A DNA stretch of 64,000 nt. Origin: an uncultured virus (IMG/VR IMGVR_UViG_3300025128_000022). Taxonomy: Duplodnaviria > Heunggongvirae > Uroviricota > Caudoviricetes. Within the stretch, counting starts at the first letter, position 1. Each line of letters begins with the position of its first letter. Shown here piece after piece: positions 1 to 64,000 of the stretch. The notes below the pieces were generated by a model that made no database searches, was not told where the DNA came from, and worked only from the letters and a program-made list of their open reading frames with translations. Where the stretch lies: the IMG/VR virus record IMGVR_UViG_3300025128_000022. The stretch is one strand, 5' to 3'. A program made the translations under genes and the position numbers.

Positions 1-930
1 GTGGAGAACATACTAAACATAGAGAATATTTTAAAACCTATAATTCAACAAAACAAAAGATTATTATTAATCTGCCCTGTGAGCGAAAATGTATTAAATA
101 CTTTAGCAGCTAATGTGATTAAGAAAAAACTAAATGTGTGTCAAATCTCTCCACCACAGTTTGGATATAAACAAAGAGAGCTTATGCAAGACATTGCTGT
201 TTCAGTTAATGCTACATATTTTTCTGAAAAGACTGGTGATGATTTAAGCCTTATAACTTTTAATGACTTAGGTCATGCTTCTAAGGTGATAGTTGGAAGC
301 GACTCTACAGTCATTATTAAAGACCCTGAAGTTACTGATGCTGTAGTAGAGGAAAGAGTAAAACAACTGTGGGACAGTCATAAGTTAGCGACAAAAAAAG
401 CAGATAAAGATTTTATCTTGTCTCGAATAGCATCTTTAACTGGGGGCATCGGTGTAATACACGTAGGAGGTCAAACAGATTTAGAACAAAAAGAATTATA
501 TGATAGAGTAGATGATGCAGTATGTGCGGTTCGCTCTGCATTAACAGAAGGTATATTACCAGGCGGAGGAACAGTATTATATAATATAGCAAAGATGTAT
601 GCTAATAAATCTAATGACCTTGACCAAAAAAATATTTCTAAAAAAATTGCTTACGCAATTTTAGGGGACGCTTTGAAAGCACCCCTGGAACAGATACTAG
701 ATAATGCTGGGTTAAAAGCCGAAGAAATATATGAAGGACTGTTAGACCCTAGGCACGGGTATGATGTTAAGAACGAAAGGTATGGGGATTTATTAGAGCT
801 TGGAGTTATAGACCCTCTTAAGGTTACTAAACATGCAATTAAAAATGCTGTATCAGTAGCCAACACAATTTTAAGTACTAATGCTATAATAACAATGGCA
901 AGAACATATGAAGCAAATGCAACCACTTAA
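1..930 (+). CDS. groEL: Chaperonin GroEL-like, 5'-truncated by window edge
   Basis: Motifs GGIGVIHVGG, DRVDDAVCAVRSALTEGILPGGG, GVIDPLKVT; N-terminal part absent. Confidence 0.95.
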   Translation: MENILNIENILKPIIQQNKRLLLICPVSENVLNTLAANVIKKKLNVCQISPPQFGYKQRELMQDIAVSVNATYFSEKTGDDLSLITFNDLGHASKVIVGSDSTVIIKDPEVTDAVVEERVKQLWDSHKLATKKADKDFILSRIASLTGGIGVIHVGGQTDLEQKELYDRVDDAVCAVRSALTEGILPGGGTVLYNIAKMYANKSNDLDQKNISKKIAYAILGDALKAPLEQILDNAGLKAEEIYEGLLDPRHGYDVKNERYGDLLELGVIDPLKVTKHAIKNAVSVANTILSTNAIITMARTYEANATT

Positions 931-1174
931 TAAATATATTGCAGTAGATATAATAGATGAAGAGATAACTACTGACTCAGGATTATTATTATCAGATAAA
1001 GACAAGGACTCACTTAGATACCGTAAAGCCAAAGTAATAAAACCTGGCACAGATGTTCCTACATTAAAAAGCGGAGATATAATATACTATGATAGTAGAA
1101 GCGGATATACAATGTTAATTGATAACAAACCTTGTACTATTATTTCTGAGAGAGACGTTGTTGTTGTCGTATAA
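908..1174 (+). CDS. groES: Co-chaperonin GroES-like
   Basis: MQPLNKYIAV...TTDSGLLL...KSGDIIYY...IISERDV pattern; follows groEL. Confidence 0.9.
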   Translation: MKQMQPLNKYIAVDIIDEEITTDSGLLLSDKDKDSLRYRKAKVIKPGTDVPTLKSGDIIYYDSRSGYTMLIDNKPCTIISERDVVVVV

Positions 1175-1571
1175 ACTTATTCATTTCTATAATAAAATTT
1201 CTATAGACTTTATCGCTATACGAAACTTTTCTTAAAAATATAGGATTATCTTTAGACGTAGGTATTTCTTCACCGTTTAATTTTTTATATATCCCATTGA
1301 TTACTCGTTTGGCTTTGTAAGATAACTGATAAAGAGCTTTTTCTTTTCCTGAACGTTTTCTAAACACCTCTATCCACTTGTCTCTCAGCAACTTATCAAA
1401 TCTATTAACGTTCCAGCTTAACAGTTCGTCAAACTCCCCAAACTTATCTTTACTAAAGTAGTCTTCTGAATATAAAAAAAGCAACATATCCAACTCACCC
1501 GTGGTTAAACCATACTTTGCTTTTACCCAATAACGTACAACCCTCCAGTATTTTAAATAATTAAATTGCAT
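1140..1571 (-). CDS. Putative winged-helix DNA-binding protein
   Basis: 143 aa; YGLTTGELDMLLFLY and LLRDKWIE...YQLSYKA resemble MarR-like wHTH; lone - strand gene in this block. Confidence 0.55.
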   Translation of the reverse strand: MQFNYLKYWRVVRYWVKAKYGLTTGELDMLLFLYSEDYFSKDKFGEFDELLSWNVNRFDKLLRDKWIEVFRKRSGKEKALYQLSYKAKRVINGIYKKLNGEEIPTSKDNPIFLRKVSYSDKVYRNFIIEMNKFIRQQQRLSQK

Positions 1572-1584
1572 TTTATTAAATTTG

Positions 1585-1592
1585 TATCTTTG
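1585..1592 (+). promoter_or_regulatory. Bacteroidota sigma70 -7 element TATCTTTG
   Basis: Matches TAnnTTTG; intergenic, 16 nt before ATG 1609. Confidence 0.75.
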
Positions 1593-1608
1593 TAAAAATA
1601 ATAAAATT

Positions 1609-1779
1609 ATGCCAGACGAAAAAGATTATAATTATTTAGCCGAGTGGAAAGCTAATGCTAAAAAAAATAAAAAGAAAACTACTAAGATGAAAAGAAAAAA
1701 AATCTTAGGATTAGGAACGTTGAATACTTTTGCATCTACTTACAAACCTAAAACACCAAAGAAAAATGCCGACAGTTAG
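1609..1779 (+). CDS. Small basic hypothetical protein
   Basis: ATG 1609 after promoter (track start 1582 overlaps the promoter); Lys-rich. Confidence 0.6.
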   Translation: MPDEKDYNYLAEWKANAKKNKKKTTKMKRKKILGLGTLNTFASTYKPKTPKKNADS

Positions 1780-1921
1780 TTATACTTGCCCAGACTCGGG
1801 TACTAAAAAGAAAAAAGTTTTTCCATACACCGCAGTGGGTAAAGCACAAGCGGATACATTTGCTAAACTTATGAAGGGTTCAAAGAAAAATAATCCTAAC
1901 AGATATATGAAAGGTTACTAA
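1766..1921 (+). CDS. Small basic hypothetical protein (MPTVSYTCPD...)
   Basis: ATG 1766; stop overlaps next ATG (TAATG). Confidence 0.65.
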   Translation: MPTVSYTCPDSGTKKKKVFPYTAVGKAQADTFAKLMKGSKKNNPNRYMKGY

Positions 1922-2076
1922 TGGCTAAGGGAAGAACAAAGAAAAAAGGAAATAAAATTTGTCCAGCAGGAATTGCATGGGCTAAAAGAACATTTGATAA
2001 ATACCCTTCGGCTTATGCTAATATGGCTGCTAGTAAATATTGTAAAGACCCTAACTACGCAAAAAAAAGTAAGTAA
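1921..2076 (+). CDS. Small basic Cys-containing protein (MAKGRTKKKGNKICPAG..., 51 aa), not in ORF track
   Basis: Read from sequence; TAATG overlaps at both ends. Confidence 0.75.
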   Translation: MAKGRTKKKGNKICPAGIAWAKRTFDKYPSAYANMAASKYCKDPNYAKKSK

Positions 2077-2306
2077 TGGGTGAATTAAAAAAATGGCGTG
2101 ACCAAAAATGGGTGCGCATAGGTACTGATGGTAAAATCAAAGGCCCTTGTGGTACCAGTAAAAATAAAAAAAACCCTGACAGATGTTTACCTTTAGCCAA
2201 AGCTAGAAGATTGTCAAAGAAAAAATTAGCAGCTACAGCTAAAAAGAAAAAAAGAGAAGGAGCAAAAGGGAAACAGTTTGTTAGAAATGTAAAAGGAGTT
2301 AGATAA
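2076..2306 (+). CDS. Small basic phage protein
   Basis: K/R-rich with two Cys; coupled start/stop. Confidence 0.75.
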   Translation: MGELKKWRDQKWVRIGTDGKIKGPCGTSKNKKNPDRCLPLAKARRLSKKKLAATAKKKKREGAKGKQFVRNVKGVR

Positions 2307-2602
2307 TGGCAAGAGCAAAAGCAAAACCAATTAGAAGAACTGTCGGTAAAGGCGGTAACTACAGAAAAACTAAAGCTGGTGCAGGTATGACAAAGAAGGG
2401 TGTGGCTGCATACCGTAAAGCAAATCCTGGTAGTAAGTTAAAAACCGCAGTAACAGGCAAAGTTAAAAAAGGAAGCAAAGCTGCTAAAAGAAGAAAGTCA
2501 TATTGTGCTCGAAGTTTAGGTCAATTAAAAAGAAGTAGCGCGGCTACAAGAAATGACCCTAACTCTAGAATCAGACAAGCAAGACGAAGATGGAAGTGCT
2601 AA
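2306..2602 (+). CDS. Small basic phage protein (RRKSYCARS...RRWKC)
   Basis: K/R-rich; motif recurrent in aquatic phage hypothetical proteins (possibly DUF6321-like). Confidence 0.75.
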   Translation: MARAKAKPIRRTVGKGGNYRKTKAGAGMTKKGVAAYRKANPGSKLKTAVTGKVKKGSKAAKRRKSYCARSLGQLKRSSAATRNDPNSRIRQARRRWKC

Positions 2603-2624
2603 AAGCATACAAAGAAAATATTAG

Positions 2625-2632
2625 TATCTTTG
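2625..2632 (+). promoter_or_regulatory. Bacteroidota -7 element TATCTTTG
   Basis: Intergenic, upstream of ATG 2655. Confidence 0.65.
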
Positions 2633-2654
2633 TCAAATAAATAATTCAGAAGTA

Positions 2655-2822
2655 ATGGCGAAAGACGGAAATTTTATACAAAAAGTTTTTGCAAATGCAA
2701 AACGTAGAGGAACATTAGGTGACTGTACAGGTAAAAAATTTGGTAGCAAATCTTGCCCTAAAGGGTCAAAGAAATACAATTTTGCTAAAATGATGAGAAA
2801 AATTAACAAAAAAAAGAAATAG
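2655..2822 (+). CDS. Small basic Cys-containing protein (MAKDGNFIQKVF..., 55 aa), not in ORF track
   Basis: Read from sequence; fills gap between + strand genes. Confidence 0.7.
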   Translation: MAKDGNFIQKVFANAKRRGTLGDCTGKKFGSKSCPKGSKKYNFAKMMRKINKKKK

Positions 2823-2824
2823 TT

Positions 2825-3028
2825 ATGGCAAAAAAGCAAGGATATAACGCAAGACTCGATGAGTCATTAGGCGCTAAGCACGGGAAAAAAAGTCAATCTT
2901 TAAAGTCACGTAGAGACGAAAGCAAAGGAATGGCTAAAAAAATGACTGGACACGCATATAGTGGAGACCACGGAATGGAGTATCACCACAATGTACACGA
3001 GCATTTAGGAAAGCTTATTAGAAAATAG
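2825..3028 (+). CDS. Small basic hypothetical protein
   Basis: ORF in packed operon; His-rich C-terminus. Confidence 0.7.
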   Translation: MAKKQGYNARLDESLGAKHGKKSQSLKSRRDESKGMAKKMTGHAYSGDHGMEYHHNVHEHLGKLIRK

Positions 3029-3029
3029 T

Positions 3030-3161
3030 ATGAAACAATTGTTATGTAAATTTCAGTGCGCTTGGAATTGGGTGTTTTCAAAATTAATGTTTGAAGTTTC
3101 TCAATGTCCATACAAATTATGCGCTTGTAAAAACCATCATTGTGAGGAGGAATCTAAGTAG
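3030..3161 (+). CDS. Small Cys-rich protein (MKQLLCKFQCAWNW..., 43 aa), not in ORF track
   Basis: Read from sequence; begins 2 nt after previous stop. Confidence 0.55.
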   Translation: MKQLLCKFQCAWNWVFSKLMFEVSQCPYKLCACKNHHCEEESK

Positions 3162-3321
3162 GAATAATCCTAGCAGAGGCTTGGGTGATTCTATAGAAAA
3201 AATAACTAGAGCTACTGGAATAAAAGCAGTGGTAGACAAAGTAAGTAAAGTAACGGAAAAGCCTTGCGGGTGTGATGAAAGAAGAGATACACTTAATAGA
3301 TTATTTCCATATAAAAAATAA
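3142..3321 (+). CDS. Hypothetical protein (GLGDSIEKIT...CGCDERR...LN)
   Basis: Motif common in Bacteroidota phages; start uncertain (GTG 3142 proposed). Confidence 0.65.
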   Translation: MRRNLSRNNPSRGLGDSIEKITRATGIKAVVDKVSKVTEKPCGCDERRDTLNRLFPYKK

Positions 3322-3327
3322 AAAAAT

Positions 3328-3870
3328 ATGTATTCAAAAATTCAAGTAAATACAGCTAATGCAATTGTAGTTCTAGCAAGCGACACAGTACCTATTCCAG
3401 ACCCAAACTCATTTACAGTTTCTAGTGCTGCGGGTGATGCATCTACGCAAGATAAGTTTTCAGATGCTACCCAAACATTTTTAACATCAGTTGTTGTGGG
3501 AGCAATTATATACGATACTACAGATGTAAGAGCATATCGTGTAACTGCTGTAGACAGCGATACAGTATTATCTGTCACTCCAAGTATTGTTGGAGCTTCA
3601 GGGACAGTTACTTATAAAATATACAACAAGCCATCTGAAGGCTGTGTTTTATGGGTAGGTTCAGATGTAGATGTAAAACAAGATATATCGGGAGCAGCAG
3701 CTGGAGTAACTGACCCTCGTTATGTAGATATAGATGTAGTAACTGTAGGTAATAACACAGTAAAATTTGAAAACGCAAAACTAGGAGAGTATTTACCAGC
3801 ACAAGTATTACAATTAAAAGAATCAAACACTACAGCAGAGTGTAGAGATAAATGCATAGCACTTTCGTAA
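3328..3870 (+). CDS. Hypothetical, possibly virion protein
   Basis: 180 aa beta-rich ORF. Confidence 0.6.
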   Translation: MYSKIQVNTANAIVVLASDTVPIPDPNSFTVSSAAGDASTQDKFSDATQTFLTSVVVGAIIYDTTDVRAYRVTAVDSDTVLSVTPSIVGASGTVTYKIYNKPSEGCVLWVGSDVDVKQDISGAAAGVTDPRYVDIDVVTVGNNTVKFENAKLGEYLPAQVLQLKESNTTAECRDKCIALS

Positions 3871-3873
3871 ATA

Positions 3874-4158
3874 ATGGCACAACAAATAGGAGAAGATACT
3901 AAAGTTACATTAGACCTAAAAACTATAAGTATGATTATTGGGTTTACTGTTTCGTTGTGTAGTATGTACTTTGTTTTACAAGCAGACATAGCTAAAGCTA
4001 TGGAGCTACCCGCGCCAGAAGTAACTAAAACAGAATTTACATACAAAGACCAAATAATTCGTGATGCTATTATGACGACTCAAGAAGATGTAAAAGAAAT
4101 GAAATCAACACTTGAAAAACTTGATGAACGTATTTTTGAATTAACCAATGAAAGATGA
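3874..4158 (+). CDS. Membrane-anchored coiled-coil protein
   Basis: One hydrophobic segment then heptad C-terminus. Confidence 0.6.
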   Translation: MAQQIGEDTKVTLDLKTISMIIGFTVSLCSMYFVLQADIAKAMELPAPEVTKTEFTYKDQIIRDAIMTTQEDVKEMKSTLEKLDERIFELTNER

Positions 4159-4493
4159 AACTGTGGATAGCTATATTATTGTTACTACCCACTCTTGCGT
4201 TTTCTCAATCTTATAAAGATGGCATAGTAGTCATTCAATTTTCGGCTGACTTTGTTCAAGCCAACGAAATAGATATAAGTAAGTTAGAAGGAGCAGACAT
4301 GCTTCGCTTATATTTAACTGAACATCCAAAAATTTTTAAAAAAGAAAATATAAAATATTTACCTACGGTGATTTTATTTCACAATGGTAATACTGTATTA
4401 AGAGTTGAAAGTGATATCTCTCTTAAGCTTCCTGATAATACATTAGAGATTATGCAGTTGCATATAAACAAGATTATTAAACGTAAATTTTAA
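4155..4493 (+). CDS. Secreted thioredoxin-fold-like protein without CxxC
   Basis: Signal peptide; VVIQFSADF and IKYLPTVILFHNG (cis-Pro motif). Confidence 0.55.
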   Translation: MKLWIAILLLLPTLAFSQSYKDGIVVIQFSADFVQANEIDISKLEGADMLRLYLTEHPKIFKKENIKYLPTVILFHNGNTVLRVESDISLKLPDNTLEIMQLHINKIIKRKF

Positions 4494-4495
4494 CT

Positions 4496-5776
4496 ATGGA
4501 CAAAAAAAAGAAGACTGAAAAGTTTGCTTTACACAGCATACTTTATATCGTAATAATTTACTTATTAGCTGCTCTTACTTTTAATGCGCAAGCACAAGTA
4601 ATTGTAGAACCATCCAATAAAGAAGTAAATAAATTAAAAAGAGGTTTTAAAAAACAAAATATGTTTTCAAAAGTATATGAAGATTTTTTAAAATACGGAA
4701 CCCTTTATATGGCGGGTGATGTAAGCAACCCATATCAAAAACAATCTATTGACTATATTGTTAGAACTAATCCTAGTGGTAGTTTGTATGATGTACCCGT
4801 AGTGCAAGATGCTACTGAGTATCACGAATTTGATTATCGTTATGGAATAGGAATAAGAAGAATAGCTAGGTTTGATTATGAAAATAAAGAAAAAGCTTAC
4901 TATGATGGAACTGAAAAAAATGTAGCATTATCTTCTCCAACAGCTGCATTTGATGGGTGGGAATATTTATTTCACTGGGAGAAAGAAAGGGAAAGAGGTG
5001 AGGTGTTTACTAATCACCGTTACTTTCTTAGGCATACTGGTAAAAATCACATTGTTAAACTCGAATCTAGAGAAGAAGGCAATGTAGGGTTTAAATATAA
5101 TTCAGCTGAAGTAAGGGCTAGATTACCTATAGGTAAAAAGTTTAGTATAAGCGCTGGTGTAATAGCTAGAACTCATGACCAAGCTTTTGGATATAATCCC
5201 GTGGAAATATGGTTAAATGAAACAGATGAAGACGGTTACGCATTAAATCCTTGGTACACTTTAGGGTTTGAATATGGTTATGATGATATATATTATAATC
5301 AAACAGACCAATTAGGTAATGAAATTTCAGATTGGTATTGGATAGACGAAGATGGAACAATAGTGGCTCATACGGATTTAGAATTTCGGGAGACAGTTTT
5401 TGCTGACTTAATGAATAGATATAACAGAGAGCAATGGGATTTACTTGATGCCTTTGCCGAAGTAGCACCGATTGTGGGTGCAGATTATTATTTGTATCGT
5501 GAGAAATTTTGGCTACATAGTTATGCAAATTATATATTACCATATCATAAATACTTTAAAGGCGATGAAGCTTTTAGTTATTTAAACAGAAATAACTGGG
5601 GGCTGGGAGGATTGAGAGAAGATTCTGAGTTAGAACAATGGGACGATTATCAGTTTGGACTAATACTGGGATGGAACCTCACAAATAAATTAGGTATTTT
5701 TGTAGAAGGTGAGTATACTAAATTTTGGGATACTGAAATTTTTAAATCAACAATAGGATTAAATATTGAATTATGA
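4496..5776 (+). CDS. Putative outer-membrane beta-barrel protein
   Basis: Signal peptide ending AQA; aromatic-rich alternating strands; C-terminal KSTIGLNIEL. Confidence 0.5.
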   Translation: MDKKKKTEKFALHSILYIVIIYLLAALTFNAQAQVIVEPSNKEVNKLKRGFKKQNMFSKVYEDFLKYGTLYMAGDVSNPYQKQSIDYIVRTNPSGSLYDVPVVQDATEYHEFDYRYGIGIRRIARFDYENKEKAYYDGTEKNVALSSPTAAFDGWEYLFHWEKERERGEVFTNHRYFLRHTGKNHIVKLESREEGNVGFKYNSAEVRARLPIGKKFSISAGVIARTHDQAFGYNPVEIWLNETDEDGYALNPWYTLGFEYGYDDIYYNQTDQLGNEISDWYWIDEDGTIVAHTDLEFRETVFADLMNRYNREQWDLLDAFAEVAPIVGADYYLYREKFWLHSYANYILPYHKYFKGDEAFSYLNRNNWGLGGLREDSELEQWDDYQFGLILGWNLTNKLGIFVEGEYTKFWDTEIFKSTIGLNIEL

Positions 5777-6231
5777 GAATAAGCAAGCATATTGCGTATG
5801 CAGAAGCTATACATTCTAACACTGCAAAGCGTAAAAGAATAGACAACACTCCTAATCCCACGCAAGTAGAAGCGATGCAGCTTACTGCTGAAGAAGTGTT
5901 TGAGCCATTGCGTGAATGGGTCGGAGGCCCAATAAAAGTAAATTCTTTTTTTAGGTCACCCGAACTAAATGAAAAAATTGGAGGTGTAGCTTCCAGCCAG
6001 CATTGTAAAGGACAAGCGATTGACCTGGATGATGTTTATGGGCACAAAAGCAATGCTGAAATGTTTCATTGGATTAAAGAAAATCTTTGTTTCGACCAAC
6101 TCATCTGGGAATTCGGAACTGACATGAACCCTAATTGGATTCATGTTTCTTTTGTTTCAAAAGAAGATAATAGAAATAGATGTTTAAAAGCATATAAAGA
6201 AGATTACAAAACTAAATATAAAACGATATGA
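5773..6231 (+). CDS. Endolysin, peptidase M15 family
   Basis: SFFRS, SSQHCKGQAID (H-x6-D) and WIHVS zinc motifs. Confidence 0.85.
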   Translation: MRISKHIAYAEAIHSNTAKRKRIDNTPNPTQVEAMQLTAEEVFEPLREWVGGPIKVNSFFRSPELNEKIGGVASSQHCKGQAIDLDDVYGHKSNAEMFHWIKENLCFDQLIWEFGTDMNPNWIHVSFVSKEDNRNRCLKAYKEDYKTKYKTI

Positions 6232-6632
6232 AAGAAATATTAGGAAAAATATTTGGAAGTGCAGCTCTTGAAGTAGGTGACAAGCTTACTGGTATGATTG
6301 ATAAGTTTGTGCACACAAAAGATGAAAAAGCTGCATTTGAAAAAGAAATGACTACTATGTTTATTAATGCAGAAGCTGAAATAGAAAAAAATATTTCTGA
6401 AAGATGGAAGGCAGATATGGCATCCGATAATAAACTTTCAAAGTCAGTGAGACCCCTGACACTAATATTTCTTTTTGTATCTACTGTTTTGCTTATTTTT
6501 GTTGACTCAGGATTTATTAACTTTGCAGTTGATGATGAGTGGAAAGAATTACTTAAAATGCTGCTAATAACAATTACCGCAGCATACTTCGGTGGACGTA
6601 GTTACGAAAAAGGAAAAAGATTAAAAAAATAA
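6228..6632 (+). CDS. Putative holin
   Basis: RW..DM..D..LSKSVRP, two TM helices, AYFGGRS; adjacent to endolysin. Confidence 0.7.
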   Translation: MKEILGKIFGSAALEVGDKLTGMIDKFVHTKDEKAAFEKEMTTMFINAEAEIEKNISERWKADMASDNKLSKSVRPLTLIFLFVSTVLLIFVDSGFINFAVDDEWKELLKMLLITITAAYFGGRSYEKGKRLKK

Positions 6633-6635
6633 TAA

Positions 6636-7358
6636 ATGGCAAAAATCAGTACATATGCAATTTCTACCCCTGTTGTTGATAATGACAAATGGATTGGAAC
6701 AGATGCAACTGCATTAAAAGAAACTAAAAATTTTACTGCAAAAGATGTAGCTATTTATTTAAATAATTTTAATAAAGTTGAATCGGATTCTTTAAGATAT
6801 AAGTATCAAAATTGGATATCAACAGATATAAGAGAAGCGGGAACAATTTCTTTTTCTACATCAGGAGAAGGGGATGTCTTGTTCAGTACTGTAACGGGAT
6901 TTATGCTAAGCAAGTATACAAAAAGTTTAGTGGATGTAAATTCTTTTTACAATAATCCTCTTGTTGGTTCTCAAGTGCTTATTTCACAATGTAAGAACAC
7001 TTCGGTGTTTGGTATATTTACATGGAACACCGCAGTTCAAGATGGAGCTGAACTAAATTTTTGGGATATTGGCTTGACTCACGTAGCAAGCAATGGAAGC
7101 TTAGAAAGTAATGAGGATTATTTTATATCTTTGTTGCAGTATAATGTGTCTGCGTCAGGCGGAGATAAAAATTACACAGAAGTGTTTGGTGCACCGCTTA
7201 CAACTTGGACGGTGAATCATAATTTAAACAAAAAACCTGCTGTTAGCTGTATTGATACTTCAGGAAATGAAGTTTATGGTTTGGTAGATTATATAAATGA
7301 TAATAAAGTAACAATCACCTTTAGCGCAGCGACAGGAGGAACAGTTACTTGTAATTAA
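6636..7358 (+). CDS. Virion/tail-associated protein
   Basis: MAKIS start; C-terminal WTVNHNLNKKPAV module. Confidence 0.6.
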   Translation: MAKISTYAISTPVVDNDKWIGTDATALKETKNFTAKDVAIYLNNFNKVESDSLRYKYQNWISTDIREAGTISFSTSGEGDVLFSTVTGFMLSKYTKSLVDVNSFYNNPLVGSQVLISQCKNTSVFGIFTWNTAVQDGAELNFWDIGLTHVASNGSLESNEDYFISLLQYNVSASGGDKNYTEVFGAPLTTWTVNHNLNKKPAVSCIDTSGNEVYGLVDYINDNKVTITFSAATGGTVTCN

Positions 7359-7372
7359 AAAAAGAAGAAAAA

Positions 7373-9745
7373 ATGGCAATAAATTTTTTAAATGCAGTAA
7401 GCATAGCGGGCAATTTAGATTTAAATGTAAATCAATTAGTCCAAGTTAGAATTGAAAACTTAACAAGCAATCCAGCTGGAACAGGTGGTAGAATCTATTA
7501 CAATTCTACAGACGGTTCATTAAGATATTATAATGCTGACGGTTCATCATGGATAACTTTAGATGGAACAGGTGATGTTGATTCTATTGCAGTAGCAAAC
7601 GGAGGAACATCTTCAGGTACAGCATTAAGCGTTAATAGTTCTACAGGAGCTGTAACGATTAGTTCTCTTGCATATGGAGGAACAACAAATGTTGGTCATG
7701 TGCCAACTGGAGGTTCTGCCTCAACATTCTTAAGAGGTGATGGTACTTGGGTAACACCTGGAGGAACTTATTCTTCTTGGACTTTAGGCGCTGATTCAAC
7801 CGCAGGGACAAACACAGTATCTGATGGAGAAACAGCAACATTTACTGGTGGAACTGGTATAGATACATCATTATCAACAAGAACAGTTACATTTAATTTA
7901 GATTTAAATGAGCTTAGTACAGCAACAGCTGTAGCAACGGATTATGTGGCGATAGTAGATGTAACTGATAATTCTAGTAAAAAAGCATTGATAAGTGACA
8001 TAGTTGCTTTAGTGCCTCAAGGTGATGTAACAGCTGTAACAGCTTCTACTGATGACGCGAAAAAAGGTATTACAGTAGCAAATAGCACTGGCCCTATTCC
8101 TGATGTAGGCTTAGATATTATTGGTCAAACAAATTTAGGGGCTACAGCAGCCACTGACGATGAGCTAATTCTTTATGATTTAAGCACAACAACAAACAAG
8201 TCAATTACAGTTGCAAATCTTTTAGCAGCTGCTCCACAAGGAGATATAACAGGATTGACAGAAGGCGCGGGTATTACAATTACTAACGCAACTGGCCCTG
8301 TACCTACAATAGCTATTGATTATGCTGGCGCAGACAATATTATATTAGAAGCAACTGATGATACTGGTAATTCAGTAGGTACAAGTGATAAAATTATGAC
8401 TAGTAATAATTCTAGTAATGCAGTAGAATATCACAATGTTTCTGATTTACCATTTACAAATAATGCTGGTGATATTACAAATGTTACTGCTGGTACGTAT
8501 TTAAATGGTGGTGGCGCTTCAGGTAGTGTCACCCTAAATCACGATACTACAAATAGAAGTGATACAACGACTTCAGCTTCACCTGGTTCAGGAGGAACTT
8601 TAGATGTAGTTGATAGTGTAACAACAAACGCAACTGGACACATTACTGGAATCAATGTGGAAACAGTAACTTTCCCAACTTCAGATAATTATGGTAGTTG
8701 GACTGTAGCAGATAGTGGAGGTAATTCTTCCACGGTAAGTTCAGGACAAACTGCAACATTTGAGCCTACAGCGAATCAAACAACTGTTTCCGAAAGCGGT
8801 AGAACTGTTTCAATAGGATTAGCTACAAATGTAACAATACCAGGAGACTTAACAGTTGGTGGTGGTGATATTACTTTAACAGGAACTGGAAGAATTACAG
8901 GTGTTGATACGGTTACAGCTTCGACTGATGCAGCTTCAAAAGGATATGTAGATAGTGCGGTAAGTGGACAATTAGTATTTCAAGGGGGATACGATGCATC
9001 AGCTGACCCACCAACGGGAGCTAGTGTATTAACTGGTTATACATACGTGGTAACTGTAGCGGGAAGTGGTTCAGGTGGAACATTCTGGTCAGTTCCATTA
9101 GAGATTGGAGATTTAATTATTTCTAACCAAGATAACCCAACAGATGAAGGTGATTGGACGGAAGTTAACAAGAATATTAGTTTAGCTACAACTACTACAG
9201 TTGGTGTAGCATCATTTAGCTCAGACAACTTTGCTGTTAGTGCGGCAGGTGCGGTAACCATTAAAAACAATGGGGTAATACTAGGAACAGAAACTACAGG
9301 TAACTATACAGCTACCGTAGCAGCATCAAGTGCAAATGAATTAAAAGGTATATCAGTAACGGGAGCTACAGGTGAAGGTCAAGCAGCAGTTGTTGGACTA
9401 GACATTGATGGGCAAACTGGACTTACAACTCCATCTACTGCTGATGAACTTATAATTCACGATGCAGCAAATGACACTAATAAGAAAATTACTTATGGTA
9501 ATTTATTAGGCGGAATGGTAAATGATAATTCATTTGCAGGCACTTTCCCAAGTGTTGACGCATCTACATTTACAGTATCGCATGGATTAACTAGTGAAGA
9601 CGTTATAGTTCAAATATATAGAATTTCTGATGGAGCTACAGTATTTGCTCAGGTGGAAAGAACTAGTTCGTCATTAGTAACAGTCACTTGCTCGTCTACA
9701 CAAACAGCTAGTACTTTAAGAGTATTATGTACTAAGTGTGTATAG
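7373..9745 (+). CDS. Tail fibre-like protein
   Basis: 790 aa G/T/S/A-rich with internal repeats. Confidence 0.7.
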   Translation: MAINFLNAVSIAGNLDLNVNQLVQVRIENLTSNPAGTGGRIYYNSTDGSLRYYNADGSSWITLDGTGDVDSIAVANGGTSSGTALSVNSSTGAVTISSLAYGGTTNVGHVPTGGSASTFLRGDGTWVTPGGTYSSWTLGADSTAGTNTVSDGETATFTGGTGIDTSLSTRTVTFNLDLNELSTATAVATDYVAIVDVTDNSSKKALISDIVALVPQGDVTAVTASTDDAKKGITVANSTGPIPDVGLDIIGQTNLGATAATDDELILYDLSTTTNKSITVANLLAAAPQGDITGLTEGAGITITNATGPVPTIAIDYAGADNIILEATDDTGNSVGTSDKIMTSNNSSNAVEYHNVSDLPFTNNAGDITNVTAGTYLNGGGASGSVTLNHDTTNRSDTTTSASPGSGGTLDVVDSVTTNATGHITGINVETVTFPTSDNYGSWTVADSGGNSSTVSSGQTATFEPTANQTTVSESGRTVSIGLATNVTIPGDLTVGGGDITLTGTGRITGVDTVTASTDAASKGYVDSAVSGQLVFQGGYDASADPPTGASVLTGYTYVVTVAGSGSGGTFWSVPLEIGDLIISNQDNPTDEGDWTEVNKNISLATTTTVGVASFSSDNFAVSAAGAVTIKNNGVILGTETTGNYTATVAASSANELKGISVTGATGEGQAAVVGLDIDGQTGLTTPSTADELIIHDAANDTNKKITYGNLLGGMVNDNSFAGTFPSVDASTFTVSHGLTSEDVIVQIYRISDGATVFAQVERTSSSLVTVTCSSTQTASTLRVLCTKCV

Positions 9746-9769
9746 TAGGAGAGTTTAATTAAATAAAAT

Positions 9770-12700
9770 ATGGCTATAAATTTCCTCAATTCCCAAAACA
9801 TTGCTGGAGGTATTACCACGTCAGCTTCGTCAGATATGGCGGGGTTAAATATGACTGCTGGTATTGCAATGAGTTCTAACACTATTACTACCACAAGTTA
9901 CATTGGTAGAGACGGAGATAATTATATAGGATTTATAACTGATAACTTAATTAAATTTAGAGTTAATGGAGCTACACAAGTAAAACTTTCCGATGGAGTA
10001 TTCGCCCCACAAACTGATAGCGATGTAGATTTAGGTTCTAATAGCACTAGATTTGCAAATCTTTGGGTAGATTCAATTAACGGTTCAACGCCTGCTGTTG
10101 GAGCTGATTACTTACCACTCGCAGGTGGTACTATGACTGGTAATATAGTTATGGATGATAGTTCAGGGGCTTCTCCTAATATTCAATTTACTAATCAAAG
10201 CAATGATTCTTGGTATATTTACAATGATAGTAATGGAAAATTTCAAGTACAACAGACTTCAACCATTAGAGCTACTTTTAGTAGTGGTGATTTAGAAGTA
10301 AGAACACCATTAAAAGTTTCTGAAGGCGCTGTATCAATATCAAGTGATGGAGCTAACTATGCAACCTTAACAGAAAGTGGAAGTGGAGATTTTACTATTG
10401 CTTCAGTAGACGATTTAAGATTAGATTCAGGTGGAAATGATGTAGTATTAAGAGGAGCTAGTAGTGCTGAGTTTGGTAGATTATCCAATGATAGTAATAA
10501 TTTTATTATTAAAAATATAACTGCTGATAAAGATATTATTTTTCAAGCAGATGACGGTTCAGGAGGAACTGCTACATATTTCTATTTGGATGGCAGTTCA
10601 GCTGATGGTACTTATACATATACAAGATGGAATGATGGTGGTGTAGCTACTTTTGGTGGCGACCAAGATTTAAGAATATGGCACGAGCCAAGTAATAATA
10701 GTAGTTACATTAGAAATTATACTAATGATTTCTATATTGAAAATTTATCAGATGATAAAGATATTTTATTTAGATGTGATGATGGAAGTGGTGATGTTGC
10801 TACATATTTCTTTTTAGATGGTAGTGAAACAAGAGTTACGTTTAATAAAAATGCAAGGTTTATTGATAGTGCTTTGTTAGAATTAGGAACTTCAGGTGAT
10901 TTACAAATCTTTCATAATAGTGCTGATTCATTTATTGATAATTATACAGGTAATTTAACTATTAGAAACAGACAAGATGATGGAGATATAGTATTTACTT
11001 GTGATGATGGTTCTGGAGGTACAACTGAATATTTTAGATTAGATGGTTCACAAACAAATGTAAACTTTCAAAAAGACGCTATATTCGCTGATAATAAAAA
11101 AGCATTGTTTGGAGGCTCTGGAGATTTACAACTATATCACGACGGCACAGATTCTTATATTAAAAACACAGAAGGTACTTTTTACATAGACCAAACTGTT
11201 GATGATGGCGATATGAAATTCAGATGCGACAATGGTAGCGGTGGTTTGGTTTCATATTTCTTTTTAGATGGCGGTAGTGCTGATGGAACCTATACTTATA
11301 CTAAATGGGGTGATAATGATGTTATTGCGTTAGGGCAAGGGAAAGATTTAAAAATATATCACGACGGCAGTAATTCTTTTATATCTGATACAGGTACAGG
11401 TGATTTATATGTAAAAGCTAGTAATAATATGTTCTTTGAATCATCAGCTGGTGCATCAAAGATTATAGCAAGAACAGGTGGAGCAGTAGATTTATACTAT
11501 AATGGTAGCAAAAAAATTGAAACAACAAGTAGTGGTGTAGAAGTAACAGGTACACAAACTATAAGTTCTATTTCTCAAATTGGAAGTGATACTGACAAAT
11601 TCTTAATGTCAGATAGTGGTGAAATAAAGTATGTAACGGGAGCTAATTTAAGAAGTTATATCGGAGCAGGTACAGGTAGTGGTGATGTAGTCGCATCAGG
11701 CACACCTGTAGATAACCAAGTTGCTATTTGGACGGATGCAACTACAGTTGAAGGAAATGCTAATATGACATTTAGTGGAACTGTTTTAACAGTTACGGGA
11801 AACACATCAACAGAATGGAATACTGCATACACAGATAGATTTAAATGGAATGGGCAGTCCACAGGATTACTTGCAGCTGATGGAAGAACATCTTTGGGTG
11901 GAACTACAGTTGGTCAAGCGTTTTTTACGCTTACTAATCCTAGTGCGGTTACTTTTCCAAGAATGAATGCTGACAACTCAGTTAGCTCATTAAGTGCTTC
12001 AGATTTTAGAACAGCGATTGGTGCAGGTACTTCTTCAACTGCAGGTACTGTAACCTCGGTTGCATTTACTGAACAAACAGGAAATAAAGCAGGTATTACA
12101 TTAGGAGGAAGTTCAAGTTGGACTACAAGCGGAACATTAAATATAGGACTTGATATTCAAGGTCAAACCGCATTAGGAGCAACAGCTGCCGGTGGAGATT
12201 ACTTATTACTTTATGACACAAGTGGCTTAGCCAATAAAAAAGTAAGTGTAACTAATTTAGTTGCCGCTGCTCCACAAGGGGATGTTACAGCTTCTTCAAC
12301 AACTACTTTTACAAATAAAAGTGGTAATATATCACAATGGACAAATGATTCAGGATATACTACTAATTCAGGAACGGTAACAGGTACAGGTGTAAATCAG
12401 AGAATAGCGTATTGGACAGGCACTTCATCACTTAGTAGTGATAATGGATTAACATATAACAGTACAGATAATAAATTAATCTTTAATGGCGATTATGCTA
12501 TTAGAGAAGACGGGAGTGGTACGTTTGAATTAAATTGTGATGGCTCAGATATAATTACTAAAATAAATGGCTTTGGTTCAAATGGGTCTATGACGTTTGA
12601 TGAAAATTCAATTTATACTACAGCAAGTGGATTCTATGTTCCTTCGGGATATGGTATATCTGCAGGTACAACTTCAACTGCAAGTGGTACAATCAGAGCA

Positions 12701-13045
12701 ACAGGTAACATTATAGCATACTATTCGGATGAAAGACTAAAAGATTTTAAAGGTAATATTCCTGATGCTTTAGATAAAGTGTGTAAACTAAATGGTTATT
12801 ATTATACACAAAATGAAAAAGCAGCTGAACTTGGATATGAAAATTATGAAAGACAAGTAGGAGTTAGTGCACAAGAAGTACAAAGAGTTATGCCTGAAGT
12901 TATTGAAACTGCACCTATCTCTTACGATAATGATGAAGATTATTTAACAGTAGATTATGGTAGATTAGTACCATTACTAATTGAATCTATCAAAGAATTA
13001 AAAAATGAAATAGAAATTTTAAAAAATAAATCATGTGGAAATTAA
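9770..13045 (+). CDS. Tail fibre with C-terminal intramolecular chaperone (peptidase S74)
   Basis: YYSDERLK, GVSAQEVQRVMPEVI, VDYGRLVPLLIESIKEL; repeated DDGSGG...YFxLDG units. Confidence 0.85.
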   Translation: MAINFLNSQNIAGGITTSASSDMAGLNMTAGIAMSSNTITTTSYIGRDGDNYIGFITDNLIKFRVNGATQVKLSDGVFAPQTDSDVDLGSNSTRFANLWVDSINGSTPAVGADYLPLAGGTMTGNIVMDDSSGASPNIQFTNQSNDSWYIYNDSNGKFQVQQTSTIRATFSSGDLEVRTPLKVSEGAVSISSDGANYATLTESGSGDFTIASVDDLRLDSGGNDVVLRGASSAEFGRLSNDSNNFIIKNITADKDIIFQADDGSGGTATYFYLDGSSADGTYTYTRWNDGGVATFGGDQDLRIWHEPSNNSSYIRNYTNDFYIENLSDDKDILFRCDDGSGDVATYFFLDGSETRVTFNKNARFIDSALLELGTSGDLQIFHNSADSFIDNYTGNLTIRNRQDDGDIVFTCDDGSGGTTEYFRLDGSQTNVNFQKDAIFADNKKALFGGSGDLQLYHDGTDSYIKNTEGTFYIDQTVDDGDMKFRCDNGSGGLVSYFFLDGGSADGTYTYTKWGDNDVIALGQGKDLKIYHDGSNSFISDTGTGDLYVKASNNMFFESSAGASKIIARTGGAVDLYYNGSKKIETTSSGVEVTGTQTISSISQIGSDTDKFLMSDSGEIKYVTGANLRSYIGAGTGSGDVVASGTPVDNQVAIWTDATTVEGNANMTFSGTVLTVTGNTSTEWNTAYTDRFKWNGQSTGLLAADGRTSLGGTTVGQAFFTLTNPSAVTFPRMNADNSVSSLSASDFRTAIGAGTSSTAGTVTSVAFTEQTGNKAGITLGGSSSWTTSGTLNIGLDIQGQTALGATAAGGDYLLLYDTSGLANKKVSVTNLVAAAPQGDVTASSTTTFTNKSGNISQWTNDSGYTTNSGTVTGTGVNQRIAYWTGTSSLSSDNGLTYNSTDNKLIFNGDYAIREDGSGTFELNCDGSDIITKINGFGSNGSMTFDENSIYTTASGFYVPSGYGISAGTTSTASGTIRATGNIIAYYSDERLKDFKGNIPDALDKVCKLNGYYYTQNEKAAELGYENYERQVGVSAQEVQRVMPEVIETAPISYDNDEDYLTVDYGRLVPLLIESIKELKNEIEILKNKSCGN

Positions 13046-13296
13046 CAAAACAATATTGGAAAGATATGTGGAATGCTTTATGGAATAAAACCTCCATCGA
13101 TGAAAAAAGTATAGCTGCTTTAAAAGAAATTAAAAAAAGATATAAACTAACTTCTAAAGAATTAGCCGATGTGGGTAATGCTTTAAAGCAAGTAGGAAAT
13201 CAACTAGATGATATTCCAAGAGCGTTAGCAGGTAAAAAAAGAAAAGGCAGAAAGTTGAATATGCCTAAGCCGACTAATATGGGAGGAAAAAAATAA
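13033..13296 (+). CDS. Hypothetical protein
   Basis: 87 aa ORF in operon. Confidence 0.6.
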   Translation: MWKLTKQYWKDMWNALWNKTSIDEKSIAALKEIKKRYKLTSKELADVGNALKQVGNQLDDIPRALAGKKRKGRKLNMPKPTNMGGKK

Positions 13297-13302
13297 TATA
13301 TT

Positions 13303-13776
13303 ATGGCTATACCCTCGTCAGGAGCATTAGACTTTTTAAATATGGCTAGAGAATGTGCGTATGGCACATGGGGGTCAGGAAGTATAACCGGAGCTATATC
13401 TATTAGAGATTTAGTTGCAGGAGGAAATACATATGGGTCAGGGCAATCCTATCCTTCAATTAATACTTCGAGTTCATCTTATCCTCCTAACACTACACCT
13501 GTACAAACTAATTCCTTTTATGGATATGACAAAGATGCGTCATCTATTACGGCATTTAGTGGAAGTTTTGGTGGAGGTAGTGGTAAGGCAGTTTGTGGCT
13601 CTGCAACTAATGTAACTTATTATCACGATGGTTCAGGAACATATCCTTCTGTTGGTGACAATTGTTATACTAATTCAGCAGGTACTTCACCAATGGCTGA
13701 CAATTATTATAAAATGGCAAATGGTGGATTATTGTATGTTGAAGATGAACAAGCTAGTAGTATAGCAACTTGTTAG
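13303..13776 (+). CDS. Tail-fibre-associated small protein
   Basis: MAIPSSGAL start typical of genes following S74 fibres. Confidence 0.6.
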   Translation: MAIPSSGALDFLNMARECAYGTWGSGSITGAISIRDLVAGGNTYGSGQSYPSINTSSSSYPPNTTPVQTNSFYGYDKDASSITAFSGSFGGGSGKAVCGSATNVTYYHDGSGTYPSVGDNCYTNSAGTSPMADNYYKMANGGLLYVEDEQASSIATC

Positions 13777-13797
13777 AGAGTTTAGATAATATTTTAT

Positions 13798-13805
13798 TAT
13801 CTTTG
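13798..13805 (+). promoter_or_regulatory. Bacteroidota -7 element TATCTTTG
   Basis: Intergenic, upstream of ATG 13846. Confidence 0.7.
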
Positions 13806-13845
13806 TAAAAATAAAAATAATTATAAACACTTAAAATTTAATGAA

Positions 13846-14124
13846 ATGAGTAAAAAATTAACAGACACAGAATTAGAATCAATTCAAAAATCACAGAACG
13901 ACTTTACAAAAGCTAAATTAAGAATAGCTGATGTTGAGATGCAAAAGGCGGGAATTTTACAAGAACTAGATAAAATTAAATCCGAGTTTGCTGTTTTTGA
14001 ACAAGAGTTGATTAAGAAGTACGGAAAGGATAGCAGTATTAATATGCAAACCGGAGAAGTAAGAACGGTGGAGGAAATAAAAGCTGAAGCTGAAAAAGAA
14101 AAAGAATCAGAAAAAAAAGAGTAA
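13846..14124 (+). CDS. Coiled-coil hypothetical protein
   Basis: 92 aa; KKYG...INMQTGE end. Confidence 0.7.
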   Translation: MSKKLTDTELESIQKSQNDFTKAKLRIADVEMQKAGILQELDKIKSEFAVFEQELIKKYGKDSSINMQTGEVRTVEEIKAEAEKEKESEKKE

Positions 14125-17100
14125 ATGGCAAAAATTAGCGACACTACGAGTTATCCCAATATAACCCCGACAAATGAAGATTATTTAATATTAACAGATA
14201 AAGATTCTTCTTTAGCCACTAAGACGGTTACAGTCGAAGCACTTCAGACGTTTATATTTGGGAATATAGCTTCGTCGCTAATACCAACAATTGATGACCA
14301 ATTTGATATTGGTTCGTCAACTAAAGAATGGAAAGATTTATACATTGATGGAGTAGCTTATATAGATGATTTAAGAGCTGACGTTGGTGAAATAATTACG
14401 CTAACTGTTCCGACTAATTTAATCGCTAGTGGCGTATTAACCTTATCGGGAACAGTTGGTGGTTCTTCTTTAATTACATCAACTTCTTTAGCAGGAGCTG
14501 CAAATACTAATTTAGCAAGTACACTTGCTATTAAGAGTTATGTAGATACAGCTATAGGAACTGTTGATGATTTATCATGTTTTTATGATACAAGTACAAC
14601 AGCCGTAAATATACCGACTCAATCTTTAAGAATATTAGGTACAGCAAACCAAGTAACCACAACAGGTGATGGAGCACAAACAATGCAAATTGCTTTTACA
14701 AGTAATATGATAACACCCGGTGATGTATCAGTAGGTGGAACTTCTTTAGCTCCTGTAACTGATAGCAACACAAAACTAGGTAGTGCTACATTAAAATGGA
14801 CTGTGCTTGGAACAGATTCAATTATTGATGCATCAAATGCTCAAGGTACAGCTAATCAAGTTTTATCGGCAGGACCTGCAGGTAGTTCATTAGCTTGGAT
14901 AGATATACCAAATGAAGATTTATCAGTAAGAATAGGAAGTTCAGGAGGAGCTACTTTTGTGGTAGATTTAGCTACTGAGATAATTTCATTTGTTGGAACA
15001 ACAAACGAGGTAGAAGTTTTGTCTCCTGTATCTGAAACTGTTGCATTTAGATTACCTGCAACTGTAACGTTTAGAGGAGCTATTGAAACGCAAGACATAA
15101 AAGCTCAAGGCGATATGCTTTACGATATTGGTACAAGTGCCGATAAATATAGAGACTTATATGTTAGGTCTATTGCAGATGGAGCAGATAGTTTGGGTGG
15201 AGCTAATATGGTTTTAGCCAAAAATGCAGCTAATACAGCATTAGAGTGGACTACACCTGATGATTCTTCATTAGAATTTTTAGGAGATTCTAACACAGGA
15301 ACACCTTCAGTAGATTTAAATTCTCAATCTTTTTCTGTTCTTGGAACAACAAATCAAATAGTAACTGCAGGTAACAACCAAACATTAACTTTATCATTGC
15401 CTTCAGTATTAATTGCTCCGGGTTCAGTAAAAGCTACTACAAATTTAATTGCTACAGGCGATGTGCTTCCTGTTTCGGATAGCACAAGTAATTTAGCTTC
15501 AGCTACAGAAAAGTTTTTAGCATTATATGCTGACTTAATTTATGATGCAGCTGATTCAGCAGGTACATCAGGTCAAGTATTATCATCTACAGGTTCAGGA
15601 TTAGCATGGGTGGCAAACACAGGTACAGACGATTTACAAATTGCAGGTGATACAGGAACAGGAGTTGTTGACCTTCCAACACAAACATTAACTGTTGCCG
15701 GAACATCAAATGAAATTGTAACAGTTGGAGGTTCACAAACAATTACTGTTGCCTTTCCAACGGACATAACTACTAAAAACGATATTAATATAACAGGAGA
15801 TGTTTTACCTGTTACTGACAGCAATAGTAAATTAGGTAGTTCTTCATTAAAATGGGTATCTCTAGCTACTGATGATATTTTAGATGGTACGAATAGCACA
15901 GGTACAGAGTATCAAGTATTAAGAAAAAATTTAGGTAATACTGCTTTAGAGTGGTATGTACCAACTGTATATTTTATAGGTGATTCCGGTACAAATTCAT
16001 CTGTTAGTATTGGTGAAAGTTCTTCATCAGCTCCAATGAGATTTTTGGGAACTGCTAATGAAATAACAACAGTATCTGATGCTACAAGAACAATCACATA
16101 TAGTATTCCATCAACATTTGTAGCTCCGGGCAGTATCGAATCAACAACCACTATTACCGTAGGTACTGATTTACTTCCTAAGAGTGACCTTACTACTAAA
16201 ATAGGAAGTGGTAGTGAAAGAATGTTAAGAATGTATTTAAGTGAATTGTATGACCATGCAGGTTCAGGAGGAACAAATGGTCAAGTTCTATCTTCAAATG
16301 CTTCCGGGCAATTAGCATGGGCTGCACAAAATAACAGTACATTAAATATATCTGATGGTTCAACTGCAGGTAGTGTTGCTTTACCAACACAATCCTTAAC
16401 TATTGCAGGTACTGCAAATGAAATTACCTCAACAGTATCAGGTCAGTCAGCTACATTGTCACTACCTTCAAACGTAGTAGTACCGGATACAATGGAAATT
16501 ACTACTTCATTATCCCCTAAAACAACTGCGGCAGTACCACTTGGTACAACATTATTAAGATGGTCAGAAATATTTGTAAACGATATTCAGGCAGTTAATG
16601 GCGGATTAGGAACTGCAGGACAGTATTTAGTTAAAAATGGTGCTAACCAATTATCATGGTCTTCAATAACTGCTAATTCTTTAGAGTTTTTAGGAGACTC
16701 AAACACAGGAACACCGGCGGTGGATTTAGCTACACAATCTTTAACTATTGCGGGTACAGCTAATGAAATAGAAACTGCAGGTAATGCACAAGCATTAACT
16801 ATAGCTTTCCCAACTGATATAACTACAAAAGGTGAACTTAATAGTGTAGGTATTATAAAGCCAACGACTGACGTAGCTATTGACTTAGGTACATCCGCAT
16901 TAAGATGGAAAGATATATATGTAAAAGAAATTAGAGATGCAGGTGACAACGTAGGTACATCAGGACAAATTTTGGCAAAAAACCCTGCAAACACCGGATT
17001 AATATGGGTTGATAGTGGAACAGCAAATGTTGTAGAAACAACAACTACTATATCAAATGCACAAATGATGGCTTTAGCTACAACACCAATAGAATTAGTT

Positions 17101-17436
17101 CCTGCTCCGGGTGCAGGTAAAATGATTAGTGTAGTAGAATGTTTATGGAAATTAAGCTATTCAGCTCCAAACTTTGATTATACAAATGATGTTGCTGTTA
17201 GATTTTCAAGTGGTGGTACTAATATTCAGTTCCAACCATTTTTAAATTTTGATAATGGTATGTTAAATTCAGGAAGTGATTTTTATCAAACAATACCTCC
17301 TGCACAAAGTAATGGAAATGCAAATGGTCAGATTAAAGTGAACGCTGCATTAGAAGTATTTGCTGATACTAATCCAACACAAGGTGGAGGGTCAGCAACA
17401 TTTAAAATAAAATATAGAATAGAAGACGCATTCTAG
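14125..17436 (+). CDS. Repetitive tail fibre/virion protein
   Basis: 1103 aa; repeated DLGSS..W, GTSGQVL and GTANEI units. Confidence 0.7.
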   Translation: MAKISDTTSYPNITPTNEDYLILTDKDSSLATKTVTVEALQTFIFGNIASSLIPTIDDQFDIGSSTKEWKDLYIDGVAYIDDLRADVGEIITLTVPTNLIASGVLTLSGTVGGSSLITSTSLAGAANTNLASTLAIKSYVDTAIGTVDDLSCFYDTSTTAVNIPTQSLRILGTANQVTTTGDGAQTMQIAFTSNMITPGDVSVGGTSLAPVTDSNTKLGSATLKWTVLGTDSIIDASNAQGTANQVLSAGPAGSSLAWIDIPNEDLSVRIGSSGGATFVVDLATEIISFVGTTNEVEVLSPVSETVAFRLPATVTFRGAIETQDIKAQGDMLYDIGTSADKYRDLYVRSIADGADSLGGANMVLAKNAANTALEWTTPDDSSLEFLGDSNTGTPSVDLNSQSFSVLGTTNQIVTAGNNQTLTLSLPSVLIAPGSVKATTNLIATGDVLPVSDSTSNLASATEKFLALYADLIYDAADSAGTSGQVLSSTGSGLAWVANTGTDDLQIAGDTGTGVVDLPTQTLTVAGTSNEIVTVGGSQTITVAFPTDITTKNDINITGDVLPVTDSNSKLGSSSLKWVSLATDDILDGTNSTGTEYQVLRKNLGNTALEWYVPTVYFIGDSGTNSSVSIGESSSSAPMRFLGTANEITTVSDATRTITYSIPSTFVAPGSIESTTTITVGTDLLPKSDLTTKIGSGSERMLRMYLSELYDHAGSGGTNGQVLSSNASGQLAWAAQNNSTLNISDGSTAGSVALPTQSLTIAGTANEITSTVSGQSATLSLPSNVVVPDTMEITTSLSPKTTAAVPLGTTLLRWSEIFVNDIQAVNGGLGTAGQYLVKNGANQLSWSSITANSLEFLGDSNTGTPAVDLATQSLTIAGTANEIETAGNAQALTIAFPTDITTKGELNSVGIIKPTTDVAIDLGTSALRWKDIYVKEIRDAGDNVGTSGQILAKNPANTGLIWVDSGTANVVETTTTISNAQMMALATTPIELVPAPGAGKMISVVECLWKLSYSAPNFDYTNDVAVRFSSGGTNIQFQPFLNFDNGMLNSGSDFYQTIPPAQSNGNANGQIKVNAALEVFADTNPTQGGGSATFKIKYRIEDAF

Positions 17437-17448
17437 AAATAAAATGTA

Positions 17449-17673
17449 ATGGATATAAGAAAAATTTCAGTAGGACCTGACTATAAATCAGGTGCTATGC
17501 ATTATTTAGTTGGACAAGAAGTATTAGGAGGAAACTATATTATCCATTTAATAAAGTTTGAAACTTCATCAGGTAATTTTAATATATACATAATTCAAGG
17601 CAATGAAATCAAATTATGGAAATCGTTTAACAGAGTGATGCCGATTTCTATTGAATATAATATAAATTTTTAA
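17449..17673 (+). CDS. Hypothetical protein
   Basis: 74 aa ORF before packaging genes. Confidence 0.7.
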   Translation: MDIRKISVGPDYKSGAMHYLVGQEVLGGNYIIHLIKFETSSGNFNIYIIQGNEIKLWKSFNRVMPISIEYNINF

Positions 17674-17686
17674 ACAATGAATCAAA

Positions 17687-18250
17687 ATGCAATCACCTCA
17701 CAGCTTCATCGTACAACCGGTAAAAGGAAAAAGATACGATAATACTAAAAATTTTGGTGAGGTAGAATTTATTGTTAGTTCTTCACAAGAAGACCATAAG
17801 TTTTCAAATCGTTATGGGATAGTAGTTTCTTTACCATTAAATTATTGCGGACCTATTGAAGTAGGTGATATATTATTAGTTCATCATAATGTTTTTAAAT
17901 ATTATTATGACATGAAAGGTATACAGAAAAGCGGCAGAAGTTATTTTAAAGATGATTTATTTTTTATAGATAACGACCAATTTTTTTTGTATAATAAAAA
18001 TGGAGAATGGTTTGCTCACGACAAATATTGTTTTGTAGAACCAATTGCAGCTAAAGATTATTATTTAAATAAAGCGGTTAAATACGAGCCATTAATGGGT
18101 ATTATGAAATATCCAAATGATGAGTTAATAAAGCATGGAGTAAAAAAAGGTGATGAAGTAGCTTTTCAACCTGAAAGTGAATATGAATTTAGAATTGATG
18201 ATGTATTAATGTATAGAGTTATGTCTCAATTCATAACAGTTAAATTATGA
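17687..18250 (+). CDS. Hypothetical protein, possible tandem GroES-like fold
   Basis: Two units: YGIVVSLP...IEVGDILLV and MGIMKYP...VKKGDEVAF. Confidence 0.5.
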   Translation: MQSPHSFIVQPVKGKRYDNTKNFGEVEFIVSSSQEDHKFSNRYGIVVSLPLNYCGPIEVGDILLVHHNVFKYYYDMKGIQKSGRSYFKDDLFFIDNDQFFLYNKNGEWFAHDKYCFVEPIAAKDYYLNKAVKYEPLMGIMKYPNDELIKHGVKKGDEVAFQPESEYEFRIDDVLMYRVMSQFITVKL

Positions 18251-18522
18251 GTAATACTGAAATTAAATTAAAAATAATTGAAGCAGGACAAAAGGCAGTC
18301 GATGAATTGATTAGTGTGGCTAAAGAAAAAATAGTTACCGGAAGCGAAGATGATTTGTCGGCTGATAGATTAAAAAATGCAGCAGCTACAAAAAAGTTAG
18401 CAATATTTGATGCATTTGAAATACTAAATAGAATCGAACAAGAAAGAGATGTTATTGAACTAGAAAGTAAAGGTATAAAACAAACAACAAATCAGGGTTT
18501 TGCAGAAAGACGTTCTAAATAA
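18247..18522 (+). CDS. Putative terminase small subunit
   Basis: Helical 91 aa ORF overlapping terminase start (positional call). Confidence 0.4.
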   Translation: MSNTEIKLKIIEAGQKAVDELISVAKEKIVTGSEDDLSADRLKNAAATKKLAIFDAFEILNRIEQERDVIELESKGIKQTTNQGFAERRSK

Positions 18523-20746
18523 ATTATATACCAAATTAGTTGGAGTCATTCCTAAAAATGTGCTTGTTAAAAAAAATAAAAGTGCAACTTGGAAATATGG
18601 ATACAATGAAAAATATGACATTGTTGTTATATCAAAAACAGGTGAAATTGGAGATATAATAAAAATGAATGGTATAAATATTGCATTACCACTCCAACCA
18701 AAAAAAATTACTAAAAGACATAGTGCAACAAAGCATCAATATTGGGAAAGGCACGAATACCCTAAATCACTAAAAAGAATTTCTACCATATTTCAATGGA
18801 ACGACCAACCCAATACATTTAAAAACCAATGGATTGATTATATAGAACAAGAGTTTGATTATAGAGAATATGGGTATTGGTTTTACAATAACGGTATTCC
18901 GACATATATGACAGGTTCTCATTATATGTATTTACAATGGACAAAAATTGATGTAGGTTATCCTGATTTTAGAGAAGCAAACAGATTGTTTTTTATTTAT
19001 TGGGAAGCGTGTAGGGCAGACCTGAGAAGTTTCGGTTTATGTTATTTAAAAATAAGACGTTCCGGATTTTCTTTTATGGGTTCTTCCGAATGTGTTAATA
19101 CAGGAACATTAGCTAAAGATTCAAGGGTAGGTATTCTTTCTAAAACAGGTTCGGATGCTAAAAAAATGTTTACAGACAAGGTTGTGCCTATTGGAAGTAA
19201 TTTACCATTTTTCTTTAAACCTATTCAAGATGGTATGGATAAGCCAAAAACTGAATTAGCTTTTAGAGTACCTGCTTCAAAAATTACAAAGAAAAATATG
19301 TATACCGTTGAAGAGGAAGAGCTAGATGGGTTAGATACTACTATAGATTGGAAGAATACTGATGATAACTCTTATGATGGTGAAAAATTATTATTATTAG
19401 TTCATGATGAAAGTGGTAAATGGCTAAAGCCAAATAACATATTAAATAATTGGCGTGTTACTAAAACTTGTTTAAGGTTAGGTAGCAAAGTTATTGGTAA
19501 ATGTATGATGGGTTCTACTTCCAATGCTTTAAGTAAGGGGGGTGATAATTTTAAAAGTTTGTATGAAGATTCGGATAGTTCTAAAAGAAATGCGAATGGT
19601 CAGACAAAAAGTGGATTATATAATTTATTTATTCCTATGGAGTGGAATATGGAAGGGTTTATTGATAGATATGGAATGCCTGTTTTAGAAACCCCATCTA
19701 CACCAATTTTAGGAATCGATAATGAAATGATTAGAATAGGAGCAATTGAGTATTGGGAGAATGAGGTTGAATCATTAAAATCCGACCCTGATGCTTTAAA
19801 TGAATATTACAGACAATTTCCTAGGTCTGAATCTCACGCATTTAGAGATGAAAGCAAACAGTCATTGTTTAATCTAACAAAAATATACCAACAAATAGAT
19901 TATAATGATTCATTAATAATTCAACATCATGTTACTCAAGGAGGGTTTTATTGGAAAAATGGAATAAAAGACACCGAAGTAATATTTAAACCTGATAAAC
20001 GAGGAAGATTTTTGGTTGGATGGACTCCATCAAAACAACTTCAAAATAAATATTATATCCGCAATGGGAAAAAATATCCGGGCAATGAACATATTGGTTC
20101 TTTTGGATGTGACTCCTATGATATTTCAGGTGTTGTTGGAGGTGGAGGTTCTAATGGTGCTTTACATGGAATGACTAAATTTAACATGGATGACGCACCA
20201 AGTAATGAGTTTTTTTTAGAATATGTAGCAAGACCTCAAACTGCTGAAATATTTTTTGAAGAAGTTTTAATGGCTTGTGTATTTTATGGTATGCCAATAT
20301 TATGTGAAAACAATAAACCTCGTCTTTTATATCATTTTAAAAACAGAGGGTATAGAGGTTATAGTTTAAATAGACCCGATAAAGTATATAATAAATTATC
20401 AAAAACAGAAAGAGAATTAGGTGGTATCCCTAACTCAAGTGAAGATGTAAAACAATCACATGCCGCAGCAATAGAATCATATATTGAAAAATATGTAGGT
20501 TTAGATTTTGAAGGAACATTTAGAGATTCCGAAGATATGGGTACAATGTATTTTACAAAGACGCTTGAAGATTGGGCAAAGTTTGATATTTCAAATAGAA
20601 CTCGTTTTGATGCAACTATAAGTTCAGGATTGGCAATAATGGCTAATCAAAAACACTTATATTTACCGACCAAAAAAGAGTCAAAAATAAGCATTAACTT
20701 TGCAAGATACACGAATACAGGAACATTAAGCAAAATATTACAATGA
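18500..20746 (+). CDS. terL: Terminase large subunit
   Basis: KIRRSGFS Walker A-like, LLVHDESGKW Walker B, GST coupling motif, FGCDSYD nuclease; precedes portal. Confidence 0.85.
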   Translation: MQKDVLNKLYTKLVGVIPKNVLVKKNKSATWKYGYNEKYDIVVISKTGEIGDIIKMNGINIALPLQPKKITKRHSATKHQYWERHEYPKSLKRISTIFQWNDQPNTFKNQWIDYIEQEFDYREYGYWFYNNGIPTYMTGSHYMYLQWTKIDVGYPDFREANRLFFIYWEACRADLRSFGLCYLKIRRSGFSFMGSSECVNTGTLAKDSRVGILSKTGSDAKKMFTDKVVPIGSNLPFFFKPIQDGMDKPKTELAFRVPASKITKKNMYTVEEEELDGLDTTIDWKNTDDNSYDGEKLLLLVHDESGKWLKPNNILNNWRVTKTCLRLGSKVIGKCMMGSTSNALSKGGDNFKSLYEDSDSSKRNANGQTKSGLYNLFIPMEWNMEGFIDRYGMPVLETPSTPILGIDNEMIRIGAIEYWENEVESLKSDPDALNEYYRQFPRSESHAFRDESKQSLFNLTKIYQQIDYNDSLIIQHHVTQGGFYWKNGIKDTEVIFKPDKRGRFLVGWTPSKQLQNKYYIRNGKKYPGNEHIGSFGCDSYDISGVVGGGGSNGALHGMTKFNMDDAPSNEFFLEYVARPQTAEIFFEEVLMACVFYGMPILCENNKPRLLYHFKNRGYRGYSLNRPDKVYNKLSKTERELGGIPNSSEDVKQSHAAAIESYIEKYVGLDFEGTFRDSEDMGTMYFTKTLEDWAKFDISNRTRFDATISSGLAIMANQKHLYLPTKKESKISINFARYTNTGTLSKILQ

Positions 20747-23178
20747 AAGATATAAAAATAGATATAAGTGCAGCCGGTTTTCCAAGTCAATTTGTGTCTG
20801 ATGCTAAAAAAGCAACAGTAGAGTTTGGTTTACAGATTGGTCAAGCAATACAATATGAGTGGTTTAGAAAGGATGGAGTAGGGTGTAGATACTATAATCA
20901 ATGGGGTAATTTTAATAGATTAAGATTATATGCTCGTGGTGAACAATCAGTAGGAAAATATAAAAACGAATTAGCTGTTGATGGAGACTTGTCTTACTTA
21001 AATTTAGATTGGTCTATAGTTCCTGTAATTCCTAAGTTTGTTGACATTGTTGTAAATGGAATGTCTGACAGATTGTTTAAAGTTGAAGCATATGCACAAG
21101 ATGCAATGTCTCAAGCAAAGCGTTCAAAATATCAAGATATGGTTGAGGGTCAAATGTCTGCTAAACCTATTCTTCAAAACATTTCTAAAAATTTTGATGT
21201 TGACCCTTTTGTTGTACAACCTGACAGTTTGCCTGAAACAGATGATGAGCTTCAGTTGTTTATGAATTTAAATTATAAACCTGCTATTGAGATAGCTGAA
21301 GAAGAAGCAATCAATACTTTATTTGATGATAATCATTATCAAGATATTAGAAAAAGATTAGATTATGATATTACTGTTTGTGGAATAGCGTGTGCTAAAC
21401 ATGAATTTTTAGAAGGTAGTGGTGTAACAATAACTTATGTTGACCCTGCAAATTTAGTATACAGTTACACAGAAGATAAACATTTTAAAGATTGTTTTTA
21501 TTGGGGTGAAATCAAAACCGTTCCTATAATAGAGCTGATGAAGATTGACCCATCATTAACAAATGAAGATTTAGAAAAGATAAGCAAATACAGTCAATCA
21601 TGGTATGACTATTTTAACACAGCACAGTATTATCAGAATAGTATTTTTTATAGAGATACTGCTACCATTATGTATTTTAATTATAAAACCACAAAAGAAT
21701 TTGTTTATAAAAAGAAAAAATTAGAGGGCGGAGGAGCTAGGGTTCTTGAAAAAGATGACCAATTTAATCCGCCTGATGAAGTACAGGAAGAGGGTAATTT
21801 TGAAAAAATTAGTAAACGTATAGATGTATGGTATGAAGGAGTAATGGTAATGGGTACTAACTTTATTTTAAAATGGGAATTATCTAAAAATATGGTTAGA
21901 CCAAAATCAGCATCTCAACATGCAATGCCTAATTATGTTGCTGTTGCACCTAGAATGTATAAGGGTAATATTGAGTCTTTAACAAGACGAATGATACCAT
22001 TTGCTGATTTAATTCAAATCACTCACTTAAAGCTACAGCAAGTAATTGCTAAAACTGTCCCTGACGGTGTTTATATTGACGCTGACGGGCTTAATGAGGT
22101 AGACCTAGGTACAGGTAACGCTTATAACCCCGAAGACGCTCTACGGCTTTATTTTCAAACAGGTAGTGTTGTAGGTAGAAGTTATACTCAAGATGGTGAA
22201 TTTAATAATGGTAGAGTCCCGATTCAACAGCTTACTTCTAATAGTGGAGCGAGTAAAACTCAAATGCTTTTAACTAATTATAACCATTATATGGATATGA
22301 TTAGAACTGTTACAGGACTAAATGAAGCTAGAGATGGTTCTACACCAAATCCTGACGCTTTAGTTGGTGTTCAAAAATTAGCAGCATTAAATTCCAATAC
22401 CGCAACAAGACATATTTTGGATGCAAGTTTATATTTATATAGAACTCTTGCGGAAGCATTGTCGTATAGAGTGGCAGATGTGTTAGAGTATTCTGCTTTT
22501 AAAGAAGAGTTTATAAATCAAATAGGTAAATACAATGTGTCTATATTAAAAGAAATAAATGATTTATATATATATGATTTTGGAATATTTATAGAAGTTT
22601 CTCCTGATGAAGAAGAAAAAGCTATGTTAGAACAAAATATTCAAATGGCTTTATCTAAGCAAGACATAAACTTGGAAGACGCAATTGATATCAGAGCTTT
22701 AAGAAATATTAAACTTGCAAATCAATTGTTGAAAATGAAGCGTAAAAGAAAGAAAGAAGAAGACGAAAAAAGAGAAATGACTAAACAAGCTGTACTCGCA
22801 AAACAACAGCAAATGTCTCAACAAATGGCTGCTCAAACAGCAATGCAAAAAATTCAAGCTGAAGGTCAAATGAAAATGCAATACAGACAAGCAGATGTTG
22901 CTTTTGAAATAGAAAAACTTAAAGTGGAAGCTGAATTAAAACGTTCACTTATGGCTGAAGAGTTTCAATATAACATGCAGATAAAAGGACAAGAAGATGC
23001 TGCTTTATCAAAAAGAGAAAGTGATAGAGAAAAAGCAAAAGCTAATAGAATAAGTCAACAAAATACGGAACAATCTAATCTGATAAATCAAAAGAAAAAT
23101 AATTTACCTCCTCAAAGTTTTGAATCTAATGAGGACAGTTTAGATGGTTTTAATCTATCGGAATTTGACCCAAGATAG
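20743..23178 (+). CDS. Portal protein
   Basis: 811 aa after terL; IPKFVDIVVNG; Q-rich coiled-coil C-terminus. Confidence 0.8.
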   Translation: MKDIKIDISAAGFPSQFVSDAKKATVEFGLQIGQAIQYEWFRKDGVGCRYYNQWGNFNRLRLYARGEQSVGKYKNELAVDGDLSYLNLDWSIVPVIPKFVDIVVNGMSDRLFKVEAYAQDAMSQAKRSKYQDMVEGQMSAKPILQNISKNFDVDPFVVQPDSLPETDDELQLFMNLNYKPAIEIAEEEAINTLFDDNHYQDIRKRLDYDITVCGIACAKHEFLEGSGVTITYVDPANLVYSYTEDKHFKDCFYWGEIKTVPIIELMKIDPSLTNEDLEKISKYSQSWYDYFNTAQYYQNSIFYRDTATIMYFNYKTTKEFVYKKKKLEGGGARVLEKDDQFNPPDEVQEEGNFEKISKRIDVWYEGVMVMGTNFILKWELSKNMVRPKSASQHAMPNYVAVAPRMYKGNIESLTRRMIPFADLIQITHLKLQQVIAKTVPDGVYIDADGLNEVDLGTGNAYNPEDALRLYFQTGSVVGRSYTQDGEFNNGRVPIQQLTSNSGASKTQMLLTNYNHYMDMIRTVTGLNEARDGSTPNPDALVGVQKLAALNSNTATRHILDASLYLYRTLAEALSYRVADVLEYSAFKEEFINQIGKYNVSILKEINDLYIYDFGIFIEVSPDEEEKAMLEQNIQMALSKQDINLEDAIDIRALRNIKLANQLLKMKRKRKKEEDEKREMTKQAVLAKQQQMSQQMAAQTAMQKIQAEGQMKMQYRQADVAFEIEKLKVEAELKRSLMAEEFQYNMQIKGQEDAALSKRESDREKAKANRISQQNTEQSNLINQKKNNLPPQSFESNEDSLDGFNLSEFDPR

Positions 23179-23206
23179 TAGCTTAAAATAATTATAACAT
23201 ATTGTT

Positions 23207-23214
23207 TAACTTTG
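23207..23214 (+). promoter_or_regulatory. Bacteroidota -7 element TAACTTTG
   Basis: Intergenic, upstream of scaffold-capsid genes. Confidence 0.65.
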
Positions 23215-23236
23215 TACAAAATTAAAATTAAATCCA

Positions 23237-24316
23237 ATGAATCTAGAAAATATTAAAGTAAGAGAAGTTAGTGCACCTGAAAAAGGGAAAGCTGAAGTCG
23301 AACAAGAGCTTTTAGATAAAGCTGAAGAAAAAAAAGTTGTTGAAGAACAAGAAGTTGTTGAAGAGACAATAGTAGATACTCCTGCATTAGATGATAATAC
23401 AGTTTTAGAGTATTTAGGAAAAAGATATAATAAGACCATCAATTCATTTGATGAGTTGATGCAAGAAAGAGAGGAACAAGAAGCATTGCCTGAAGATGTT
23501 TCATCTTTCTTAAAATATAAAAAAGAAACAGGTAGAGGAATTGAAGACTATGTTCGTTTGAATAGAGACTTTGATGAATTACAACCTGATAATTTGTTAG
23601 CTGAGTATTATTTAGCAACTGATGAAGCTATAGATACAGAAGATGTAGACGATTTGTTAGATGAGTTTAGATTTGATGAAGATGTAGATGATGCTAAAGT
23701 TGTTAAGAAAAAAAGGTTAGCAAAAAAACGAGCTGTTGTTCAAGCTAAGAAGTATTTTAATGAACAGAAAGAACAATACAAACAACCCCTTGAGTCAAGT
23801 GCGGGAGTTAGTTCTGATGACAATAAAAAACTAGACGAGTATGAACAATATCTCAAGAGTGTGAGAAGTAATGAGGAAGCGGCTAGAAAAAAGCAAGATT
23901 GGTTTTCTAAAAAAACTGACGAGGTTTTTTCAAGTGAGTTCAAAGGTTTTGAGTTTACCGTAGGCGATAAGAATGTTACCTATAGTCCGGGTGATGCATC
24001 TGAATTGAAATCTAAACAATCTAATGTTTTGAATTTTATAAACAAGTTTGTAGATGGAGAAACAGGATTGATGAAAGATGCACAGGGATACCACAGAGCT
24101 TTATCACTAGCTATGAATCCTGAGAAGTTTGCCAAATTCTTTTATGAATTAGGTCAAGCCGAAGGAGTTGAAGATGTTGTCCGTAAAACAAAAAATGTTA
24201 GTATGGATATTCGTAAAACTCCCGAAACTGCAACTACTCAAGGAGGAATGAAAGTTAGAGCTTTAAACACCGACTCAGGTCGAGGTTTGAAGATTAAAAG
24301 TATGAAAAAGAAATAA
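23237..24316 (+). CDS. Putative capsid scaffolding protein
   Basis: Acidic helical protein between portal and capsid. Confidence 0.6.
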   Translation: MNLENIKVREVSAPEKGKAEVEQELLDKAEEKKVVEEQEVVEETIVDTPALDDNTVLEYLGKRYNKTINSFDELMQEREEQEALPEDVSSFLKYKKETGRGIEDYVRLNRDFDELQPDNLLAEYYLATDEAIDTEDVDDLLDEFRFDEDVDDAKVVKKKRLAKKRAVVQAKKYFNEQKEQYKQPLESSAGVSSDDNKKLDEYEQYLKSVRSNEEAARKKQDWFSKKTDEVFSSEFKGFEFTVGDKNVTYSPGDASELKSKQSNVLNFINKFVDGETGLMKDAQGYHRALSLAMNPEKFAKFFYELGQAEGVEDVVRKTKNVSMDIRKTPETATTQGGMKVRALNTDSGRGLKIKSMKKK

Positions 24317-24339
24317 GTAACAATTAAAAATTATTAATT

Positions 24340-25794
24340 ATGGCAGTATTAGCAAGTCCAACGTTTCAGTTGCAGCCAAGTGCTCAACAGGTAGCGTTGT
24401 CGTCAAACTATATTACTAATGCTCAATTTAACTTTTTGAATCAGTATCTTCCTGATACTTATGAAAAAGAGTTTGAGAGATATGGTAATAGAACTGTTTC
24501 ATCATTCTTAAGAATGGTAGGAGCAGAAATGCCTTCTAACTCTGACCTTATCAAATGGGCAGAACAAGGAAGGTTACATATTAAATATGTAAACTGTGTC
24601 TTAGGTGGTGCAGGTGCAGGTGCAGCTTCAGAAACTTTTACAGTTCCTGCAGCACAAATTGACCCTGCAAGACAACCATCAGGTTCAGTAGCACCGGCAG
24701 GTGCAGCAGGGCAAATCGGTATCAGAAAAGGTCAAACAGTAATGATTTCTGATGATACAGCAGGTTCTGCATTAAACAACAAAGGTATTGTAACAGCGGT
24801 TACAGCTACTACATTTACTGTTGCAATGTATGAAGCAGCAGGTTTAGCAGCTTACGCAGGTACAGCATCAGTTTTCATCTATGGTTCTGAATTTAAAAAA
24901 GGAACTGTTGGAATGGAAGGTGGATTAATATCTAACGACTTCATTTTTGAAAACTCTCCAATTATATTAAAAGATAAGTACCAAGTATCAGGTTCTGATA
25001 TGGCACAAATCGGTTGGATTGAAGTTCAAACAGAAGATGGAGCAAGTGGATATTTATGGTATCTTAAATCAGAACACGAAACTAGATTACGTTTCGATGA
25101 TTACTTAGAAACAGCGATGGTAGAAGCTGTACCGGCAGAAGCAGGTTCAGGTGTTGCTACTCAAGCAGTTTATGCAGATGCAGGTAACAAAGGTTCTGAA
25201 GGGGTATTCTACGTTGTAGAAGCAAGAGGTAACGTTTGGGGTGCAGGAAATCCGGCTGATTTAGCAGGATTTGATAGCATTATTCAAAGATTAGACAAGC
25301 AAGGTTCTATTGAAGAAAATGTAATTTTCGTAAACAGAGCATTCTCGTTTGACATTGATGATATGTTAGCAGCTCAAAATTCTTATGGTGCAGGTGGTTC
25401 TTCATATGGACTATTTGACAATGATGAGGAAATGGCTCTTAACTTAGGATTTACAGGATTTAGAAGAGGTTACGACTTCTATAAGTCTGAATGGAAATAC
25501 CTAAATGACCCAACAATGAGAGGTGGATTAGTAGGTGGAGCAATTAATGGACTATTAGTTCCTGCAGGTTCTACTACAGTTTATGACCAAATTTTAGGTA
25601 AAAACGCTAAGAGACCTTATTTGCATGTTAGATACAGAGCTTCAGAAGCTGAAGACAGACGTTATAAGTCTTGGATTACAGGTTCTGCAGGTGGAGCAAC
25701 AAACAAAGATTTAGATGCAATGGAAGTTAACTTCCTTTCTGAAAGATGTGTTTGTACTCTAGGTGCTAACAATTTCTTCTTATTCAAGTCATAA
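24340..25794 (+). CDS. Major capsid protein
   Basis: 484 aa; position; biased codon usage; followed by terminator. Confidence 0.8.
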   Translation: MAVLASPTFQLQPSAQQVALSSNYITNAQFNFLNQYLPDTYEKEFERYGNRTVSSFLRMVGAEMPSNSDLIKWAEQGRLHIKYVNCVLGGAGAGAASETFTVPAAQIDPARQPSGSVAPAGAAGQIGIRKGQTVMISDDTAGSALNNKGIVTAVTATTFTVAMYEAAGLAAYAGTASVFIYGSEFKKGTVGMEGGLISNDFIFENSPIILKDKYQVSGSDMAQIGWIEVQTEDGASGYLWYLKSEHETRLRFDDYLETAMVEAVPAEAGSGVATQAVYADAGNKGSEGVFYVVEARGNVWGAGNPADLAGFDSIIQRLDKQGSIEENVIFVNRAFSFDIDDMLAAQNSYGAGGSSYGLFDNDEEMALNLGFTGFRRGYDFYKSEWKYLNDPTMRGGLVGGAINGLLVPAGSTTVYDQILGKNAKRPYLHVRYRASEAEDRRYKSWITGSAGGATNKDLDAMEVNFLSERCVCTLGANNFFLFKS

Positions 25795-25811
25795 GAAGTG
25801 TATATATAATT

Positions 25812-25842
25812 AAGGGAGGATTAACCTCCTCCCTTTTTTTTT
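25812..25842 (+). terminator. Intrinsic terminator
   Basis: GGGAGGA-ttaacc-TCCTCCC + T9. Confidence 0.85.
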
Positions 25843-25864
25843 AATCTAATTAAATTTAAATAAA

Positions 25865-26614
25865 ATGAAAAAGACAAAAGAATTTGTAGATAAAGTCTAC
25901 CGTTTAGTAGGCGATAAATATCCCTTATCTTTTATGTTGGCTACACAACACAGTAGAAGATTCCCATTAATGCATTTTGATAAAGAGACAGGTGTTAACA
26001 AACCTATGCGTTATGCTAGAAACCAAAAGTCTCCATTTGTTGACGACCAAGACGGTAATGTTATTTTAGAACCAATTGTGTTTGAAGATGGTATGCTAGT
26101 AGTTGCCAAAGAAAATCAAGTGTTACAAGAATTTCTTTCTATACATCCACAAAACGGTGGCGTATTTGAAGAGGTTGATAAAGGCAAAGAAGCAGCTGAA
26201 GATGTAGAAACATTATACGCTGAAGTAGATGCATTAATTCTTGCAAGAGAAATGACGTTAACACAGCTCGAAACTATTGGTAGAGTTTTGTTTGGAGATA
26301 TTAACAAACTAACTACAGCTGAATTAAAAAGAGATATGCTAGTATTTGCTAGAAGACATCCTTCAGATTTAGTAAACATGGTTAATGACCCAATGTTAAA
26401 ATTATATTCTAAGGTTCAATTATTCTTTGACAATAAACTATTGGTTTATAGAAATGGAAAAAAAGATGTGCACTTTAACACTTCTTCTAACAAGAAGAGA
26501 ATGGTTAGTGTTCCATACGGAGAAGACCCTGTGTATATAGTATCATCATTTTTACAATCTGATGATGGAATAGAAGCATTAAAACTACTTGAAAAACGCT
26601 TGGAAGACAAGTAA
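25865..26614 (+). CDS. Hypothetical protein (head module)
   Basis: 249 aa ORF after capsid gene. Confidence 0.7.
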   Translation: MKKTKEFVDKVYRLVGDKYPLSFMLATQHSRRFPLMHFDKETGVNKPMRYARNQKSPFVDDQDGNVILEPIVFEDGMLVVAKENQVLQEFLSIHPQNGGVFEEVDKGKEAAEDVETLYAEVDALILAREMTLTQLETIGRVLFGDINKLTTAELKRDMLVFARRHPSDLVNMVNDPMLKLYSKVQLFFDNKLLVYRNGKKDVHFNTSSNKKRMVSVPYGEDPVYIVSSFLQSDDGIEALKLLEKRLEDK

Positions 26615-26620
26615 TTTGAG

Positions 26621-26653
26621 AAGGGGATGAAAAAATCATCCTCTTTTTTTTTT
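26621..26653 (+). terminator. Intrinsic terminator
   Basis: GGGGATGA-aaaaa-TCATCCTC + T run. Confidence 0.8.
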
Positions 26654-26656
26654 GCT

Positions 26657-26664
26657 TATCTTTG
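26657..26664 (+). promoter_or_regulatory. Bacteroidota -7 element TATCTTTG
   Basis: After terminator, before ATG 26680. Confidence 0.7.
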
Positions 26665-26679
26665 TAAAAAAGATAACAG

Positions 26680-27417
26680 ATGATACAACAGGTTTATGAT
26701 GCTGTTCTTGCTATATTGAATAAGAATAACTACGGTTACTTATCACCTGCAGATTTTAATTTATATGCCCAACAAGCACAATTAGATTTGTTTGAAGATA
26801 TATTTTATCAATATAACGCTCAAGTCACTAAAGAAAACTTAAGAGGGTCAGGTACAGGTTATGCAGATATTAAGAAAGGTATTGTTGAAGTAATTGATAT
26901 GTTTTCAGTTACTGCAGCATTGAATCATCTAGCTAACAATACCTACAGTATGCCATCTACTCCAACCACGGGTTCTGATTTTTATTTTATAAACAAAGTT
27001 TTATGCTATGATGCGGCAGGTGTTACTTTTACAGGTGAAGCAGAGAGAGTAAGTCAAGCTAAAATAACATTATTAAATAATTCTTTATATACAGCACCAA
27101 CAACTACATACCCTGCTTACACTACTGAAGGTAGTGTAATGACTGTGTATCCATCATCAATTATACTTGCGGGTCAAGTACAGGCACAATACATAAGATA
27201 TCCGGCTACTCCACAATGGACATATGTTTCTTTGGGTGCAGCTCAACAACCACAATTTAGTGTAACAGCTAGTTATCAAGATTTTGAACTACCTCTAGAT
27301 TATTTTCAAGATTTAGTAAATAAAATATTACAATTTGCAGGTATGGAAATTAGAGATGGAGAAATAGTCCAATTTGCTTTAGGACAAGAACAGATTGAAA
27401 ACCAAGATGAACAATAA
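26680..27417 (+). CDS. Putative tail tubular/ring protein
   Basis: NKNNYGYLSPADFNLYAQQAQ and YIRYP motifs; position. Confidence 0.6.
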   Translation: MIQQVYDAVLAILNKNNYGYLSPADFNLYAQQAQLDLFEDIFYQYNAQVTKENLRGSGTGYADIKKGIVEVIDMFSVTAALNHLANNTYSMPSTPTTGSDFYFINKVLCYDAAGVTFTGEAERVSQAKITLLNNSLYTAPTTTYPAYTTEGSVMTVYPSSIILAGQVQAQYIRYPATPQWTYVSLGAAQQPQFSVTASYQDFELPLDYFQDLVNKILQFAGMEIRDGEIVQFALGQEQIENQDEQ

Positions 27418-28340
27418 TGGCTTATATAACAGACTATCAATATTATACAAATAACAATACCACTCCGCAAGATGCTAATTGGGGGTCATATCAATATATA
27501 AGTTTAGAAGATGTAGTGACAAACTTTCTGTTGATGTATAATGGAAACCATTCATTAGTGAACAATGAGGAAAGGTTTAAAATTTTGTTTCATGCAAAAA
27601 GAGCAATACAAGAATTAAACTATGATGCATTTAAAGAAATCAAAGCATTAGAACTTCAAATAACAGATACTCTTAGATATGTTTTACCTCAAGATTATGT
27701 AAATTGGGTAAGGGTTTCTATGTATTATGATGGGTATTTGCGTCCATTGGTAGAAAATGTTCAAATCAATTCTGCAAGTGCGTATCTTCAAGACCATCAA
27801 GGTAATATATTGTTTGACCATTTAGGTAATATTTTAAAACCTGAGTATTCAGAATTGACTAGACAAAGATTAACAGGGGTTCAAAAAACACAATATTTAA
27901 ATCAAGGTGCTCCATATGACGGATATTGGGGTTATTGTTTAGATGGGTTTTGGTATTTTGACATGGCAATAGGAGCGGCATGGGGATTAAATACCGAAAC
28001 TGCAAATGCAAATCCTACATTTACTATAGATAAAAAAGCGGGGGTTATAAACTTTAGCTCTGCTATGAATGATAAATTGGCTATTTTAGAATACATCTCA
28101 GATGGAATGGAAAATGGAGATGATTCTAAAGTAACAGTAAATAAAATGTTTGAAGAGTACATTTATGCTGCTATTGAATTTGGCATCTTAAATAGCAAAC
28201 TTGGAGTTCAAGAATACATTGTAAATAGAGTTAGAAAAAGAAAATTAGCTTTATTAAGAAATGCAAAATTAAGACTGAGCAATATACATCCGGGTCGTTT
28301 GTTACAAAATATGAGAGGTCAAGATAAATGGATAAAGTAA
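27417..28340 (+). CDS. Putative tail tubular/ring protein
   Basis: LPQDYVNWVRVS, ILEYISDG; position. Confidence 0.55.
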   Translation: MAYITDYQYYTNNNTTPQDANWGSYQYISLEDVVTNFLLMYNGNHSLVNNEERFKILFHAKRAIQELNYDAFKEIKALELQITDTLRYVLPQDYVNWVRVSMYYDGYLRPLVENVQINSASAYLQDHQGNILFDHLGNILKPEYSELTRQRLTGVQKTQYLNQGAPYDGYWGYCLDGFWYFDMAIGAAWGLNTETANANPTFTIDKKAGVINFSSAMNDKLAILEYISDGMENGDDSKVTVNKMFEEYIYAAIEFGILNSKLGVQEYIVNRVRKRKLALLRNAKLRLSNIHPGRLLQNMRGQDKWIK

Positions 28341-28341
28341 G

Positions 28342-31300
28342 ATGGCAAAATTACAAAGAAATTTCGTACAGGGCAAAATGAATAAAAGCGTTGATGAACG
28401 CTTAGTTCCTAATGGACAATACATAGATGCTTTAAATGTTAGACTTGGTTCTACTGAAGATTCTGAAATAGGTTCGGTAGAAAACTCTAAGGGAAACACA
28501 CAGCTTACCACATTAACTTTTAACGGGACAAATCTGAGTAATCAAGCAAGATGTATTGGTGCTTATGAGGATGGAGCTAATCAAACAATTTATTGGTTTG
28601 TACATGACCCTGCGTATACCGTAGGTGCAACAGGTAAAATAGATATGATTGTTTCATATGATGCACAAGTTGATACAGTAACTTATCATGTGATTACCAT
28701 GGATGACGCAACCGGCAACCAAACTACTATATTAAATTTCAACCCTACATATTTAATTCATAGTGTAAATAAAATAGAAGACTTACTTTTTTTTACAGAT
28801 AATTATAATCCTCCGAGATTTATAAATGTTAAAAGAAACTATCCTAACCCTTTTGGAAATATTGACCAAGTAAGTGCAGAATCATTATTGGTTTTAAAAA
28901 AACCCCCTATTACTAGTCCTTCTTTTAATATGTATACTGCTTCAGGTGAAAATACGTTTTTGGAAGACAAACTACTTTGTTTTGCTTATAGATATGAATA
29001 TGGAGATAATGATTTTTCGGCTACTTCTCAATGGTCAAAAGCAGCTTTTATTCCAAAAGCATTTGGTATAAGTAGTGCTGCGTATACAAATGAAGGAATG
29101 GAAAATAGTAGAAATGGAGTTGAGATAACATTTAACACAGGAGGACCTTTAGTAAAAGGAGTAGAGGTTTTATTTAAAAACTCCGGTGATGACGTAATTA
29201 AAGTTATTGATAATTTTGATAAAGCTGAATATGGATATACTGATAATCAAGATGTTACAATAACTTTTAACAGCAATCAAATATTTACTGTACTACCAAC
29301 TGACCAAATAGGGAGATTATTTGATAATGTTCCTTTAAAAGCTGTTACACAAACAATGATTGGTAATAGAATAATATATGGTAATTATTTTGAACAATAC
29401 AATATGGTTGACTACGCAGGTAGTGAAGTTATTTTAGATTATTCGATAGCATTAGCAAGTGAAGTTGTAGGTCAATTTGCATTAACTGAAACTAAAATAA
29501 GTTCTGATTATACTTTTGACCCCACTTCAGGAACACAATCTATAGCTGATTCTGCAGTTACAATAGATTTTACTGACATAAGTTTAGTTCAAGGTGGTTT
29601 ATTAGAAATAGATATTATTTTTAATCACGCACAATTTACAGGTTCAGGAGGACCTACAGCCCAAACTACATCAATAAATATAGGATTTGGATTTAATTTA
29701 GTTAATAATTATCCCAATGCTTTAGCATTAGCTACCTCAACAGAGTTTATTAATGCTGTTGGAACATCTTCAACAGTATCAACTATAGCTAACGCTTGTA
29801 CCGGCAACACATGGACAGATACATGGAATTGTGATATGCCAAACAACTTAGATACTTATTTTGCTTACAACTCAGGAATTACTCCTGAAGCGTATCCTAA
29901 TGTTGGACCTATTAACATAATAACTGACCCTGCAAATGTTAATCAGTTTACTCTTCAATTTCCTGCTATGGCTTGGTCGGATTGTGATGCCGCATCCTGT
30001 ACACCTGCAAATATTGTGTATGAGTATTTTAAAATTGGTAGTGTAGATGCACAATATAGAGAGCTTTCTGAAACTGAAAGTTTACATAGTGACTTTGATT
30101 ATGCAGTCGGTATTGTATATATGGATGAATTTAACAGGTCTTCACCTGCATTACTTGCACCTGAAGCAAGTCTTCATGTACCTTGTAGTGCGTCATTGTT
30201 TAAAAATAGAATAGATGTTACTATACCTACCGAAATGAATCCTCCGGTTTGGGCACATCGATATAAGTTTGTTTTAAAACCAACTAACACCACATATAAT
30301 ACTATATATACTAATATATTTTTTAATGACCCTGCAACCTCTGCTACATATTTATTATTAGAAGGGGAGAATAATGAAAAAGTTAGTGAGGGTCAAAGAT
30401 TAAAAGTTAAGGCAGATACCAATGGTGCTTTGGGTAGATGTGCTTATGCTACGATATTAGAAAAAAAATCTCAAGCTGCAGGGTTTGTAAAAGTTCCATC
30501 TGCTCTCAACCCTTCTACGGATATTGATGCACCTGCAGGAACATATGCAAAAGTTATTGCCGATGATTTTACAGTTGTAACTTTAAATGAAGATGGGACA
30601 GAAGCATCGGAATTAGCGGTTATAGAAGAAAAAAATTCTACTTATACCGATAGTGCAGGTAATTCTGTATATAATGCTTTACTAGTAAATACATTTGATG
30701 CAGCAACCTCAGCTTATATAGACTATGATATACCGCAAGGTAGTAGAATTAATTTGTATATTAAGTTTGAAAGAAGAGGTCCGGGTAAAGGTAATGGAAA
30801 TTGTGAAAGGAGAATATATACTCTTGACTTAAAGTTAACTTCAAGTTCAACTTATTCTAATTTTGCTGAGTGGTTTAATGGAGATAATATACAAGAATAT
30901 TTAGATGGTGGAGATTGGGTTGGTGGCGATACAGAAGCAGGAAATCCTCCTGAAAACATTTATGATTCAACCTTATTAACTACTGCTTTTAGCAGAAACC
31001 CTACTAGCTCAGAAGCTCAAATGACGGCAAACTCGGTAACTAAAAATAAATATAAATTTGTAAGAAGTTCAACGGATAACGGTTTATGGTTTTGCACTAC
31101 AGGAACAGAAAGTTGTAGCGGTGCATTTTCTAAGAAAAAAAGAAGGTCTTCAAGTGAAATGTCTGTTATTGTTTTTAGAGCTGAAAGCACACTTATATTT
31201 GAATCAGAACCACAAGAAGCATTGCCTGATGTATTTTTTGAAGGAGACCAAAGTTATCCAATTATTAATCCCGGTCTATCTAATGCAAGACATGGCGGAG

Positions 31301-32913
31301 GGACAGCTACTCAAATAACTAATGGTAATGTAACTCAGACGGGTGTTACTGCAGGGTTTATAAAAAGCACATTATATAATTGTTACACCTTTGGAAATGG
31401 TGCAGAAAGCTATAAAATATTAGATAGGTTAGGAGGTGCTGAGTTAGCACCGGGCAATAGGGTTGTAACGGTTTCTCAACAAGATTACAGGGAAATGCAT
31501 AGATTTGCTGATTTAACATATAGTGGTAGGTTTAGTAATGAGTCAAATATAAACCGACTTAATGAGTTCAACTTAAGTATCTCTAATTTTAAAGTCCTTG
31601 AAGATTCTTTCGGTTCTATTCAAAAATTATTTGGTAGAGAAACCGATGTATTAGTATTACAAGAGGATAAGATTTCATATGTACTTGCAGGTAAAAATTT
31701 ATTATCGGATTCAGCAGGTGGAGGTCAAATAACTTCTGTGCCTGAAATATTAGGTACGCAAATAGCTAGAATTGAAGAGTTTGGTATTAGTCATAATCCG
31801 GAAAGTTTTGTTTGTTATGGAAGTGAAAAATATTTTACTGACGCAAAAAGAGGTGCAGTAATTTTATTATCAGGAGTAACTGCACAATCTGAACAACTTG
31901 CAGTAATATCTGAATTAGGTATGCGTGGATGGTTTAGAGATTTATTTATAGAGAGTTTTTCAACTCAAAAACTTGGTGGATACGACCCTTATATGAATGA
32001 ATATGTGTTGTCCAATAACTGTATTGAGTTACCTCAAATTCCACAAGTTGAAAATTGCGGTATACAATTGACATACAATAAGTTAAAAGCAGCAAATACA
32101 CCAAGAAGTTTTACAGTTGAGCTTGGACAACCTTTAGGTGAGGTGACACTAACATATACTGTACCGATTTTAGCTGCAGGTTTAACATTTAAAATAGATG
32201 TGCTATACGCAGGAGTTACTACTTCCACAGGTGATGTAACTGTAGGAGGTACTTTAACATTTGATAAAAATGATTTATCAATCAACACTTGTCTAATTAC
32301 TCTAACAGTTAGTGATGTCGGGTCTACGGGGGGTCAAATAGATGGTCTAAACCTTGGGGTTAGTTGTCCATCACCCAACACAATAACAGTAAAAGCTATA
32401 GTTATTACTACAGACGCAAACGCAGGTTTAACGATTAGAAGAGGTTATAATTACACCGACAATAGTGTTTCTTATCCATCCAATATTGAACAGGTAATAA
32501 TGACATCAGGCACTTCAACTCCATTAGTATCTAGCTTTTATAGCATTACAGGGTATCAAGGAATTAATTCTATTCCTGTTAATGGTTCAACAGTAGAAAT
32601 ATTTTCTTTAAAGAAACCTGACGACACTTATACTTTTGACGTAACAAGTGATAGATTTGGGTATTTAAGAAGTGCAACAAATTATAATAATAATAGTACC
32701 GATTTAAATAATTTATTAACAGCTATAACAAGTGCTAGTAATTGGTTGACTACCAACACATCACTAGCTCCGGGTAAATATTATGGGGATTTTACTATGG
32801 ATGCCACTAGCAATGATTATTTATATTTGGTATATGATTTAAGAACAACTACAAATGTAAGTTTGTGTTACTCAAACACTTCATTTAACGACGCATGTTG
32901 TGGGTGTTCATAA
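28342..32913 (+). CDS. Tail stabilisation/nozzle protein
   Basis: GKMNKSVDERLVPNGQYIDALN start; LFFTDNYNPPR, FAYRYEY, FGISHNPESF, YFTDAKRG. Confidence 0.7.
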   Translation: MAKLQRNFVQGKMNKSVDERLVPNGQYIDALNVRLGSTEDSEIGSVENSKGNTQLTTLTFNGTNLSNQARCIGAYEDGANQTIYWFVHDPAYTVGATGKIDMIVSYDAQVDTVTYHVITMDDATGNQTTILNFNPTYLIHSVNKIEDLLFFTDNYNPPRFINVKRNYPNPFGNIDQVSAESLLVLKKPPITSPSFNMYTASGENTFLEDKLLCFAYRYEYGDNDFSATSQWSKAAFIPKAFGISSAAYTNEGMENSRNGVEITFNTGGPLVKGVEVLFKNSGDDVIKVIDNFDKAEYGYTDNQDVTITFNSNQIFTVLPTDQIGRLFDNVPLKAVTQTMIGNRIIYGNYFEQYNMVDYAGSEVILDYSIALASEVVGQFALTETKISSDYTFDPTSGTQSIADSAVTIDFTDISLVQGGLLEIDIIFNHAQFTGSGGPTAQTTSINIGFGFNLVNNYPNALALATSTEFINAVGTSSTVSTIANACTGNTWTDTWNCDMPNNLDTYFAYNSGITPEAYPNVGPINIITDPANVNQFTLQFPAMAWSDCDAASCTPANIVYEYFKIGSVDAQYRELSETESLHSDFDYAVGIVYMDEFNRSSPALLAPEASLHVPCSASLFKNRIDVTIPTEMNPPVWAHRYKFVLKPTNTTYNTIYTNIFFNDPATSATYLLLEGENNEKVSEGQRLKVKADTNGALGRCAYATILEKKSQAAGFVKVPSALNPSTDIDAPAGTYAKVIADDFTVVTLNEDGTEASELAVIEEKNSTYTDSAGNSVYNALLVNTFDAATSAYIDYDIPQGSRINLYIKFERRGPGKGNGNCERRIYTLDLKLTSSSTYSNFAEWFNGDNIQEYLDGGDWVGGDTEAGNPPENIYDSTLLTTAFSRNPTSSEAQMTANSVTKNKYKFVRSSTDNGLWFCTTGTESCSGAFSKKKRRSSSEMSVIVFRAESTLIFESEPQEALPDVFFEGDQSYPIINPGLSNARHGGGTATQITNGNVTQTGVTAGFIKSTLYNCYTFGNGAESYKILDRLGGAELAPGNRVVTVSQQDYREMHRFADLTYSGRFSNESNINRLNEFNLSISNFKVLEDSFGSIQKLFGRETDVLVLQEDKISYVLAGKNLLSDSAGGGQITSVPEILGTQIARIEEFGISHNPESFVCYGSEKYFTDAKRGAVILLSGVTAQSEQLAVISELGMRGWFRDLFIESFSTQKLGGYDPYMNEYVLSNNCIELPQIPQVENCGIQLTYNKLKAANTPRSFTVELGQPLGEVTLTYTVPILAAGLTFKIDVLYAGVTTSTGDVTVGGTLTFDKNDLSINTCLITLTVSDVGSTGGQIDGLNLGVSCPSPNTITVKAIVITTDANAGLTIRRGYNYTDNSVSYPSNIEQVIMTSGTSTPLVSSFYSITGYQGINSIPVNGSTVEIFSLKKPDDTYTFDVTSDRFGYLRSATNYNNNSTDLNNLLTAITSASNWLTTNTSLAPGKYYGDFTMDATSNDYLYLVYDLRTTTNVSLCYSNTSFNDACCGCS

Positions 32914-32923
32914 AATAAAATAA

Positions 32924-33880
32924 ATGGGATTAACAGTATCAAAATATTTAGACGGACCAACTTTTGCAACAGCAACTGCTGTGTATGATGATGCAACTTT
33001 AACAACAAAAGCTGCTGATGGTTGGTATATGGAAAACAATAAATACCGAAGACAAAGTGGCGGAGTGCTTCAAGGACTTGTAGTTTGTCCAAGTTGTAAT
33101 GAAACTTGTAGAACAAATGGTCAAGCACCATTATCAGCAGGTGAGGGAACAATTGCAATAGACCAAGGAGCAGGGGTTTATTATGTTACTTTTCAAACCG
33201 GAACAGGAATAGGTACATTGAGAACTTTTATTGATGATTTATCAACCAAAGCGTATGGTATACAGATTAGTCATAATAGCACACTTTATAATAAATGGTC
33301 AGATGTAGATAACGGCTATCAATCTCCTGCAAGTGGATTAAATGCTATATGGTTAGGAGATTCATCTGTAGGACCTACTGCAGGAACAGCGTACACAAGC
33401 CAACCAACATTTACTTGGGATGGAGCTGCATGGGTTTCAGGTAGCACAGTAGGTTATAGTGTTAATAGTGCCGGAACTAATTATACAGCAAATCCGGGGA
33501 TTACTATGGCGGCTGTGCCAAAAACATTTTCTAGCAACACTACATTAACTCTGACAATATTTAGACCTCCGATAGTAGGGATGGGAGATACTAATGTAGG
33601 ACTTATGTGTCCTGACTTACTACCTGCTATACCATATAATACTACTATATTTGCAAATGCAGTTGATGCATGTAATGCAACAGGAACAACGGGGTCTTTT
33701 TATTCCGCAGGTTTTGGTTCATCAAATGCTTTAGCACAATTAAATGGATTTGCATTTACAAATTATTATGGAACTACAGCACTTAGTGCAGGTTATTATA
33801 AAATTAGTAGTGGAGGTAATGGGTATATGCAAGTATCTAGTAACGGAACAATTATAGCTATAGGTAGTTGTCCTCCTTAA
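32924..33880 (+). CDS. Virion protein with Cys-containing modules
   Basis: 318 aa G/T/S-rich. Confidence 0.55.
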   Translation: MGLTVSKYLDGPTFATATAVYDDATLTTKAADGWYMENNKYRRQSGGVLQGLVVCPSCNETCRTNGQAPLSAGEGTIAIDQGAGVYYVTFQTGTGIGTLRTFIDDLSTKAYGIQISHNSTLYNKWSDVDNGYQSPASGLNAIWLGDSSVGPTAGTAYTSQPTFTWDGAAWVSGSTVGYSVNSAGTNYTANPGITMAAVPKTFSSNTTLTLTIFRPPIVGMGDTNVGLMCPDLLPAIPYNTTIFANAVDACNATGTTGSFYSAGFGSSNALAQLNGFAFTNYYGTTALSAGYYKISSGGNGYMQVSSNGTIIAIGSCPP

Positions 33881-33890
33881 AATTAAAAAT

Positions 33891-34724
33891 ATGAGTTGTC
33901 AAAATTACACATTAAGTTATAGTAGTGGAGTTCAAGGATTTCCATCCTTCTACTCTTATCACCCTGATTATATGATTGGAATGAATAATTATTTTTATTC
34001 CTTTAATCAAGGAAATATATATAGGCATAATTCCAATACTGTGAGAAATCAGTATTATGGTACAAATTATAGCTCTACAATAACAAATGTTTTTAATGAT
34101 AATCCATTAGAGAGTAAGCTGTTTAAAACTATATGTTTAGAATCAGATTCCCCTTGGGATGTAGATTTTACAAGTGATGTTCAAACCACAGGTTTTATTT
34201 CAGATGAATCTTTTGTGAAAAAAGAAGGTGCGTATTTTTCGTATTTAAGAACTGAAGGTGCTACAACAGGTTCAGGTACGCCGATAGATTCTAAACAATA
34301 TCCTTTACGTTCTATTCAGGGAATTATGAATAGTGCAGCACGAGGAGGTACGGTAGGGAATCCAATAGTACAATTTGATATAGGAGCTAATGCTAATATG
34401 GCAACATATATTAATCCACAAATTGTAGTAAATGACTATTTGTATTGGAGTGATGTAACTCAAGCAAATCCTGAACTTACTTATGCAGGGCAAATACAAT
34501 CTATTTCATATTCAGCTATAAATGGTATAGTTTCAATATTAATAGACGCTGCAGGAGCTGCGGTTATTCCTGCAGGAACTCTGTATTTTGCAGCTGTTAA
34601 AAACCAAATTGCAGAATCTTATGGTATCTTAGGACATTATGGCAGGTTTAAGTTAACTAACAATACAACACAAGCTACAGAACTATTTGCAGTTCAGTCA
34701 GATGTTATGAAAAGTTATCCTTAA
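33891..34724 (+). CDS. Tail protein resembling C-terminal part of stabilisation protein
   Basis: TLSYS..GFPSFYSY, KLFKTICLES, KKEGAYF, ELFAV. Confidence 0.55.
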   Translation: MSCQNYTLSYSSGVQGFPSFYSYHPDYMIGMNNYFYSFNQGNIYRHNSNTVRNQYYGTNYSSTITNVFNDNPLESKLFKTICLESDSPWDVDFTSDVQTTGFISDESFVKKEGAYFSYLRTEGATTGSGTPIDSKQYPLRSIQGIMNSAARGGTVGNPIVQFDIGANANMATYINPQIVVNDYLYWSDVTQANPELTYAGQIQSISYSAINGIVSILIDAAGAAVIPAGTLYFAAVKNQIAESYGILGHYGRFKLTNNTTQATELFAVQSDVMKSYP

Positions 34725-34730
34725 AATTAG

Positions 34731-34738
34731 TATCTTTG
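34731..34738 (+). promoter_or_regulatory. Bacteroidota -7 element TATCTTTG
   Basis: Intergenic, 6 nt before ATG 34745 (near-leaderless). Confidence 0.55.
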
Positions 34739-34744
34739 TGCTAA

Positions 34745-35155
34745 ATGAAATTTAATATTAGGGTACTTAAAGAAAACGACTATAATGATATCCTAGTTCC
34801 TTGGTGGAATGATTGGGGTTGGACACCTCCGGTAAAAGATTTTTTACCACTAGACGGGCTTGGTGGTATCATGATAGAATGGCAGGGAGCTCCGGTTTGT
34901 GCGGGTTTTGTAATTCAAACAGACACTAAGGTTGCTTGGGTCGATTGGATTGTATCTAGTAAAACATTTAGAGAAAAGCCACATAGAAGGGATGCACTCC
35001 ATTTGTTGATACAAACATTAACCGATGTAGCAAGAGAAAGAGGAAATAAATATGTTTATGCATTAATTAAAAACTCCCCTTTAGTTGATGTTTATCTTAA
35101 CAACGGATATGTGAAGGGAGATAATTATAATTTTGAAATGATAAAAGCAATATAA
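34745..35155 (+). CDS. Putative GNAT-fold protein
   Basis: 136 aa; GNAT-like layout; usual position before ejection proteins in podoviruses. Confidence 0.5.
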   Translation: MKFNIRVLKENDYNDILVPWWNDWGWTPPVKDFLPLDGLGGIMIEWQGAPVCAGFVIQTDTKVAWVDWIVSSKTFREKPHRRDALHLLIQTLTDVARERGNKYVYALIKNSPLVDVYLNNGYVKGDNYNFEMIKAI

Positions 35156-35156
35156 T

Positions 35157-36134
35157 ATGGCAGCATTTTCAGTAATAGCAGCGGCTGCGGCGTTAGCAAT
35201 ATCGGCAGGTACAACAGTAACTTCAGGAGTACAAGCGGGTCGTGCAAGAAAAGACATGGCGGCAGCTGAAGACCGAGCTCAAATGTTTATGGATGAAGCA
35301 AGAGGAAAATTAGATATAAACTCATACGATGAACTATCGTTGCGTACCGAAGTATTTGATAAGCAAAGAGACCAATTAGCTGCTCTTGGCTCAAATATAG
35401 TATCAGCTGTTAGTCAAAGCGATAGACCAATGGCATCTATACAAAACGTTGTAAGTGCGGTAATGGATTCAGAATCCAAAATTACAGATAAAGAAGTAAA
35501 AGAATTACAAGATTTAGATTTAGTACAGGCAGAAGAAGAATCAAGACTAAAGGACATTGGTATTCAATTAGATTTAGGAGAAGTAGCAGGTGCACAAAAA
35601 GAAGCTGCAGACGCAAAAGCTGCTGCCGCACAATATAAAAAGGATTTTGCGAGTGGCTTGACAAGTACAATTATGCAAGGAGTACAATTAGGTGTTCCAT
35701 TATTTCAGAAGTCGGCACAGATGAAAGGAATTGAAAATTTTTCATTTAATGATATGACAGGTGCAGAAGCATTAAAAGGTAAACTAACAGATAGTGAATT
35801 TTTAAAAGGATTGGGTGAGGGTAAAGGTTTTGCAGGTTTGACTAGAGACGATTTAACAAGTTTAGCAGGTAAATCAGGTGAAGAATTAACAGGGTTCTTA
35901 AGAAACAAACTGTCAGCCGGAAACATAAAATATTTATCAGACCCATCTAAAGGAAATGTAAATCCTTTTGTACCACAGACAATACATACAACTAACAAAA
36001 CTTTGTCAGAACTTAGCATGAATCCTTACACTATGGGAACAGGTGCAGGAACTCAAGATTTAAATGCTCTCGCTACTGCATTAGGAGTGCCGCTAGAAGC
36101 TCTTAAAGCATTAATCACAAATCAAAAAGGATAA
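35157..36134 (+). CDS. Putative internal virion/ejection protein
   Basis: Ala/Gly hydrophobic N-terminus plus coiled coil. Confidence 0.55.
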   Translation: MAAFSVIAAAAALAISAGTTVTSGVQAGRARKDMAAAEDRAQMFMDEARGKLDINSYDELSLRTEVFDKQRDQLAALGSNIVSAVSQSDRPMASIQNVVSAVMDSESKITDKEVKELQDLDLVQAEEESRLKDIGIQLDLGEVAGAQKEAADAKAAAAQYKKDFASGLTSTIMQGVQLGVPLFQKSAQMKGIENFSFNDMTGAEALKGKLTDSEFLKGLGEGKGFAGLTRDDLTSLAGKSGEELTGFLRNKLSAGNIKYLSDPSKGNVNPFVPQTIHTTNKTLSELSMNPYTMGTGAGTQDLNALATALGVPLEALKALITNQKG

Positions 36135-36137
36135 TAT

Positions 36138-38054
36138 ATGGCAACGAGTTTTGGATATGTAAGAGAAGACAGGGAAGATAGAGTCAATTGGGCACAAATT
36201 GGGAAGGATGCAAGTCAAGCAATTTTAGATGAAAGACAACGTAGAATTGACGAGAAGGAAAGAATAAGAGTAGAGTCAAAGGAATTTAACGACGAGCTCT
36301 ATGATGCTATTCCATCTGACAATAATCTAATTAGAACTCAAGCGTTAGACATGGCTAATCTTATGTCTCAAGAAAGACTTCAACAAGATAGAGACTTACA
36401 AGATGGTATTCTTTCTGTAAGAGACTATACAATACAAAGACAAAACTTATACACTACGGCTGAAATGGCAGGAGATATAAATTCTAAAAAAGCCGAAGCA
36501 TATAAAAGCTACATTACCGCAGTTAATAATGGAACTTTATCACCTGAAAGTTCTGCGGTAAAAGCATATTACGAACAATTTACTGCTTTAGATAAATACG
36601 GTTTACAATTAGACCCTTCAGGAAATGGTTATTTTACTCCTAAATTATTTGATGAGAATGGTGTAGTGACAGGATTTTCTGATAACCCAAAAGATTTTGT
36701 AGGCATGAAAGGATACCAATCTAATTTGTTTGCATTAAAACCTGCTGTTGATTTAGAATCAGATAAAGGTATAGTAAATACAGTAATAGGAGCTGCAGCT
36801 GAAACATGGAAGGTTGTGGGAGGTGGTTTTAAAACTGTATCGGATGCATTTCAGAACCCTGCTTTTCAAGAAGAATTAGAAAATATTATAAAAGCACAAC
36901 TTGTAAATCCTGATGTAACATCAGCTATTGCCGGTAAATATTTAAGTCAATACGAATACGAGTTTTTAAAAGGTGGCGAAACATCTAAAAAAGGAAACGT
37001 AATACCTTTGCGTATAAATCCTTCAAGTGGGATGTGGGAGTTTGATGCAGATAGTGAACAAGGTAAAGTAGTTACAGGAGAGGTAGTTGAAATGATAAAA
37101 ACTAGAGTAAGAGCAGGAATGGGTAGAGAAGAAACTGCATATAGTCCATCTGAAATAAAAACATCTAGAAGTAATCGAGATGTAAAAACAAATAGAGAAG
37201 AAGTTGCTGAACAATTATTTGCATTGCAACAAGGAAATGCTGATGCAGTTAAAGCAGCTATAAGATTCTTTGAGGGCAATAATCAGATTACAAACTTTAC
37301 TATTGTTGATAATGGTACTTCATTTACTTATGACGTTACTGATGAAAGTGGTAATACATTCCAAAGAACAATTGATAGAAGTGTAAGTCCTGATTTATTC
37401 TTTACACAAGTAGGAGAGAAGTTTAGTGAGTTTAGCTTAGGTGAGTTAAAAGGCACAAAAGCATTTACGAACAAGAAGAACAATACTGTAGCTGATGCTT
37501 CTAATCCTGATAATCAACTATTCTATAGTAACCTTAGCTCACCAATAGAGTTTGAAGCTATCAATGTAACACCTGTAGACCCAAATACAATTAAGAGTAT
37601 ATTAACAGATACATATGTAGAGGGAAGCGAAATTAAACAGGCAAAAGAGAGATTTAAAACTAACCTTGGTGATGTTGGTTTTGAAGAAGCAATTAACATA
37701 GAGTTAACTTCCTCGAATGTAGGTAACGCACAAATTATAGGTGAAGATGGTGATTTTGCTGTAATAAATATACCTAATGTAACTGCAGGAAATATTATAG
37801 TAAAAAACAATGACAAAGAAAATTTAATTAGAGCAATTGCTAAAATACAAGATGCAGCTAAAAAAGGCGGCACAGTTACCAACCAAGACATGATAAAACT
37901 ATTTGGCATAAAACTTGACACAGGAAAAGTTTTTTACGAAACAATTACAGGAGCTGACACTCAAGCTGTAGAAGATGCCTTTAGTGCAAATGCAAATGCA
38001 GGTTCAGGGTCAGGGTCAAGCTCAGGTGTTAATGGCTCAGATTTTAATAAGTAA
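36138..38054 (+). CDS. Putative internal virion/ejection protein
   Basis: 638 aa; position. Confidence 0.5.
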   Translation: MATSFGYVREDREDRVNWAQIGKDASQAILDERQRRIDEKERIRVESKEFNDELYDAIPSDNNLIRTQALDMANLMSQERLQQDRDLQDGILSVRDYTIQRQNLYTTAEMAGDINSKKAEAYKSYITAVNNGTLSPESSAVKAYYEQFTALDKYGLQLDPSGNGYFTPKLFDENGVVTGFSDNPKDFVGMKGYQSNLFALKPAVDLESDKGIVNTVIGAAAETWKVVGGGFKTVSDAFQNPAFQEELENIIKAQLVNPDVTSAIAGKYLSQYEYEFLKGGETSKKGNVIPLRINPSSGMWEFDADSEQGKVVTGEVVEMIKTRVRAGMGREETAYSPSEIKTSRSNRDVKTNREEVAEQLFALQQGNADAVKAAIRFFEGNNQITNFTIVDNGTSFTYDVTDESGNTFQRTIDRSVSPDLFFTQVGEKFSEFSLGELKGTKAFTNKKNNTVADASNPDNQLFYSNLSSPIEFEAINVTPVDPNTIKSILTDTYVEGSEIKQAKERFKTNLGDVGFEEAINIELTSSNVGNAQIIGEDGDFAVINIPNVTAGNIIVKNNDKENLIRAIAKIQDAAKKGGTVTNQDMIKLFGIKLDTGKVFYETITGADTQAVEDAFSANANAGSGSGSSSGVNGSDFNK

Positions 38055-38056
38055 AT

Positions 38057-41000
38057 ATGAACGAAAAAGCATTTAAACAGTTATACGAGGAGTTTGTTAA
38101 CACCGGATATAAAGGTGATAGAACAGAGTTTATAGAACTTTTATCTACAAACACCGATGCTTTTATGCAAGGTTTTAATGCCTTCACATCAACCGGTTAT
38201 AACGGTGATGAAGATGCATTCGCTGAATTAATAGGGGTTACATCTCCTCTAAAAAAAAAAGACGAACCTCAAGAAAGTGGCGAATCAGTTGTGGAAGATG
38301 GTCAATTACTCTCCGATACTCCTGATAAAAAAACTGCAATCACAGATAGAGATATTCCTCAAATGCTTGAGAGAATTGAAGCTACAGTTAATGGACAACC
38401 ATTATGGGAAGTAGTAGGTGCTAGGTCTGCCGAAGAATTAAGAGAAGCTATAAACATAAATACAGACTACGAACAAAGAGTTGATGCTGACGCTATGCCG
38501 CCGGAGGTTCAAGATGACCCTGCATTGATGGCAGAATATATAAAAAACTTCCCTGCACCAACCGAAAGACAAATGGAACTCTATGCAGAATTTTCAGGAG
38601 GTAACTATGATGAAATCTTATATAACTTTGATGAAGAAGAAGGAACAGGGGATGTAATTCCTGTAGACCTACCTGAAGTAGCTGTCGAAAAAGAAGCAAA
38701 GAAAAGAACGAAAGAAGAAGTTATAGAACAAAAGGATGAGCTACTACTAGATATGGTAGGGGAAAGTAATCAGACACCACAGGATGTAATAGATAAGGTG
38801 GATAATATAGATAAAGAAGCAAGAGCTAAAGTTACAGAACAAGTAGGTGTGGATTTAAGTAATGCTTCATATTATAATGAAGATGGCACAGTTAATTTAG
38901 ATAAAGTAAATTTTGAAAGACAAGTTGAAATTTCTAAAGAAGAAATAGACCCTAACTTTGATGAGTTTGAAGAAGGGGTGACTGCAAGACAAAGACAATT
39001 ACGAAACCAAAGAATAAAAGCTACTAGGAAACTTCAAGAAGAATTTGAAAAAGTAGAATCAAGAGATGATTTAAGTGTTGAGGATTTAACATTATTAAAT
39101 AATATGTTAAATGAAGACCTTCCATTGATTACAGGTGAACTGATAGCTAATGATGACAATGAACAAACCATAGATTTTTTAAATGAAAAGTTTGGAAAAT
39201 ATAATTTAGTTTTTACTCCAACATCCTTCGGTGGCATGAGAGTTACTAGAGCAGATGGTAAAGCTGATATAGCTATTAATATAGACCCCAATATAGGGTC
39301 TACCGAAAAAGAGAAACAAGCATTGGCTAATTTCATTACATTAAATGCTGATGTTCCTGATGTAGAGCTGATGGATGTAGAAGGTTACCAACAAAAAGCT
39401 AAAAGAGCTCAGGACATGAGAAGAGGAGCTAAAAACGGCATTGATGGATATGAAATGGTAGTGAGTGAAAAGGACGGAGAGTTCTTGGTACACCCTACAT
39501 TGTTTCCAAAAAACTATGATGACCAATCTAGCTTTCCAAGTTCATGGGAAAAACTTGACAATGACGATGCATATATTTTTGCACTACAACAAAACGAAGT
39601 GTTCAAGTTTAAATCTCAAAAAGATGCAGAAAAATTTATTGCAGATTTCCAAGGAGTGTCTACTCTTGACGGTGAAGCTGATGCATTTTATAGAGAGAGA
39701 GGTTTAGATTATACCGCAGTCAAAGTTGCTATGGATGAGTATGAGCAAGTTCGTGATGAGATTATATTTATTGAAGAATTATATTTTAATACTGTACAAG
39801 AATATCAAGGTCCGGGAGTTGGACCTTTTGGAATGGTTTCACAGAATAGTAAACTTATACCTGAAAATTTAAGAGACCCAAGTACAGAAGATGTAGTTAC
39901 ACCACAAGTGAGAGAACTAAAAGATTTAACTCTTGCTGACCAAAAAAGATTTGGTCACCTTTTTATTAATGGTTTACCTGTAGCACAGCTACAAGACCGT
40001 CTGCCGGAATTATATAGACGTAGAGATATTTTATTCGATGCCAACTTTAGTGATGACATTACAAAAGCTAGAGAAGATTTTGATGTTTACTTAAGAAAGC
40101 AATACGATGAAAGAAGTAAAAAAAGTTTAGACAATAACAACAAGGTTAAAGAAGCATATGAGAACCTTGAAAAAGAATCTTTGTTAGAGTTCCAAGTAAA
40201 ACTCGAAGATTTACCTGAGTATGTTCGTGAAAATTTAGAGAAGCTAGAACCTTTTCAGGTTAACATGGCAAGTAAAATTTACGGAGATTATTTAATGTTG
40301 CAGAACGAACAACAAGTATTGAGAGTTGAATATGATTTAGCTTCCAATTATTTCAATGCAATGGAAAATAAAAATGTAAAAGGCGAATATATTGATAATG
40401 GTTTGGGTTTTGTTAATGAGTTCTATAAAGGGTTAGAACAAGGTAATGCATTGAATGCTATTCTTCAATACTCAATGGGTATTGATATGTTTGATTATTT
40501 TTCAGATACTGTTGACCCTGATGATACTATGTCAGTAGCATTAGCTATTGTATCAAGTGCACAAGCTAAAGCTGAAATGGGTGATAGCAGGACAATGTTA
40601 GCTTGGAATGATTCAAAAACAGCTCAAGAATCTTGGGAAGTATTTTTAGATAATCCTTTTGAATGGGCAATGCAATTGTCAGCAAATAGTGTAGGGCAAA
40701 TGTTGGAGTTTGGCTCACAAATTATACCTGCTGCAGGAGCAACAGGATTTGGAGCAGGTGCTCTTACAGGACCGGGAGGAGCTGTTGTTGGAACAGGTTA
40801 TGGTTTAAGAACAGGTTATGCAGCTACAGGATATGCGGTTGAATATACTAATTCAATTTTTGAAGCAATAAGTGAAGCCGGATATGACGTAATGAATCCA
40901 TATTCTGTAGAGTTAGCTCTTCAAGATGAAGCCATGTGGAAAGCTGCAGCAGCTAGAGGTAATCAAAGAGGTATACCAATTGCTGTTGTAAACTATTTTA

Positions 41001-44000
41001 CTGCAGGTCTAGCAGGTAAAATAATAAACAAGACAGGACCTGTCATATCTTTAAAATCAGGTTTAGTAAAAGGTGGTGCTATTGCTGCAGAGGTAGGTAT
41101 TCAAACTACAGGTGAAGCATTTAGTGAAGTTGCAGGTCAAGGAAGTGAATTACTTTTAGGTGAAGACTTAGGTGGTGTAAATTTAGAAACTAATAAGCCA
41201 TACATTATACGTTCACGAAAAAGTTTTGATGGAAAAGAAATTGCAGCTGAAGCAGGTGGCTCACTTGGTAGTGGTAGTGCAGTAACTAACTATATGGTTA
41301 ATACATATATGATATCTAGAGATAATCAGTTTGATACTTTTATTCAAAACTTAACCAACCCTGAATTTTTATCTAATTATAATTATGCTACTGAAGAGCA
41401 GATTATGGATTATGTAAATAAAGCTGTAAAAAATAAAAAACTAACTGAAAAGGAAGCACAAAATATAAAAAAGAATTTAGGATTAAAACGAGATGCACAA
41501 AACGTAGCAGGTGAAGGTGCACCTAAAAATGTTATTTCTAGATTAATGCAGCTAATAAATGCACAAGAAATATTATCAGCCGATAGAAATAGAAAACAAA
41601 TATATAATCAAAAACTAAAGGAGATTGCTGATGAAATTAGCACACTTGTTACCACGCATAATTTGTCAGATAACCCAACTAATATTACTGATGGTTTAGT
41701 AGGATTGGATGTAGGAAGAATTAAAAGATTTAACAGGGCTAGAAACCAATTTCAAATTGGAAGTTTTGTAACAACAGACTATGAAAAATTTAAAAAGAAA
41801 CTAAATAGAGTTACAGACCCTGATGCATTATTTGCTATACAGGTCTATGACGATATGAACTTAAGTGAAGAAGCAAGTAACTTAGTAGCAGAAAAAATTA
41901 ATGAGCTTAAGAAAAAACAAGCAGCTCAAATGGGGATTGAGTTAGACCCCTCTGAACTTCTAACCGTAACTACAGATATAAAAGAAGATGCCGGTACGCA
42001 GCAAACGACAGATGAGGTGGTTAGCAGCCAACAGGAAGGACCTGTTAAAAAAGTGGACGAGGGAGTATCCCGTAAACCTACAAAACCTACCCGAAAAAGT
42101 CAAGAAGAAAAAAATGAGGTAACTAAACCCGAAGAAATAGAGGTTGGTTCTAATTCTATAACATTTACAAAGTCTACAAAAACTAGAAACCAAACTTTTA
42201 CAGAAGAGATTGTAGATGAAACTGAAGAAAACAACGAACAAACTACAGGAGTAAAAAAGGTGACGTTTGACTCGGAGATTGAAAATAAAAAAACAGGAAA
42301 GAAAACAAAAAGAAAAGGTAGTTCTGTTCCTATACAAGAAACTAGATTTAAAAACTTCGAAGAATCTATACGAGAAGAACTCAGGGATAGAGACATTATA
42401 GATGATAATGTTGAAACAGAAATTGAAATAGAAGAAGTAACACTTGTACCTGAAGAAACAGAGTCAAATGCAGCGGGTAATACTATATTTAAAGTAAAAG
42501 TAAAAGCCAAAGGTGCACCCGGTATTACTGCTGTTAGTATTGATGGTATCATTGCTGAAGAATCTGTTGACCAAGTAACTGAGCAGATAGATGAAGAAGC
42601 TATAGAAGGATTTGAAACATCTTTAGATGAAGATAGTAAAGTAGATTTTAAAGCGGAAGAAGAACAAAACGATAATTACTTTGAAAGACTATCTAAAGAT
42701 GAACAGGAAAATGTAAACAAGTTAGTTGATTTTGCTAACAAATCATTTCCGGGTACAATGATTAATGTAGATTCCGAAACATTTCAAAATGTTTTAAATG
42801 AACCCGGCACACAACAATATTTAAAAGGAAATGAAGTAGTGTATGGTATTACTAAAGATGGTGATATATATATTAATCCTGACGTACATAAAAACCAAAG
42901 CTCATTATTTAACACAGCTATTCATGAGATGGGTCATATTTGGGTGGATTATTTAAAAACCACCCCTCAAGGTGTAAAAATATATAATAGAGGTAAAGAG
43001 CTTGTAAGTAAAACAGAAGAGTATAAAAAACAATTAAAAAGATTTAATGGTGATGAGCAAAAAGCTATAGATGAAACAATGGCTGTACTTATTGGTAACA
43101 AAGGTGAGTCGATTGTAAATAAAACTCTGCAACAAAAATTCAAAGATTGGTTAAAGGGTATGTGGACATACATAAAGAAAACATTCAAGATGTCCAAAGA
43201 TTTAACTGAGGAAGAGATACAAGATTTAAACTTAGATGGTTTTTTAAATACAGCAATAGCTGATATATTTAGTGGTGAACCTATAGAACTAACTGAAGTA
43301 CAAAAGAAAAAATTAAAGAACCCTGATGTATTATTTAAAAAAGATTTATCAATTGAAGAAATAATATATAGAGGTAGACAGCAAGGACTTGCTGAAGTAA
43401 ACATTCAGGAAGTTTTAAGAAGAAGGCATGGTTTAAGTAAAAAAGAAGCTGAAGCTGCATTGCAAGAAGAAAGAGCAGCTGTGCCTAGAGCTTTCGGTAA
43501 TGTTGAAGGTGGGATTAATGTTGGTAGACAAATCCTTTCAGAAGTACAAGCAACAGAAAACAAAAGAAAAAGAAAACAAAAACGAGAAGGTAAAATTGTA
43601 ACTACTAAAGAAGAAAGAGCTCAACGTATACAAGAGTTAAAAGATAATCCTACATTTAAAAAACTTTCTGAGCTAGACCAACAAAGATTGATAGTAGCTT
43701 ATGATAAAGAGTTTGGTAGTGTAGCCGGTGTAGAAACACAGCGTGAGATTGAGTCTATACTTAAGGAATTGAAAGGCAGAAAGAAACAAGATAAGTTATC
43801 ACAAGGTGTAAGAAATAGATTAACAAATATTATTAAAGGTTTAATACCAAGGTCTGACAACATTACAAAACAGACATTGACAAGTTTGAACAAAAGAGTA
43901 GCAGAAGTTAGTCAAGAAAACTTTGATGCTGTTGTACAAGAAGTGCAAGATATAGCTAGAACTATAGAACAAAAAGATATACAGCAACAACGCAAAAAAA

Positions 44001-46870
44001 TTCAAGATTACGTTGATAAAAAGAAGAAAACTAGAAAAGGCACAACAAAAAAACCTGAAGCCGGTACTATAGAGTATAGAGGTATTACATATTTTGCAGC
44101 TGTCGATAAAATAATTAACATGACTCCTGACGAGTTAGCTGCAAAGCAAGAAGAACTTGATGCAAAAGAAGCTCAAATAGATGCTGCTTTAAAGAAAGAA
44201 GCTGAGGGTATAGATTTAACCTTAGAAGAAGCTATTCTTTTAGGTGAGGTTGAAGCGGTTGCTCGTTTCGGTAACATTGAGCAGATGACACTTTCAGAAC
44301 TTCAAGAAGTGATGAGAGCATTACGAGAGGATAGTAAAGAGTCTACAGAAAGATTATTTCAAAGAAGACAAAAGAGAAGAGAAGAAGCTGAAAAATTAAA
44401 TGAACAAGCTGATTCAGATATTCAAGAGAATAACCCATCTTTATTTAATGAAGACGGTTCTGTTAAAACCAATCAAGAGTTTCAAAATGAGCGTATGAAC
44501 TTTCTAACTTCTTTGAAGAAAAGAGGTGCTATAAAAACCATAGCTAAGGGTCTTGAAGCTATAGCAAAAGGATATGAAGATTTTTTTGGTTCTAAAAATC
44601 TATTTAGAAGTATTAGACAAATGGTTGATGTTACGGTCAGTAACTCAAGAACAATATTCAATATGCTTGATGGTGTGTATGGAACTAAATTTTTTGAAAA
44701 ACAATTTCATCAGCGTTTAGCTAGAGCTAACTTCAATAGAGAGCAAGGTGAAAGAAGAGTTAAGACTATACTTGATAACATAGCAAAGAAAGCAGGGATT
44801 AAAAAAGGAAGAATAATAGGTATTCCACAATTATTGCAGTCTAAAGGACCTTTAGAAATTAAAAACACCAAGGGTAAACCAATTAGTTATAGTCCACAAA
44901 TGTTGATGTATCATTATGCAATGAGTTTAAATGAAGATACAAGAAAAAGAATAGCTGAACAAGGAATTACTGATGAGGTGATAGAACAAATAAAAACCCA
45001 TCTTGGTACTGAAACTATTGCATATGTTGATGGTGTAGTTGAATATTTATCGGATACTTACTTTAATGAGGTAAACGAAGTTTATATTAGAAACAATGAT
45101 GTAAGTTTAGGAAAGATAGATAATTACTTTCCGGTAAGAATTGACACAACAGAGTCTATGCAAAAAGCGGATATGATATCTACTAAATCACCTTTTATGG
45201 ATGGATTTAGGGCTGCTTCACCTAAATCATTGAGAGCAAGAGGTAAGACAGGAGTTATTGACCTCACTACTTTGTTTGATAACACATTAACTACTCATGT
45301 CGAAGCTAATGAAAGATACAAAGCATATGCAGATGATGTTAAAACCTTCAACAAGATGTTAGAGTTTGACTCAGTAAAACTTTTATTACGAGCTACAGGA
45401 ACAGAAGGGATTGTAAATGAAACTTTAAATTATTCTGTTAATGGTGCGGTTGCATTTAAAAACAGTACATTAAAAGACGGATTTATTAATTGGCTGCAAG
45501 GTGGTTTTGTTGCGTATGTATTAAATAATAAGATATGGCAGATACCAAAACAGGCAAGTACCATGGTTGTGGGATTCACAAACATGGATGTAAAGGGTGG
45601 CAAATTAGGTGCACTAGGTAAATTAAGAGCTAAAGGGGGAATTAAAGGTCTTCTCGCACAAGCTCCGGCTACAATGCTAGATGCAACGGTATTTGTAGGA
45701 AGATATTTACAATTACTTTTAGCTACTTTGTTAGGAAAAGAAGGAGGAATCAAAACAGCTCGAAGAATATCAGCAGGTTTTGAAAACAGACTACAAGATG
45801 CATTGTCAGGAAGAAACTTAACACAATTATCTTCAGGTCAAGAATTAGGTGCTAATATTACGATTGATGTATCAGAAAGTGTAATGAATTTTATTTTCAA
45901 ACTACCCGGTATTAAAGGTAATATAGAGATGACACCAAGACAAGTATCGGAAAAAATCTCAGCAATTATGGGTGCAGGTACAAGTATTGGAGATATATTG
46001 GGAGTGCTTGGTTATTTAGTTGTCTACAATCAAGACATAGCCAACGGTATGACAGAAACAGAAGCTGCATTAAGATTTGTTGAGTACAATTTAACTCAGC
46101 AGTCTCGTAGAGATATGGACAAAGGAGGTCTTCAAAGAGAAGCAGGTTTACTAAAATTATTTACTACGTTTGGAAGCACAATGTTACTTCAGTTAAATGA
46201 CGTTGCATATAGAGGTAGAAACATATCTAGAGCAATACAAAGACAGATAGCTGAACTTAAAAAAGGTAATGTAAGAAAAGCAATTGATGAAGCTCCAAAA
46301 AAAGAAGACATAAGAGGATTAGTTTTATCAGGTGCACTTGCTAACATGGCTTTCGTAGCTGTGTCACAATTAATGATTTTATTCAGAGGTGATGACAAAG
46401 AAAAAGAAAAAGCAATTGAGGAGATTATGATACAAAGATATGGTGTTACAATGATGGAAGAACTACCTATCTTTGGAAATGCGTTTGTAGATTTAGCATA
46501 TCTTATAGAAACAGGCAAGAAAAGACCTCCGTTTCAAAGAAGTACAATAGTAGACCCTATAGAAAGGTTAGCAAGAGAGATTACAAGAGATTTTGGTGAA
46601 GAAAAATATGGTGAGGTCGCACAAACATTACTTGAATTTTTTATTGTAAAAGCACAACTTGACCCTATAGAATCTAGTTATGACCTTATTATGGGTGAAG
46701 GTGATACGGAAGATAATATATATAAAATACTAGGTATACCTAAATCACAAAGACCGAAGAAAGGTCAAGGCGGTGGTTTAAGTAAAAGCGAAATGTTAAA
46801 ATGGGCAAAAGAAAACAATCCTGATTTATATAAACAGCTTCTTCAAATTAGAAAATCTAAAAATAAATAG
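38057..46870 (+). CDS. Giant putative ejection protein with zincin-like HExxH motif
   Basis: 2937 aa; IYINP...TAIHEMGHIW; Gly/Ala hydrophobic segments. Confidence 0.6.
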   Translation: MNEKAFKQLYEEFVNTGYKGDRTEFIELLSTNTDAFMQGFNAFTSTGYNGDEDAFAELIGVTSPLKKKDEPQESGESVVEDGQLLSDTPDKKTAITDRDIPQMLERIEATVNGQPLWEVVGARSAEELREAININTDYEQRVDADAMPPEVQDDPALMAEYIKNFPAPTERQMELYAEFSGGNYDEILYNFDEEEGTGDVIPVDLPEVAVEKEAKKRTKEEVIEQKDELLLDMVGESNQTPQDVIDKVDNIDKEARAKVTEQVGVDLSNASYYNEDGTVNLDKVNFERQVEISKEEIDPNFDEFEEGVTARQRQLRNQRIKATRKLQEEFEKVESRDDLSVEDLTLLNNMLNEDLPLITGELIANDDNEQTIDFLNEKFGKYNLVFTPTSFGGMRVTRADGKADIAINIDPNIGSTEKEKQALANFITLNADVPDVELMDVEGYQQKAKRAQDMRRGAKNGIDGYEMVVSEKDGEFLVHPTLFPKNYDDQSSFPSSWEKLDNDDAYIFALQQNEVFKFKSQKDAEKFIADFQGVSTLDGEADAFYRERGLDYTAVKVAMDEYEQVRDEIIFIEELYFNTVQEYQGPGVGPFGMVSQNSKLIPENLRDPSTEDVVTPQVRELKDLTLADQKRFGHLFINGLPVAQLQDRLPELYRRRDILFDANFSDDITKAREDFDVYLRKQYDERSKKSLDNNNKVKEAYENLEKESLLEFQVKLEDLPEYVRENLEKLEPFQVNMASKIYGDYLMLQNEQQVLRVEYDLASNYFNAMENKNVKGEYIDNGLGFVNEFYKGLEQGNALNAILQYSMGIDMFDYFSDTVDPDDTMSVALAIVSSAQAKAEMGDSRTMLAWNDSKTAQESWEVFLDNPFEWAMQLSANSVGQMLEFGSQIIPAAGATGFGAGALTGPGGAVVGTGYGLRTGYAATGYAVEYTNSIFEAISEAGYDVMNPYSVELALQDEAMWKAAAARGNQRGIPIAVVNYFTAGLAGKIINKTGPVISLKSGLVKGGAIAAEVGIQTTGEAFSEVAGQGSELLLGEDLGGVNLETNKPYIIRSRKSFDGKEIAAEAGGSLGSGSAVTNYMVNTYMISRDNQFDTFIQNLTNPEFLSNYNYATEEQIMDYVNKAVKNKKLTEKEAQNIKKNLGLKRDAQNVAGEGAPKNVISRLMQLINAQEILSADRNRKQIYNQKLKEIADEISTLVTTHNLSDNPTNITDGLVGLDVGRIKRFNRARNQFQIGSFVTTDYEKFKKKLNRVTDPDALFAIQVYDDMNLSEEASNLVAEKINELKKKQAAQMGIELDPSELLTVTTDIKEDAGTQQTTDEVVSSQQEGPVKKVDEGVSRKPTKPTRKSQEEKNEVTKPEEIEVGSNSITFTKSTKTRNQTFTEEIVDETEENNEQTTGVKKVTFDSEIENKKTGKKTKRKGSSVPIQETRFKNFEESIREELRDRDIIDDNVETEIEIEEVTLVPEETESNAAGNTIFKVKVKAKGAPGITAVSIDGIIAEESVDQVTEQIDEEAIEGFETSLDEDSKVDFKAEEEQNDNYFERLSKDEQENVNKLVDFANKSFPGTMINVDSETFQNVLNEPGTQQYLKGNEVVYGITKDGDIYINPDVHKNQSSLFNTAIHEMGHIWVDYLKTTPQGVKIYNRGKELVSKTEEYKKQLKRFNGDEQKAIDETMAVLIGNKGESIVNKTLQQKFKDWLKGMWTYIKKTFKMSKDLTEEEIQDLNLDGFLNTAIADIFSGEPIELTEVQKKKLKNPDVLFKKDLSIEEIIYRGRQQGLAEVNIQEVLRRRHGLSKKEAEAALQEERAAVPRAFGNVEGGINVGRQILSEVQATENKRKRKQKREGKIVTTKEERAQRIQELKDNPTFKKLSELDQQRLIVAYDKEFGSVAGVETQREIESILKELKGRKKQDKLSQGVRNRLTNIIKGLIPRSDNITKQTLTSLNKRVAEVSQENFDAVVQEVQDIARTIEQKDIQQQRKKIQDYVDKKKKTRKGTTKKPEAGTIEYRGITYFAAVDKIINMTPDELAAKQEELDAKEAQIDAALKKEAEGIDLTLEEAILLGEVEAVARFGNIEQMTLSELQEVMRALREDSKESTERLFQRRQKRREEAEKLNEQADSDIQENNPSLFNEDGSVKTNQEFQNERMNFLTSLKKRGAIKTIAKGLEAIAKGYEDFFGSKNLFRSIRQMVDVTVSNSRTIFNMLDGVYGTKFFEKQFHQRLARANFNREQGERRVKTILDNIAKKAGIKKGRIIGIPQLLQSKGPLEIKNTKGKPISYSPQMLMYHYAMSLNEDTRKRIAEQGITDEVIEQIKTHLGTETIAYVDGVVEYLSDTYFNEVNEVYIRNNDVSLGKIDNYFPVRIDTTESMQKADMISTKSPFMDGFRAASPKSLRARGKTGVIDLTTLFDNTLTTHVEANERYKAYADDVKTFNKMLEFDSVKLLLRATGTEGIVNETLNYSVNGAVAFKNSTLKDGFINWLQGGFVAYVLNNKIWQIPKQASTMVVGFTNMDVKGGKLGALGKLRAKGGIKGLLAQAPATMLDATVFVGRYLQLLLATLLGKEGGIKTARRISAGFENRLQDALSGRNLTQLSSGQELGANITIDVSESVMNFIFKLPGIKGNIEMTPRQVSEKISAIMGAGTSIGDILGVLGYLVVYNQDIANGMTETEAALRFVEYNLTQQSRRDMDKGGLQREAGLLKLFTTFGSTMLLQLNDVAYRGRNISRAIQRQIAELKKGNVRKAIDEAPKKEDIRGLVLSGALANMAFVAVSQLMILFRGDDKEKEKAIEEIMIQRYGVTMMEELPIFGNAFVDLAYLIETGKKRPPFQRSTIVDPIERLAREITRDFGEEKYGEVAQTLLEFFIVKAQLDPIESSYDLIMGEGDTEDNIYKILGIPKSQRPKKGQGGGLSKSEMLKWAKENNPDLYKQLLQIRKSKNK

Positions 46871-47270
46871 TTTTAAAAGGCGAGTCCTTTTTATCTAGGT
46901 AAACCATCAGCTCTAAATCATTATAAGATTCCGGTCTTGGTTTTCTTCCTCCCCAAGATATATTACCCTTGATATGTTTAACTTTGCAATACACAATACC
47001 ATCAAGACATGCCCATATCATAACAGGATTTAATCTTTTGTCAGCTAACTTAACTAACTTTCTAGCAGCAACAGGTAGAGGGAATGCATCTTTAATCATA
47101 CGCAGTCTACCCTTGACTTCAGCGTATGCTATATGTATTGCCTTTGAATCAAATACTTTGTAGTCAATATCTTCAGGGTCTAGCTTTTTAAAACTTCCAT
47201 TAAATTTTTCTACGAATGTATTGATTGCTTGTTTTTCTCTTTTTAAATCCTGTTGAGATTCAAACCACAT
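46857..47270 (-). CDS. Putative PD-(D/E)xK nuclease-like protein
   Basis: DIDY...YAEVKGR. Confidence 0.5.
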   Translation of the reverse strand: MWFESQQDLKREKQAINTFVEKFNGSFKKLDPEDIDYKVFDSKAIHIAYAEVKGRLRMIKDAFPLPVAARKLVKLADKRLNPVMIWACLDGIVYCKVKHIKGNISWGGRKPRPESYNDLELMVYLDKKDSPFKTIYF

Positions 47271-47277
47271 ATTAAAT

Positions 47278-48036
47278 TTATAAATCCATTAAACAATTTA
47301 TGGCAGTATGTCCGCCTAACACTACGCCACACCCTATGGCTTGTTTCTTAAAATTTTTTGCGTATGCTGCCGCATATGTTTTTGCATCTATTCCGCAACC
47401 TACCTGCATTCCGAATACTCTAAACTTTTTTCCGACCAACCACTCTACATAAGCGGTAGTATGTGTGTGACCACAGACTGAAGACATCATATTATTTTTA
47501 GCTTTGGTCTTAGCTTGTCCTCCTTCGCCATGTTCATATAATACATCGTCATATGAAATATTTTCTACCCAATTCCATTTTGGAGTACCTAATACGTCGT
47601 TATAAGACCTTATCCATGCTGAAGGTATACCCCCTGTCATTGCCTTCCTAGAAGCCATTCTGTCGTGGTTTCCAATACAAACATCAGCTACAGGGAATGC
47701 TTTGTACCATTTTCTTATTCTCTTAACAGCTAATGACAGCTCGTTTCCTGCTGAAAGACCATCGGGGTCTTGTTCATGATATGAGAATCCATGCGAATCC
47801 AATATGTCACCAATAAAAATTACATGATTGCAATTATATGTGGCATAGATGTGCTGACAAAACTCTAAATAACCCTCTAAACAAAAAGGTTCATGAAGGT
47901 CTCCAATAATTAATATTCTTTTTTCTTTACGATTAATGCTTTCAAACGCAATACGTTTATTGCCGCTTAATCGGGGACGTATTTCATCGTAATGGTTTTT
48001 ATCTCCACTCGGTAAGTCGTAGGAATTATATTTCAT
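47278..48036 (-). CDS. Calcineurin-like metallophosphoesterase
   Basis: GDLH, GD, GNHD, HG, GHTH motifs. Confidence 0.85.
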   Translation of the reverse strand: MKYNSYDLPSGDKNHYDEIRPRLSGNKRIAFESINRKEKRILIIGDLHEPFCLEGYLEFCQHIYATYNCNHVIFIGDILDSHGFSYHEQDPDGLSAGNELSLAVKRIRKWYKAFPVADVCIGNHDRMASRKAMTGGIPSAWIRSYNDVLGTPKWNWVENISYDDVLYEHGEGGQAKTKAKNNMMSSVCGHTHTTAYVEWLVGKKFRVFGMQVGCGIDAKTYAAAYAKNFKKQAIGCGVVLGGHTAINCLMDL

Positions 48037-48214
48037 CTTCTATGTTTTCTAGTATTGAACGAAGCATACGAATGTTGTTCACTACTTCAACACGAAGTTC
48101 CTTATATTGTTGGTCTATTAAAAGCTCGTAGATGTTGTTGTTAGAGTTGTGAATCTCATTCATCACAAAATTGATGTGTTTGATTCTTTCGTGTTCAACT
48201 CCTCTAATTGGCAT
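48026..48214 (-). CDS. Hypothetical protein
   Basis: 62 aa ORF in operon. Confidence 0.6.
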   Translation of the reverse strand: MPIRGVEHERIKHINFVMNEIHNSNNNIYELLIDQQYKELRVEVVNNIRMLRSILENIEDEI

Positions 48215-48222
48215 AATTTTAT

Positions 48223-48789
48223 TTAATCGTATACTCCATTAAAAATTGTATTTAATTTTTTTTCAATAACCCCCTCAGTTTCCGGCTTTGTTCGGCTTCT
48301 TATTAAATCAAAGAGTTTTTTAAATCTCTTATCTCTGAGTTGATTAGTGTGGATTGTCTCTTTGAGACTTTGTACTTCCAAAGATAACATTTTATTTCTA
48401 TCTTCCAAAATTAAAATATGTCCTTTCAGCTCGTGAGGTTGCAACTCATCTATTCTTGGGTCTGCTATTTTGTAATATCTGACGCAGGTTTGATACTGAG
48501 AGTGGAGTTCTTTGTCGTAATCTAAAATAAAATTTATGTTTTTTAAATAATGAAGCACAGACGCATGGCTTTCTAGATTAAGATGAGATGCAATAGCGTT
48601 TACAGTAGAACCTTCGTCTCGCATGAGCTTTGCAAAAATCATTCTTCCATTTACAAAGTTTCTTTTACGAGTTTTACTTGTCAGTTTTATGTTGAAAACT
48701 TGGTTAATAATTTTTTTAAATAAATTGGCTCGTGTAGACTCTCTGTAATATGGCTTCATTTGATTTAAGTGTTTGATTTTTGGAAACAT
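48223..48789 (-). CDS. DnaA C-terminal (domain IV)-like HTH plus coiled coil
   Basis: SKTRKRNFVNGRMIF...IASHL...HASVLHY; real start may be ATG 48759. Confidence 0.65.
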   Translation of the reverse strand: MFPKIKHLNQMKPYYRESTRANLFKKIINQVFNIKLTSKTRKRNFVNGRMIFAKLMRDEGSTVNAIASHLNLESHASVLHYLKNINFILDYDKELHSQYQTCVRYYKIADPRIDELQPHELKGHILILEDRNKMLSLEVQSLKETIHTNQLRDKRFKKLFDLIRSRTKPETEGVIEKKLNTIFNGVYD

Positions 48790-49078
48790 AATCTAAATAT
48801 GTATCGCAATCAATTTTATTTACATTAATAAATATAGGAAAATCTTTTGGTTCATGGATATATTCTACCTCAAAAAAATAAGGGGTGCTATATTTCAACA
48901 CTCCTCCTATCTTTTGGGTGTATCCTTCTACCATTGGCAACATATAAGCATTGCATTCTATAAGAACCGCAATAGGAATGGACAGGTAGTCTGCCATATC
49001 TTGCATGTCTTGCATCAGACTATCATCAAACTCATAATAGATATCAATCCCCTCTATATATTTCTGTGATGCATCCAT
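48716..49078 (-). CDS. Hypothetical protein
   Basis: 120 aa ORF. Confidence 0.6.
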   Translation of the reverse strand: MDASQKYIEGIDIYYEFDDSLMQDMQDMADYLSIPIAVLIECNAYMLPMVEGYTQKIGGVLKYSTPYFFEVEYIHEPKDFPIFINVNKIDCDTYLDYVSKNQTLKSNEAILQRVYTSQFI

Positions 49079-49286
49079 GCTCTTCTAGTTCTTTTAATCT
49101 ATATTTTTGTAAAGTAGATAGTCTACCTTTTTCAGTTTTAACTTCGCTAAACAGCACCTGTGTGTTTGGGGGAATAGCAAGTAAATCCGGTATACCGTTT
49201 TTATTTGTCTTTACAAGTTTAAGAACATAATAACCTTTTGACTCAAGCTCTTTTATTCTTTTGCTTTGTATCTGCTGTTCTGTCAT
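49044..49286 (-). CDS. VRR-NUC nuclease
   Basis: EQQIQ...GIPDL...FSEVK...GRLSTLQ. Confidence 0.85.
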   Translation of the reverse strand: MTEQQIQSKRIKELESKGYYVLKLVKTNKNGIPDLLAIPPNTQVLFSEVKTEKGRLSTLQKYRLKELEEHGCITEIYRGD

Positions 49287-49458
49287 TTTTATAGTCTAAG
49301 TAAAATCCAATTCCCACAATCAAGTTCATTCCAATAGATGAAAATATTTCAACTAAATCGTGAAACGAGTGTATAGATAAATGAACATGACCTACCACCC
49401 AAAATGGAATTGCTAAGTTTTCGCTTATCCAAATCAAAGTAAACTTAACAAATCTCAT
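49243..49458 (-). CDS. Small membrane protein
   Basis: Hydrophobic segments. Confidence 0.5.
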   Translation of the reverse strand: MRFVKFTLIWISENLAIPFWVVGHVHLSIHSFHDLVEIFSSIGMNLIVGIGFYLDYKNDRTADTKQKNKRA

Positions 49459-49459
49459 A

Positions 49460-50698
49460 CTACAAATTTAAGAAATCTCTTTTGAAGTGTTTTAAAGTAT
49501 AGTCCTTCTTACGAGTCACAGCTTTATAAATTTTATCTTCGATTCCTGCTGAGGTAAACACCCAATATATTTTATTGTGAAGTCTGTTTTTGGTTGTCAT
49601 GCGGTCACGAGATTGCCAATAGGAGGTTGCAGAAAAATCTATATTATAGTAAATCAATGCATCGGCGTTGCGTAAACTAATACCTTCCCTCCCACTAACA
49701 ATCTGCAGAGCTATACTTTTATTTGTCTCATTGAAGACGCTTAGTTCCGTTGAAATGGTCTCCCCATAAACTTCCTTAATTGCATTTAGTTCTTCTTTAA
49801 ACTTATAAAAGATAGCAATTTTTTTATCTGAAAATTTATTTTTAATAAACTCAGCTTTTGTTAAGTCTAACACCATAGAACTACCGCTTTCAAATTTAAC
49901 AGTACCGGAAAAGATTTGGTGTAGCTTTGACATCAGCTTTACAGGTGTGTCGCCCATTATTACCTCATCTTTGCCTTCTACTACTAAATGTTTTTGTAGT
50001 TTTTTAGCAAGACTATAAGTCGCATCTTTCATGCGAACATACAAAATTTCTTCAGTAGTTTGCACTTCAAAACCTGCGTTTTTTTGACTAAAGTTTATGG
50101 TGAAGGGTCGCATCTTATCAAGGATACTCTCATAACCTGCAGAGTAATCTCTTATCTGCAGACCTCCGATTGGTTTTATTTTAACATTTACATAGTCATC
50201 AGAAAACCTATAAAAATTTTTGTAATGAGCAAAAGGATTAGTTGGTATACCATAAACTTGATGATACATTTGACTAAACGATTCAGGAGTTGGTGTGCCT
50301 GACAAAAGAATAACAAAAGGTTTTGTTTTACCAATCAGTTCCTTAACCTGCTTTGCTCTTTTGCTTGGCTTTGGAAACGCACCCATTGAATGAGCTTCGT
50401 CACATATAATAACATCCCATTGAGTATCAGGAATCTTGTGAATGCTTTCGTAATTAATGGTAGTTAAATTGAAAGAAGGATTGAGTAGTTGATAGTCATC
50501 TTCAATACTAGAGATAGCTTTTTTCTTTGTAACAAACAGAACGTTCACCGCTTTTACTCGGTCTGCTATCCCTAAGCTCGTAAGGGTCTTGCCTGTTCGT
50601 ACCTCCATAGCAAGGTAGACAAACCCTCTACTCAATAAGGTTTGACTACCTATGTCTATGATGGTATTTTGATATGGTCTTAACTCTATGACTTCCAA
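49460..50698 (-). CDS. SF2 (SNF2-like) helicase
   Basis: LRPYQ, RTGKT, DEAH, LSGTP, REGISL, QSRDR. Confidence 0.9.
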   Translation of the reverse strand: MEVIELRPYQNTIIDIGSQTLLSRGFVYLAMEVRTGKTLTSLGIADRVKAVNVLFVTKKKAISSIEDDYQLLNPSFNLTTINYESIHKIPDTQWDVIICDEAHSMGAFPKPSKRAKQVKELIGKTKPFVILLSGTPTPESFSQMYHQVYGIPTNPFAHYKNFYRFSDDYVNVKIKPIGGLQIRDYSAGYESILDKMRPFTINFSQKNAGFEVQTTEEILYVRMKDATYSLAKKLQKHLVVEGKDEVIMGDTPVKLMSKLHQIFSGTVKFESGSSMVLDLTKAEFIKNKFSDKKIAIFYKFKEELNAIKEVYGETISTELSVFNETNKSIALQIVSGREGISLRNADALIYYNIDFSATSYWQSRDRMTTKNRLHNKIYWVFTSAGIEDKIYKAVTRKKDYTLKHFKRDFLNL

Positions 50699-50955
50699 GT
50701 TTTTTCAAAGACTCCCTTTGAGTTCATGACCATAGTTAAACGAAAACATTCAGGATACTTTTCTTTTGCTTGTTTCCATGTTACCTCTTGTTCTTTTAGA
50801 ACTTCAAAGTTTCGGACAAGACCGAGGTCATCCCAATAATGTTTTTTGGTTTGATTGCAATAAATGACATCCTTTTTTTCAACGCCACCTCTTGCTTCTT
50901 CGTCTAATTGCGTTTTGTGAAACGCATCGTTTAGAAAATTTTCTAAGTTTTTCAT
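50686..50955 (-). CDS. Hypothetical protein
   Basis: 89 aa ORF with ACATTATG start context. Confidence 0.65.
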   Translation of the reverse strand: MKNLENFLNDAFHKTQLDEEARGGVEKKDVIYCNQTKKHYWDDLGLVRNFEVLKEQEVTWKQAKEKYPECFRLTMVMNSKGVFEKTWKS

Positions 50956-50999
50956 AATGTATTTGATTTAATTAACACAACCATTATTGATTGATTCTA

Positions 51000-51007
51000 C
51001 AAATATA
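51000..51007 (-). promoter_or_regulatory. Bacteroidota -7 element TATATTTG
   Basis: Intergenic; TTTG -33 element about 20 nt upstream. Confidence 0.75.
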
Positions 51008-51045
51008 CGAAAATTAGACGAGAAATCCAAATCCCTTCGTACAGC

Positions 51046-51306
51046 TTAAATTTTTCTATACTTATTTTCTGTCCAAGAATCTAATATTGCTGTGATTTTT
51101 GCACATTTCTCATAGTGTTCAACTTCAGTAAAATATTCTAACATATTTTCTAAAACTTCTTTGTCTACCGGCTGAAGAACATCGTGTACAAATACACCAT
51201 CGTCAGTCCCCATTAAAGAATTATCAAATCGGTCTTCCACTATAACATTGTATGAGTTTATCATAGCATTATATACCATTAGCTCATTGTCTTGCTCTTC
51301 TTTCAT
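51046..51306 (-). CDS. Small protein with UVR (UvrB/C)-like motif
   Basis: EVEHYEKCAKI. Confidence 0.55.
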   Translation of the reverse strand: MKEEQDNELMVYNAMINSYNVIVEDRFDNSLMGTDDGVFVHDVLQPVDKEVLENMLEYFTEVEHYEKCAKITAILDSWTENKYRKI

Positions 51307-53723
51307 ATATCTAATTTACTATTATATTCCAACTCATGTTTGCTTCTAAACCTAATCCACTTTCCTGATGCATCTCTTCCTTCTTCCGGCGGCACACCTT
51401 GTTTAAATACTCCATATGCTGTAAGCCATTTATAAAATCTTGTTCTTGATATAGTCATTTTAGCTTTCGGTCCATAGTCAGGATTCTCTTCGATAAAATT
51501 AAAGTATAAATCTTGTTTACGCAAATGCATATTTGGTTTTAATAAATCATTTGGTTCGTGACCTGTTACTAATCCACACCATTCAATAAAGTCATGGGAT
51601 GTTTCTGCTGACAGCTGTCTCACTTTTAAATTTACAAATACTGATTGAATTAATCCCTTTTCTAAATATAGTTGTAAACAAGATATCATGTAGTTATCAA
51701 ACTCACACCACATATCTTCATCCCAATCTCCAAACATAAGTTTACCAAATTCATCAAAAGGTGTAAAGGTTTTATTATAATATTGATGTAACTCTAACTC
51801 CCATTTTCTTCTTGCAAAAGAATTACCTGCACCCTTAATAGCATAATTAGTTGTGATAGCTATTTTAGGAGACTTGCTAAAAGGAATTTTGATTGCATCT
51901 TTGTTTTTCTTTTCAAGTGTTAAACCCTCCGTAATAAGACTAAATAATCTCTCAAAATCGAAATACTTTTTTACATCATCAAAACATAATATCTGTGTAT
52001 CAGCAGAAACTAGCTGATATGCAAACGACCTTTCAAATGCAAAACTTTTACCATCAATGGTAACTAATTTTTTCATATGAGATAAAGCATTCATAAACAA
52101 GCCCTTACCTGTACCACCTTCAGGGTTGTCGCTTATAACCTCATCATTCAAGATTACAGCCGGACAAAAAGAAAGGTTTTTATAGCCATGCATCATAAAC
52201 CCTATTGTTGACTCCATTGACTTTATTCTGCTTTCGTTTTTTGCACAAATATTTGTTATGAAAGTTTTATAATCACAATTATGCATTCCACATTTTTTAA
52301 AGTCTCTATCAATTACATGGTCTTTCCAAACAAAACCTCCCAAGTCTATATAATCAATAGTAGTTACATTATCCTTTGTGATTTTAACAGCACAATTTTT
52401 ATAATATAAGTAGGATGTATTTTTATTATCAGCAATAAAATATATATTGACTGATGAAAGTAAAGTTAAAAATTCGTCTTTAAAAAACCTTGTATTGTCA
52501 GCAAAGTAATTGTAAATAGAAAGGTCGTCAAGCTCTATCAATCCACTTAATATAAAATCTTTTATTTCTTTTTCAGTAGTATGGTCAATGAGATTGTTTT
52601 GAACTCTTACAAACACATAATTCTTACTACCTTCAGGACAAAATTTATAGAACCCATTGTCTTCCAAGTATTCTTTAAATAAAACATGAACTATCTTTAT
52701 AGTACCCTTATCGTTTTTTACCCAAAAAGTTTGGTTATTGTTAGACTCTTCTGCTTTATTTAAGACTGAATCTATTATCGCTTTATCAAGTTTTGACTCC
52801 TCTAATTGAGTTCTAACTTCTTTTTTTGAAACCCCTCTCCTTAACTTTCCTTTTACTTGATTTACTTTTTCTTCATCCTCATAAAATTTAGTACCAAAGT
52901 TTTGGGATTGAGAATATGCTGAATCTATTGTTCTTTCTATTTCTCTTGTTGTAAAATCTTTAGTGCTAAACTGCCCAAGCACATAGGATGCGAGACTCTT
53001 GTTTACTCCAAAATCATTTAGAGCTGATGCAAGAACATAAGCATTCTGATTTCTTTGTCCTTCCGTCATTGGATATTTTTTACTCCACCATTTAAGTAAA
53101 ATATCTACAATTTTATTCTCATCAGTAATAGGAATTGTTAATGGGTCTTTATTTATATTAACTTCTGTATATTCTTCTTCCTCTATCTTGTCCCAAATTT
53201 TAGAGTTTTTATTTATATGAATGATAGGGTCATAAGACTCATAACAAACTCTTGATAAGTTCTTTGAGGTTACATCAAAGTAGGAGGAGTTAAAATGTTT
53301 TTCTAAAGAATTAAAATACTTTGTATGATTCTCTGCGTCTGCCGGTATCTTTACCAATACTTTTAATCCGTTTCCGGAAGGTGATACAAAGACAGCATAC
53401 ACAAACTTGTTAGAGCTTAACGTCTCCTTGTCAAGCATTAATGATTTAAAATCAGGATATCCATCAAAGTCTAGACATATAATTCCACTATGTAAGATGA
53501 GTGAGTTGTCAGCTCTTTTATTAAATGTACCTGAAAAACAGATAGCCGGTAATTGTTTTTTTAATTCATTCCGGTCTGCCTTTTTCTTTTCCTTTCTTAT
53601 CTTTTGAACCAACTCCTTTGAATCTGAACCTTCTTTGATTCTTTCTAGTATTGTATCTATACCTACATGGTATGGAGTGATGGTTTCTTTAATATTTTTG
53701 AATATAGTTACTTGTTGTGTCAT
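51303..53723 (-). CDS. Primase-helicase (BT4734/VirE N-terminal domain + PriCT + SF3-like ATPase)
   Basis: KKQLPAICFSG, LDFD, SPSGNGLK, EGQRN, GGTGKG, FDD, ITTN. Confidence 0.8.
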   Translation of the reverse strand: MTQQVTIFKNIKETITPYHVGIDTILERIKEGSDSKELVQKIRKEKKKADRNELKKQLPAICFSGTFNKRADNSLILHSGIICLDFDGYPDFKSLMLDKETLSSNKFVYAVFVSPSGNGLKVLVKIPADAENHTKYFNSLEKHFNSSYFDVTSKNLSRVCYESYDPIIHINKNSKIWDKIEEEEYTEVNINKDPLTIPITDENKIVDILLKWWSKKYPMTEGQRNQNAYVLASALNDFGVNKSLASYVLGQFSTKDFTTREIERTIDSAYSQSQNFGTKFYEDEEKVNQVKGKLRRGVSKKEVRTQLEESKLDKAIIDSVLNKAEESNNNQTFWVKNDKGTIKIVHVLFKEYLEDNGFYKFCPEGSKNYVFVRVQNNLIDHTTEKEIKDFILSGLIELDDLSIYNYFADNTRFFKDEFLTLLSSVNIYFIADNKNTSYLYYKNCAVKITKDNVTTIDYIDLGGFVWKDHVIDRDFKKCGMHNCDYKTFITNICAKNESRIKSMESTIGFMMHGYKNLSFCPAVILNDEVISDNPEGGTGKGLFMNALSHMKKLVTIDGKSFAFERSFAYQLVSADTQILCFDDVKKYFDFERLFSLITEGLTLEKKNKDAIKIPFSKSPKIAITTNYAIKGAGNSFARRKWELELHQYYNKTFTPFDEFGKLMFGDWDEDMWCEFDNYMISCLQLYLEKGLIQSVFVNLKVRQLSAETSHDFIEWCGLVTGHEPNDLLKPNMHLRKQDLYFNFIEENPDYGPKAKMTISRTRFYKWLTAYGVFKQGVPPEEGRDASGKWIRFRSKHELEYNSKLDI

Positions 53724-53899
53724 TTTAATGTTGATTTTATGTTGATTTTTTATTTATAACTCGTTGATTATCAGTATCTGTGTTAAAAATGTTATATATA
53801 TTATTACTTAAGGATAAAAAAAATAAAAAAAATATATATAAAAACTATATAGCTCTATATAGAGCTCGAAAATTAACATTTCGACACAAAAAAAAGCAG

Positions 53900-53923
53900 A
53901 AAAAAGGAGGAAAAATCCTCCTT
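53900..53923 (-). terminator. Intrinsic terminator
   Basis: Minus strand AAGGAGGA-tttt-TCCTCCTT + T run. Confidence 0.7.
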
Positions 53924-53944
53924 AATTCTACAAGAATAGCATAG

Positions 53945-54211
53945 TTAGAATGGTAAATCAGTATCAACAGCTTTTGGCTGAGGTGCTGATTTTTCTTCTT
54001 CGGCTTTCACATATGGTGTCTCTACTTTAATACTAATATACTTTTCACCTGATTGAGTAGTTGATACCCAACCGGCTAAAGAATACTGAACTCCGTTAGG
54101 GTCAGCACATCCACCTTTGTAATCAGGATGTGTTTCCTTTTCTTTGTATTGATTTTTAAATAGACTCCCACTCGATGCTTTGTGTACATACTTCTTTTCT
54201 TGGTCTGCCAT
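53945..54211 (-). CDS. Putative ssDNA-binding protein
   Basis: GSLFKN...HPDYKG...LAGW; acidic DLPF tail. Confidence 0.7.
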   Translation of the reverse strand: MADQEKKYVHKASSGSLFKNQYKEKETHPDYKGGCADPNGVQYSLAGWVSTTQSGEKYISIKVETPYVKAEEEKSAPQPKAVDTDLPF

Positions 54212-54380
54212 GATTATTGATTTTAATATTACGTTCCAAATGATTAATTGTTGAGATGATTATATTTGTTTTATCATCAATACTATCAGCAGTCATCGGA
54301 ACTTGAACCCACATAATAGTATTAGGAGGAGTTCTCTTTGGAAGATAACTCCACATTTTTTTAAATGTTTTTTTTAACAT
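54156..54380 (-). CDS. Hypothetical protein
   Basis: 74 aa ORF overlapping neighbours. Confidence 0.5.
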   Translation of the reverse strand: MLKKTFKKMWSYLPKRTPPNTIMWVQVPMTADSIDDKTNIIISTINHLERNIKINNHGRPRKEVCTQSIEWESI

Positions 54381-55101
54381 AATAATTATTTATTTCCTCT
54401 ACCGAAACATTATCATTGGCAAAGAATTGATTATATACTTCTACTGCCTGTTTGACTTTCTCTTCACCTTTAGCTAATGCTAACTCACTTGTTTTAAAAA
54501 CACCACATATCCCAAATCTTTCAGGACTCTTGTCTATTGCTATAAAGATAACAGGTTTTCCAAACAAATGTTGATAGATAAATGCTTGGCTATCATAATT
54601 ATAATAATAACTATTAATATGAAATTTAGAAATATCACTTGTGCTTTTTAAATCAATTACATATTCGTCAGAAATAATATCAGCTTTACCTTTCCATTCT
54701 ACACCAAACAATTCTTTTATTTGAGGTTGTTCATATATATTATTAGGATTTTTAATCATGCTAAAAAGCTCAATGTTTTCAAACAATATATCCACTAGCA
54801 TCTCACACTCATCAGCTTCCTTTTGTAATAATCGTATATTACCATCATTACACGCTTCCTTATAAACTTTCGTGTTACGGCTAGACGCTTCTACTATCTC
54901 AAAGTTTTTTGCCTTCTCCGGCTCTAAAATTAATTGATGAAAGTATCTGCCATATAAAAAATTTTTATTGTCAGGTTGCTCTTGCCTAAATAATTTAGGG
55001 TGTGTGAGGAGCTGATTAATATTTGAGTTAGATAAATAGTTACGACCAATCCCATTATAATATTCGTGGTCGTCTTTTAACTTTTCTATTATATCCATCA
55101 T
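54361..55101 (-). CDS. RecE-like PD-(D/E)xK exonuclease
   Basis: LSNS, GRYFH, KGKADI...IDLKST, YDSQAFIY. Confidence 0.75.
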   Translation of the reverse strand: MMDIIEKLKDDHEYYNGIGRNYLSNSNINQLLTHPKLFRQEQPDNKNFLYGRYFHQLILEPEKAKNFEIVEASSRNTKVYKEACNDGNIRLLQKEADECEMLVDILFENIELFSMIKNPNNIYEQPQIKELFGVEWKGKADIISDEYVIDLKSTSDISKFHINSYYYNYDSQAFIYQHLFGKPVIFIAIDKSPERFGICGVFKTSELALAKGEEKVKQAVEVYNQFFANDNVSVEEINNYYVKKNI

Positions 55102-55652
55102 ACTAGTTCTTTAAAGTTTTTTGCAATAGCAGTAGCATACTCATCGTCAATATGATACATTTTTCTTAACTCTGTACCACACCACTTTAACCCTTTAGAT
55201 TTATTTTTAGCTATAAACTCTAATGCAACAGCATAATTATCTCCAACATTTATAGAGGGTAGTTTGGTTATTTGATTAAAATGAACAGCTTCTTTTTTTG
55301 GAGAGCTATTCAATTTCGCATTTGCTACCTCATCATAGGACGCTACTGAACTATCAAGACCTATGCCTAAATTAGCTAAAGCACGACCCCATGCACTTGT
55401 TTCGCAGTTCTCTACATAAGAGGTTTTATTAATAAAGCTACTTCCTTTTACTTCTTCGGCTAAACCGGTAGCGATTACCTTCCCTTCACTATTAGTAATA
55501 ACAGCTTTTATAAGAATAGAACTATTAGTCTTTTCCACCACTTCTGATAGTAAAGAATAGTCTTTGTAGTTGGCTCTGAAATACTTTAGTCGTTCATGAA
55601 CCTCAACGTAAGGTTTCCCTTTAACGTCAATAGTTTTTAATTTTTTAGTCAT
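55098..55652 (-). CDS. Putative single-strand annealing protein (Sak/Rad52-like)
   Basis: KGKPYVEVHERL, ENCETSAWGRALANLGIG; adjacent to exonuclease and SSB. Confidence 0.65.
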   Translation of the reverse strand: MTKKLKTIDVKGKPYVEVHERLKYFRANYKDYSLLSEVVEKTNSSILIKAVITNSEGKVIATGLAEEVKGSSFINKTSYVENCETSAWGRALANLGIGLDSSVASYDEVANAKLNSSPKKEAVHFNQITKLPSINVGDNYAVALEFIAKNKSKGLKWCGTELRKMYHIDDEYATAIAKNFKELV

Positions 55653-55657
55653 AATAT

Positions 55658-56062
55658 TTATTTAATTTGATTTAATTTTTGTGAAACTTTGGCAAACCTC
55701 TGCATTATTCGTTCTCGATTTGCTTTGAGACTTTGAATATGCTTTGCGTTTTTACGGGAGTTCACTTCATCCCTTATTTTACTTTCAATTATATCTAGCT
55801 TTGACCTATAATTAGATAATGCTAGATTAAATACACCATACCTCCAACCTCCATCGAAAAAAAATTCTAAATCTTTTTCCGGTACAAGAGAATAAAAGTC
55901 TCCACCTTTCGTGGTGTTGTGTATATTTATTTCTCCGGTGTGAGTAATTTTTTCAATACGGATTCCATACAATATATTAGCTTCCATACCATCACCATTT
56001 AAAGATGCTGTGTAGCTATCTTCTTGTGCTTGTTTAAGTATGTCTGTTAGATTGTAACGCAT
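55658..56062 (-). CDS. Hypothetical protein
   Basis: 134 aa ORF. Confidence 0.65.
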   Translation of the reverse strand: MRYNLTDILKQAQEDSYTASLNGDGMEANILYGIRIEKITHTGEINIHNTTKGGDFYSLVPEKDLEFFFDGGWRYGVFNLALSNYRSKLDIIESKIRDEVNSRKNAKHIQSLKANRERIMQRFAKVSQKLNQIK

Positions 56063-56355
56063 TCATCTATACTTTTACAAACAGCTATAAAATCTTTATC
56101 TCTTACCTTATCATCCTCTACTGCATTAATCCCATGAATAATGGATGAATGTCCAATATGGTATCCACTCTCTTTCATAAATTGCTCGATATAAGTTAAC
56201 TTCATAGGTCTTTTTATACACAAAAAATATAACATATGCCTAGCATCAACTACGGCTCTAGTTTTATCTTTTGAAAATAATTTATCTGTTGTAATATTGT
56301 GAACTTCTGCTACCTTTTGAGCATACTTATTGAATATTTCTTTTTTATAATTCAT
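56047..56355 (-). CDS. Stand-alone DnaA domain IV-like HTH protein
   Basis: VAEVHNIT..LFSKDKTRAVVDARHMLYFL...HSSIIHG. Confidence 0.75.
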   Translation of the reverse strand: MNYKKEIFNKYAQKVAEVHNITTDKLFSKDKTRAVVDARHMLYFLCIKRPMKLTYIEQFMKESGYHIGHSSIIHGINAVEDDKVRDKDFIAVCKSIDECVTI

Positions 56356-56379
56356 CTATAATTTAATTTGATTTAAAAA

Positions 56380-56467
56380 TTTAAAGGGGGAGAAACAAAA
56401 ACATTTAATATTATGGAACGCTCTTATACATCCCTCTAGATTAATAATAACAAACTCCCCCTTTAAA
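56380..56467. repeat. Perfect 13-bp inverted repeat enclosing 62 nt
   Basis: TTTAAAGGGGGAG (56380-56392) / CTCCCCCTTTAAA (56455-56467). Confidence 0.85.
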
Positions 56468-56483
56468 CCAACATTATGAACCG

Positions 56484-56491
56484 CAAATATA
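56484..56491 (-). promoter_or_regulatory. Bacteroidota -7 element TATATTTG
   Basis: Intergenic, upstream of recombination/replication operon. Confidence 0.7.
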
Positions 56492-56499
56492 TTCATTGT

Positions 56500-56823
56500 T
56501 TATTTCTTGTGCAAATTTTCACGAGCAATAATTAATAAAATTATGTACCCACACAAGTCAAACAATGTGTCTTCTGTTTTATCCGACAAACCTTTATTAC
56601 TAATCCTAGCTAATTTATCGTCTATCCTTGCAGATAGTCCGTCAATAGCATTAGCTTTGGAAAAAATATTTAGAGGAGTGAGTGCAGAGTTTCCGTATGC
56701 TGTGTTTTTATCTATAAGCATCTTATAAACTTTTGCAGTAACCTCTTTTATTTTGTCGGTGTTTGGATTTATTTTTTCTTTTGTCTTGAGGATTTCTTTA
56801 CCCTCGTTTAAATAGTGGTTCAT
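56500..56823 (-). CDS. DUF1599/Nmad1-like alpha-helical protein
   Basis: KNTAYGNS...RIDDKLARI...EDTLFDLCGY. Confidence 0.75.
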   Translation of the reverse strand: MNHYLNEGKEILKTKEKINPNTDKIKEVTAKVYKMLIDKNTAYGNSALTPLNIFSKANAIDGLSARIDDKLARISNKGLSDKTEDTLFDLCGYIILLIIARENLHKK

Positions 56824-57218
56824 TGATTTGTTGCGTCTTTAATATAGGGAGCAGTAATGTGTCCGGCTATAATGTTATACAAAATTTTCTCACCCTCTGC
56901 TTTAGACAGGCAAGTGTGATAGTTATTATAATACCTGATATAATATTTTTTACCCATTTGTTGCAACAGCATAGAACCTACATACCGATATATATATTCG
57001 GCATCTTTTTCAACCATCAACCCCATATCAATTAATGAGATGTCTCGTTTATAATAATTTGCCATGTAGTTTTTATACTTCATTTTTCTGCCTGTCGCCT
57101 TAAACTTTGTAAGACTCATTGGTTTTTTACCCTCATATTGTTGTATCTTTTGGATATAACTTTTGTTAGGTTTTTTTTGGAGCTTTTCTGTAAGCACCTC
57201 GTGATTTAATATATTCAT
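56820..57218 (-). CDS. Hypothetical protein
   Basis: 132 aa ORF. Confidence 0.6.
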   Translation of the reverse strand: MNILNHEVLTEKLQKKPNKSYIQKIQQYEGKKPMSLTKFKATGRKMKYKNYMANYYKRDISLIDMGLMVEKDAEYIYRYVGSMLLQQMGKKYYIRYYNNYHTCLSKAEGEKILYNIIAGHITAPYIKDATNQ

Positions 57219-57224
57219 AGTTAT

Positions 57225-57407
57225 TTATTTTAATGCATCCGTACTTTTTACCCACCAATGTCCGTTGATGAGTTTCTTTTCAACATCTCCCCAATGATTC
57301 TTTACCTTGTCAGACAGGTGTCTGTTAAGATGAGTTCGGAGCTGTCGATTCTGCTCCTTTTCATTTAGATATAGTTGAAATATCTTTTGGTCTTTTTTTA
57401 TCGCCAT
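57225..57407 (-). CDS. Hypothetical protein
   Basis: 60 aa ORF. Confidence 0.55.
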   Translation of the reverse strand: MAIKKDQKIFQLYLNEKEQNRQLRTHLNRHLSDKVKNHWGDVEKKLINGHWWVKSTDALK

Positions 57408-57558
57408 TTTTATTTAATTTTTTATGGTCAACAAAACGCTTTCTGTGATTCACCTTTCCACTATATTTAAAGTAATGGTTTAGGTCAATCACATTGCGTT
57501 GTTGCACCTTGTTTGTCTCCTGTTGTAAACGGAGAAATTTAATTATATGTTTGGTCAT
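57361..57558 (-). CDS. Hypothetical protein
   Basis: 65 aa ORF. Confidence 0.55.
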   Translation of the reverse strand: MTKHIIKFLRLQQETNKVQQRNVIDLNHYFKYSGKVNHRKRFVDHKKLNKNGDKKRPKDISTISK

Positions 57559-57653
57559 AGGTTACTACGAATCCAAAGGTATATCAAACACAATATTGCA
57601 CCGATGAATGATACAAAGGTAGCAATATATTTGTCTCTCATTTTATTACTCAT
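57555..57653 (-). CDS. Small membrane peptide (32 aa), not in ORF track
   Basis: MSNKMRDKYIATFVSFIGAILCLIYLWIRSNL; overlaps both neighbours. Confidence 0.5.
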   Translation of the reverse strand: MSNKMRDKYIATFVSFIGAILCLIYLWIRSNL

Positions 57654-57858
57654 AATTTATTTTTATTTTAAATCGGTCAATCAGCATCAGCTCTATCTCA
57701 TCATACTTTTCGTTAAAAAAATCTTGTGCATGTTCTGTATAGCTAAAGCAATCAGACTCTTTATCATGCACCCAAGTTGCTTCACCAAATCTTTCAGTAG
57801 TAATTAGACAAGCAACCTCGCATACCACTTCCTTAAATACTTCGTTAGATATTCCCAT
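57646..57858 (-). CDS. Hypothetical protein
   Basis: 70 aa acidic ORF. Confidence 0.65.
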   Translation of the reverse strand: MGISNEVFKEVVCEVACLITTERFGEATWVHDKESDCFSYTEHAQDFFNEKYDEIELMLIDRFKIKINYE

Positions 57859-57860
57859 AG

Positions 57861-58037
57861 TTATTTTTTATAATGTTCTCTATATAAATCGGCTCTGTAT
57901 GATATTTCACTACTACTTATTAATACATTAGTATCGTTATTTACTTCTATATAGACACTCGTTTTGTCGGTGTCTGCCCACGCTACTATATCGTTCATTT
58001 CAAACCATCTAATAGCATCTTTTGTTTCCTCTATCAT
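57861..58037 (-). CDS. Hypothetical protein (MIEETKDA..., 58 aa), not in ORF track
   Basis: Read from sequence; AACTATG start context. Confidence 0.6.
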   Translation of the reverse strand: MIEETKDAIRWFEMNDIVAWADTDKTSVYIEVNNDTNVLISSSEISYRADLYREHYKK

Positions 58038-58043
58038 AGTTAT

Positions 58044-58211
58044 TTATTTATTTCCTAATACTTTATCAATTACTCTTTCAGCATCTTCACACCCCTCCAC
58101 CATTTTACTATCAGCATAATCAAAGAGCGTGTCGTTATGGTCTTCAAGCAACGCCACTTTTGTTTGCAACGCTCTTACTTGTTCGTGTAAAAAATCTATT
58201 GTTTCTTGCAT
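58044..58211 (-). CDS. Hypothetical coiled-coil protein (MQETIDFL..., 55 aa), not in ORF track
   Basis: Read from sequence; AT-rich leader. Confidence 0.6.
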   Translation of the reverse strand: MQETIDFLHEQVRALQTKVALLEDHNDTLFDYADSKMVEGCEDAERVIDKVLGNK

Positions 58212-58349
58212 TTATATTTAATTTTAAATTAATAATAATAGGCAGAGAGTAGGGCTACGTTAAACAACTGCGTGGGTTAGCTCTCTTTTAAAAGTTCCAC
58301 TCCTTTACTTACCTAATTTTATTTGTAACCCTGTGTTACAGGTGTTACA

Positions 58350-58706
58350 TTAATCAATCAGTTCTATATCAGAGATTTCAATCTCATCTTCCTCGCTATC
58401 CTCATCTACTAGCCAAGCCGGAAGAGTATCTCTCTCTTCAAAGATATTGTCTAATGTGTAGCTGATTTCATTGTGGTCAATGAGTTCTTGAATAAATACA
58501 TTCCCCCAATACTTAAGGTCATCATAATCGGAGAACATCCACTCTGCAAACCTTTTGCGAGTAATTGTGTATCTCTTTTTTGAATGTGATTTTGTTACAT
58601 GCTCTTCTACTTTCTTTAAGTAGTCGTTCCAAGTATAAGGGATGTCTCCCAATAATTCTCTGTGTCTCTTTTTTTGCTCTAGACCGAGCCACCTTTTTTC
58701 TCTCAT
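58350..58706 (-). CDS. Hypothetical early protein
   Basis: 118 aa, acidic tail. Confidence 0.65.
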   Translation of the reverse strand: MREKRWLGLEQKKRHRELLGDIPYTWNDYLKKVEEHVTKSHSKKRYTITRKRFAEWMFSDYDDLKYWGNVFIQELIDHNEISYTLDNIFEERDTLPAWLVDEDSEEDEIEISDIELID

Positions 58707-58960
58707 AATTTTCTTGATTTTAGTTTATAATTATCTTCAGCTACGTCTTTAAGAACTCCCCATATATGTTCTATTGTACAGGGATGTTCCATTACCTCAA
58801 CAAGTAACTCCATAGCTGTATCTGAATCCGTATCATACAATTCTTGTACGTCAAATACATTCCATAAGTTAGCTGTTTGGTAGCCGTTTCTTTCAAGGAT
58901 TACTTTAGCATCGTGTATCCTCTCGTAGCTAGATTCATACTTTTTAAAAGTGTGTTCCAT
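58703..58960 (-). CDS. Hypothetical early protein
   Basis: 85 aa ORF. Confidence 0.65.
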   Translation of the reverse strand: MEHTFKKYESSYERIHDAKVILERNGYQTANLWNVFDVQELYDTDSDTAMELLVEVMEHPCTIEHIWGVLKDVAEDNYKLKSRKL

Positions 58961-58970
58961 AGTTTTTGAT

Positions 58971-59522
58971 TTAGTTATTAATTACTCTTACTCTTTTCGC
59001 ATTCCCCTCGCCTTGTTCAATAGAAAAGATATCGCCATATACTTCTAACGTCTTATCCAATACATCAAAAGCTCGATATACTTTTATGATTGTCGACTTC
59101 TCTTCAATCCATTCTTTTTCTTCACCATTACGCACCCTAATCGTTTGGAGGTGTGCAGTTATGACTCCGGCATCTTCAACATCCTCACCACTAAATCTTA
59201 TCTTACCTTTAAGATAAATTCCTTTAGGTTGGAGAAAGTCAGAGACTATAAACTTAAGCCAATTAACATATTGATAAAACTTTTCAGCTCCGTTCCACGC
59301 TAAACAATGAATGTCGGTTATGCCGTGTTCAACATCGTCAATGATTTCCCATTTATTATATATTGATGGAGCTTTCTCTAGACCTCCTCGATAGTCGCCG
59401 GAGTATTCACCTGTGGTGTCGTGCCTGTCGTTTAGCCAAACTTGATTATACTCATCAAGTTCATCTTGTGTTAACCTTCTTGATAATGCCATCAGTCCGG
59501 TAAAATTGGTTGTGTAACCCAT
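58971..59522 (-). CDS. Conserved phage hypothetical protein
   Basis: MGYTTNFTG...WNGAEKFY...GEDVEDAG. Confidence 0.7.
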   Translation of the reverse strand: MGYTTNFTGLMALSRRLTQDELDEYNQVWLNDRHDTTGEYSGDYRGGLEKAPSIYNKWEIIDDVEHGITDIHCLAWNGAEKFYQYVNWLKFIVSDFLQPKGIYLKGKIRFSGEDVEDAGVITAHLQTIRVRNGEEKEWIEEKSTIIKVYRAFDVLDKTLEVYGDIFSIEQGEGNAKRVRVINN

Positions 59523-59554
59523 AATGTTTAATATTTAATTATAATTTAATTTAG

Positions 59555-59583
59555 TGAACACTTTGAAATCTTGTTCAGGATTT
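59555..59583 (-). ncRNA. Recurring H-type pseudoknot motif (copy A)
   Basis: AAAUC-CUGAACAA-GAUUU-CAAAG-UGUUCA; loop UGAACA pairs with UGUUCA. Confidence 0.6.
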
Positions 59584-59586
59584 TAG

Positions 59587-59705
59587 AAAGCAGACGAGGA
59601 ATCGAACCTCTATATTAATAACCTAACGTCTTGTGTCAAATTGATAAGGGAGTTATGAGTCTCCTTATCTAAAACCACTTCCGAGCACCTTGCTATCATC
59701 TGCTT
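59587..59705 (-). ncRNA. tRNA-like RNA (acceptor stem + T arm, enlarged centre)
   Basis: 5' AAGCAGA pairs with 3' UCUGCUU; GAGG-UUCGAUU-CCUC T arm; own promoter. Confidence 0.55.
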
Positions 59706-59713
59706 AACATTTG

Positions 59714-59721
59714 CAATAATA
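59714..59721 (-). promoter_or_regulatory. Bacteroidota promoter (TATTATTG, TTTG 20 nt upstream)
   Basis: One mismatch to TAnnTTTG with correctly spaced -33. Confidence 0.6.
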
Positions 59722-59763
59722 CGAATTAATAAATTAATAAACAAATTTTAGACGAACTTTTTT

Positions 59764-60477
59764 TTATTGCTCCGGTTTATAATCCGGATTTGGAGCGTTG
59801 TCAGTCGTCAAAACTTGTAGCATAATGGCATCCACAAATTGCTGTAAGATGTGTCCATACTTCTCATCAAAGCTATGGTCTTCTCTCCAATTATTTAGCC
59901 ACCTTTTAAATTCTCGTAGCATAATTGTATTGGTCATAAATCTATCCATCCAATTAAGCATATCTTGATAGTAACGAGTTACTATATACTCCTCGTGAAT
60001 GGTGCAGTTGCCACCACAATAGGAGCAGTCTTCAGCTATCTCCTCAATCTCGCCATCGTCATCTTCCTCTTCGTAATACTCCCAACCACTACCACCACAC
60101 TCACAACAATCCTGAAATACTTCCTCGATGACATTGCAATTGCCATTATTATAATAGTCGTAGTAGAATCTACTAGCAATACGAATCAGCTCTCCATTAA
60201 TGGTTTCGGCTTCAGCAGATTTTGGTACTAGTTTTTTATAAAGCTCATCATACTCTTTTTGATAAGCACCCTCATTGTTCCAATAGGTTTTTCCTAAAGG
60301 TGTTGATTTGCCGTGATGTTCAGCTGTCTTTTCCATCCATTTGCACCAATCGGCTAAAGTTTGTCGAGCATCAATTTTGCTCATACCGAATCTTTTGATT
60401 AGGTAGGGTGTCGCACCGAACATATTCGTCTCGCCGGACATCTGCAATTCGCAGAGATAATTAAAATGTGTGTTCAT
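59764..60477 (-). CDS. Early protein with CxxCxGxG zinc-finger motifs
   Basis: CCECGGSG and CSYCGGNC; N-terminal SGETNMFGA module. Confidence 0.7.
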   Translation of the reverse strand: MNTHFNYLCELQMSGETNMFGATPYLIKRFGMSKIDARQTLADWCKWMEKTAEHHGKSTPLGKTYWNNEGAYQKEYDELYKKLVPKSAEAETINGELIRIASRFYYDYYNNGNCNVIEEVFQDCCECGGSGWEYYEEEDDDGEIEEIAEDCSYCGGNCTIHEEYIVTRYYQDMLNWMDRFMTNTIMLREFKRWLNNWREDHSFDEKYGHILQQFVDAIMLQVLTTDNAPNPDYKPEQ

Positions 60478-60502
60478 AATGTTTACATTTTTATTTAATA
60501 AA

Positions 60503-60553
60503 TCCGTTTCATCCTTTCGGAATCATCAGGTGTGATACACATCACACTACGGA
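60503..60553 (-). ncRNA. Type III hammerhead ribozyme HH1
   Basis: UCC-GUA^-GUGUGA[UGUGUA]UCACAC-CUGAUGA-UUCC[GAAA]GGAU-GAAA-CGGA. Confidence 0.92.
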
Positions 60554-60576
60554 GGGGTAATGAACCCCCCTGTGTA

Positions 60577-60819
60577 TTAACTCACTCTCTCATATTCGTC
60601 AAGCCACTCATTAATGTCGTCTTCGTCTAACCAATAGTTAGTAAATTCGTTACCTTCTAAAATCAATTCTTTGGCTATGTCCATCATCCCATATTTATCA
60701 TAGAATAATTCTGAATCAGGGTCTTCAATTTCTGTCTGACCTATTTCGTGTAGCCAACCTATTTCATAACCATCATTGGTTGGTAGGTAGTCAAACACAT
60801 AGTGTTTAAGTTTTTTCAT
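60577..60819 (-). CDS. Acidic hypothetical early protein
   Basis: 80 aa; AACATTATG start. Confidence 0.7.
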   Translation of the reverse strand: MKKLKHYVFDYLPTNDGYEIGWLHEIGQTEIEDPDSELFYDKYGMMDIAKELILEGNEFTNYWLDEDDINEWLDEYERVS

Positions 60820-60843
60820 AATGTTATTATTATATTATTAAAT

Positions 60844-60892
60844 CTGTTTCATCTTTTTAGAATCATCAGCGATAGCACACACTATCGAACAG
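60844..60892 (-). ncRNA. Type III hammerhead ribozyme HH2
   Basis: CU-GUU^-CGAUAG[UGUGUG]CUAUCG-CUGAUGA-UUCU[AAAA]AGAU-GAAA-CAG. Confidence 0.88.
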
Positions 60893-60919
60893 GAGCAGTT
60901 TTAAATCGTACTCAGGATT
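60893..60919 (-). ncRNA. Recurring H-type pseudoknot motif (copy B)
   Basis: AAUC-CUGAGUAC-GAUU-UAAAAC-UGCUC; GAGUA pairs with UGCUC. Confidence 0.6.
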
Positions 60920-60931
60920 GTCTGACTGCGT

Positions 60932-61339
60932 CTACTCTATGCAGTATCCGTCATCATCGACCTTAATCTCGTGGCTGTCAGAGTGTCCGTTGACTAGCTC
61001 TGCGAGGGTTTCATTGTCGATATCATCAATCATATCATCGGTTAAAATATCGGATGAGATAGTGGTATTAAAAAGCATACCATCCTCAAACATACTTTGA
61101 ACCTCTGACATCATCTCATATTCATCGGTGAACAGCTCATCGCAAGGGTAATAAGCTCCCTTATCTGCGTCTCTTCTGTCGGTGATTATGTAGATGTCAA
61201 ATCCATCTTTTGAGGTTTCCAAAAGGATGTGAATCTCTGCTCCTGATTCATAAGGGGTTTCGATTACACTTCCAAATACATCTGTTAGGATGGACTCGAT
61301 ACCCATCTCTCTTAATTCAGTTATTGTTAATTTCTCCAT
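60932..61339 (-). CDS. Highly acidic hypothetical early protein
   Basis: 135 aa, D/E-rich. Confidence 0.7.
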   Translation of the reverse strand: MEKLTITELREMGIESILTDVFGSVIETPYESGAEIHILLETSKDGFDIYIITDRRDADKGAYYPCDELFTDEYEMMSEVQSMFEDGMLFNTTISSDILTDDMIDDIDNETLAELVNGHSDSHEIKVDDDGYCIE

Positions 61340-61340
61340 T

Positions 61341-61574
61341 TTAGTTTTTGTTTAAGTTAGACATTCTTTCTTTGTGTTCTGCGTACAATAGGGACACTAT
61401 AAGGAACGAACAAAATCCGTATAGACATACACAACCCAACCACACAATAACGCCGGTAAACGAGCCAATATCGGTTTTTAGGATGTGAATGAATAGACTC
61501 CCACATAAAGCTATTATCGGCAAACAAACTAATGCATAGATAATAGACTCTGAATAAATTAAAACTTTTTTCAT
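61341..61574 (-). CDS. Small membrane protein (2 TM)
   Basis: Two hydrophobic helices; AACATTATG start. Confidence 0.7.
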   Translation of the reverse strand: MKKVLIYSESIIYALVCLPIIALCGSLFIHILKTDIGSFTGVIVWLGCVCLYGFCSFLIVSLLYAEHKERMSNLNKN

Positions 61575-61600
61575 AATGTTATAAAGTTAAATTAATATTT

Positions 61601-61649
61601 CTGTTTCGTTCTTTTGAACTCATCAGGCAAGGCACACACCTTGCGACAG
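61601..61649 (-). ncRNA. Type III hammerhead ribozyme HH3
   Basis: CU-GUC^-GCAAGG[UGUGUG]CCUUGC-CUGAUGA-GUUC[AAAA]GAAC-GAAA-CAG; canonical core. Confidence 0.95.
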
Positions 61650-61672
61650 GGGAGCGGTCAGCTCCCTGTGGT

Positions 61673-61921
61673 CTACTTATCTTCAAGCGTTACGACTGCA
61701 TCCGGCTTTGATTTTGTCAGAACCTTGTGCATCTTGTTGAAGGTGTTCAGTTTTGAAACTACTTTCATCAATGCTCTAAACTGATTGGTATTCAGGTCTA
61801 ATTGCCCAAGCTCGATGGTCTTTAGTTGCGTAATCGTGTTGTCTAATTCATCAGCGTTGAACTCAACCTGTACCGGCTCACTATACTTGTAGCTGTTAAA
61901 ATACTTGTCATTCGTTTTCAT
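61673..61921 (-). CDS. Hypothetical early protein
   Basis: 82 aa; AACATTATG start. Confidence 0.7.
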   Translation of the reverse strand: MKTNDKYFNSYKYSEPVQVEFNADELDNTITQLKTIELGQLDLNTNQFRALMKVVSKLNTFNKMHKVLTKSKPDAVVTLEDK

Positions 61922-61950
61922 AATGTTTGTTGTTTAAGTTAGTAATATTT

Positions 61951-62175
61951 TTATCTTTCTTCGTACTCTTTAAAATCTATGCCAATAGATTCGCATAAAA
62001 ATTTCTCTTCAAACCAAAAAAGGTCGTTTATTTCGCTCTCGGTTGGTGGCTTTTCGTGATATAAATCCTCAATCGCAAATTGAATTTCTTTTAATTCATT
62101 ATAAGTAAATTCGTGTTGCTTTGCTCCGCTCCAAAATTTAAAGCTCGTTAAATCTAAATCTTTAGTGTAATACAT
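61951..62175 (-). CDS. Hypothetical early protein (MYYTKDLDL...)
   Basis: Start reassigned to ATG 62175 (AACATTATG); track start 62232 lies inside HH4. Confidence 0.7.
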   Translation of the reverse strand: MYYTKDLDLTSFKFWSGAKQHEFTYNELKEIQFAIEDLYHEKPPTESEINDLFWFEEKFLCESIGIDFKEYEER

Positions 62176-62198
62176 AATGTTTGTTATTAAATTTATAA

Positions 62199-62247
62199 TC
62201 TGTTTCTGCTTTCGCTTCTTCAGGTAAGGCACACACCTTACGACAGA
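62199..62247 (-). ncRNA. Type III hammerhead ribozyme HH4
   Basis: UCU-GUC^-GUAAGG[UGUGUG]CCUUAC-CUGAAGA-AGC[GAAA]GCA-GAAA-CAGA; short stem II. Confidence 0.82.
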
Positions 62248-62277
62248 GAACCTTTTTATCTCGACTTGTTCAGGTCG
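62248..62277 (-). ncRNA. Recurring H-type pseudoknot motif (copy C)
   Basis: CGAC-CUGAACAA-GUCG-AGAUAAAAAG-GUUC; GAAC pairs with GUUC. Confidence 0.6.
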
Positions 62278-62283
62278 GTTTGG

Positions 62284-62346
62284 TTATACTAAAACAATCT
62301 CAAACTCTTGAGAAATGTCTTGTATTGCTATATCATATGCATTCAT
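62284..62346 (-). CDS. Possible 20-aa peptide MNAYDIAIQDISQEFEIVLV
   Basis: ATG with A-rich leader; fills gap before pseudoknot C/HH4. Confidence 0.4.
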   Translation of the reverse strand: MNAYDIAIQDISQEFEIVLV

Positions 62347-62367
62347 AATTTTTGGTTTTATTGGTTA

Positions 62368-62952
62368 TTAAATTCTTTCGATTAATTCTTCTTGCTCTTC
62401 GTACTCATAAAGACAATGATTTATAATCATATCATCACACTTGAAGAGCTTCGCATCTGTGTAACCTCCTCTGACGTCAGCTCCGTTGTGTATCTGTAAC
62501 AACAAGTAAGATTCGCCGTTAATCTCTAGCCATCCACCTTGAAGAGTTTGAGAGAGGTCACTCTCTGCGTTGTAGGTGTTGAAGGTTCTGCCCTCAACGA
62601 CTTCGTTGCCCTCTTTTAAATCGTCCCACGCTTCGAGAGATACTCCCCACGCTTCAGAGTCGCCGTTCCAATCTGTTGCACCTGATTGAATTTCATTAAA
62701 GTTGTTGCAGATATAATCTAGCTCTAGAGCTGAATCTTCACCGGCTAAAAAATGGAAGACTGATACTTCTCTCTGTATCCAATCAGATGAATCTTTTTCT
62801 ATGGTTTCAGGTTGGTCATTCTCGAAATCTGTCAGACTGCGTTTTTGGTTTCTCTGCCAATGTCTCCCGTCAGTCATACCGGAATCTAGCATGTGTTTAC
62901 CTGTTGACTCTGTCAACATTTCGTAAATTAATTGTTTTAAATCTGTGTTCAT
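62368..62952 (-). CDS. First early gene, conserved phage hypothetical protein
   Basis: ESTGKHMLDSG...GRHWQRNQ, FNTYN, QIHNGADVRGGYT. Confidence 0.75.
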   Translation of the reverse strand: MNTDLKQLIYEMLTESTGKHMLDSGMTDGRHWQRNQKRSLTDFENDQPETIEKDSSDWIQREVSVFHFLAGEDSALELDYICNNFNEIQSGATDWNGDSEAWGVSLEAWDDLKEGNEVVEGRTFNTYNAESDLSQTLQGGWLEINGESYLLLQIHNGADVRGGYTDAKLFKCDDMIINHCLYEYEEQEELIERI

Positions 62953-62993
62953 TTTAGTAAAATTTAAGTGCCTTTCGGCTGTTAATAATACAG

Positions 62994-63001
62994 CAAAGAT
63001 A
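62994..63001 (-). promoter_or_regulatory. Bacteroidota -7 element TATCTTTG heading the early operon
   Basis: CAAAGATA on + strand, 41 nt upstream of ATG 62952. Confidence 0.75.
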
Positions 63002-63447
63002 TAAACTTTTTTTTAATTCTCGTATAATTTTAGTTTTATTTTCGTTTAATTTTATTTACTTTATGTTAATAACTATGTAAAGCGTTGATAATGAGCAAGT
63101 TATATGTTGATAATTCACGCAGATTTATTTAATCTTTTTTGATTGGGTTCGGTTGCTCTCTTTATTCTTTGTCTATCTGTTACAAATAATAAATAAATGG
63201 GGGAAGGTATGGAGGGAATCGAGGGGGTTGTGTGGTGTGGTATAAGGGAAGGAGGGGAGGAGGTCAACAGGAGGACAGGACACCGGACAAATTTTGTAAA
63301 AAATCCGAAAGAAAAAAACAAAATCAATAAGGGGGGTCAAAAATAAATTTGACTTTTTTTTTGCGGCACACAAACGCATAACGGGGGGGAGTCTAAACAG
63401 TACATATAACTAAATAAAATTTTTGTATCTTTACAAAAAAAATTATC

Positions 63448-63684
63448 ATGGGCAAACCTTATAAACAATTACAAAGAGATGGAAAGATTTCAAACTTTGT
63501 AGACGGTCTGTATATGCAGAACGGAAGAGAAAAGAATGCAAGACCGGATGGAATGACAGGTATTGCTCAAGCTGCAATGTATAGACAGCAAATGAAAAAG
63601 CAATATAAAATAGATTGTATCGCTGATGGAATAGAGAGGGCTAAAATGAGAATGGATGGCGATAAAGATATATATGAGTTTTAG
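63448..63684 (+). CDS. Hypothetical protein
   Basis: 78 aa; TATCTTTA promoter-like element at 63426; terminator downstream. Confidence 0.7.
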   Translation: MGKPYKQLQRDGKISNFVDGLYMQNGREKNARPDGMTGIAQAAMYRQQMKKQYKIDCIADGIERAKMRMDGDKDIYEF

Positions 63685-63710
63685 TTGAAGATGAGTATGT
63701 GTGTTGATTG

Positions 63711-63741
63711 AAAGGGGGATTCTTAGGAGTCCCTTTTTTTT
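63711..63741 (+). terminator. Intrinsic terminator
   Basis: GGGATTC-ttag-GAGTCCC + T run. Confidence 0.75.
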
Positions 63742-63954
63742 ATGTCGTTATTTAACAAAGTTGTGTTGATTTTGTGTTGATTTTAAAATTGATAATTAAT
63801 TATAAATCAATAGTTTATAAAATATAATGTTGAAATGTTGATTTGAAAAAGGAACTGTAGTGAGAAAAAAACATATGCGTTAAATAGAAAAGAGAGAGAG
63901 AGTATAGTGAGCAATTAAAATCAGCATAACAGCATAAAGTATAAATAGTTTTTA

Positions 63955-63962
63955 TATCTTTG
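63955..63962 (+). promoter_or_regulatory. Bacteroidota -7 element TATCTTTG
   Basis: Followed by AT-rich leader running off the window end. Confidence 0.65.
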
Positions 63963-64000
63963 CTTAAATTAAATACACTATAAATGAATCCAATTAAAAT

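Follow-up and report, generated by a model that had tools for sequence, protein, structure and literature searches.

A small covarying pseudoknot found after stop codons in an uncultured phage and in many other genomes

The window, a stretch of 64,000 nucleotides from an uncultured virus of the Caudoviricetes (IMG/VR IMGVR_UViG_3300025128_000022), holds a run of small structured RNAs on its minus strand between positions 59,555 and 62,277. These comprise four type III hammerhead ribozymes, a tRNA-like RNA, and three copies of a compact pseudoknot (hereafter the knot), listed below in the order in which the minus strand is read.

62277-62248, minus strand: knot copy 3, with stem P1 CGAC/GUCG, loop CUGAACAA, linker AGAUAAAAAG and tail GUUC
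62199..62247, minus strand: HH4, a type III hammerhead with stem III UCUGU/ACAGA, stem I GUAAGGU-GUGU-GCCUUAC and core CUGAAGA ... GAAAC
61598..61666, minus strand: HH3 unit, a plain hairpin GGGAGC-UGACC-GCUCCC (61666-61650) adjoining a type III hammerhead
60919-60893, minus strand: knot copy 2, with P1 AAUC/GAUU, loop CUGAGUAC, linker UAAAA and tail CUGCUC
60843..60892, minus strand: HH2, a type III hammerhead with stem III CUGU/ACAG and core CUGAUGA ... GAAAC
60501..60570, minus strand: HH1 unit, a plain hairpin GGGG..CCCC (60570-60554) adjoining a type III hammerhead
59590..59703, minus strand: tRNA-like RNA with acceptor GCAGAUG/CGUCUGC, T arm GAGG-UUCGAUU-CCUC and CAU in an anticodon-like loop
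59583-59555, minus strand: knot copy 1, with P1 AAAUC (59583-59579)/GAUUU (59570-59566), loop CUGAACAA (59578-59571), linker CAAA (59565-59562) and tail GUGUUCA (59561-59555)

The three copies had been picked out in an earlier note on this DNA, and their coordinates and letters were confirmed on the minus strand. All are H-type pseudoknots of 27-30 nt, built from P1, an 8-nt loop CUGARYAM, an A-rich linker, and a 3' strand that pairs with loop bases 2-7. The resulting second helix, P2, spans 6 bp in copy 1 (UGAACA/UGUUCA), 5 bp including one G.U in copy 2 (GAGUA/UGCUC), and 4 bp in copy 3 (GAAC/GUUC). Both helices are short and AU-rich in the window (4-5 bp and 4-6 bp, respectively) and, on paper, far weaker than the GC hairpins that occupy the same slot. 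Each copy conforms to the working family definition (P1 of 3-5 bp and an 8-nt loop C-U-R-A-R-Y-A-N), and each has a complementary tail after the A-rich linker, with covariation. The two strands of the window contain 16 CTGARYAM sites, only three of which, the knots themselves, are flanked by a stem of at least 3 bp, and the tail complement is present in all three. The full descriptor was thus observed three times, against a mean of 0.2 and a maximum of 2 in dinucleotide shuffles (none of 200 reaching 3). A looser descriptor that admits any CUGANNNN loop showed no enrichment in the window, with 7 observed against 5.25 and 57 of 200 shuffles reaching that count. The covariance model R1 scored copy 1 at 36.5 bits (E 2e-7), copy 2 at 39.3 bits, and copy 3 at 24.5 bits, all three being training members; it detected no further copy in the window, the next-best match after the training members having an E-value of 0.11. 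A fourth, weak model match at 46895-46863 proved to be an ordinary hairpin followed by a U-run and was discarded.

The positions of the copies relative to their neighbours were likewise as first described, with two adjoining HH2 and HH4 on the 5' side and the third lying after the tRNA-like RNA. Copies 2 and 3 contact the 5' strand of stem III of HH2 and HH4, respectively, with a gap of 0. Both of these ribozymes possess the CUGANGA and GAAA core, three stems, an open stem III, and an NUH site characteristic of type III; the predicted cuts fall after U17 in HH2 (between 60888 and 60887, cleavage triplet GUU) and after C17 in HH4 (between 62242 and 62241, cleavage triplet GUC). In HH3 (cut after the C at 61645) and HH1 (cut after the A at 60548), a plain hairpin begins 6 nt past a UAG and a UAA stop, respectively, the one in HH3 being a hairpin in the place of the knot. 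None of the window hammerheads attained the Rfam RF00008 gathering threshold of 48.5 bits. With E-values up to 10 admitted, Hammerhead_3 matched HH3 at 37.7 bits and HH1 at 28.7 bits (gathering 48.5); HH2 and HH4, in which the first stem II pair is A.A or U.U, stayed unmatched even then.

Copy 2 begins 12 nt past the UAG stop of the ORF at 60932-61339, and copy 3 lies about 90 nt past its stop. Copy 1 is preceded by the tRNA-like RNA (59703-59590) with no ORF, begins 6 nt past the 3' acceptor strand of that RNA, and is followed by nothing but an AU-rich leader. The tRNA-like RNA was called by neither ARAGORN, which reported zero tRNAs over the window, nor Rfam. Were it processed in the manner of a tRNA, copy 1 would find itself at a 5' end and not at a 3' end, which speaks against an end cap at this site. 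No U-tract stands behind any of the three window copies, so that they do not show the layout of an intrinsic terminator, in which a U-tract comes immediately after a stable fold. Pairing of the copy 2 loop with UGUUCG across the hammerhead cut was considered as a switch and rejected, the pairing being lost in the orthologue from the relative L121.

Neither hammerheads nor the source phage have the knot to themselves. The module is very widespread: hundreds of IMG/VR contigs carry it, as do named Paracoccus, Polaribacter, and Christensenellales phages and MAGs of several phyla, with several copies per genome and at least 136 loci returned by one narrow search pattern. In Polaribacter phage P12002S it lies at NC_028763 48430-48463 on the minus strand, and in Paracoccus phage ParMal1 at OQ376858, about 25296-25327. 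The two helices of the knot covary and the pseudoknot fold is conserved. In L121, the orthologue of copy 1 has an identical knot within a spacer that, tRNA-like RNA included, is 93% identical throughout; that of copy 2 has the loop CUGAGCAU with a U.G pair turned into C-G; and that of copy 3 has the loop CUGAGCAA and the tail UGCUC, with a compensatory change from A-U to G-C. Across 31 distinct sequences, 86.5% of cells are paired as opposed to 69.8% in shuffles (none of 500 reaching the observed value), pairing drops to 27-40% when the partner is slid, and changes on both sides occur at 8 of the 11 pairs. A tail-anchored scan recovered a complementary loop within a covarying hairpin in every one of 25 unique sequences (32 loci). 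In a sample of 135 copies that were collected irrespective of any hammerhead, the pair between loop base 3 and the tail is G-C in 111, A-U in 16, G.U in 7, G.A in 1, and A.C in none. The second subtype, GAACA/UGUUC, to which copies 1 and 3 belong, recurs in 58 other sequences with P1 freely varied. The covariation of loop and tail remarked on in the earlier note is therefore real and retained in relatives, be it in L121, the 31-sequence alignment, the 135 copies, or the second subtype. Conservation extends beyond the needs of pairing to loop positions C1, U2, R3, A4, and A7 and to the AAAC before the tail. Whereas loop bases 5 and 6 swap to other pairs, U2, R3, and A4 never do, and their fixity hints at a sequence-specific partner or a tertiary contact.

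The statement that the motif cannot be assigned to a named family also stands, as Rfam 15 yielded nothing for the knot even at E-values up to 10 (searched with the region, with 20 + 20 loci, and with short stretches), and a scan of the whole window at gathering thresholds produced no match. Full-text literature searches and passages of PMC3088659, PMC5737381, and a 2026 preprint yielded no published description, and the 224-motif supplement of PMC5737381 could contain something similar.

As a rule, the knot comes after the stop of a same-strand ORF and almost never nearer to it than 5-6 nt. Such an ORF ends within 120 nt upstream in 126 of 133 copies, with a stop-to-knot spacing of 4-12 nt in 83 of the 126 (mode 6) and a closer approach in 5 only; in the second subtype, the spacing is below 5 nt in none of 50 and lies at 5-14 nt in 33. 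A hairpin of at least 5 bp adjoins stem III in 35 of 51 unique hammerheads of the same family, and among the 33 hairpin-bearing hammerheads with an upstream ORF, the hairpin begins 3-13 nt past the stop in 30. Together with HH1 and HH3, the 35 of 51 suggest that hairpins and knots are interchangeable in the slot before hammerheads.

In relatives in which the knot is linked to a hammerhead, the gap between the two is 0-4 nt. The description of the motif as sitting at RNA processing junctions is too narrow: a hammerhead lies directly downstream in 3 of the 135 sampled copies, a tRNA begins 3-12 nt downstream, at a variable gap, in 39, and many copies are backed merely by an AU-rich spacer and the ribosome-binding site or start of the next gene, with no known cut. 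A tRNA lies upstream in 2 of the 135, at 58-59 nt. A run of at least four T residues falls within 12 nt downstream in 33 of 132 copies and in 20 of 58 of the second set, against 11 and 1 for A-runs and 3 and 8 for T-runs in the next 12 nt. Some 93 of the 135 copies have no recognised structured RNA behind them, and a Christensenellales phage carries the knot directly 5' of a DUF2800 RNA (123.6 bits). The genes and elements downstream are unrelated to one another. At about 35 loci of an Aminicenantes type, an ordinary terminator follows the knot, neighbouring genes vary, and the loop UGA is (in the 12 loci aligned) the stop of a 20-codon ORF whose peptide has no match in Pfam or NCBIfam. Two identities were entertained for the block upstream of these knots, a cobalamin riboswitch and a long tail of a protein, and both were rejected; the block has no Rfam match, and the alignment resolves it into a promoter, a ribosome-binding site, and the 20-codon ORF.

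Among the functions first proposed, an end-protecting role fits the positional evidence best, because knots come after stops and just before hammerhead cuts, tRNA 5' ends, and U-tracts. We believe, about as strongly as we doubt, that the knot stands in for a hairpin and, after an RNA end has been made, provides the structure at the 3' terminus of the upstream cistron. The knot would fold a few bases past the stop, far enough for the terminating ribosome to leave it wound, and an end would then be made just behind it. For window copies 2 and 3, hammerhead self-cleavage would leave the knot with 5-6 further nt and a terminal 2',3'-cyclic phosphate. Elsewhere among phages, the end may arise through RNase P at the 5' end of a tRNA, or it may fall at a U-tract or within an AU-rich spacer. 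The knot would remain as a structured tail that halts 3'-to-5' exonucleases ahead of the coding region, and it may further assist hammerhead folding through stacking on the short stem III. Cleavage in vivo, the blocking of exonucleases, and the stacking on stem III are steps that we infer, and a pure end-cap role leaves the Aminicenantes-type arrangement unexplained.

Stem-loops at the 3' ends of bacterial and phage mRNAs are familiar from intrinsic terminator hairpins and from the RNase III-processed ends of T7 early mRNAs. The knot shares with them a stable fold shortly past the stop and, in a quarter to a third of cases, a U-tract behind it; it differs in being a pseudoknot with an A-rich linker and in having its end putatively made by a ribozyme or beside a tRNA. 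The 3' ends of MALAT1 and MEN-beta are generated by an RNase P cut at a tRNA-like RNA and protected by a triple helix. By analogy, a downstream tRNA or tRNA-like fold, such as follows the 39 knots above, may set the 3' end and leave a compact, A-rich tertiary fold in place, although the fold is another one, lacks a U-rich clamp on a 3' A-tail, and belongs to another domain of life. A bolder version, which we advance tentatively and consider rather less probable than not, holds that the knot belongs to a portable, host-independent "cut-and-cap" module, in which a pseudoknot replaces the terminator hairpin, works with a hammerhead, with RNase P and a tRNA, or with a U-tract, and resists bacterial 3'-to-5' exonucleases through an A-minor triplex. 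If true, this would give prokaryotes an equivalent of the MALAT1 triple helix and of viral exonuclease-resistant RNAs, and perhaps an intrinsic terminator that is a true pseudoknot. As regards the ribozymes, clustered hammerheads flanking single genes in phages and prophages were reported by Perreault et al. 2011 (PMC3088659), where several hammerheads between small phage genes are proposed to divide long transcripts into mRNAs of gene length. The four type III hammerheads of the window fit this picture; the passages on this proposal mention no structure 5' of the ribozyme, whereas here a knot or hairpin belongs regularly to the unit, and knots are found also without any hammerhead.

The spacing past the stop invites another reading, in which the knot is coupled to translation termination and acts on the terminating ribosome from the mRNA entrance while the stop occupies the A site, either blocking sliding and re-initiation so that cistrons are translated independently, or tuning termination, with the UGA or UAA of the loop as a back-up stop. 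Luteovirus frameshift sites and retroviral readthrough sites contain compact H-type pseudoknots of similar dimensions (P1 of 4-5 bp, L1 of 1-2 nt, a 1-nt junction, and an A-rich L3, which measures 5-10 nt), placed 6-8 nt past the codon being decoded, and the sharp spacing peak of 6-7 nt past the stop reproduces this stimulator geometry. The phage knot, however, follows the ordinary stops of many unrelated genes with no frame open beyond them. A programmed frameshift or readthrough stimulator was rejected; there is nothing upstream to recode, because, going upstream from the loop, all three frames are shut at a median of 5-6 codons (133 copies). Of the 31 aligned sequences, all but two have UGA or UAA at loop bases 2-4, the UAA variants of Polaribacter type being counted as stops and L142 having UGG. 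This codon is a real stop in the 12 aligned Aminicenantes-type loci and in four phage ORFs; with 4 of 126 and the frames closed upstream, it is ruled out as the usual stop of the upstream gene in phages. The loop UGA or UAA follows from pairing with UGCUY and so is not independent evidence for termination coupling. Neither do the ORF stop and the in-loop stop keep a consistent frame, spacers of 6, 7, 8, and 9 nt all being found, and plain hairpins stand equally distant, so the spacing may simply be the nearest that a stable fold can approach a stop. We regard coupling to termination as unlikely.

Quite improbable, in our judgement, is that the knot serves as a folding helper or insulator of the RNA behind it, stacking on stem III or shielding a tRNA leader and preventing mispairing with coding sequence. 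The close abutment of P2 on a stem III of 4-5 bp, in the window and in relatives, would suit such a role, as would the hairpins in the identical adjoining position, the DUF2800 RNA, and the knots shortly before tRNAs; against it count the large share of copies with no recognised structured RNA behind, the variable gap between knot and tRNA, and copy 1 with its AU-rich leader.

The preQ1-I aptamer resembles the knot in outline, being a small hairpin with an A-rich tail whose end pairs with the loop. This likeness, the conservation of loop and tail beyond pairing, the sharing among phages of unrelated hosts and MAGs of several phyla, and the multiple copies per genome could all be accommodated if the knot specifically bound a protein or small ligand, as a target site or as a decoy (an RNA-binding regulator, a titrated nuclease or defence protein, RNA polymerase, or a riboswitch ligand), a reading that we hold to be very improbable. 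The knot's 1-nt junction leaves no ligand pocket, and the knot is linked neither with queuosine genes nor with any other class of genes; a preQ1-I riboswitch (RF00522) was dismissed, having no Rfam match at E-values up to 10 and hammerheads, tRNAs, and unrelated genes downstream. Unrelated downstream genes count against a riboswitch in general and, together with downstream elements that are likewise unrelated, make the small aptamer suggested in the earlier note unlikely. Plain hairpins substitute for the knot before hammerheads, and Rfam riboswitch and CRISPR-repeat models match either not at all or no better than by chance (12-15 bits, where the gathering thresholds are 43-48). A CRISPR repeat mimic (RNA anti-CRISPR) was rejected, the best matches scoring 12.2-15.5 bits against the same thresholds at E-values of 3.9-7.9 over stretches of 61-131 nt. 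The antitermination or protein-site reading of the first description gained no support either way.

The purpose of hammerheads in phages and bacteria has been a question since their discovery. With a regular 5' partner, knot or hairpin, at a fixed minimal distance past the stop, "ribozymes between genes" become a defined unit with a testable purpose, namely to make an end and protect it. The knot is among the commonest small structured RNAs found in viral metagenomes without an Rfam family, and it crosses host phyla; should it block exonucleases or terminate transcription, it would offer a sequence-defined part of 27-30 nt with which to stabilise or insulate synthetic operons. A cultured carrier, the Polaribacter phage P12002S, opens the way to experiments, and in this phage a putative tRNA-like piece lies downstream of the knot.

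Between 58 and 64 kb of the window, whose closest named relatives are Polaribacter phages, the minus strand carries all genes, which encode small phage proteins with matches to PHROG only and no assigned function. The same strand holds three copies of the knot, an RNA pseudoknot of 27-30 nt in which the 8-nt loop of a hairpin (stem P1) pairs with a 3' tail (helix P2), and each letter of the three elements claimed in the earlier note checks out against the sequence:

59583-59555, minus strand, knot copy 1, AAAUC-CUGAACAA-GAUUU-CAAA-GUGUUCA
60919-60893, minus strand, knot copy 2, AAUC-CUGAGUAC-GAUU-UAAAA-CUGCUC
62277-62248, minus strand, knot copy 3, CGAC-CUGAACAA-GUCG-AGAUAAAAAG-GUUC

In each copy, loop bases 2-7 pair with a segment 3' of the A-rich linker, and the copies are classical H-type pseudoknots with a first loop of 1-2 nt, a junction of 1 nt and short helices. 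Only three of the 16 CTGARYAM sites in the window possess a flanking stem; these are the knots, and the tail complement is present in 3/3. The knot descriptor returned three matches in the window against 0.2 expected, a count attained by none of 200 shuffles, and a looser CUGANNNN descriptor showed no enrichment there (7 observed against 5.25 in shuffles).

Orthologues of all three knots were found in L121, a relative with a 237-aa protein 76% identical to that of the window. Both sides are altered in the copy 3 orthologue (loop GAGCA and tail UGCUC, against GAAC/GUUC in the window), and the U.G pair of copy 2 becomes C-G. Scanning of viral contigs with loop and hammerhead anchors yielded 14 loci, and with anchors on the tail and hammerhead alone 32 loci (25 unique sequences), an upstream hairpin with a loop complementary to the tail being present in 25/25 and P1 being AAUC/GAUU, ACAG/CUGU, GAG/CUC, AGUC/GACU, GAAC/GUUC or GCAC/GUGU. 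In an alignment of 31 distinct sequences with the pseudoknot structure specified by hand, paired cells amounted to 86.5% against 69.8% in shuffles (attained by 0/500), and sliding the partners lowered pairing to 27-40%; because the search patterns fixed parts of each sequence, independent evidence comes from the unfixed side of each helix only. With both-sided changes in 8 of the 11 pairs and the compensatory changes in L121, the paired stem and loop-tail covariation previously claimed hold.

A pattern for the commonest form, leaving the downstream sequence unconstrained, retrieved at least 136 loci (135 unique copies). Among the matches listed, loop base 3 and its partner were G-C in 111 copies, A-U in 16, G.U in seven, G.A in one and A.C in none, and the fourth P1 pair was standard in 115/135, in six kinds. 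The subtype of copies 1 and 3 (CUGAACAA...UGUUCA) was matched by 68 unique sequences; P1 is highly varied and at least 3 bp long in 58, and the roughly ten in which it spans 1-2 bp probably match by chance. Phage records hold one to four copies each, and 92 further loci were located in bacterial MAGs and genomes of many phyla. Polaribacter phage P12002S bears the doubly compensated form CUAAACAA...CUGUUUA:

L414 1385-1475 (record 48373-48463), knot and downstream element, the knot being UAA + 6 nt + AAC-CUAAACAA-GUU-UUAAAA-CUGUUUA

The short element that follows, unmatched as a tRNA in Rfam, includes UUUAG-UUCGAUU-CUAAA, which resembles a T arm, and possibly an acceptor-like stem. The earlier statement that no named family could be assigned stands, as Rfam 15 holds no family corresponding to the knot in the window or the loci scans, and no description of it was found in full-text literature searches or in main-text passages of Perreault 2011, Weinberg 2017 and a 2026 preprint.

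Among the matches listed, a same-strand ORF ends within 120 nt upstream in 126/133 copies, and the spacing between its stop codon and the inner three P1 pairs is 4-12 nt in 83/126 (mode 6; stop codon UAA in 68 of the 83), above 12 nt in 38 and below 4 nt in only five, in four of which the ORF ends at a loop-internal UGA or UAA. The second subtype, that of copies 1 and 3, shows the same pattern: of 50 copies, 33 stand 5-14 nt from the stop and none is nearer than 5 nt. This distribution, with its hard lower bound and long tail, is read as the knot standing as near as a terminating ribosome permits in compact genomes. In Paracoccus phage ParMal1, the knot occupies the interval between a stop codon and the following ribosome-binding site.

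Four type III hammerheads (HH1-HH4) lie on the knot strand. None was recovered by Rfam at the gathering threshold (48.5 bits), two being matched below it at 37.7 and 28.7 bits. The first pair of hammerhead stem II is usually G-C and is non-canonical in three of the four, U.U in HH1 and HH2 and A.A in HH4; the stem II forms UUCC...GGAU and AGC...GCA also occur in many other phage contigs.

60511-60522, minus strand, HH1 non-canonical stem II pair
60851-60862, minus strand, HH2 non-canonical stem II pair
62207-62216, minus strand, HH4 non-canonical stem II pair
59590-59703, minus strand, tRNA-like RNA of 114 nt, 7-bp acceptor stem, canonical T arm GAGG-UUCGAUU-CCUC

Copies 2 and 3 continue without break into the stem III 5' strand of HH2 and HH4, so that the upstream RNA released by the predicted self-cleavage would end in the knot plus 5-6 nt. 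In the other two hammerheads, a plain GC hairpin fills the knot's slot and begins exactly 6 nt past the stop codon in both. Plain hairpins before hammerheads follow the knot's stop-spacing rule: among 51 unique hammerheads, 35 are preceded by one, an upstream ORF is also present in 33 of these, and in 30 of the 33 the hairpin begins 3-13 nt past the stop (median 7). A sequence-conserved hairpin, GUGUCUUCAAAGACAC within a longer stem, also recurs immediately 5' to hammerheads across unrelated viral contigs (L024, L056, L070, L071, L094, L098, L100, L112 and others), as a second conserved "cap" type alongside the knot.

Copy 1 begins 6 nt 3' of the tRNA-like RNA, which has CAU in an anticodon-like loop and an extra region of 33 nt, received no call from ARAGORN or Rfam, and is preceded by TTTG...TAnnTTG, a Bacteroidota-type promoter-like motif. 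The spacer containing it is 93% identical to L121 over its full length, against 76% for the flanking protein. Among the matches listed, a tRNA gene lies 3-12 nt downstream of 39/135 knots (tRNA-Asp in 34 of the 39) and a hammerhead core downstream of only 3/135; the knot is not an accessory of hammerheads. Further RNAs of tRNA-like form, in which a T arm is combined with the acceptor GCCCC...GGGGCACC, stand directly 3' of knots in L220, L299 and L487 and were also uncalled by ARAGORN, so the share of knots before an RNase P-type substrate probably exceeds 39/135. In Christensenellales phage NatCom_6392 (L307 1199-1383), a DUF2800 RNA (Rfam RF02960, 123.6 bits) lies directly 3' of the knot, the first positions of its model overlapping the CACCA after the knot.

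A stable fold past the stop codon, exchangeable with a hairpin, directly before a maker of RNA ends and followed by varied cargo, is most simply accounted for as a 3'-terminal structure of the upstream cistron, which the position of the knot suggests; at copies 2 and 3, the hammerhead would cut and the message would then be capped by the knot. An action at translation termination remains the foremost alternative, suggested by the stop-knot spacing, the stop codon inside the loop and a likeness to recoding knots. The knot might instead help the hammerhead or tRNA to fold, or serve as a specific binding site.

Concerning the 3'-terminal reading, a T-run of at least four falls within 12 nt 3' of the knot in 33/132 commonest-form copies among the matches listed and in 20/58 of the second subtype, with A-runs in a comparable position in only 11/132 (among the matches listed) and 1/58, and T-runs in the following 12 nt in only 3/132 (likewise among those listed) and 8/58. 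After removal of near-duplicates, 24 (among the matches listed) and 11 U-tract cases are retained, which need not all be terminators because some stand between knot and tRNA.

Aminicenantes-type MAGs (alignment A1; L320, L336, L378, L314 and about 30 more genome-contig loci) contain the knot inside a free-standing unit with a promoter (TTGAC/TAnAAT), a ribosome-binding site (GAAAGGAG), a 20-codon ORF (MKR[YF]xVPRxAHCxxGCxxxxS) whose stop is the UGA of the knot loop, and an ordinary intrinsic terminator 3' of the knot. The peptide had no match in Pfam or NCBIfam, and the unit occurs once per genome in the four genomes checked. These loci speak against end-capping as the entire explanation. In one viral contig group (L171, L174, L186, L193, L205, L211, L216, L227, L283, L292, L293, L296 and others), the sequence 3' of the knot contains a U-run, a GC hairpin, repeated DnaA-box-like TTATCCACA words and a T7-promoter-like ...GAGCGTCTCACTAT, an arrangement that looks like the end of a transcription unit beside an origin or promoter region.

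Follow-up and report, generated by a model that had tools for sequence, protein, structure and literature searches.

Hammerhead elements in the early gene region of an uncultured marine phage: a probable role in transcript self-processing

Gene context and intergenic elements

The window, a 64,000-nt stretch of DNA from an uncultured phage (IMG/VR IMGVR_UViG_3300025128_000022), encodes terminase, portal and tail fibres. On its (-) strand, a run of small genes is punctuated by four similar elements, A to D (Table 1). The four copies lie within 1.75 kb on the coding strand, with two, two and one genes between them. Each is intergenic, and a start codon follows about 20 nt further downstream. Comparison of the genes between the elements with PHROGs returned just phrog_11344 and phrog_5149, both of unknown function, and no Pfam family above the cut-off. 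A 2937-aa ORF had neither a solved-structure nor a Pfam match, and a tRNA-like piece at about 59590-59700 was not confirmed as a tRNA.

Table 1. Features of the (-) strand at the early-gene locus, in coding order
Feature	Position	Strand	Details
Candidate promoter TATCTTTG	62994..63001	(-)	matches -7 box TAnnTTTG; 42 nt upstream of ATG 62952
Punctuated genes	59764..62952	(-)	194 aa (62952-62368), 20-codon ORF, element A, 74 aa (62175-61951), 82 aa (61921-61673), element B, 77 aa (61574-61341), 135 aa (61339-60932), element C, 80 aa (60819-60577), element D, 237 aa (60477-59764)
Weaker hairpin	62261..62278	(-)	7 pairs, 3 of them G-C; 11 nt upstream of A; 43-nt piece only -4.7 kcal/mol
Type III hammerhead A	62196..62249	(-)	predicted cut after C62242; stem I GUAAGG/CCUUAC; GAAA loop II; 10.1/11.1 A.A; stem II with just 2 more pairs
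GC hairpin GGGAGC-UGACC-GCUCCC	61650..61666	(-)	adjoins stem III of B directly; 43-nt piece -12.9 kcal/mol
Type III hammerhead B	61597..61652	(-)	predicted cut after C61645; stem I GCAAGG/CCUUGC; 10.1/11.1 G-C; stem II GUUC/GAAC with AAAA loop
Weak 5-bp helix GAGUA/UGCUC, long loop	60893..60913	(-)	adjoins C; -6.8 kcal/mol
Type III hammerhead C	60840..60895	(-)	predicted cut after U60888; stem I CGAUAG/CUAUCG; 10.1/11.1 U.U
GC hairpin GGGGGG-UUCAUUA-CCCCUC	60552..60570	(-)	adjoins stem III of D, 2 nt overlap; -13.3 kcal/mol
Type III hammerhead D	60500..60555	(-)	predicted cut after A60548; stem I GUGUGA/UCACAC; 10.1/11.1 U.U
A/U-rich leader	60477..60499	(-)	ends in AACAUUAUG; no Shine-Dalgarno

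The leader that follows D recurs after A (62175-62195), B (61574-61596) and C (60819-60839), and in the alignment AACATTATG is invariant in all four. The promoter that the original prediction had placed at 62994 is a candidate only. The sequence at 63001-62994 matches TAnnTTTG, the consensus of the Bacteroidota -7 promoter box, but it has no TTTG at -33, and a scan for sigma-70-like sites gave no excess over shuffled sequence (19 versus 18.5). The two-box Bacteroidota pattern was matched 9 times against 6.3 expected, at no point near 62994, and none of the window spacers bearing a hammerhead contains a TAnnTTTG box. Terminator-like sites showed no excess either (3 versus 2.4 in shuffles), and no T-rich terminator was found on the (-) strand within the hammerhead region. 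In a search of sequencing runs the stretch appeared only in marine-metagenome DNA contigs and in no RNA run, which has no bearing on expression.

All four elements follow the same order: a stem III strand, G/U-U-H, a stem I of 6-7 bp with a UGUGUR loop, CUGANGA, stem II with an RAAA loop, GAAA, and the stem III partner. The core from C3 to A9 reads CUGAAGA in A and CUGAUGA in B, C and D; in every copy GAAA (G12, A13, A14 and A15.1) is followed by C, and U16.1, the partner of A15.1, precedes nucleotide 17. Nucleotide 17 is never G. Since it falls at C62242, C61645, U60888 and A60548, the predicted cut positions 62242/1, 61645/4, 60888/7 and 60548/7 are correct. The original prediction of four intergenic type III hammerheads on the (-) strand was borne out, with all four in place and a complete catalytic core, as were leaders of 66, 70, 68 and 70 nt from the first product nucleotide to the ATGs at 62175, 61574, 60819 and 60477. 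Its description of the stems needs correction: stem III is just 4-5 bp long, and the first stem II pair, 10.1-11.1, is Watson-Crick in B only.

The strength of the upstream hairpin differs between copies: B and D have a strong adjoining hairpin, and those of A and C are weak. The hairpin of B would form the 3'-terminal hairpin of the upstream product. A variant of the D hairpin with altered arms is present in the nearest record, G001, and in one metagenome contig, and the ...AAACUGCUCCUGU motif of the C helix also precedes hammerheads in four other loci (L125, L031, L035 and L068). Across 120 unique modules, the 43 nt up to the cut have a median folding energy of -15.5 kcal/mol; the corresponding values are -5.1 for pieces drawn at random from these loci and -6.6 after shuffling. 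A hairpin, usually GC-rich, is present in 98 of these modules, and in 85 of the 98 its end lies 0-2 nt from stem III.

Conservation of the hammerhead fold and its distribution

The pattern TGTGTR-N6-CTGANGA-N8-14-GAAAC matched four times in the window and not once in any of 100 dinucleotide shuffles. A looser pattern, CTGANGA-N8-20-GAAAC, recovered the same four, with a shuffle mean of 0.39. Across the 16 pairs of the window copies, 92.1% of cells are paired, compared with 30-48% when the partners are slid. Stem I varies and stays fully paired, as had been predicted (100% of cells, with six of the seven pairs changed on both sides). Run on the 64-kb window, the R1 model found just the four elements, at 70-80 bits (A 70.5, B 80.1, C 77.6, D 79.0), the next match scoring 12.9 bits.

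A model built from the four copies returned 130 further matches (109 distinct), spread over 81 viral-contig loci. In this set 95.7% of pair cells are paired, versus 26-43% with slid partners, and double-change cells number 519 versus 147 in shuffles. Among the 109 distinct relatives, 13 of the 16 pairs are altered on both sides, and stem I is 99.7% paired, maintained via double changes. CUGANGA, GAAA and U16.1 are invariant in all 109; nucleotide 17 is C in 69, A in 32, U in 8 and G in none. Loop II, which lies outside the search pattern, is RAAA in most relatives; the conservation of loop I is partly imposed by that pattern. In the four 130-nt contexts the hammerhead fold is never the minimum-energy fold, lying 0.2 to 4.4 kcal/mol above it in energy models that leave out tertiary contacts.

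These data, which come from sequence comparison, strongly support the identification of the four elements as hammerhead ribozymes. They appear to be members of a subfamily widespread in phages, in which stem I has 6-7 bp and is closed by (U)GUGU(R), the short stem II is closed by RAAA and the open stem III has 4-5 bp. No other ribozyme class was found in an Rfam E-value scan of 46800-64000. In the comparison with the Rfam hammerhead models that had been proposed as a check, the RF00008 gathering score of 48.5 was missed by all four: B reached 37.7 bits (E 7.5e-6) and D 28.7 bits (E 0.0027), whereas in searches limited to 76 nt C reached 16.8 bits (E 0.15) and A gave no Rfam hammerhead match at all. 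Routine annotation would therefore miss all four.

The same layout was observed in relatives, in agreement with the placement anticipated for related phage genomes: the copies are clustered and on one strand. The search with one narrow pattern yielded at least 120 viral contigs among the matches listed. In 121 unique modules, an ATG-initiated ORF of at least 35 aa begins 5-36 nt past the ribozyme in 98, and an ORF of at least 35 aa finishes 10-70 nt ahead of it in 92. Every copy is on the same strand in 31 of 31 multi-copy loci, and in each of five whole phage records (43-65 kb) 3-5 copies share a strand and lie within about 1.6-4.5 kb. The motifs, their covariation, their fixed intergenic place, their clustering and the adjoining hairpin are all directly observed.

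In the 65-kb relative L125, hammerheads are kept at positions A, B and C. The ortholog of A has an identical stem II, B also has an ortholog there, and the ortholog of C has a nearly identical stem I, with G-C at 10.1/11.1 and C17. In place of the A-B genes, L125 has others with a AACAUUAUG-type leader but no ribozyme, and the 80-aa gene and D are absent. The overlap with G001 is restricted to 60300-60816; an identical copy of D is found there (G001/L127), and no hammerhead stands ahead of the 80-aa gene. Among GenBank phages the sole match was 250 nt at 72% to Polaribacter phages P12002S/L, and the region of P12002S that shares the 74-aa gene contains no hammerhead, with a best score of 8.7 bits. 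Judging by G001, L125 and this Polaribacter phage region, the hammerheads are dispensable for these genes. The hammerhead modules coincide with gene-cassette swap points.

Positions 10.1/11.1 showed an unusual restriction. In the 109 distinct sequences they are G-C (59), U.U (36) or A.A (14), with no other state, and they track nucleotide 17: G-C occurs with C in 57 and A in 2, U.U with A in 30, U in 6 and C in none, and A.A with C in 12 and U in 2, counts that ignore shared descent. In one orthologous pair, C of the window and its counterpart in L125, the two changed together. The U10.1-U11.1 mismatch is a published active hammerhead variant (PMC3088659), and N7 of G10.1 is a known metal ligand (PMC7151607). 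No published activity was found for A.A. Nothing on the link to nucleotide 17 was found in the literature beyond the papers cited here, most subscription journals being outside the search.

Processing of the early transcript and competing explanations

The most likely reading of this arrangement, and the best and most economical one offered by the sequence, is that a polycistronic early RNA processes itself. We consider it probable that active type III hammerheads, contained in (-) strand RNA from upstream of 62952, cut the early RNA into shorter mRNAs. The original prediction of self-cutting into mRNAs of one or two genes is favored by the location on the coding strand, the intergenic position about 20 nt before start codons, the lack of a -7 box in the spacers and the like arrangement in relatives; against it stand the promoter match to one box only, the Rfam scores below threshold, the missing G10.1-C11.1 pair in three copies, predicted minimum-energy folds other than the hammerhead, the weak hairpins at A and C and the dispensability of the hammerheads for these genes. 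The course of events that we infer from these features, from transcription and cleavage to RNA stability and translation, is as follows. The (-) strand RNA would start upstream of 62952 and run through the small genes heading the replication-gene arm. Each ribozyme would fold during synthesis and cut after nucleotide 17, giving, between the cuts, pieces of 597, 757 and 340 nt with two, two and one genes, plus the flanking parts. The upstream piece would end in a 2',3'-cyclic phosphate a few nucleotides past the hairpin, which should hinder 3' exonucleases. The downstream piece would begin with a 5'-OH paired in stem I; stem II would come next, then about 20 nt of free, A/U-rich leader and finally the start codon. 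Such a 5' structure should impede decay that depends on the 5' end and should insulate translation initiation from the sequence upstream. Stem III being short, the products would separate, making the cut irreversible.

That the motifs are chance matches or functionless relics is extremely improbable. All four copies fall under the Rfam threshold and the canonical 10.1-11.1 pair is missing in three of them, which would favor this reading, but the motif never arose in the 100 shuffles and compensatory changes run all through the stems. Moreover, orthologs are retained in a relative whose flanks are merely about 80% identical, and the inner part of stem II is fully paired in both the U.U (108 of 108 cells) and the A.A (31 of 31 cells) variants. 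A different fate for the products, in which cuts at neighboring hammerheads are followed by ligation of 5'-OH and cyclic-phosphate ends into circular or spliced RNAs of one or two genes, is very unlikely. Two ribozymes leaving ligatable ends do flank each gene block, and the possibility was raised by Perreault et al. (2011); neither product was detectable in their hands, however (PMC3088659), the short stem III and adjoining upstream hairpin favor product release, and nothing noted in the window hints at an RNA ligase. It is somewhat less improbable, although still unlikely, that cleavage is graded or conditional, with the core states (G-C with C17; U.U with A17 or U17; A.A with C17) differing in rate or ion need. 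In that case the ribozymes would set the relative amounts or timing of early proteins, rather than simply dicing the RNA. All three states are found within one operon, the three-state restriction is linked to nucleotide 17 in the 109 distinct sequences (shared descent being ignored), and G10.1 binds metal through its N7 (PMC7151607). No ligand-binding or switching element was seen, though, and graded cleavage would be a refinement of transcript cutting and not an alternative to it.

The modules of hairpin, hammerhead and leader might instead serve mainly as junctions in the DNA, at which early-gene cassettes are exchanged by homologous recombination, RNA cleavage being secondary or a leftover. 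In T4-type phages, promoter-stem-loop repeats have a similar role as recombination junctions. All five homology breakpoints between the window and its two relatives in the 59.5-63.4 kb region fall inside modules (at 62173, 61670, 60815/60816 and 60529); in L125 the A-B genes are replaced, and the 80-aa gene and D are missing. When 80 hammerhead loci were each compared with all the others, 65 internal breakpoints fell in modules versus 23.4 expected, with an observed/expected ratio of 2.78 there, compared with 1.16 in the remaining non-coding DNA and 0.79 in coding DNA, although these counts are non-independent, come from loci selected for hammerheads and depend on crude ORF labels. Many metagenome contigs (from four DNA runs) match the hammerhead cores only and then diverge. 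Recombination, however, needs identity and not structure. The freedom of the stems to change with pairing preserved (99.7% in stem I), together with the invariance of every catalytic nucleotide, points to selection on the RNA, so we regard a mainly DNA-level role as improbable, and the two roles can coexist. A broader proposal, possible but doubtful at present, is that the functional unit goes beyond the ribozyme: a portable cassette, made up of the hairpin stacked on stem III, the hammerhead itself and the leader of some 20 nt, would act as a plug-in junction for early genes in many unrelated marine phages, and the strict three-state rule at 10.1/11.1, with its link to nucleotide 17, would reflect an unrecognised structural coupling in the active site. 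If this were true, the upstream neighbor would gain a protected 3' end and the inserted gene a standard, insulated 5' end, with the conserved core acting at the DNA level as a crossover point for swaps.

Relation to known systems

Self-processing of the early RNA would resemble the maturation of the phage T7 early polycistronic mRNA, which is cut between genes by RNase III; upstream products there end in a hairpin, and downstream ones receive a defined 5' end. The arrangement proposed here would share the intergenic cuts in one early transcript, the hairpin-ended upstream products and the defined downstream 5' ends. The analogy had been drawn in the original prediction; it is apt, and the hairpin that would end the upstream product strengthens it. 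The cutter would be the RNA itself and not a host enzyme, the structure is a three-way junction instead of a long duplex, and the ends would be 5'-OH and 2',3'-cyclic phosphate in place of 5'-phosphate and 3'-OH. Insulators of the RiboJ type, engineered from a plant satellite ribozyme with a hairpin added after it, offer a further parallel: a hammerhead just ahead of the ribosome-binding leader removes variable upstream RNA, and a standard structured 5' end remains. In contrast with RiboJ, the element described here is natural and its extra hairpin stands before the ribozyme, not after.

The high novelty originally claimed for the arrangement did not survive comparison with the literature, since multiple hammerheads flanking prophage genes are described in the available text of Perreault et al. 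(2011; PMC3088659). Clustered hammerheads flank genes there in prophages of Clostridium scindens, Azorhizobium caulinodans and Agrobacterium tumefaciens; three clusters cleave in vitro and one set in E. coli, and processing of long phage transcripts into gene-length mRNAs was proposed. Those clusters are like the present one in that several hammerheads, all of the same polarity, separate single genes or short gene blocks; the U10.1-U11.1 mismatch recurs there, as does the weakness of stems II and III. In contrast to those prophages, the window comes from a marine phage that is uncultured, looks lytic, measures about 65 kb and has leaders in the Bacteroidota style, and its ribozymes form one sequence subfamily with a GUGU loop I and an RAAA loop II. 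The adjoining hairpin is a further difference as far as the available text of PMC3088659 goes, where "terminator" is absent and "hairpin" appears in other senses only. The arrangement was thus first described in prophages in 2011, and the window is a good new example that leaves the basic picture unchanged. The elements also agree with RF00008 in having the full core and a three-way junction, in that stems I and II carry loops and stem III is open, and in the predicted GUH cleavage site; they differ from it in scoring under the gathering score of the family and in the non-Watson-Crick 10.1/11.1 of three of the four.

What hammerheads do biologically in bacteria and phages is described in a review as still largely elusive (PMC6765202), and no later work on phage hammerhead function was found beyond the papers cited, most subscription journals lying outside the search. 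The window and its relatives provide a clean natural test system: its four ribozymes, packed into 1.75 kb, represent three core variants, and one relative lacks a gene bounded by ribozymes and has a different block exchanged. The adjoining hairpin and the rule connecting 10.1/11.1 with nucleotide 17 lend themselves to cheap bench tests and would be useful for ribozyme design. The Rfam threshold overlooks a whole abundant phage subfamily (at least 120 viral contigs among the matches listed), and ribozyme counts in viromes that rely on the gathering score are too low for this reason.

Of the 105 unique proteins whose genes directly follow hammerheads in other contigs, 53, mostly the longer ones, were scanned against PHROGs. 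No match was obtained for 44 of the 53, and the named matches were two ATPases, one anti-restriction protein and one porphyrin-biosynthesis/ATPase.

Hammerhead elements and their subfamily

Reading of the minus strand of 60300-63200 revealed four elements with the hammerhead layout (A to D, table). Each consists, in order, of a stem III strand, U16.1 followed by nucleotide 17 (the cleavage-site nucleotide), stem I, CUGANGA, stem II, GAAA and the stem III partner. Stem III has 4-5 bp, stem I has 6 bp plus an optional U-G or U-A pair flanking the GUGU loop, and stem II is short, with a GAAA or AAAA loop; nucleotide 17 is non-G in all four. The composite pattern gave four matches in the window and none in all 100 shuffles, and stem I pairing is complete in every copy, with six of seven pairs altered on both sides. 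The original observation of four hammerheads is confirmed. The predicted cut sites and their distances of 66, 70, 68 and 70 nt to the next ATG proved exact on re-reading. The description of stem II holds for the first pair (10.1/11.1) of B, but this pair is a mismatch in the other copies, and in A just two further pairs remain.

Coordinates of the features discussed (score, RF00008 bits and E-value)
Feature	Position	Strand	Nucleotide 17	10.1/11.1	Score
Hammerhead A	62249-62196	minus	C	A.A	no match
Hammerhead B	61652-61597	minus	C	G-C	37.7 (7.5e-6)
Hammerhead C	60895-60840	minus	U	U.U	16.8 (0.15; 76-nt search)
Hammerhead D	60555-60500	minus	A	U.U	28.7 (0.0027)
Hairpin abutting B	61650-61666
Hairpin abutting D	60552-70
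Homology breaks	62173; 61670; 60815/6; 60529
TAnnTTTG match	63001-62994
Primase/helicase, helicase, exonuclease (PHROGs)	within 46857-63379	minus
Terminase, portal, structural, tail-fibre genes (PHROGs)		plus
248-aa ORF	184-930	plus
2937-aa ORF	38057-46870	plus
Hairpin after helicase gene	50598-50667	minus
241-nt gap	59523-59763	minus
tRNA-like piece	roughly 59702-59588
Exchanged or absent cassettes	L125 5807-6549; L127 1-757
GGUUCGAUUCC stretch	L127 about 200-300
Named post-hammerhead proteins	L031 3061-3996; L059 3605-4657; L039 2068-3087

Within the window, R1, a covariance model built from A-D, recovered only these four at 70-80 bits, the next match scoring 12.9 bits; its E-values are rough owing to a shortened calibration. 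A pattern scan of IMG/VR gave at least 122 stretches, and the 80 loci listed were analysed together with L001 (81 loci). R1 found 130 matches in these loci, 109 of them distinct. Standard pairs fill 95.7% of the pair cells of the alignment versus 26-43% for slid partners, in an alignment fitted to R1 and so favouring the structure. In stem I pairing reaches 99.7%, most positions show every type of Watson-Crick pair (all four), and the catalytic nucleotides are unchanged in 109 of 109 distinct sequences. The search pattern prescribed loop I in the seeding hits; it placed no constraint on the stems, on stem II and its loop or on nucleotide 17. The pairing and the invariant catalytic nucleotides are strong evidence for a real, selected hammerhead subfamily.

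At gathering thresholds, Rfam gave no match anywhere in the 64-kb window. The Rfam check proposed originally was half positive when the type III model, RF00008, was rerun with E-value thresholds: B, D and C score but A does not, and all lie below the gathering cut-off of 48.5 bits. All four would escape standard annotation, which cautions that phage hammerheads are under-counted at Rfam thresholds.

The 10.1/11.1 pair takes only three states in the 109 distinct sequences. G-C (59) occurs with C17 in 57, A17 in 2 and U17 in none; U.U (36) with A17 in 30, U17 in 6 and C17 in none; and A.A (14) with C17 in 12, U17 in 2 and A17 in none (chi-square 97, shared descent ignored). Copy C has U.U with U17, and its ortholog in L125, a 65-kb relative, has G-C with C17 on an almost unchanged stem I. 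According to PMC3088659, U.U is an active variant at this position. No paper on the link with nucleotide 17 was found in a literature search of incomplete coverage.

Gene context and leaders

The window covers most of a tailed-phage genome, as judged from PHROGs. The hammerheads stand where the minus-strand arm begins, between small genes without PHROG- or Pfam-assigned function that we infer to be early from their position. The leaders of A-D end in AACAUUAUG and lack a Shine-Dalgarno sequence. These leaders, the 34% GC content and the Polaribacter phages that are the only GenBank relatives suggest a Flavobacteriia-type host; DNA of the region is present in marine metagenomes. The promoter predicted at 62994 corresponds to a match to the consensus TAnnTTTG that lacks a -33 box. 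This box does not occur in the hammerhead-bearing spacers of the window, which fits co-transcription of hammerheads and genes.

A like placement is seen in other loci. An ORF starts 5-36 nt downstream in 98 of 121 unique modules and one ends 10-70 nt upstream in 92, and none of the 31 multi-copy loci is mixed-strand. Five whole records of 43-65 kb carry 3-5 copies each, on one strand within 1.65-4.5 kb. Hammerheads at A, B and C also persist in the closest complete relative, of 65,006 bases, whose proteins are 76-84% identical. Among the leaders, some contain GGAGG whereas others are rich in A, so phages with Shine-Dalgarno and with A-rich leaders are both represented in the subfamily, which may point to different host groups. 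In other contigs, the few named proteins directly after these hammerheads include an anti-restriction protein (phrog_7245), echoing the ardA link reported in 2011, and two ATPases (phrog_1297).

Elsewhere in the window, the 2937-aa ORF ends the structural arm and has no PHROG, credible Pfam or solved-structure match; we take its size to be reminiscent of virion-packaged giant proteins of other phages. The 248-aa ORF matches phrog_5725 (phage GroEL-like chaperonin family, 540 positions; E 9e-52) only in its C-terminal half, from 291 to 536; the gene could be truncated or split, or interrupted where the window begins. A hairpin behind the helicase gene gave a sub-threshold match to the microRNA precursor model mir-71 (28.4 bits, E 0.029); it is almost certainly no more than a stable hairpin in the spacer.

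Upstream hairpin and proposed RNA processing

The 43 nt ending at the cut were folded for the 120 unique modules whose upstream sequence was long enough. Their median MFE is -15.5 kcal/mol (75% at -8 or below), versus -5.1 (22%) for random pieces of the same loci and -6.6 (35%) for shuffles. A hairpin is present in 98 of 120 modules, and in 85 of these its end is 0-2 nt away from the first invariant pair of stem III; before A and C it is only weak. The hairpin sequences vary widely, so structure is what is kept, and the absence of a following T-run shows that they are not classical terminators.

RNase III processing in T7 and RiboJ are comparison systems for these elements, and the T7 parallel drawn originally is apt and reinforced by the hairpin. 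Self-processing of one early RNA into one- or two-gene pieces, as first predicted, is the best reading, reasonable but unproven. Upstream pieces would end in a cyclic phosphate and a hairpin capping the new 3' end, perhaps stacked on the short stem III; downstream pieces would begin with a base-paired 5'-OH end followed by a free, standard leader. The idea is already in print: Perreault et al. 2011 (PMC3088659) propose the same function for clustered prophage hammerheads, with three clusters cleaving in vitro and one in E. coli. The role of hammerheads is still unsettled according to a 2019 review (PMC6765202).

Against self-processing stand the sub-threshold Rfam scores of all four copies and the hammerhead fold, whose predicted energy in context exceeds the optimum by 0.2-4.4 kcal/mol. 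Moreover, the ribozymes are clearly optional: in the nearest record (G001, or L127) the 80-aa gene has no preceding hammerhead, and three L125 genes use the same leader type without one. The main value of the window hammerheads is as a compact test system.

Possible cassette junctions and tRNA-like pieces

When the window is compared with its relatives, homology is interrupted nowhere but inside hammerhead modules. Breakpoints in 80 loci show a 2.8-fold enrichment in modules versus 1.2-fold in other non-coding sequence, the counts not being independent (HSPs of >=300 nt and >=70% identity, endpoints >=100 nt from locus ends, 15-nt bins). Metagenome contigs often have the ribozyme core alone in common. 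These patterns suggest a second role of the modules as cassette junctions. In close relatives, cassettes of genes flanked by hammerheads are exchanged or absent, and every breakpoint falls within a module made up of hairpin, hammerhead and leader.

Behind the 237-aa gene, a gap of 241 nt shows 93% identity to L125, compared with about 80% for the flanking genes. Within it, a tRNA-like piece combines a 7-bp acceptor-like helix (GCAGAUG/CGUCUGC) with a GGUUCGAUUCC T-loop; ARAGORN at default settings made no call there, and tRNA-Sec was the only Rfam match (15.2 bits, E 1.9). The piece may represent either a decayed tRNA or another kind of processing signal within this operon. In L127, another stretch with a GGUUCGAUUCC T-loop-like motif lies upstream of that record's counterparts of the early genes and takes the place of the hammerhead C region.
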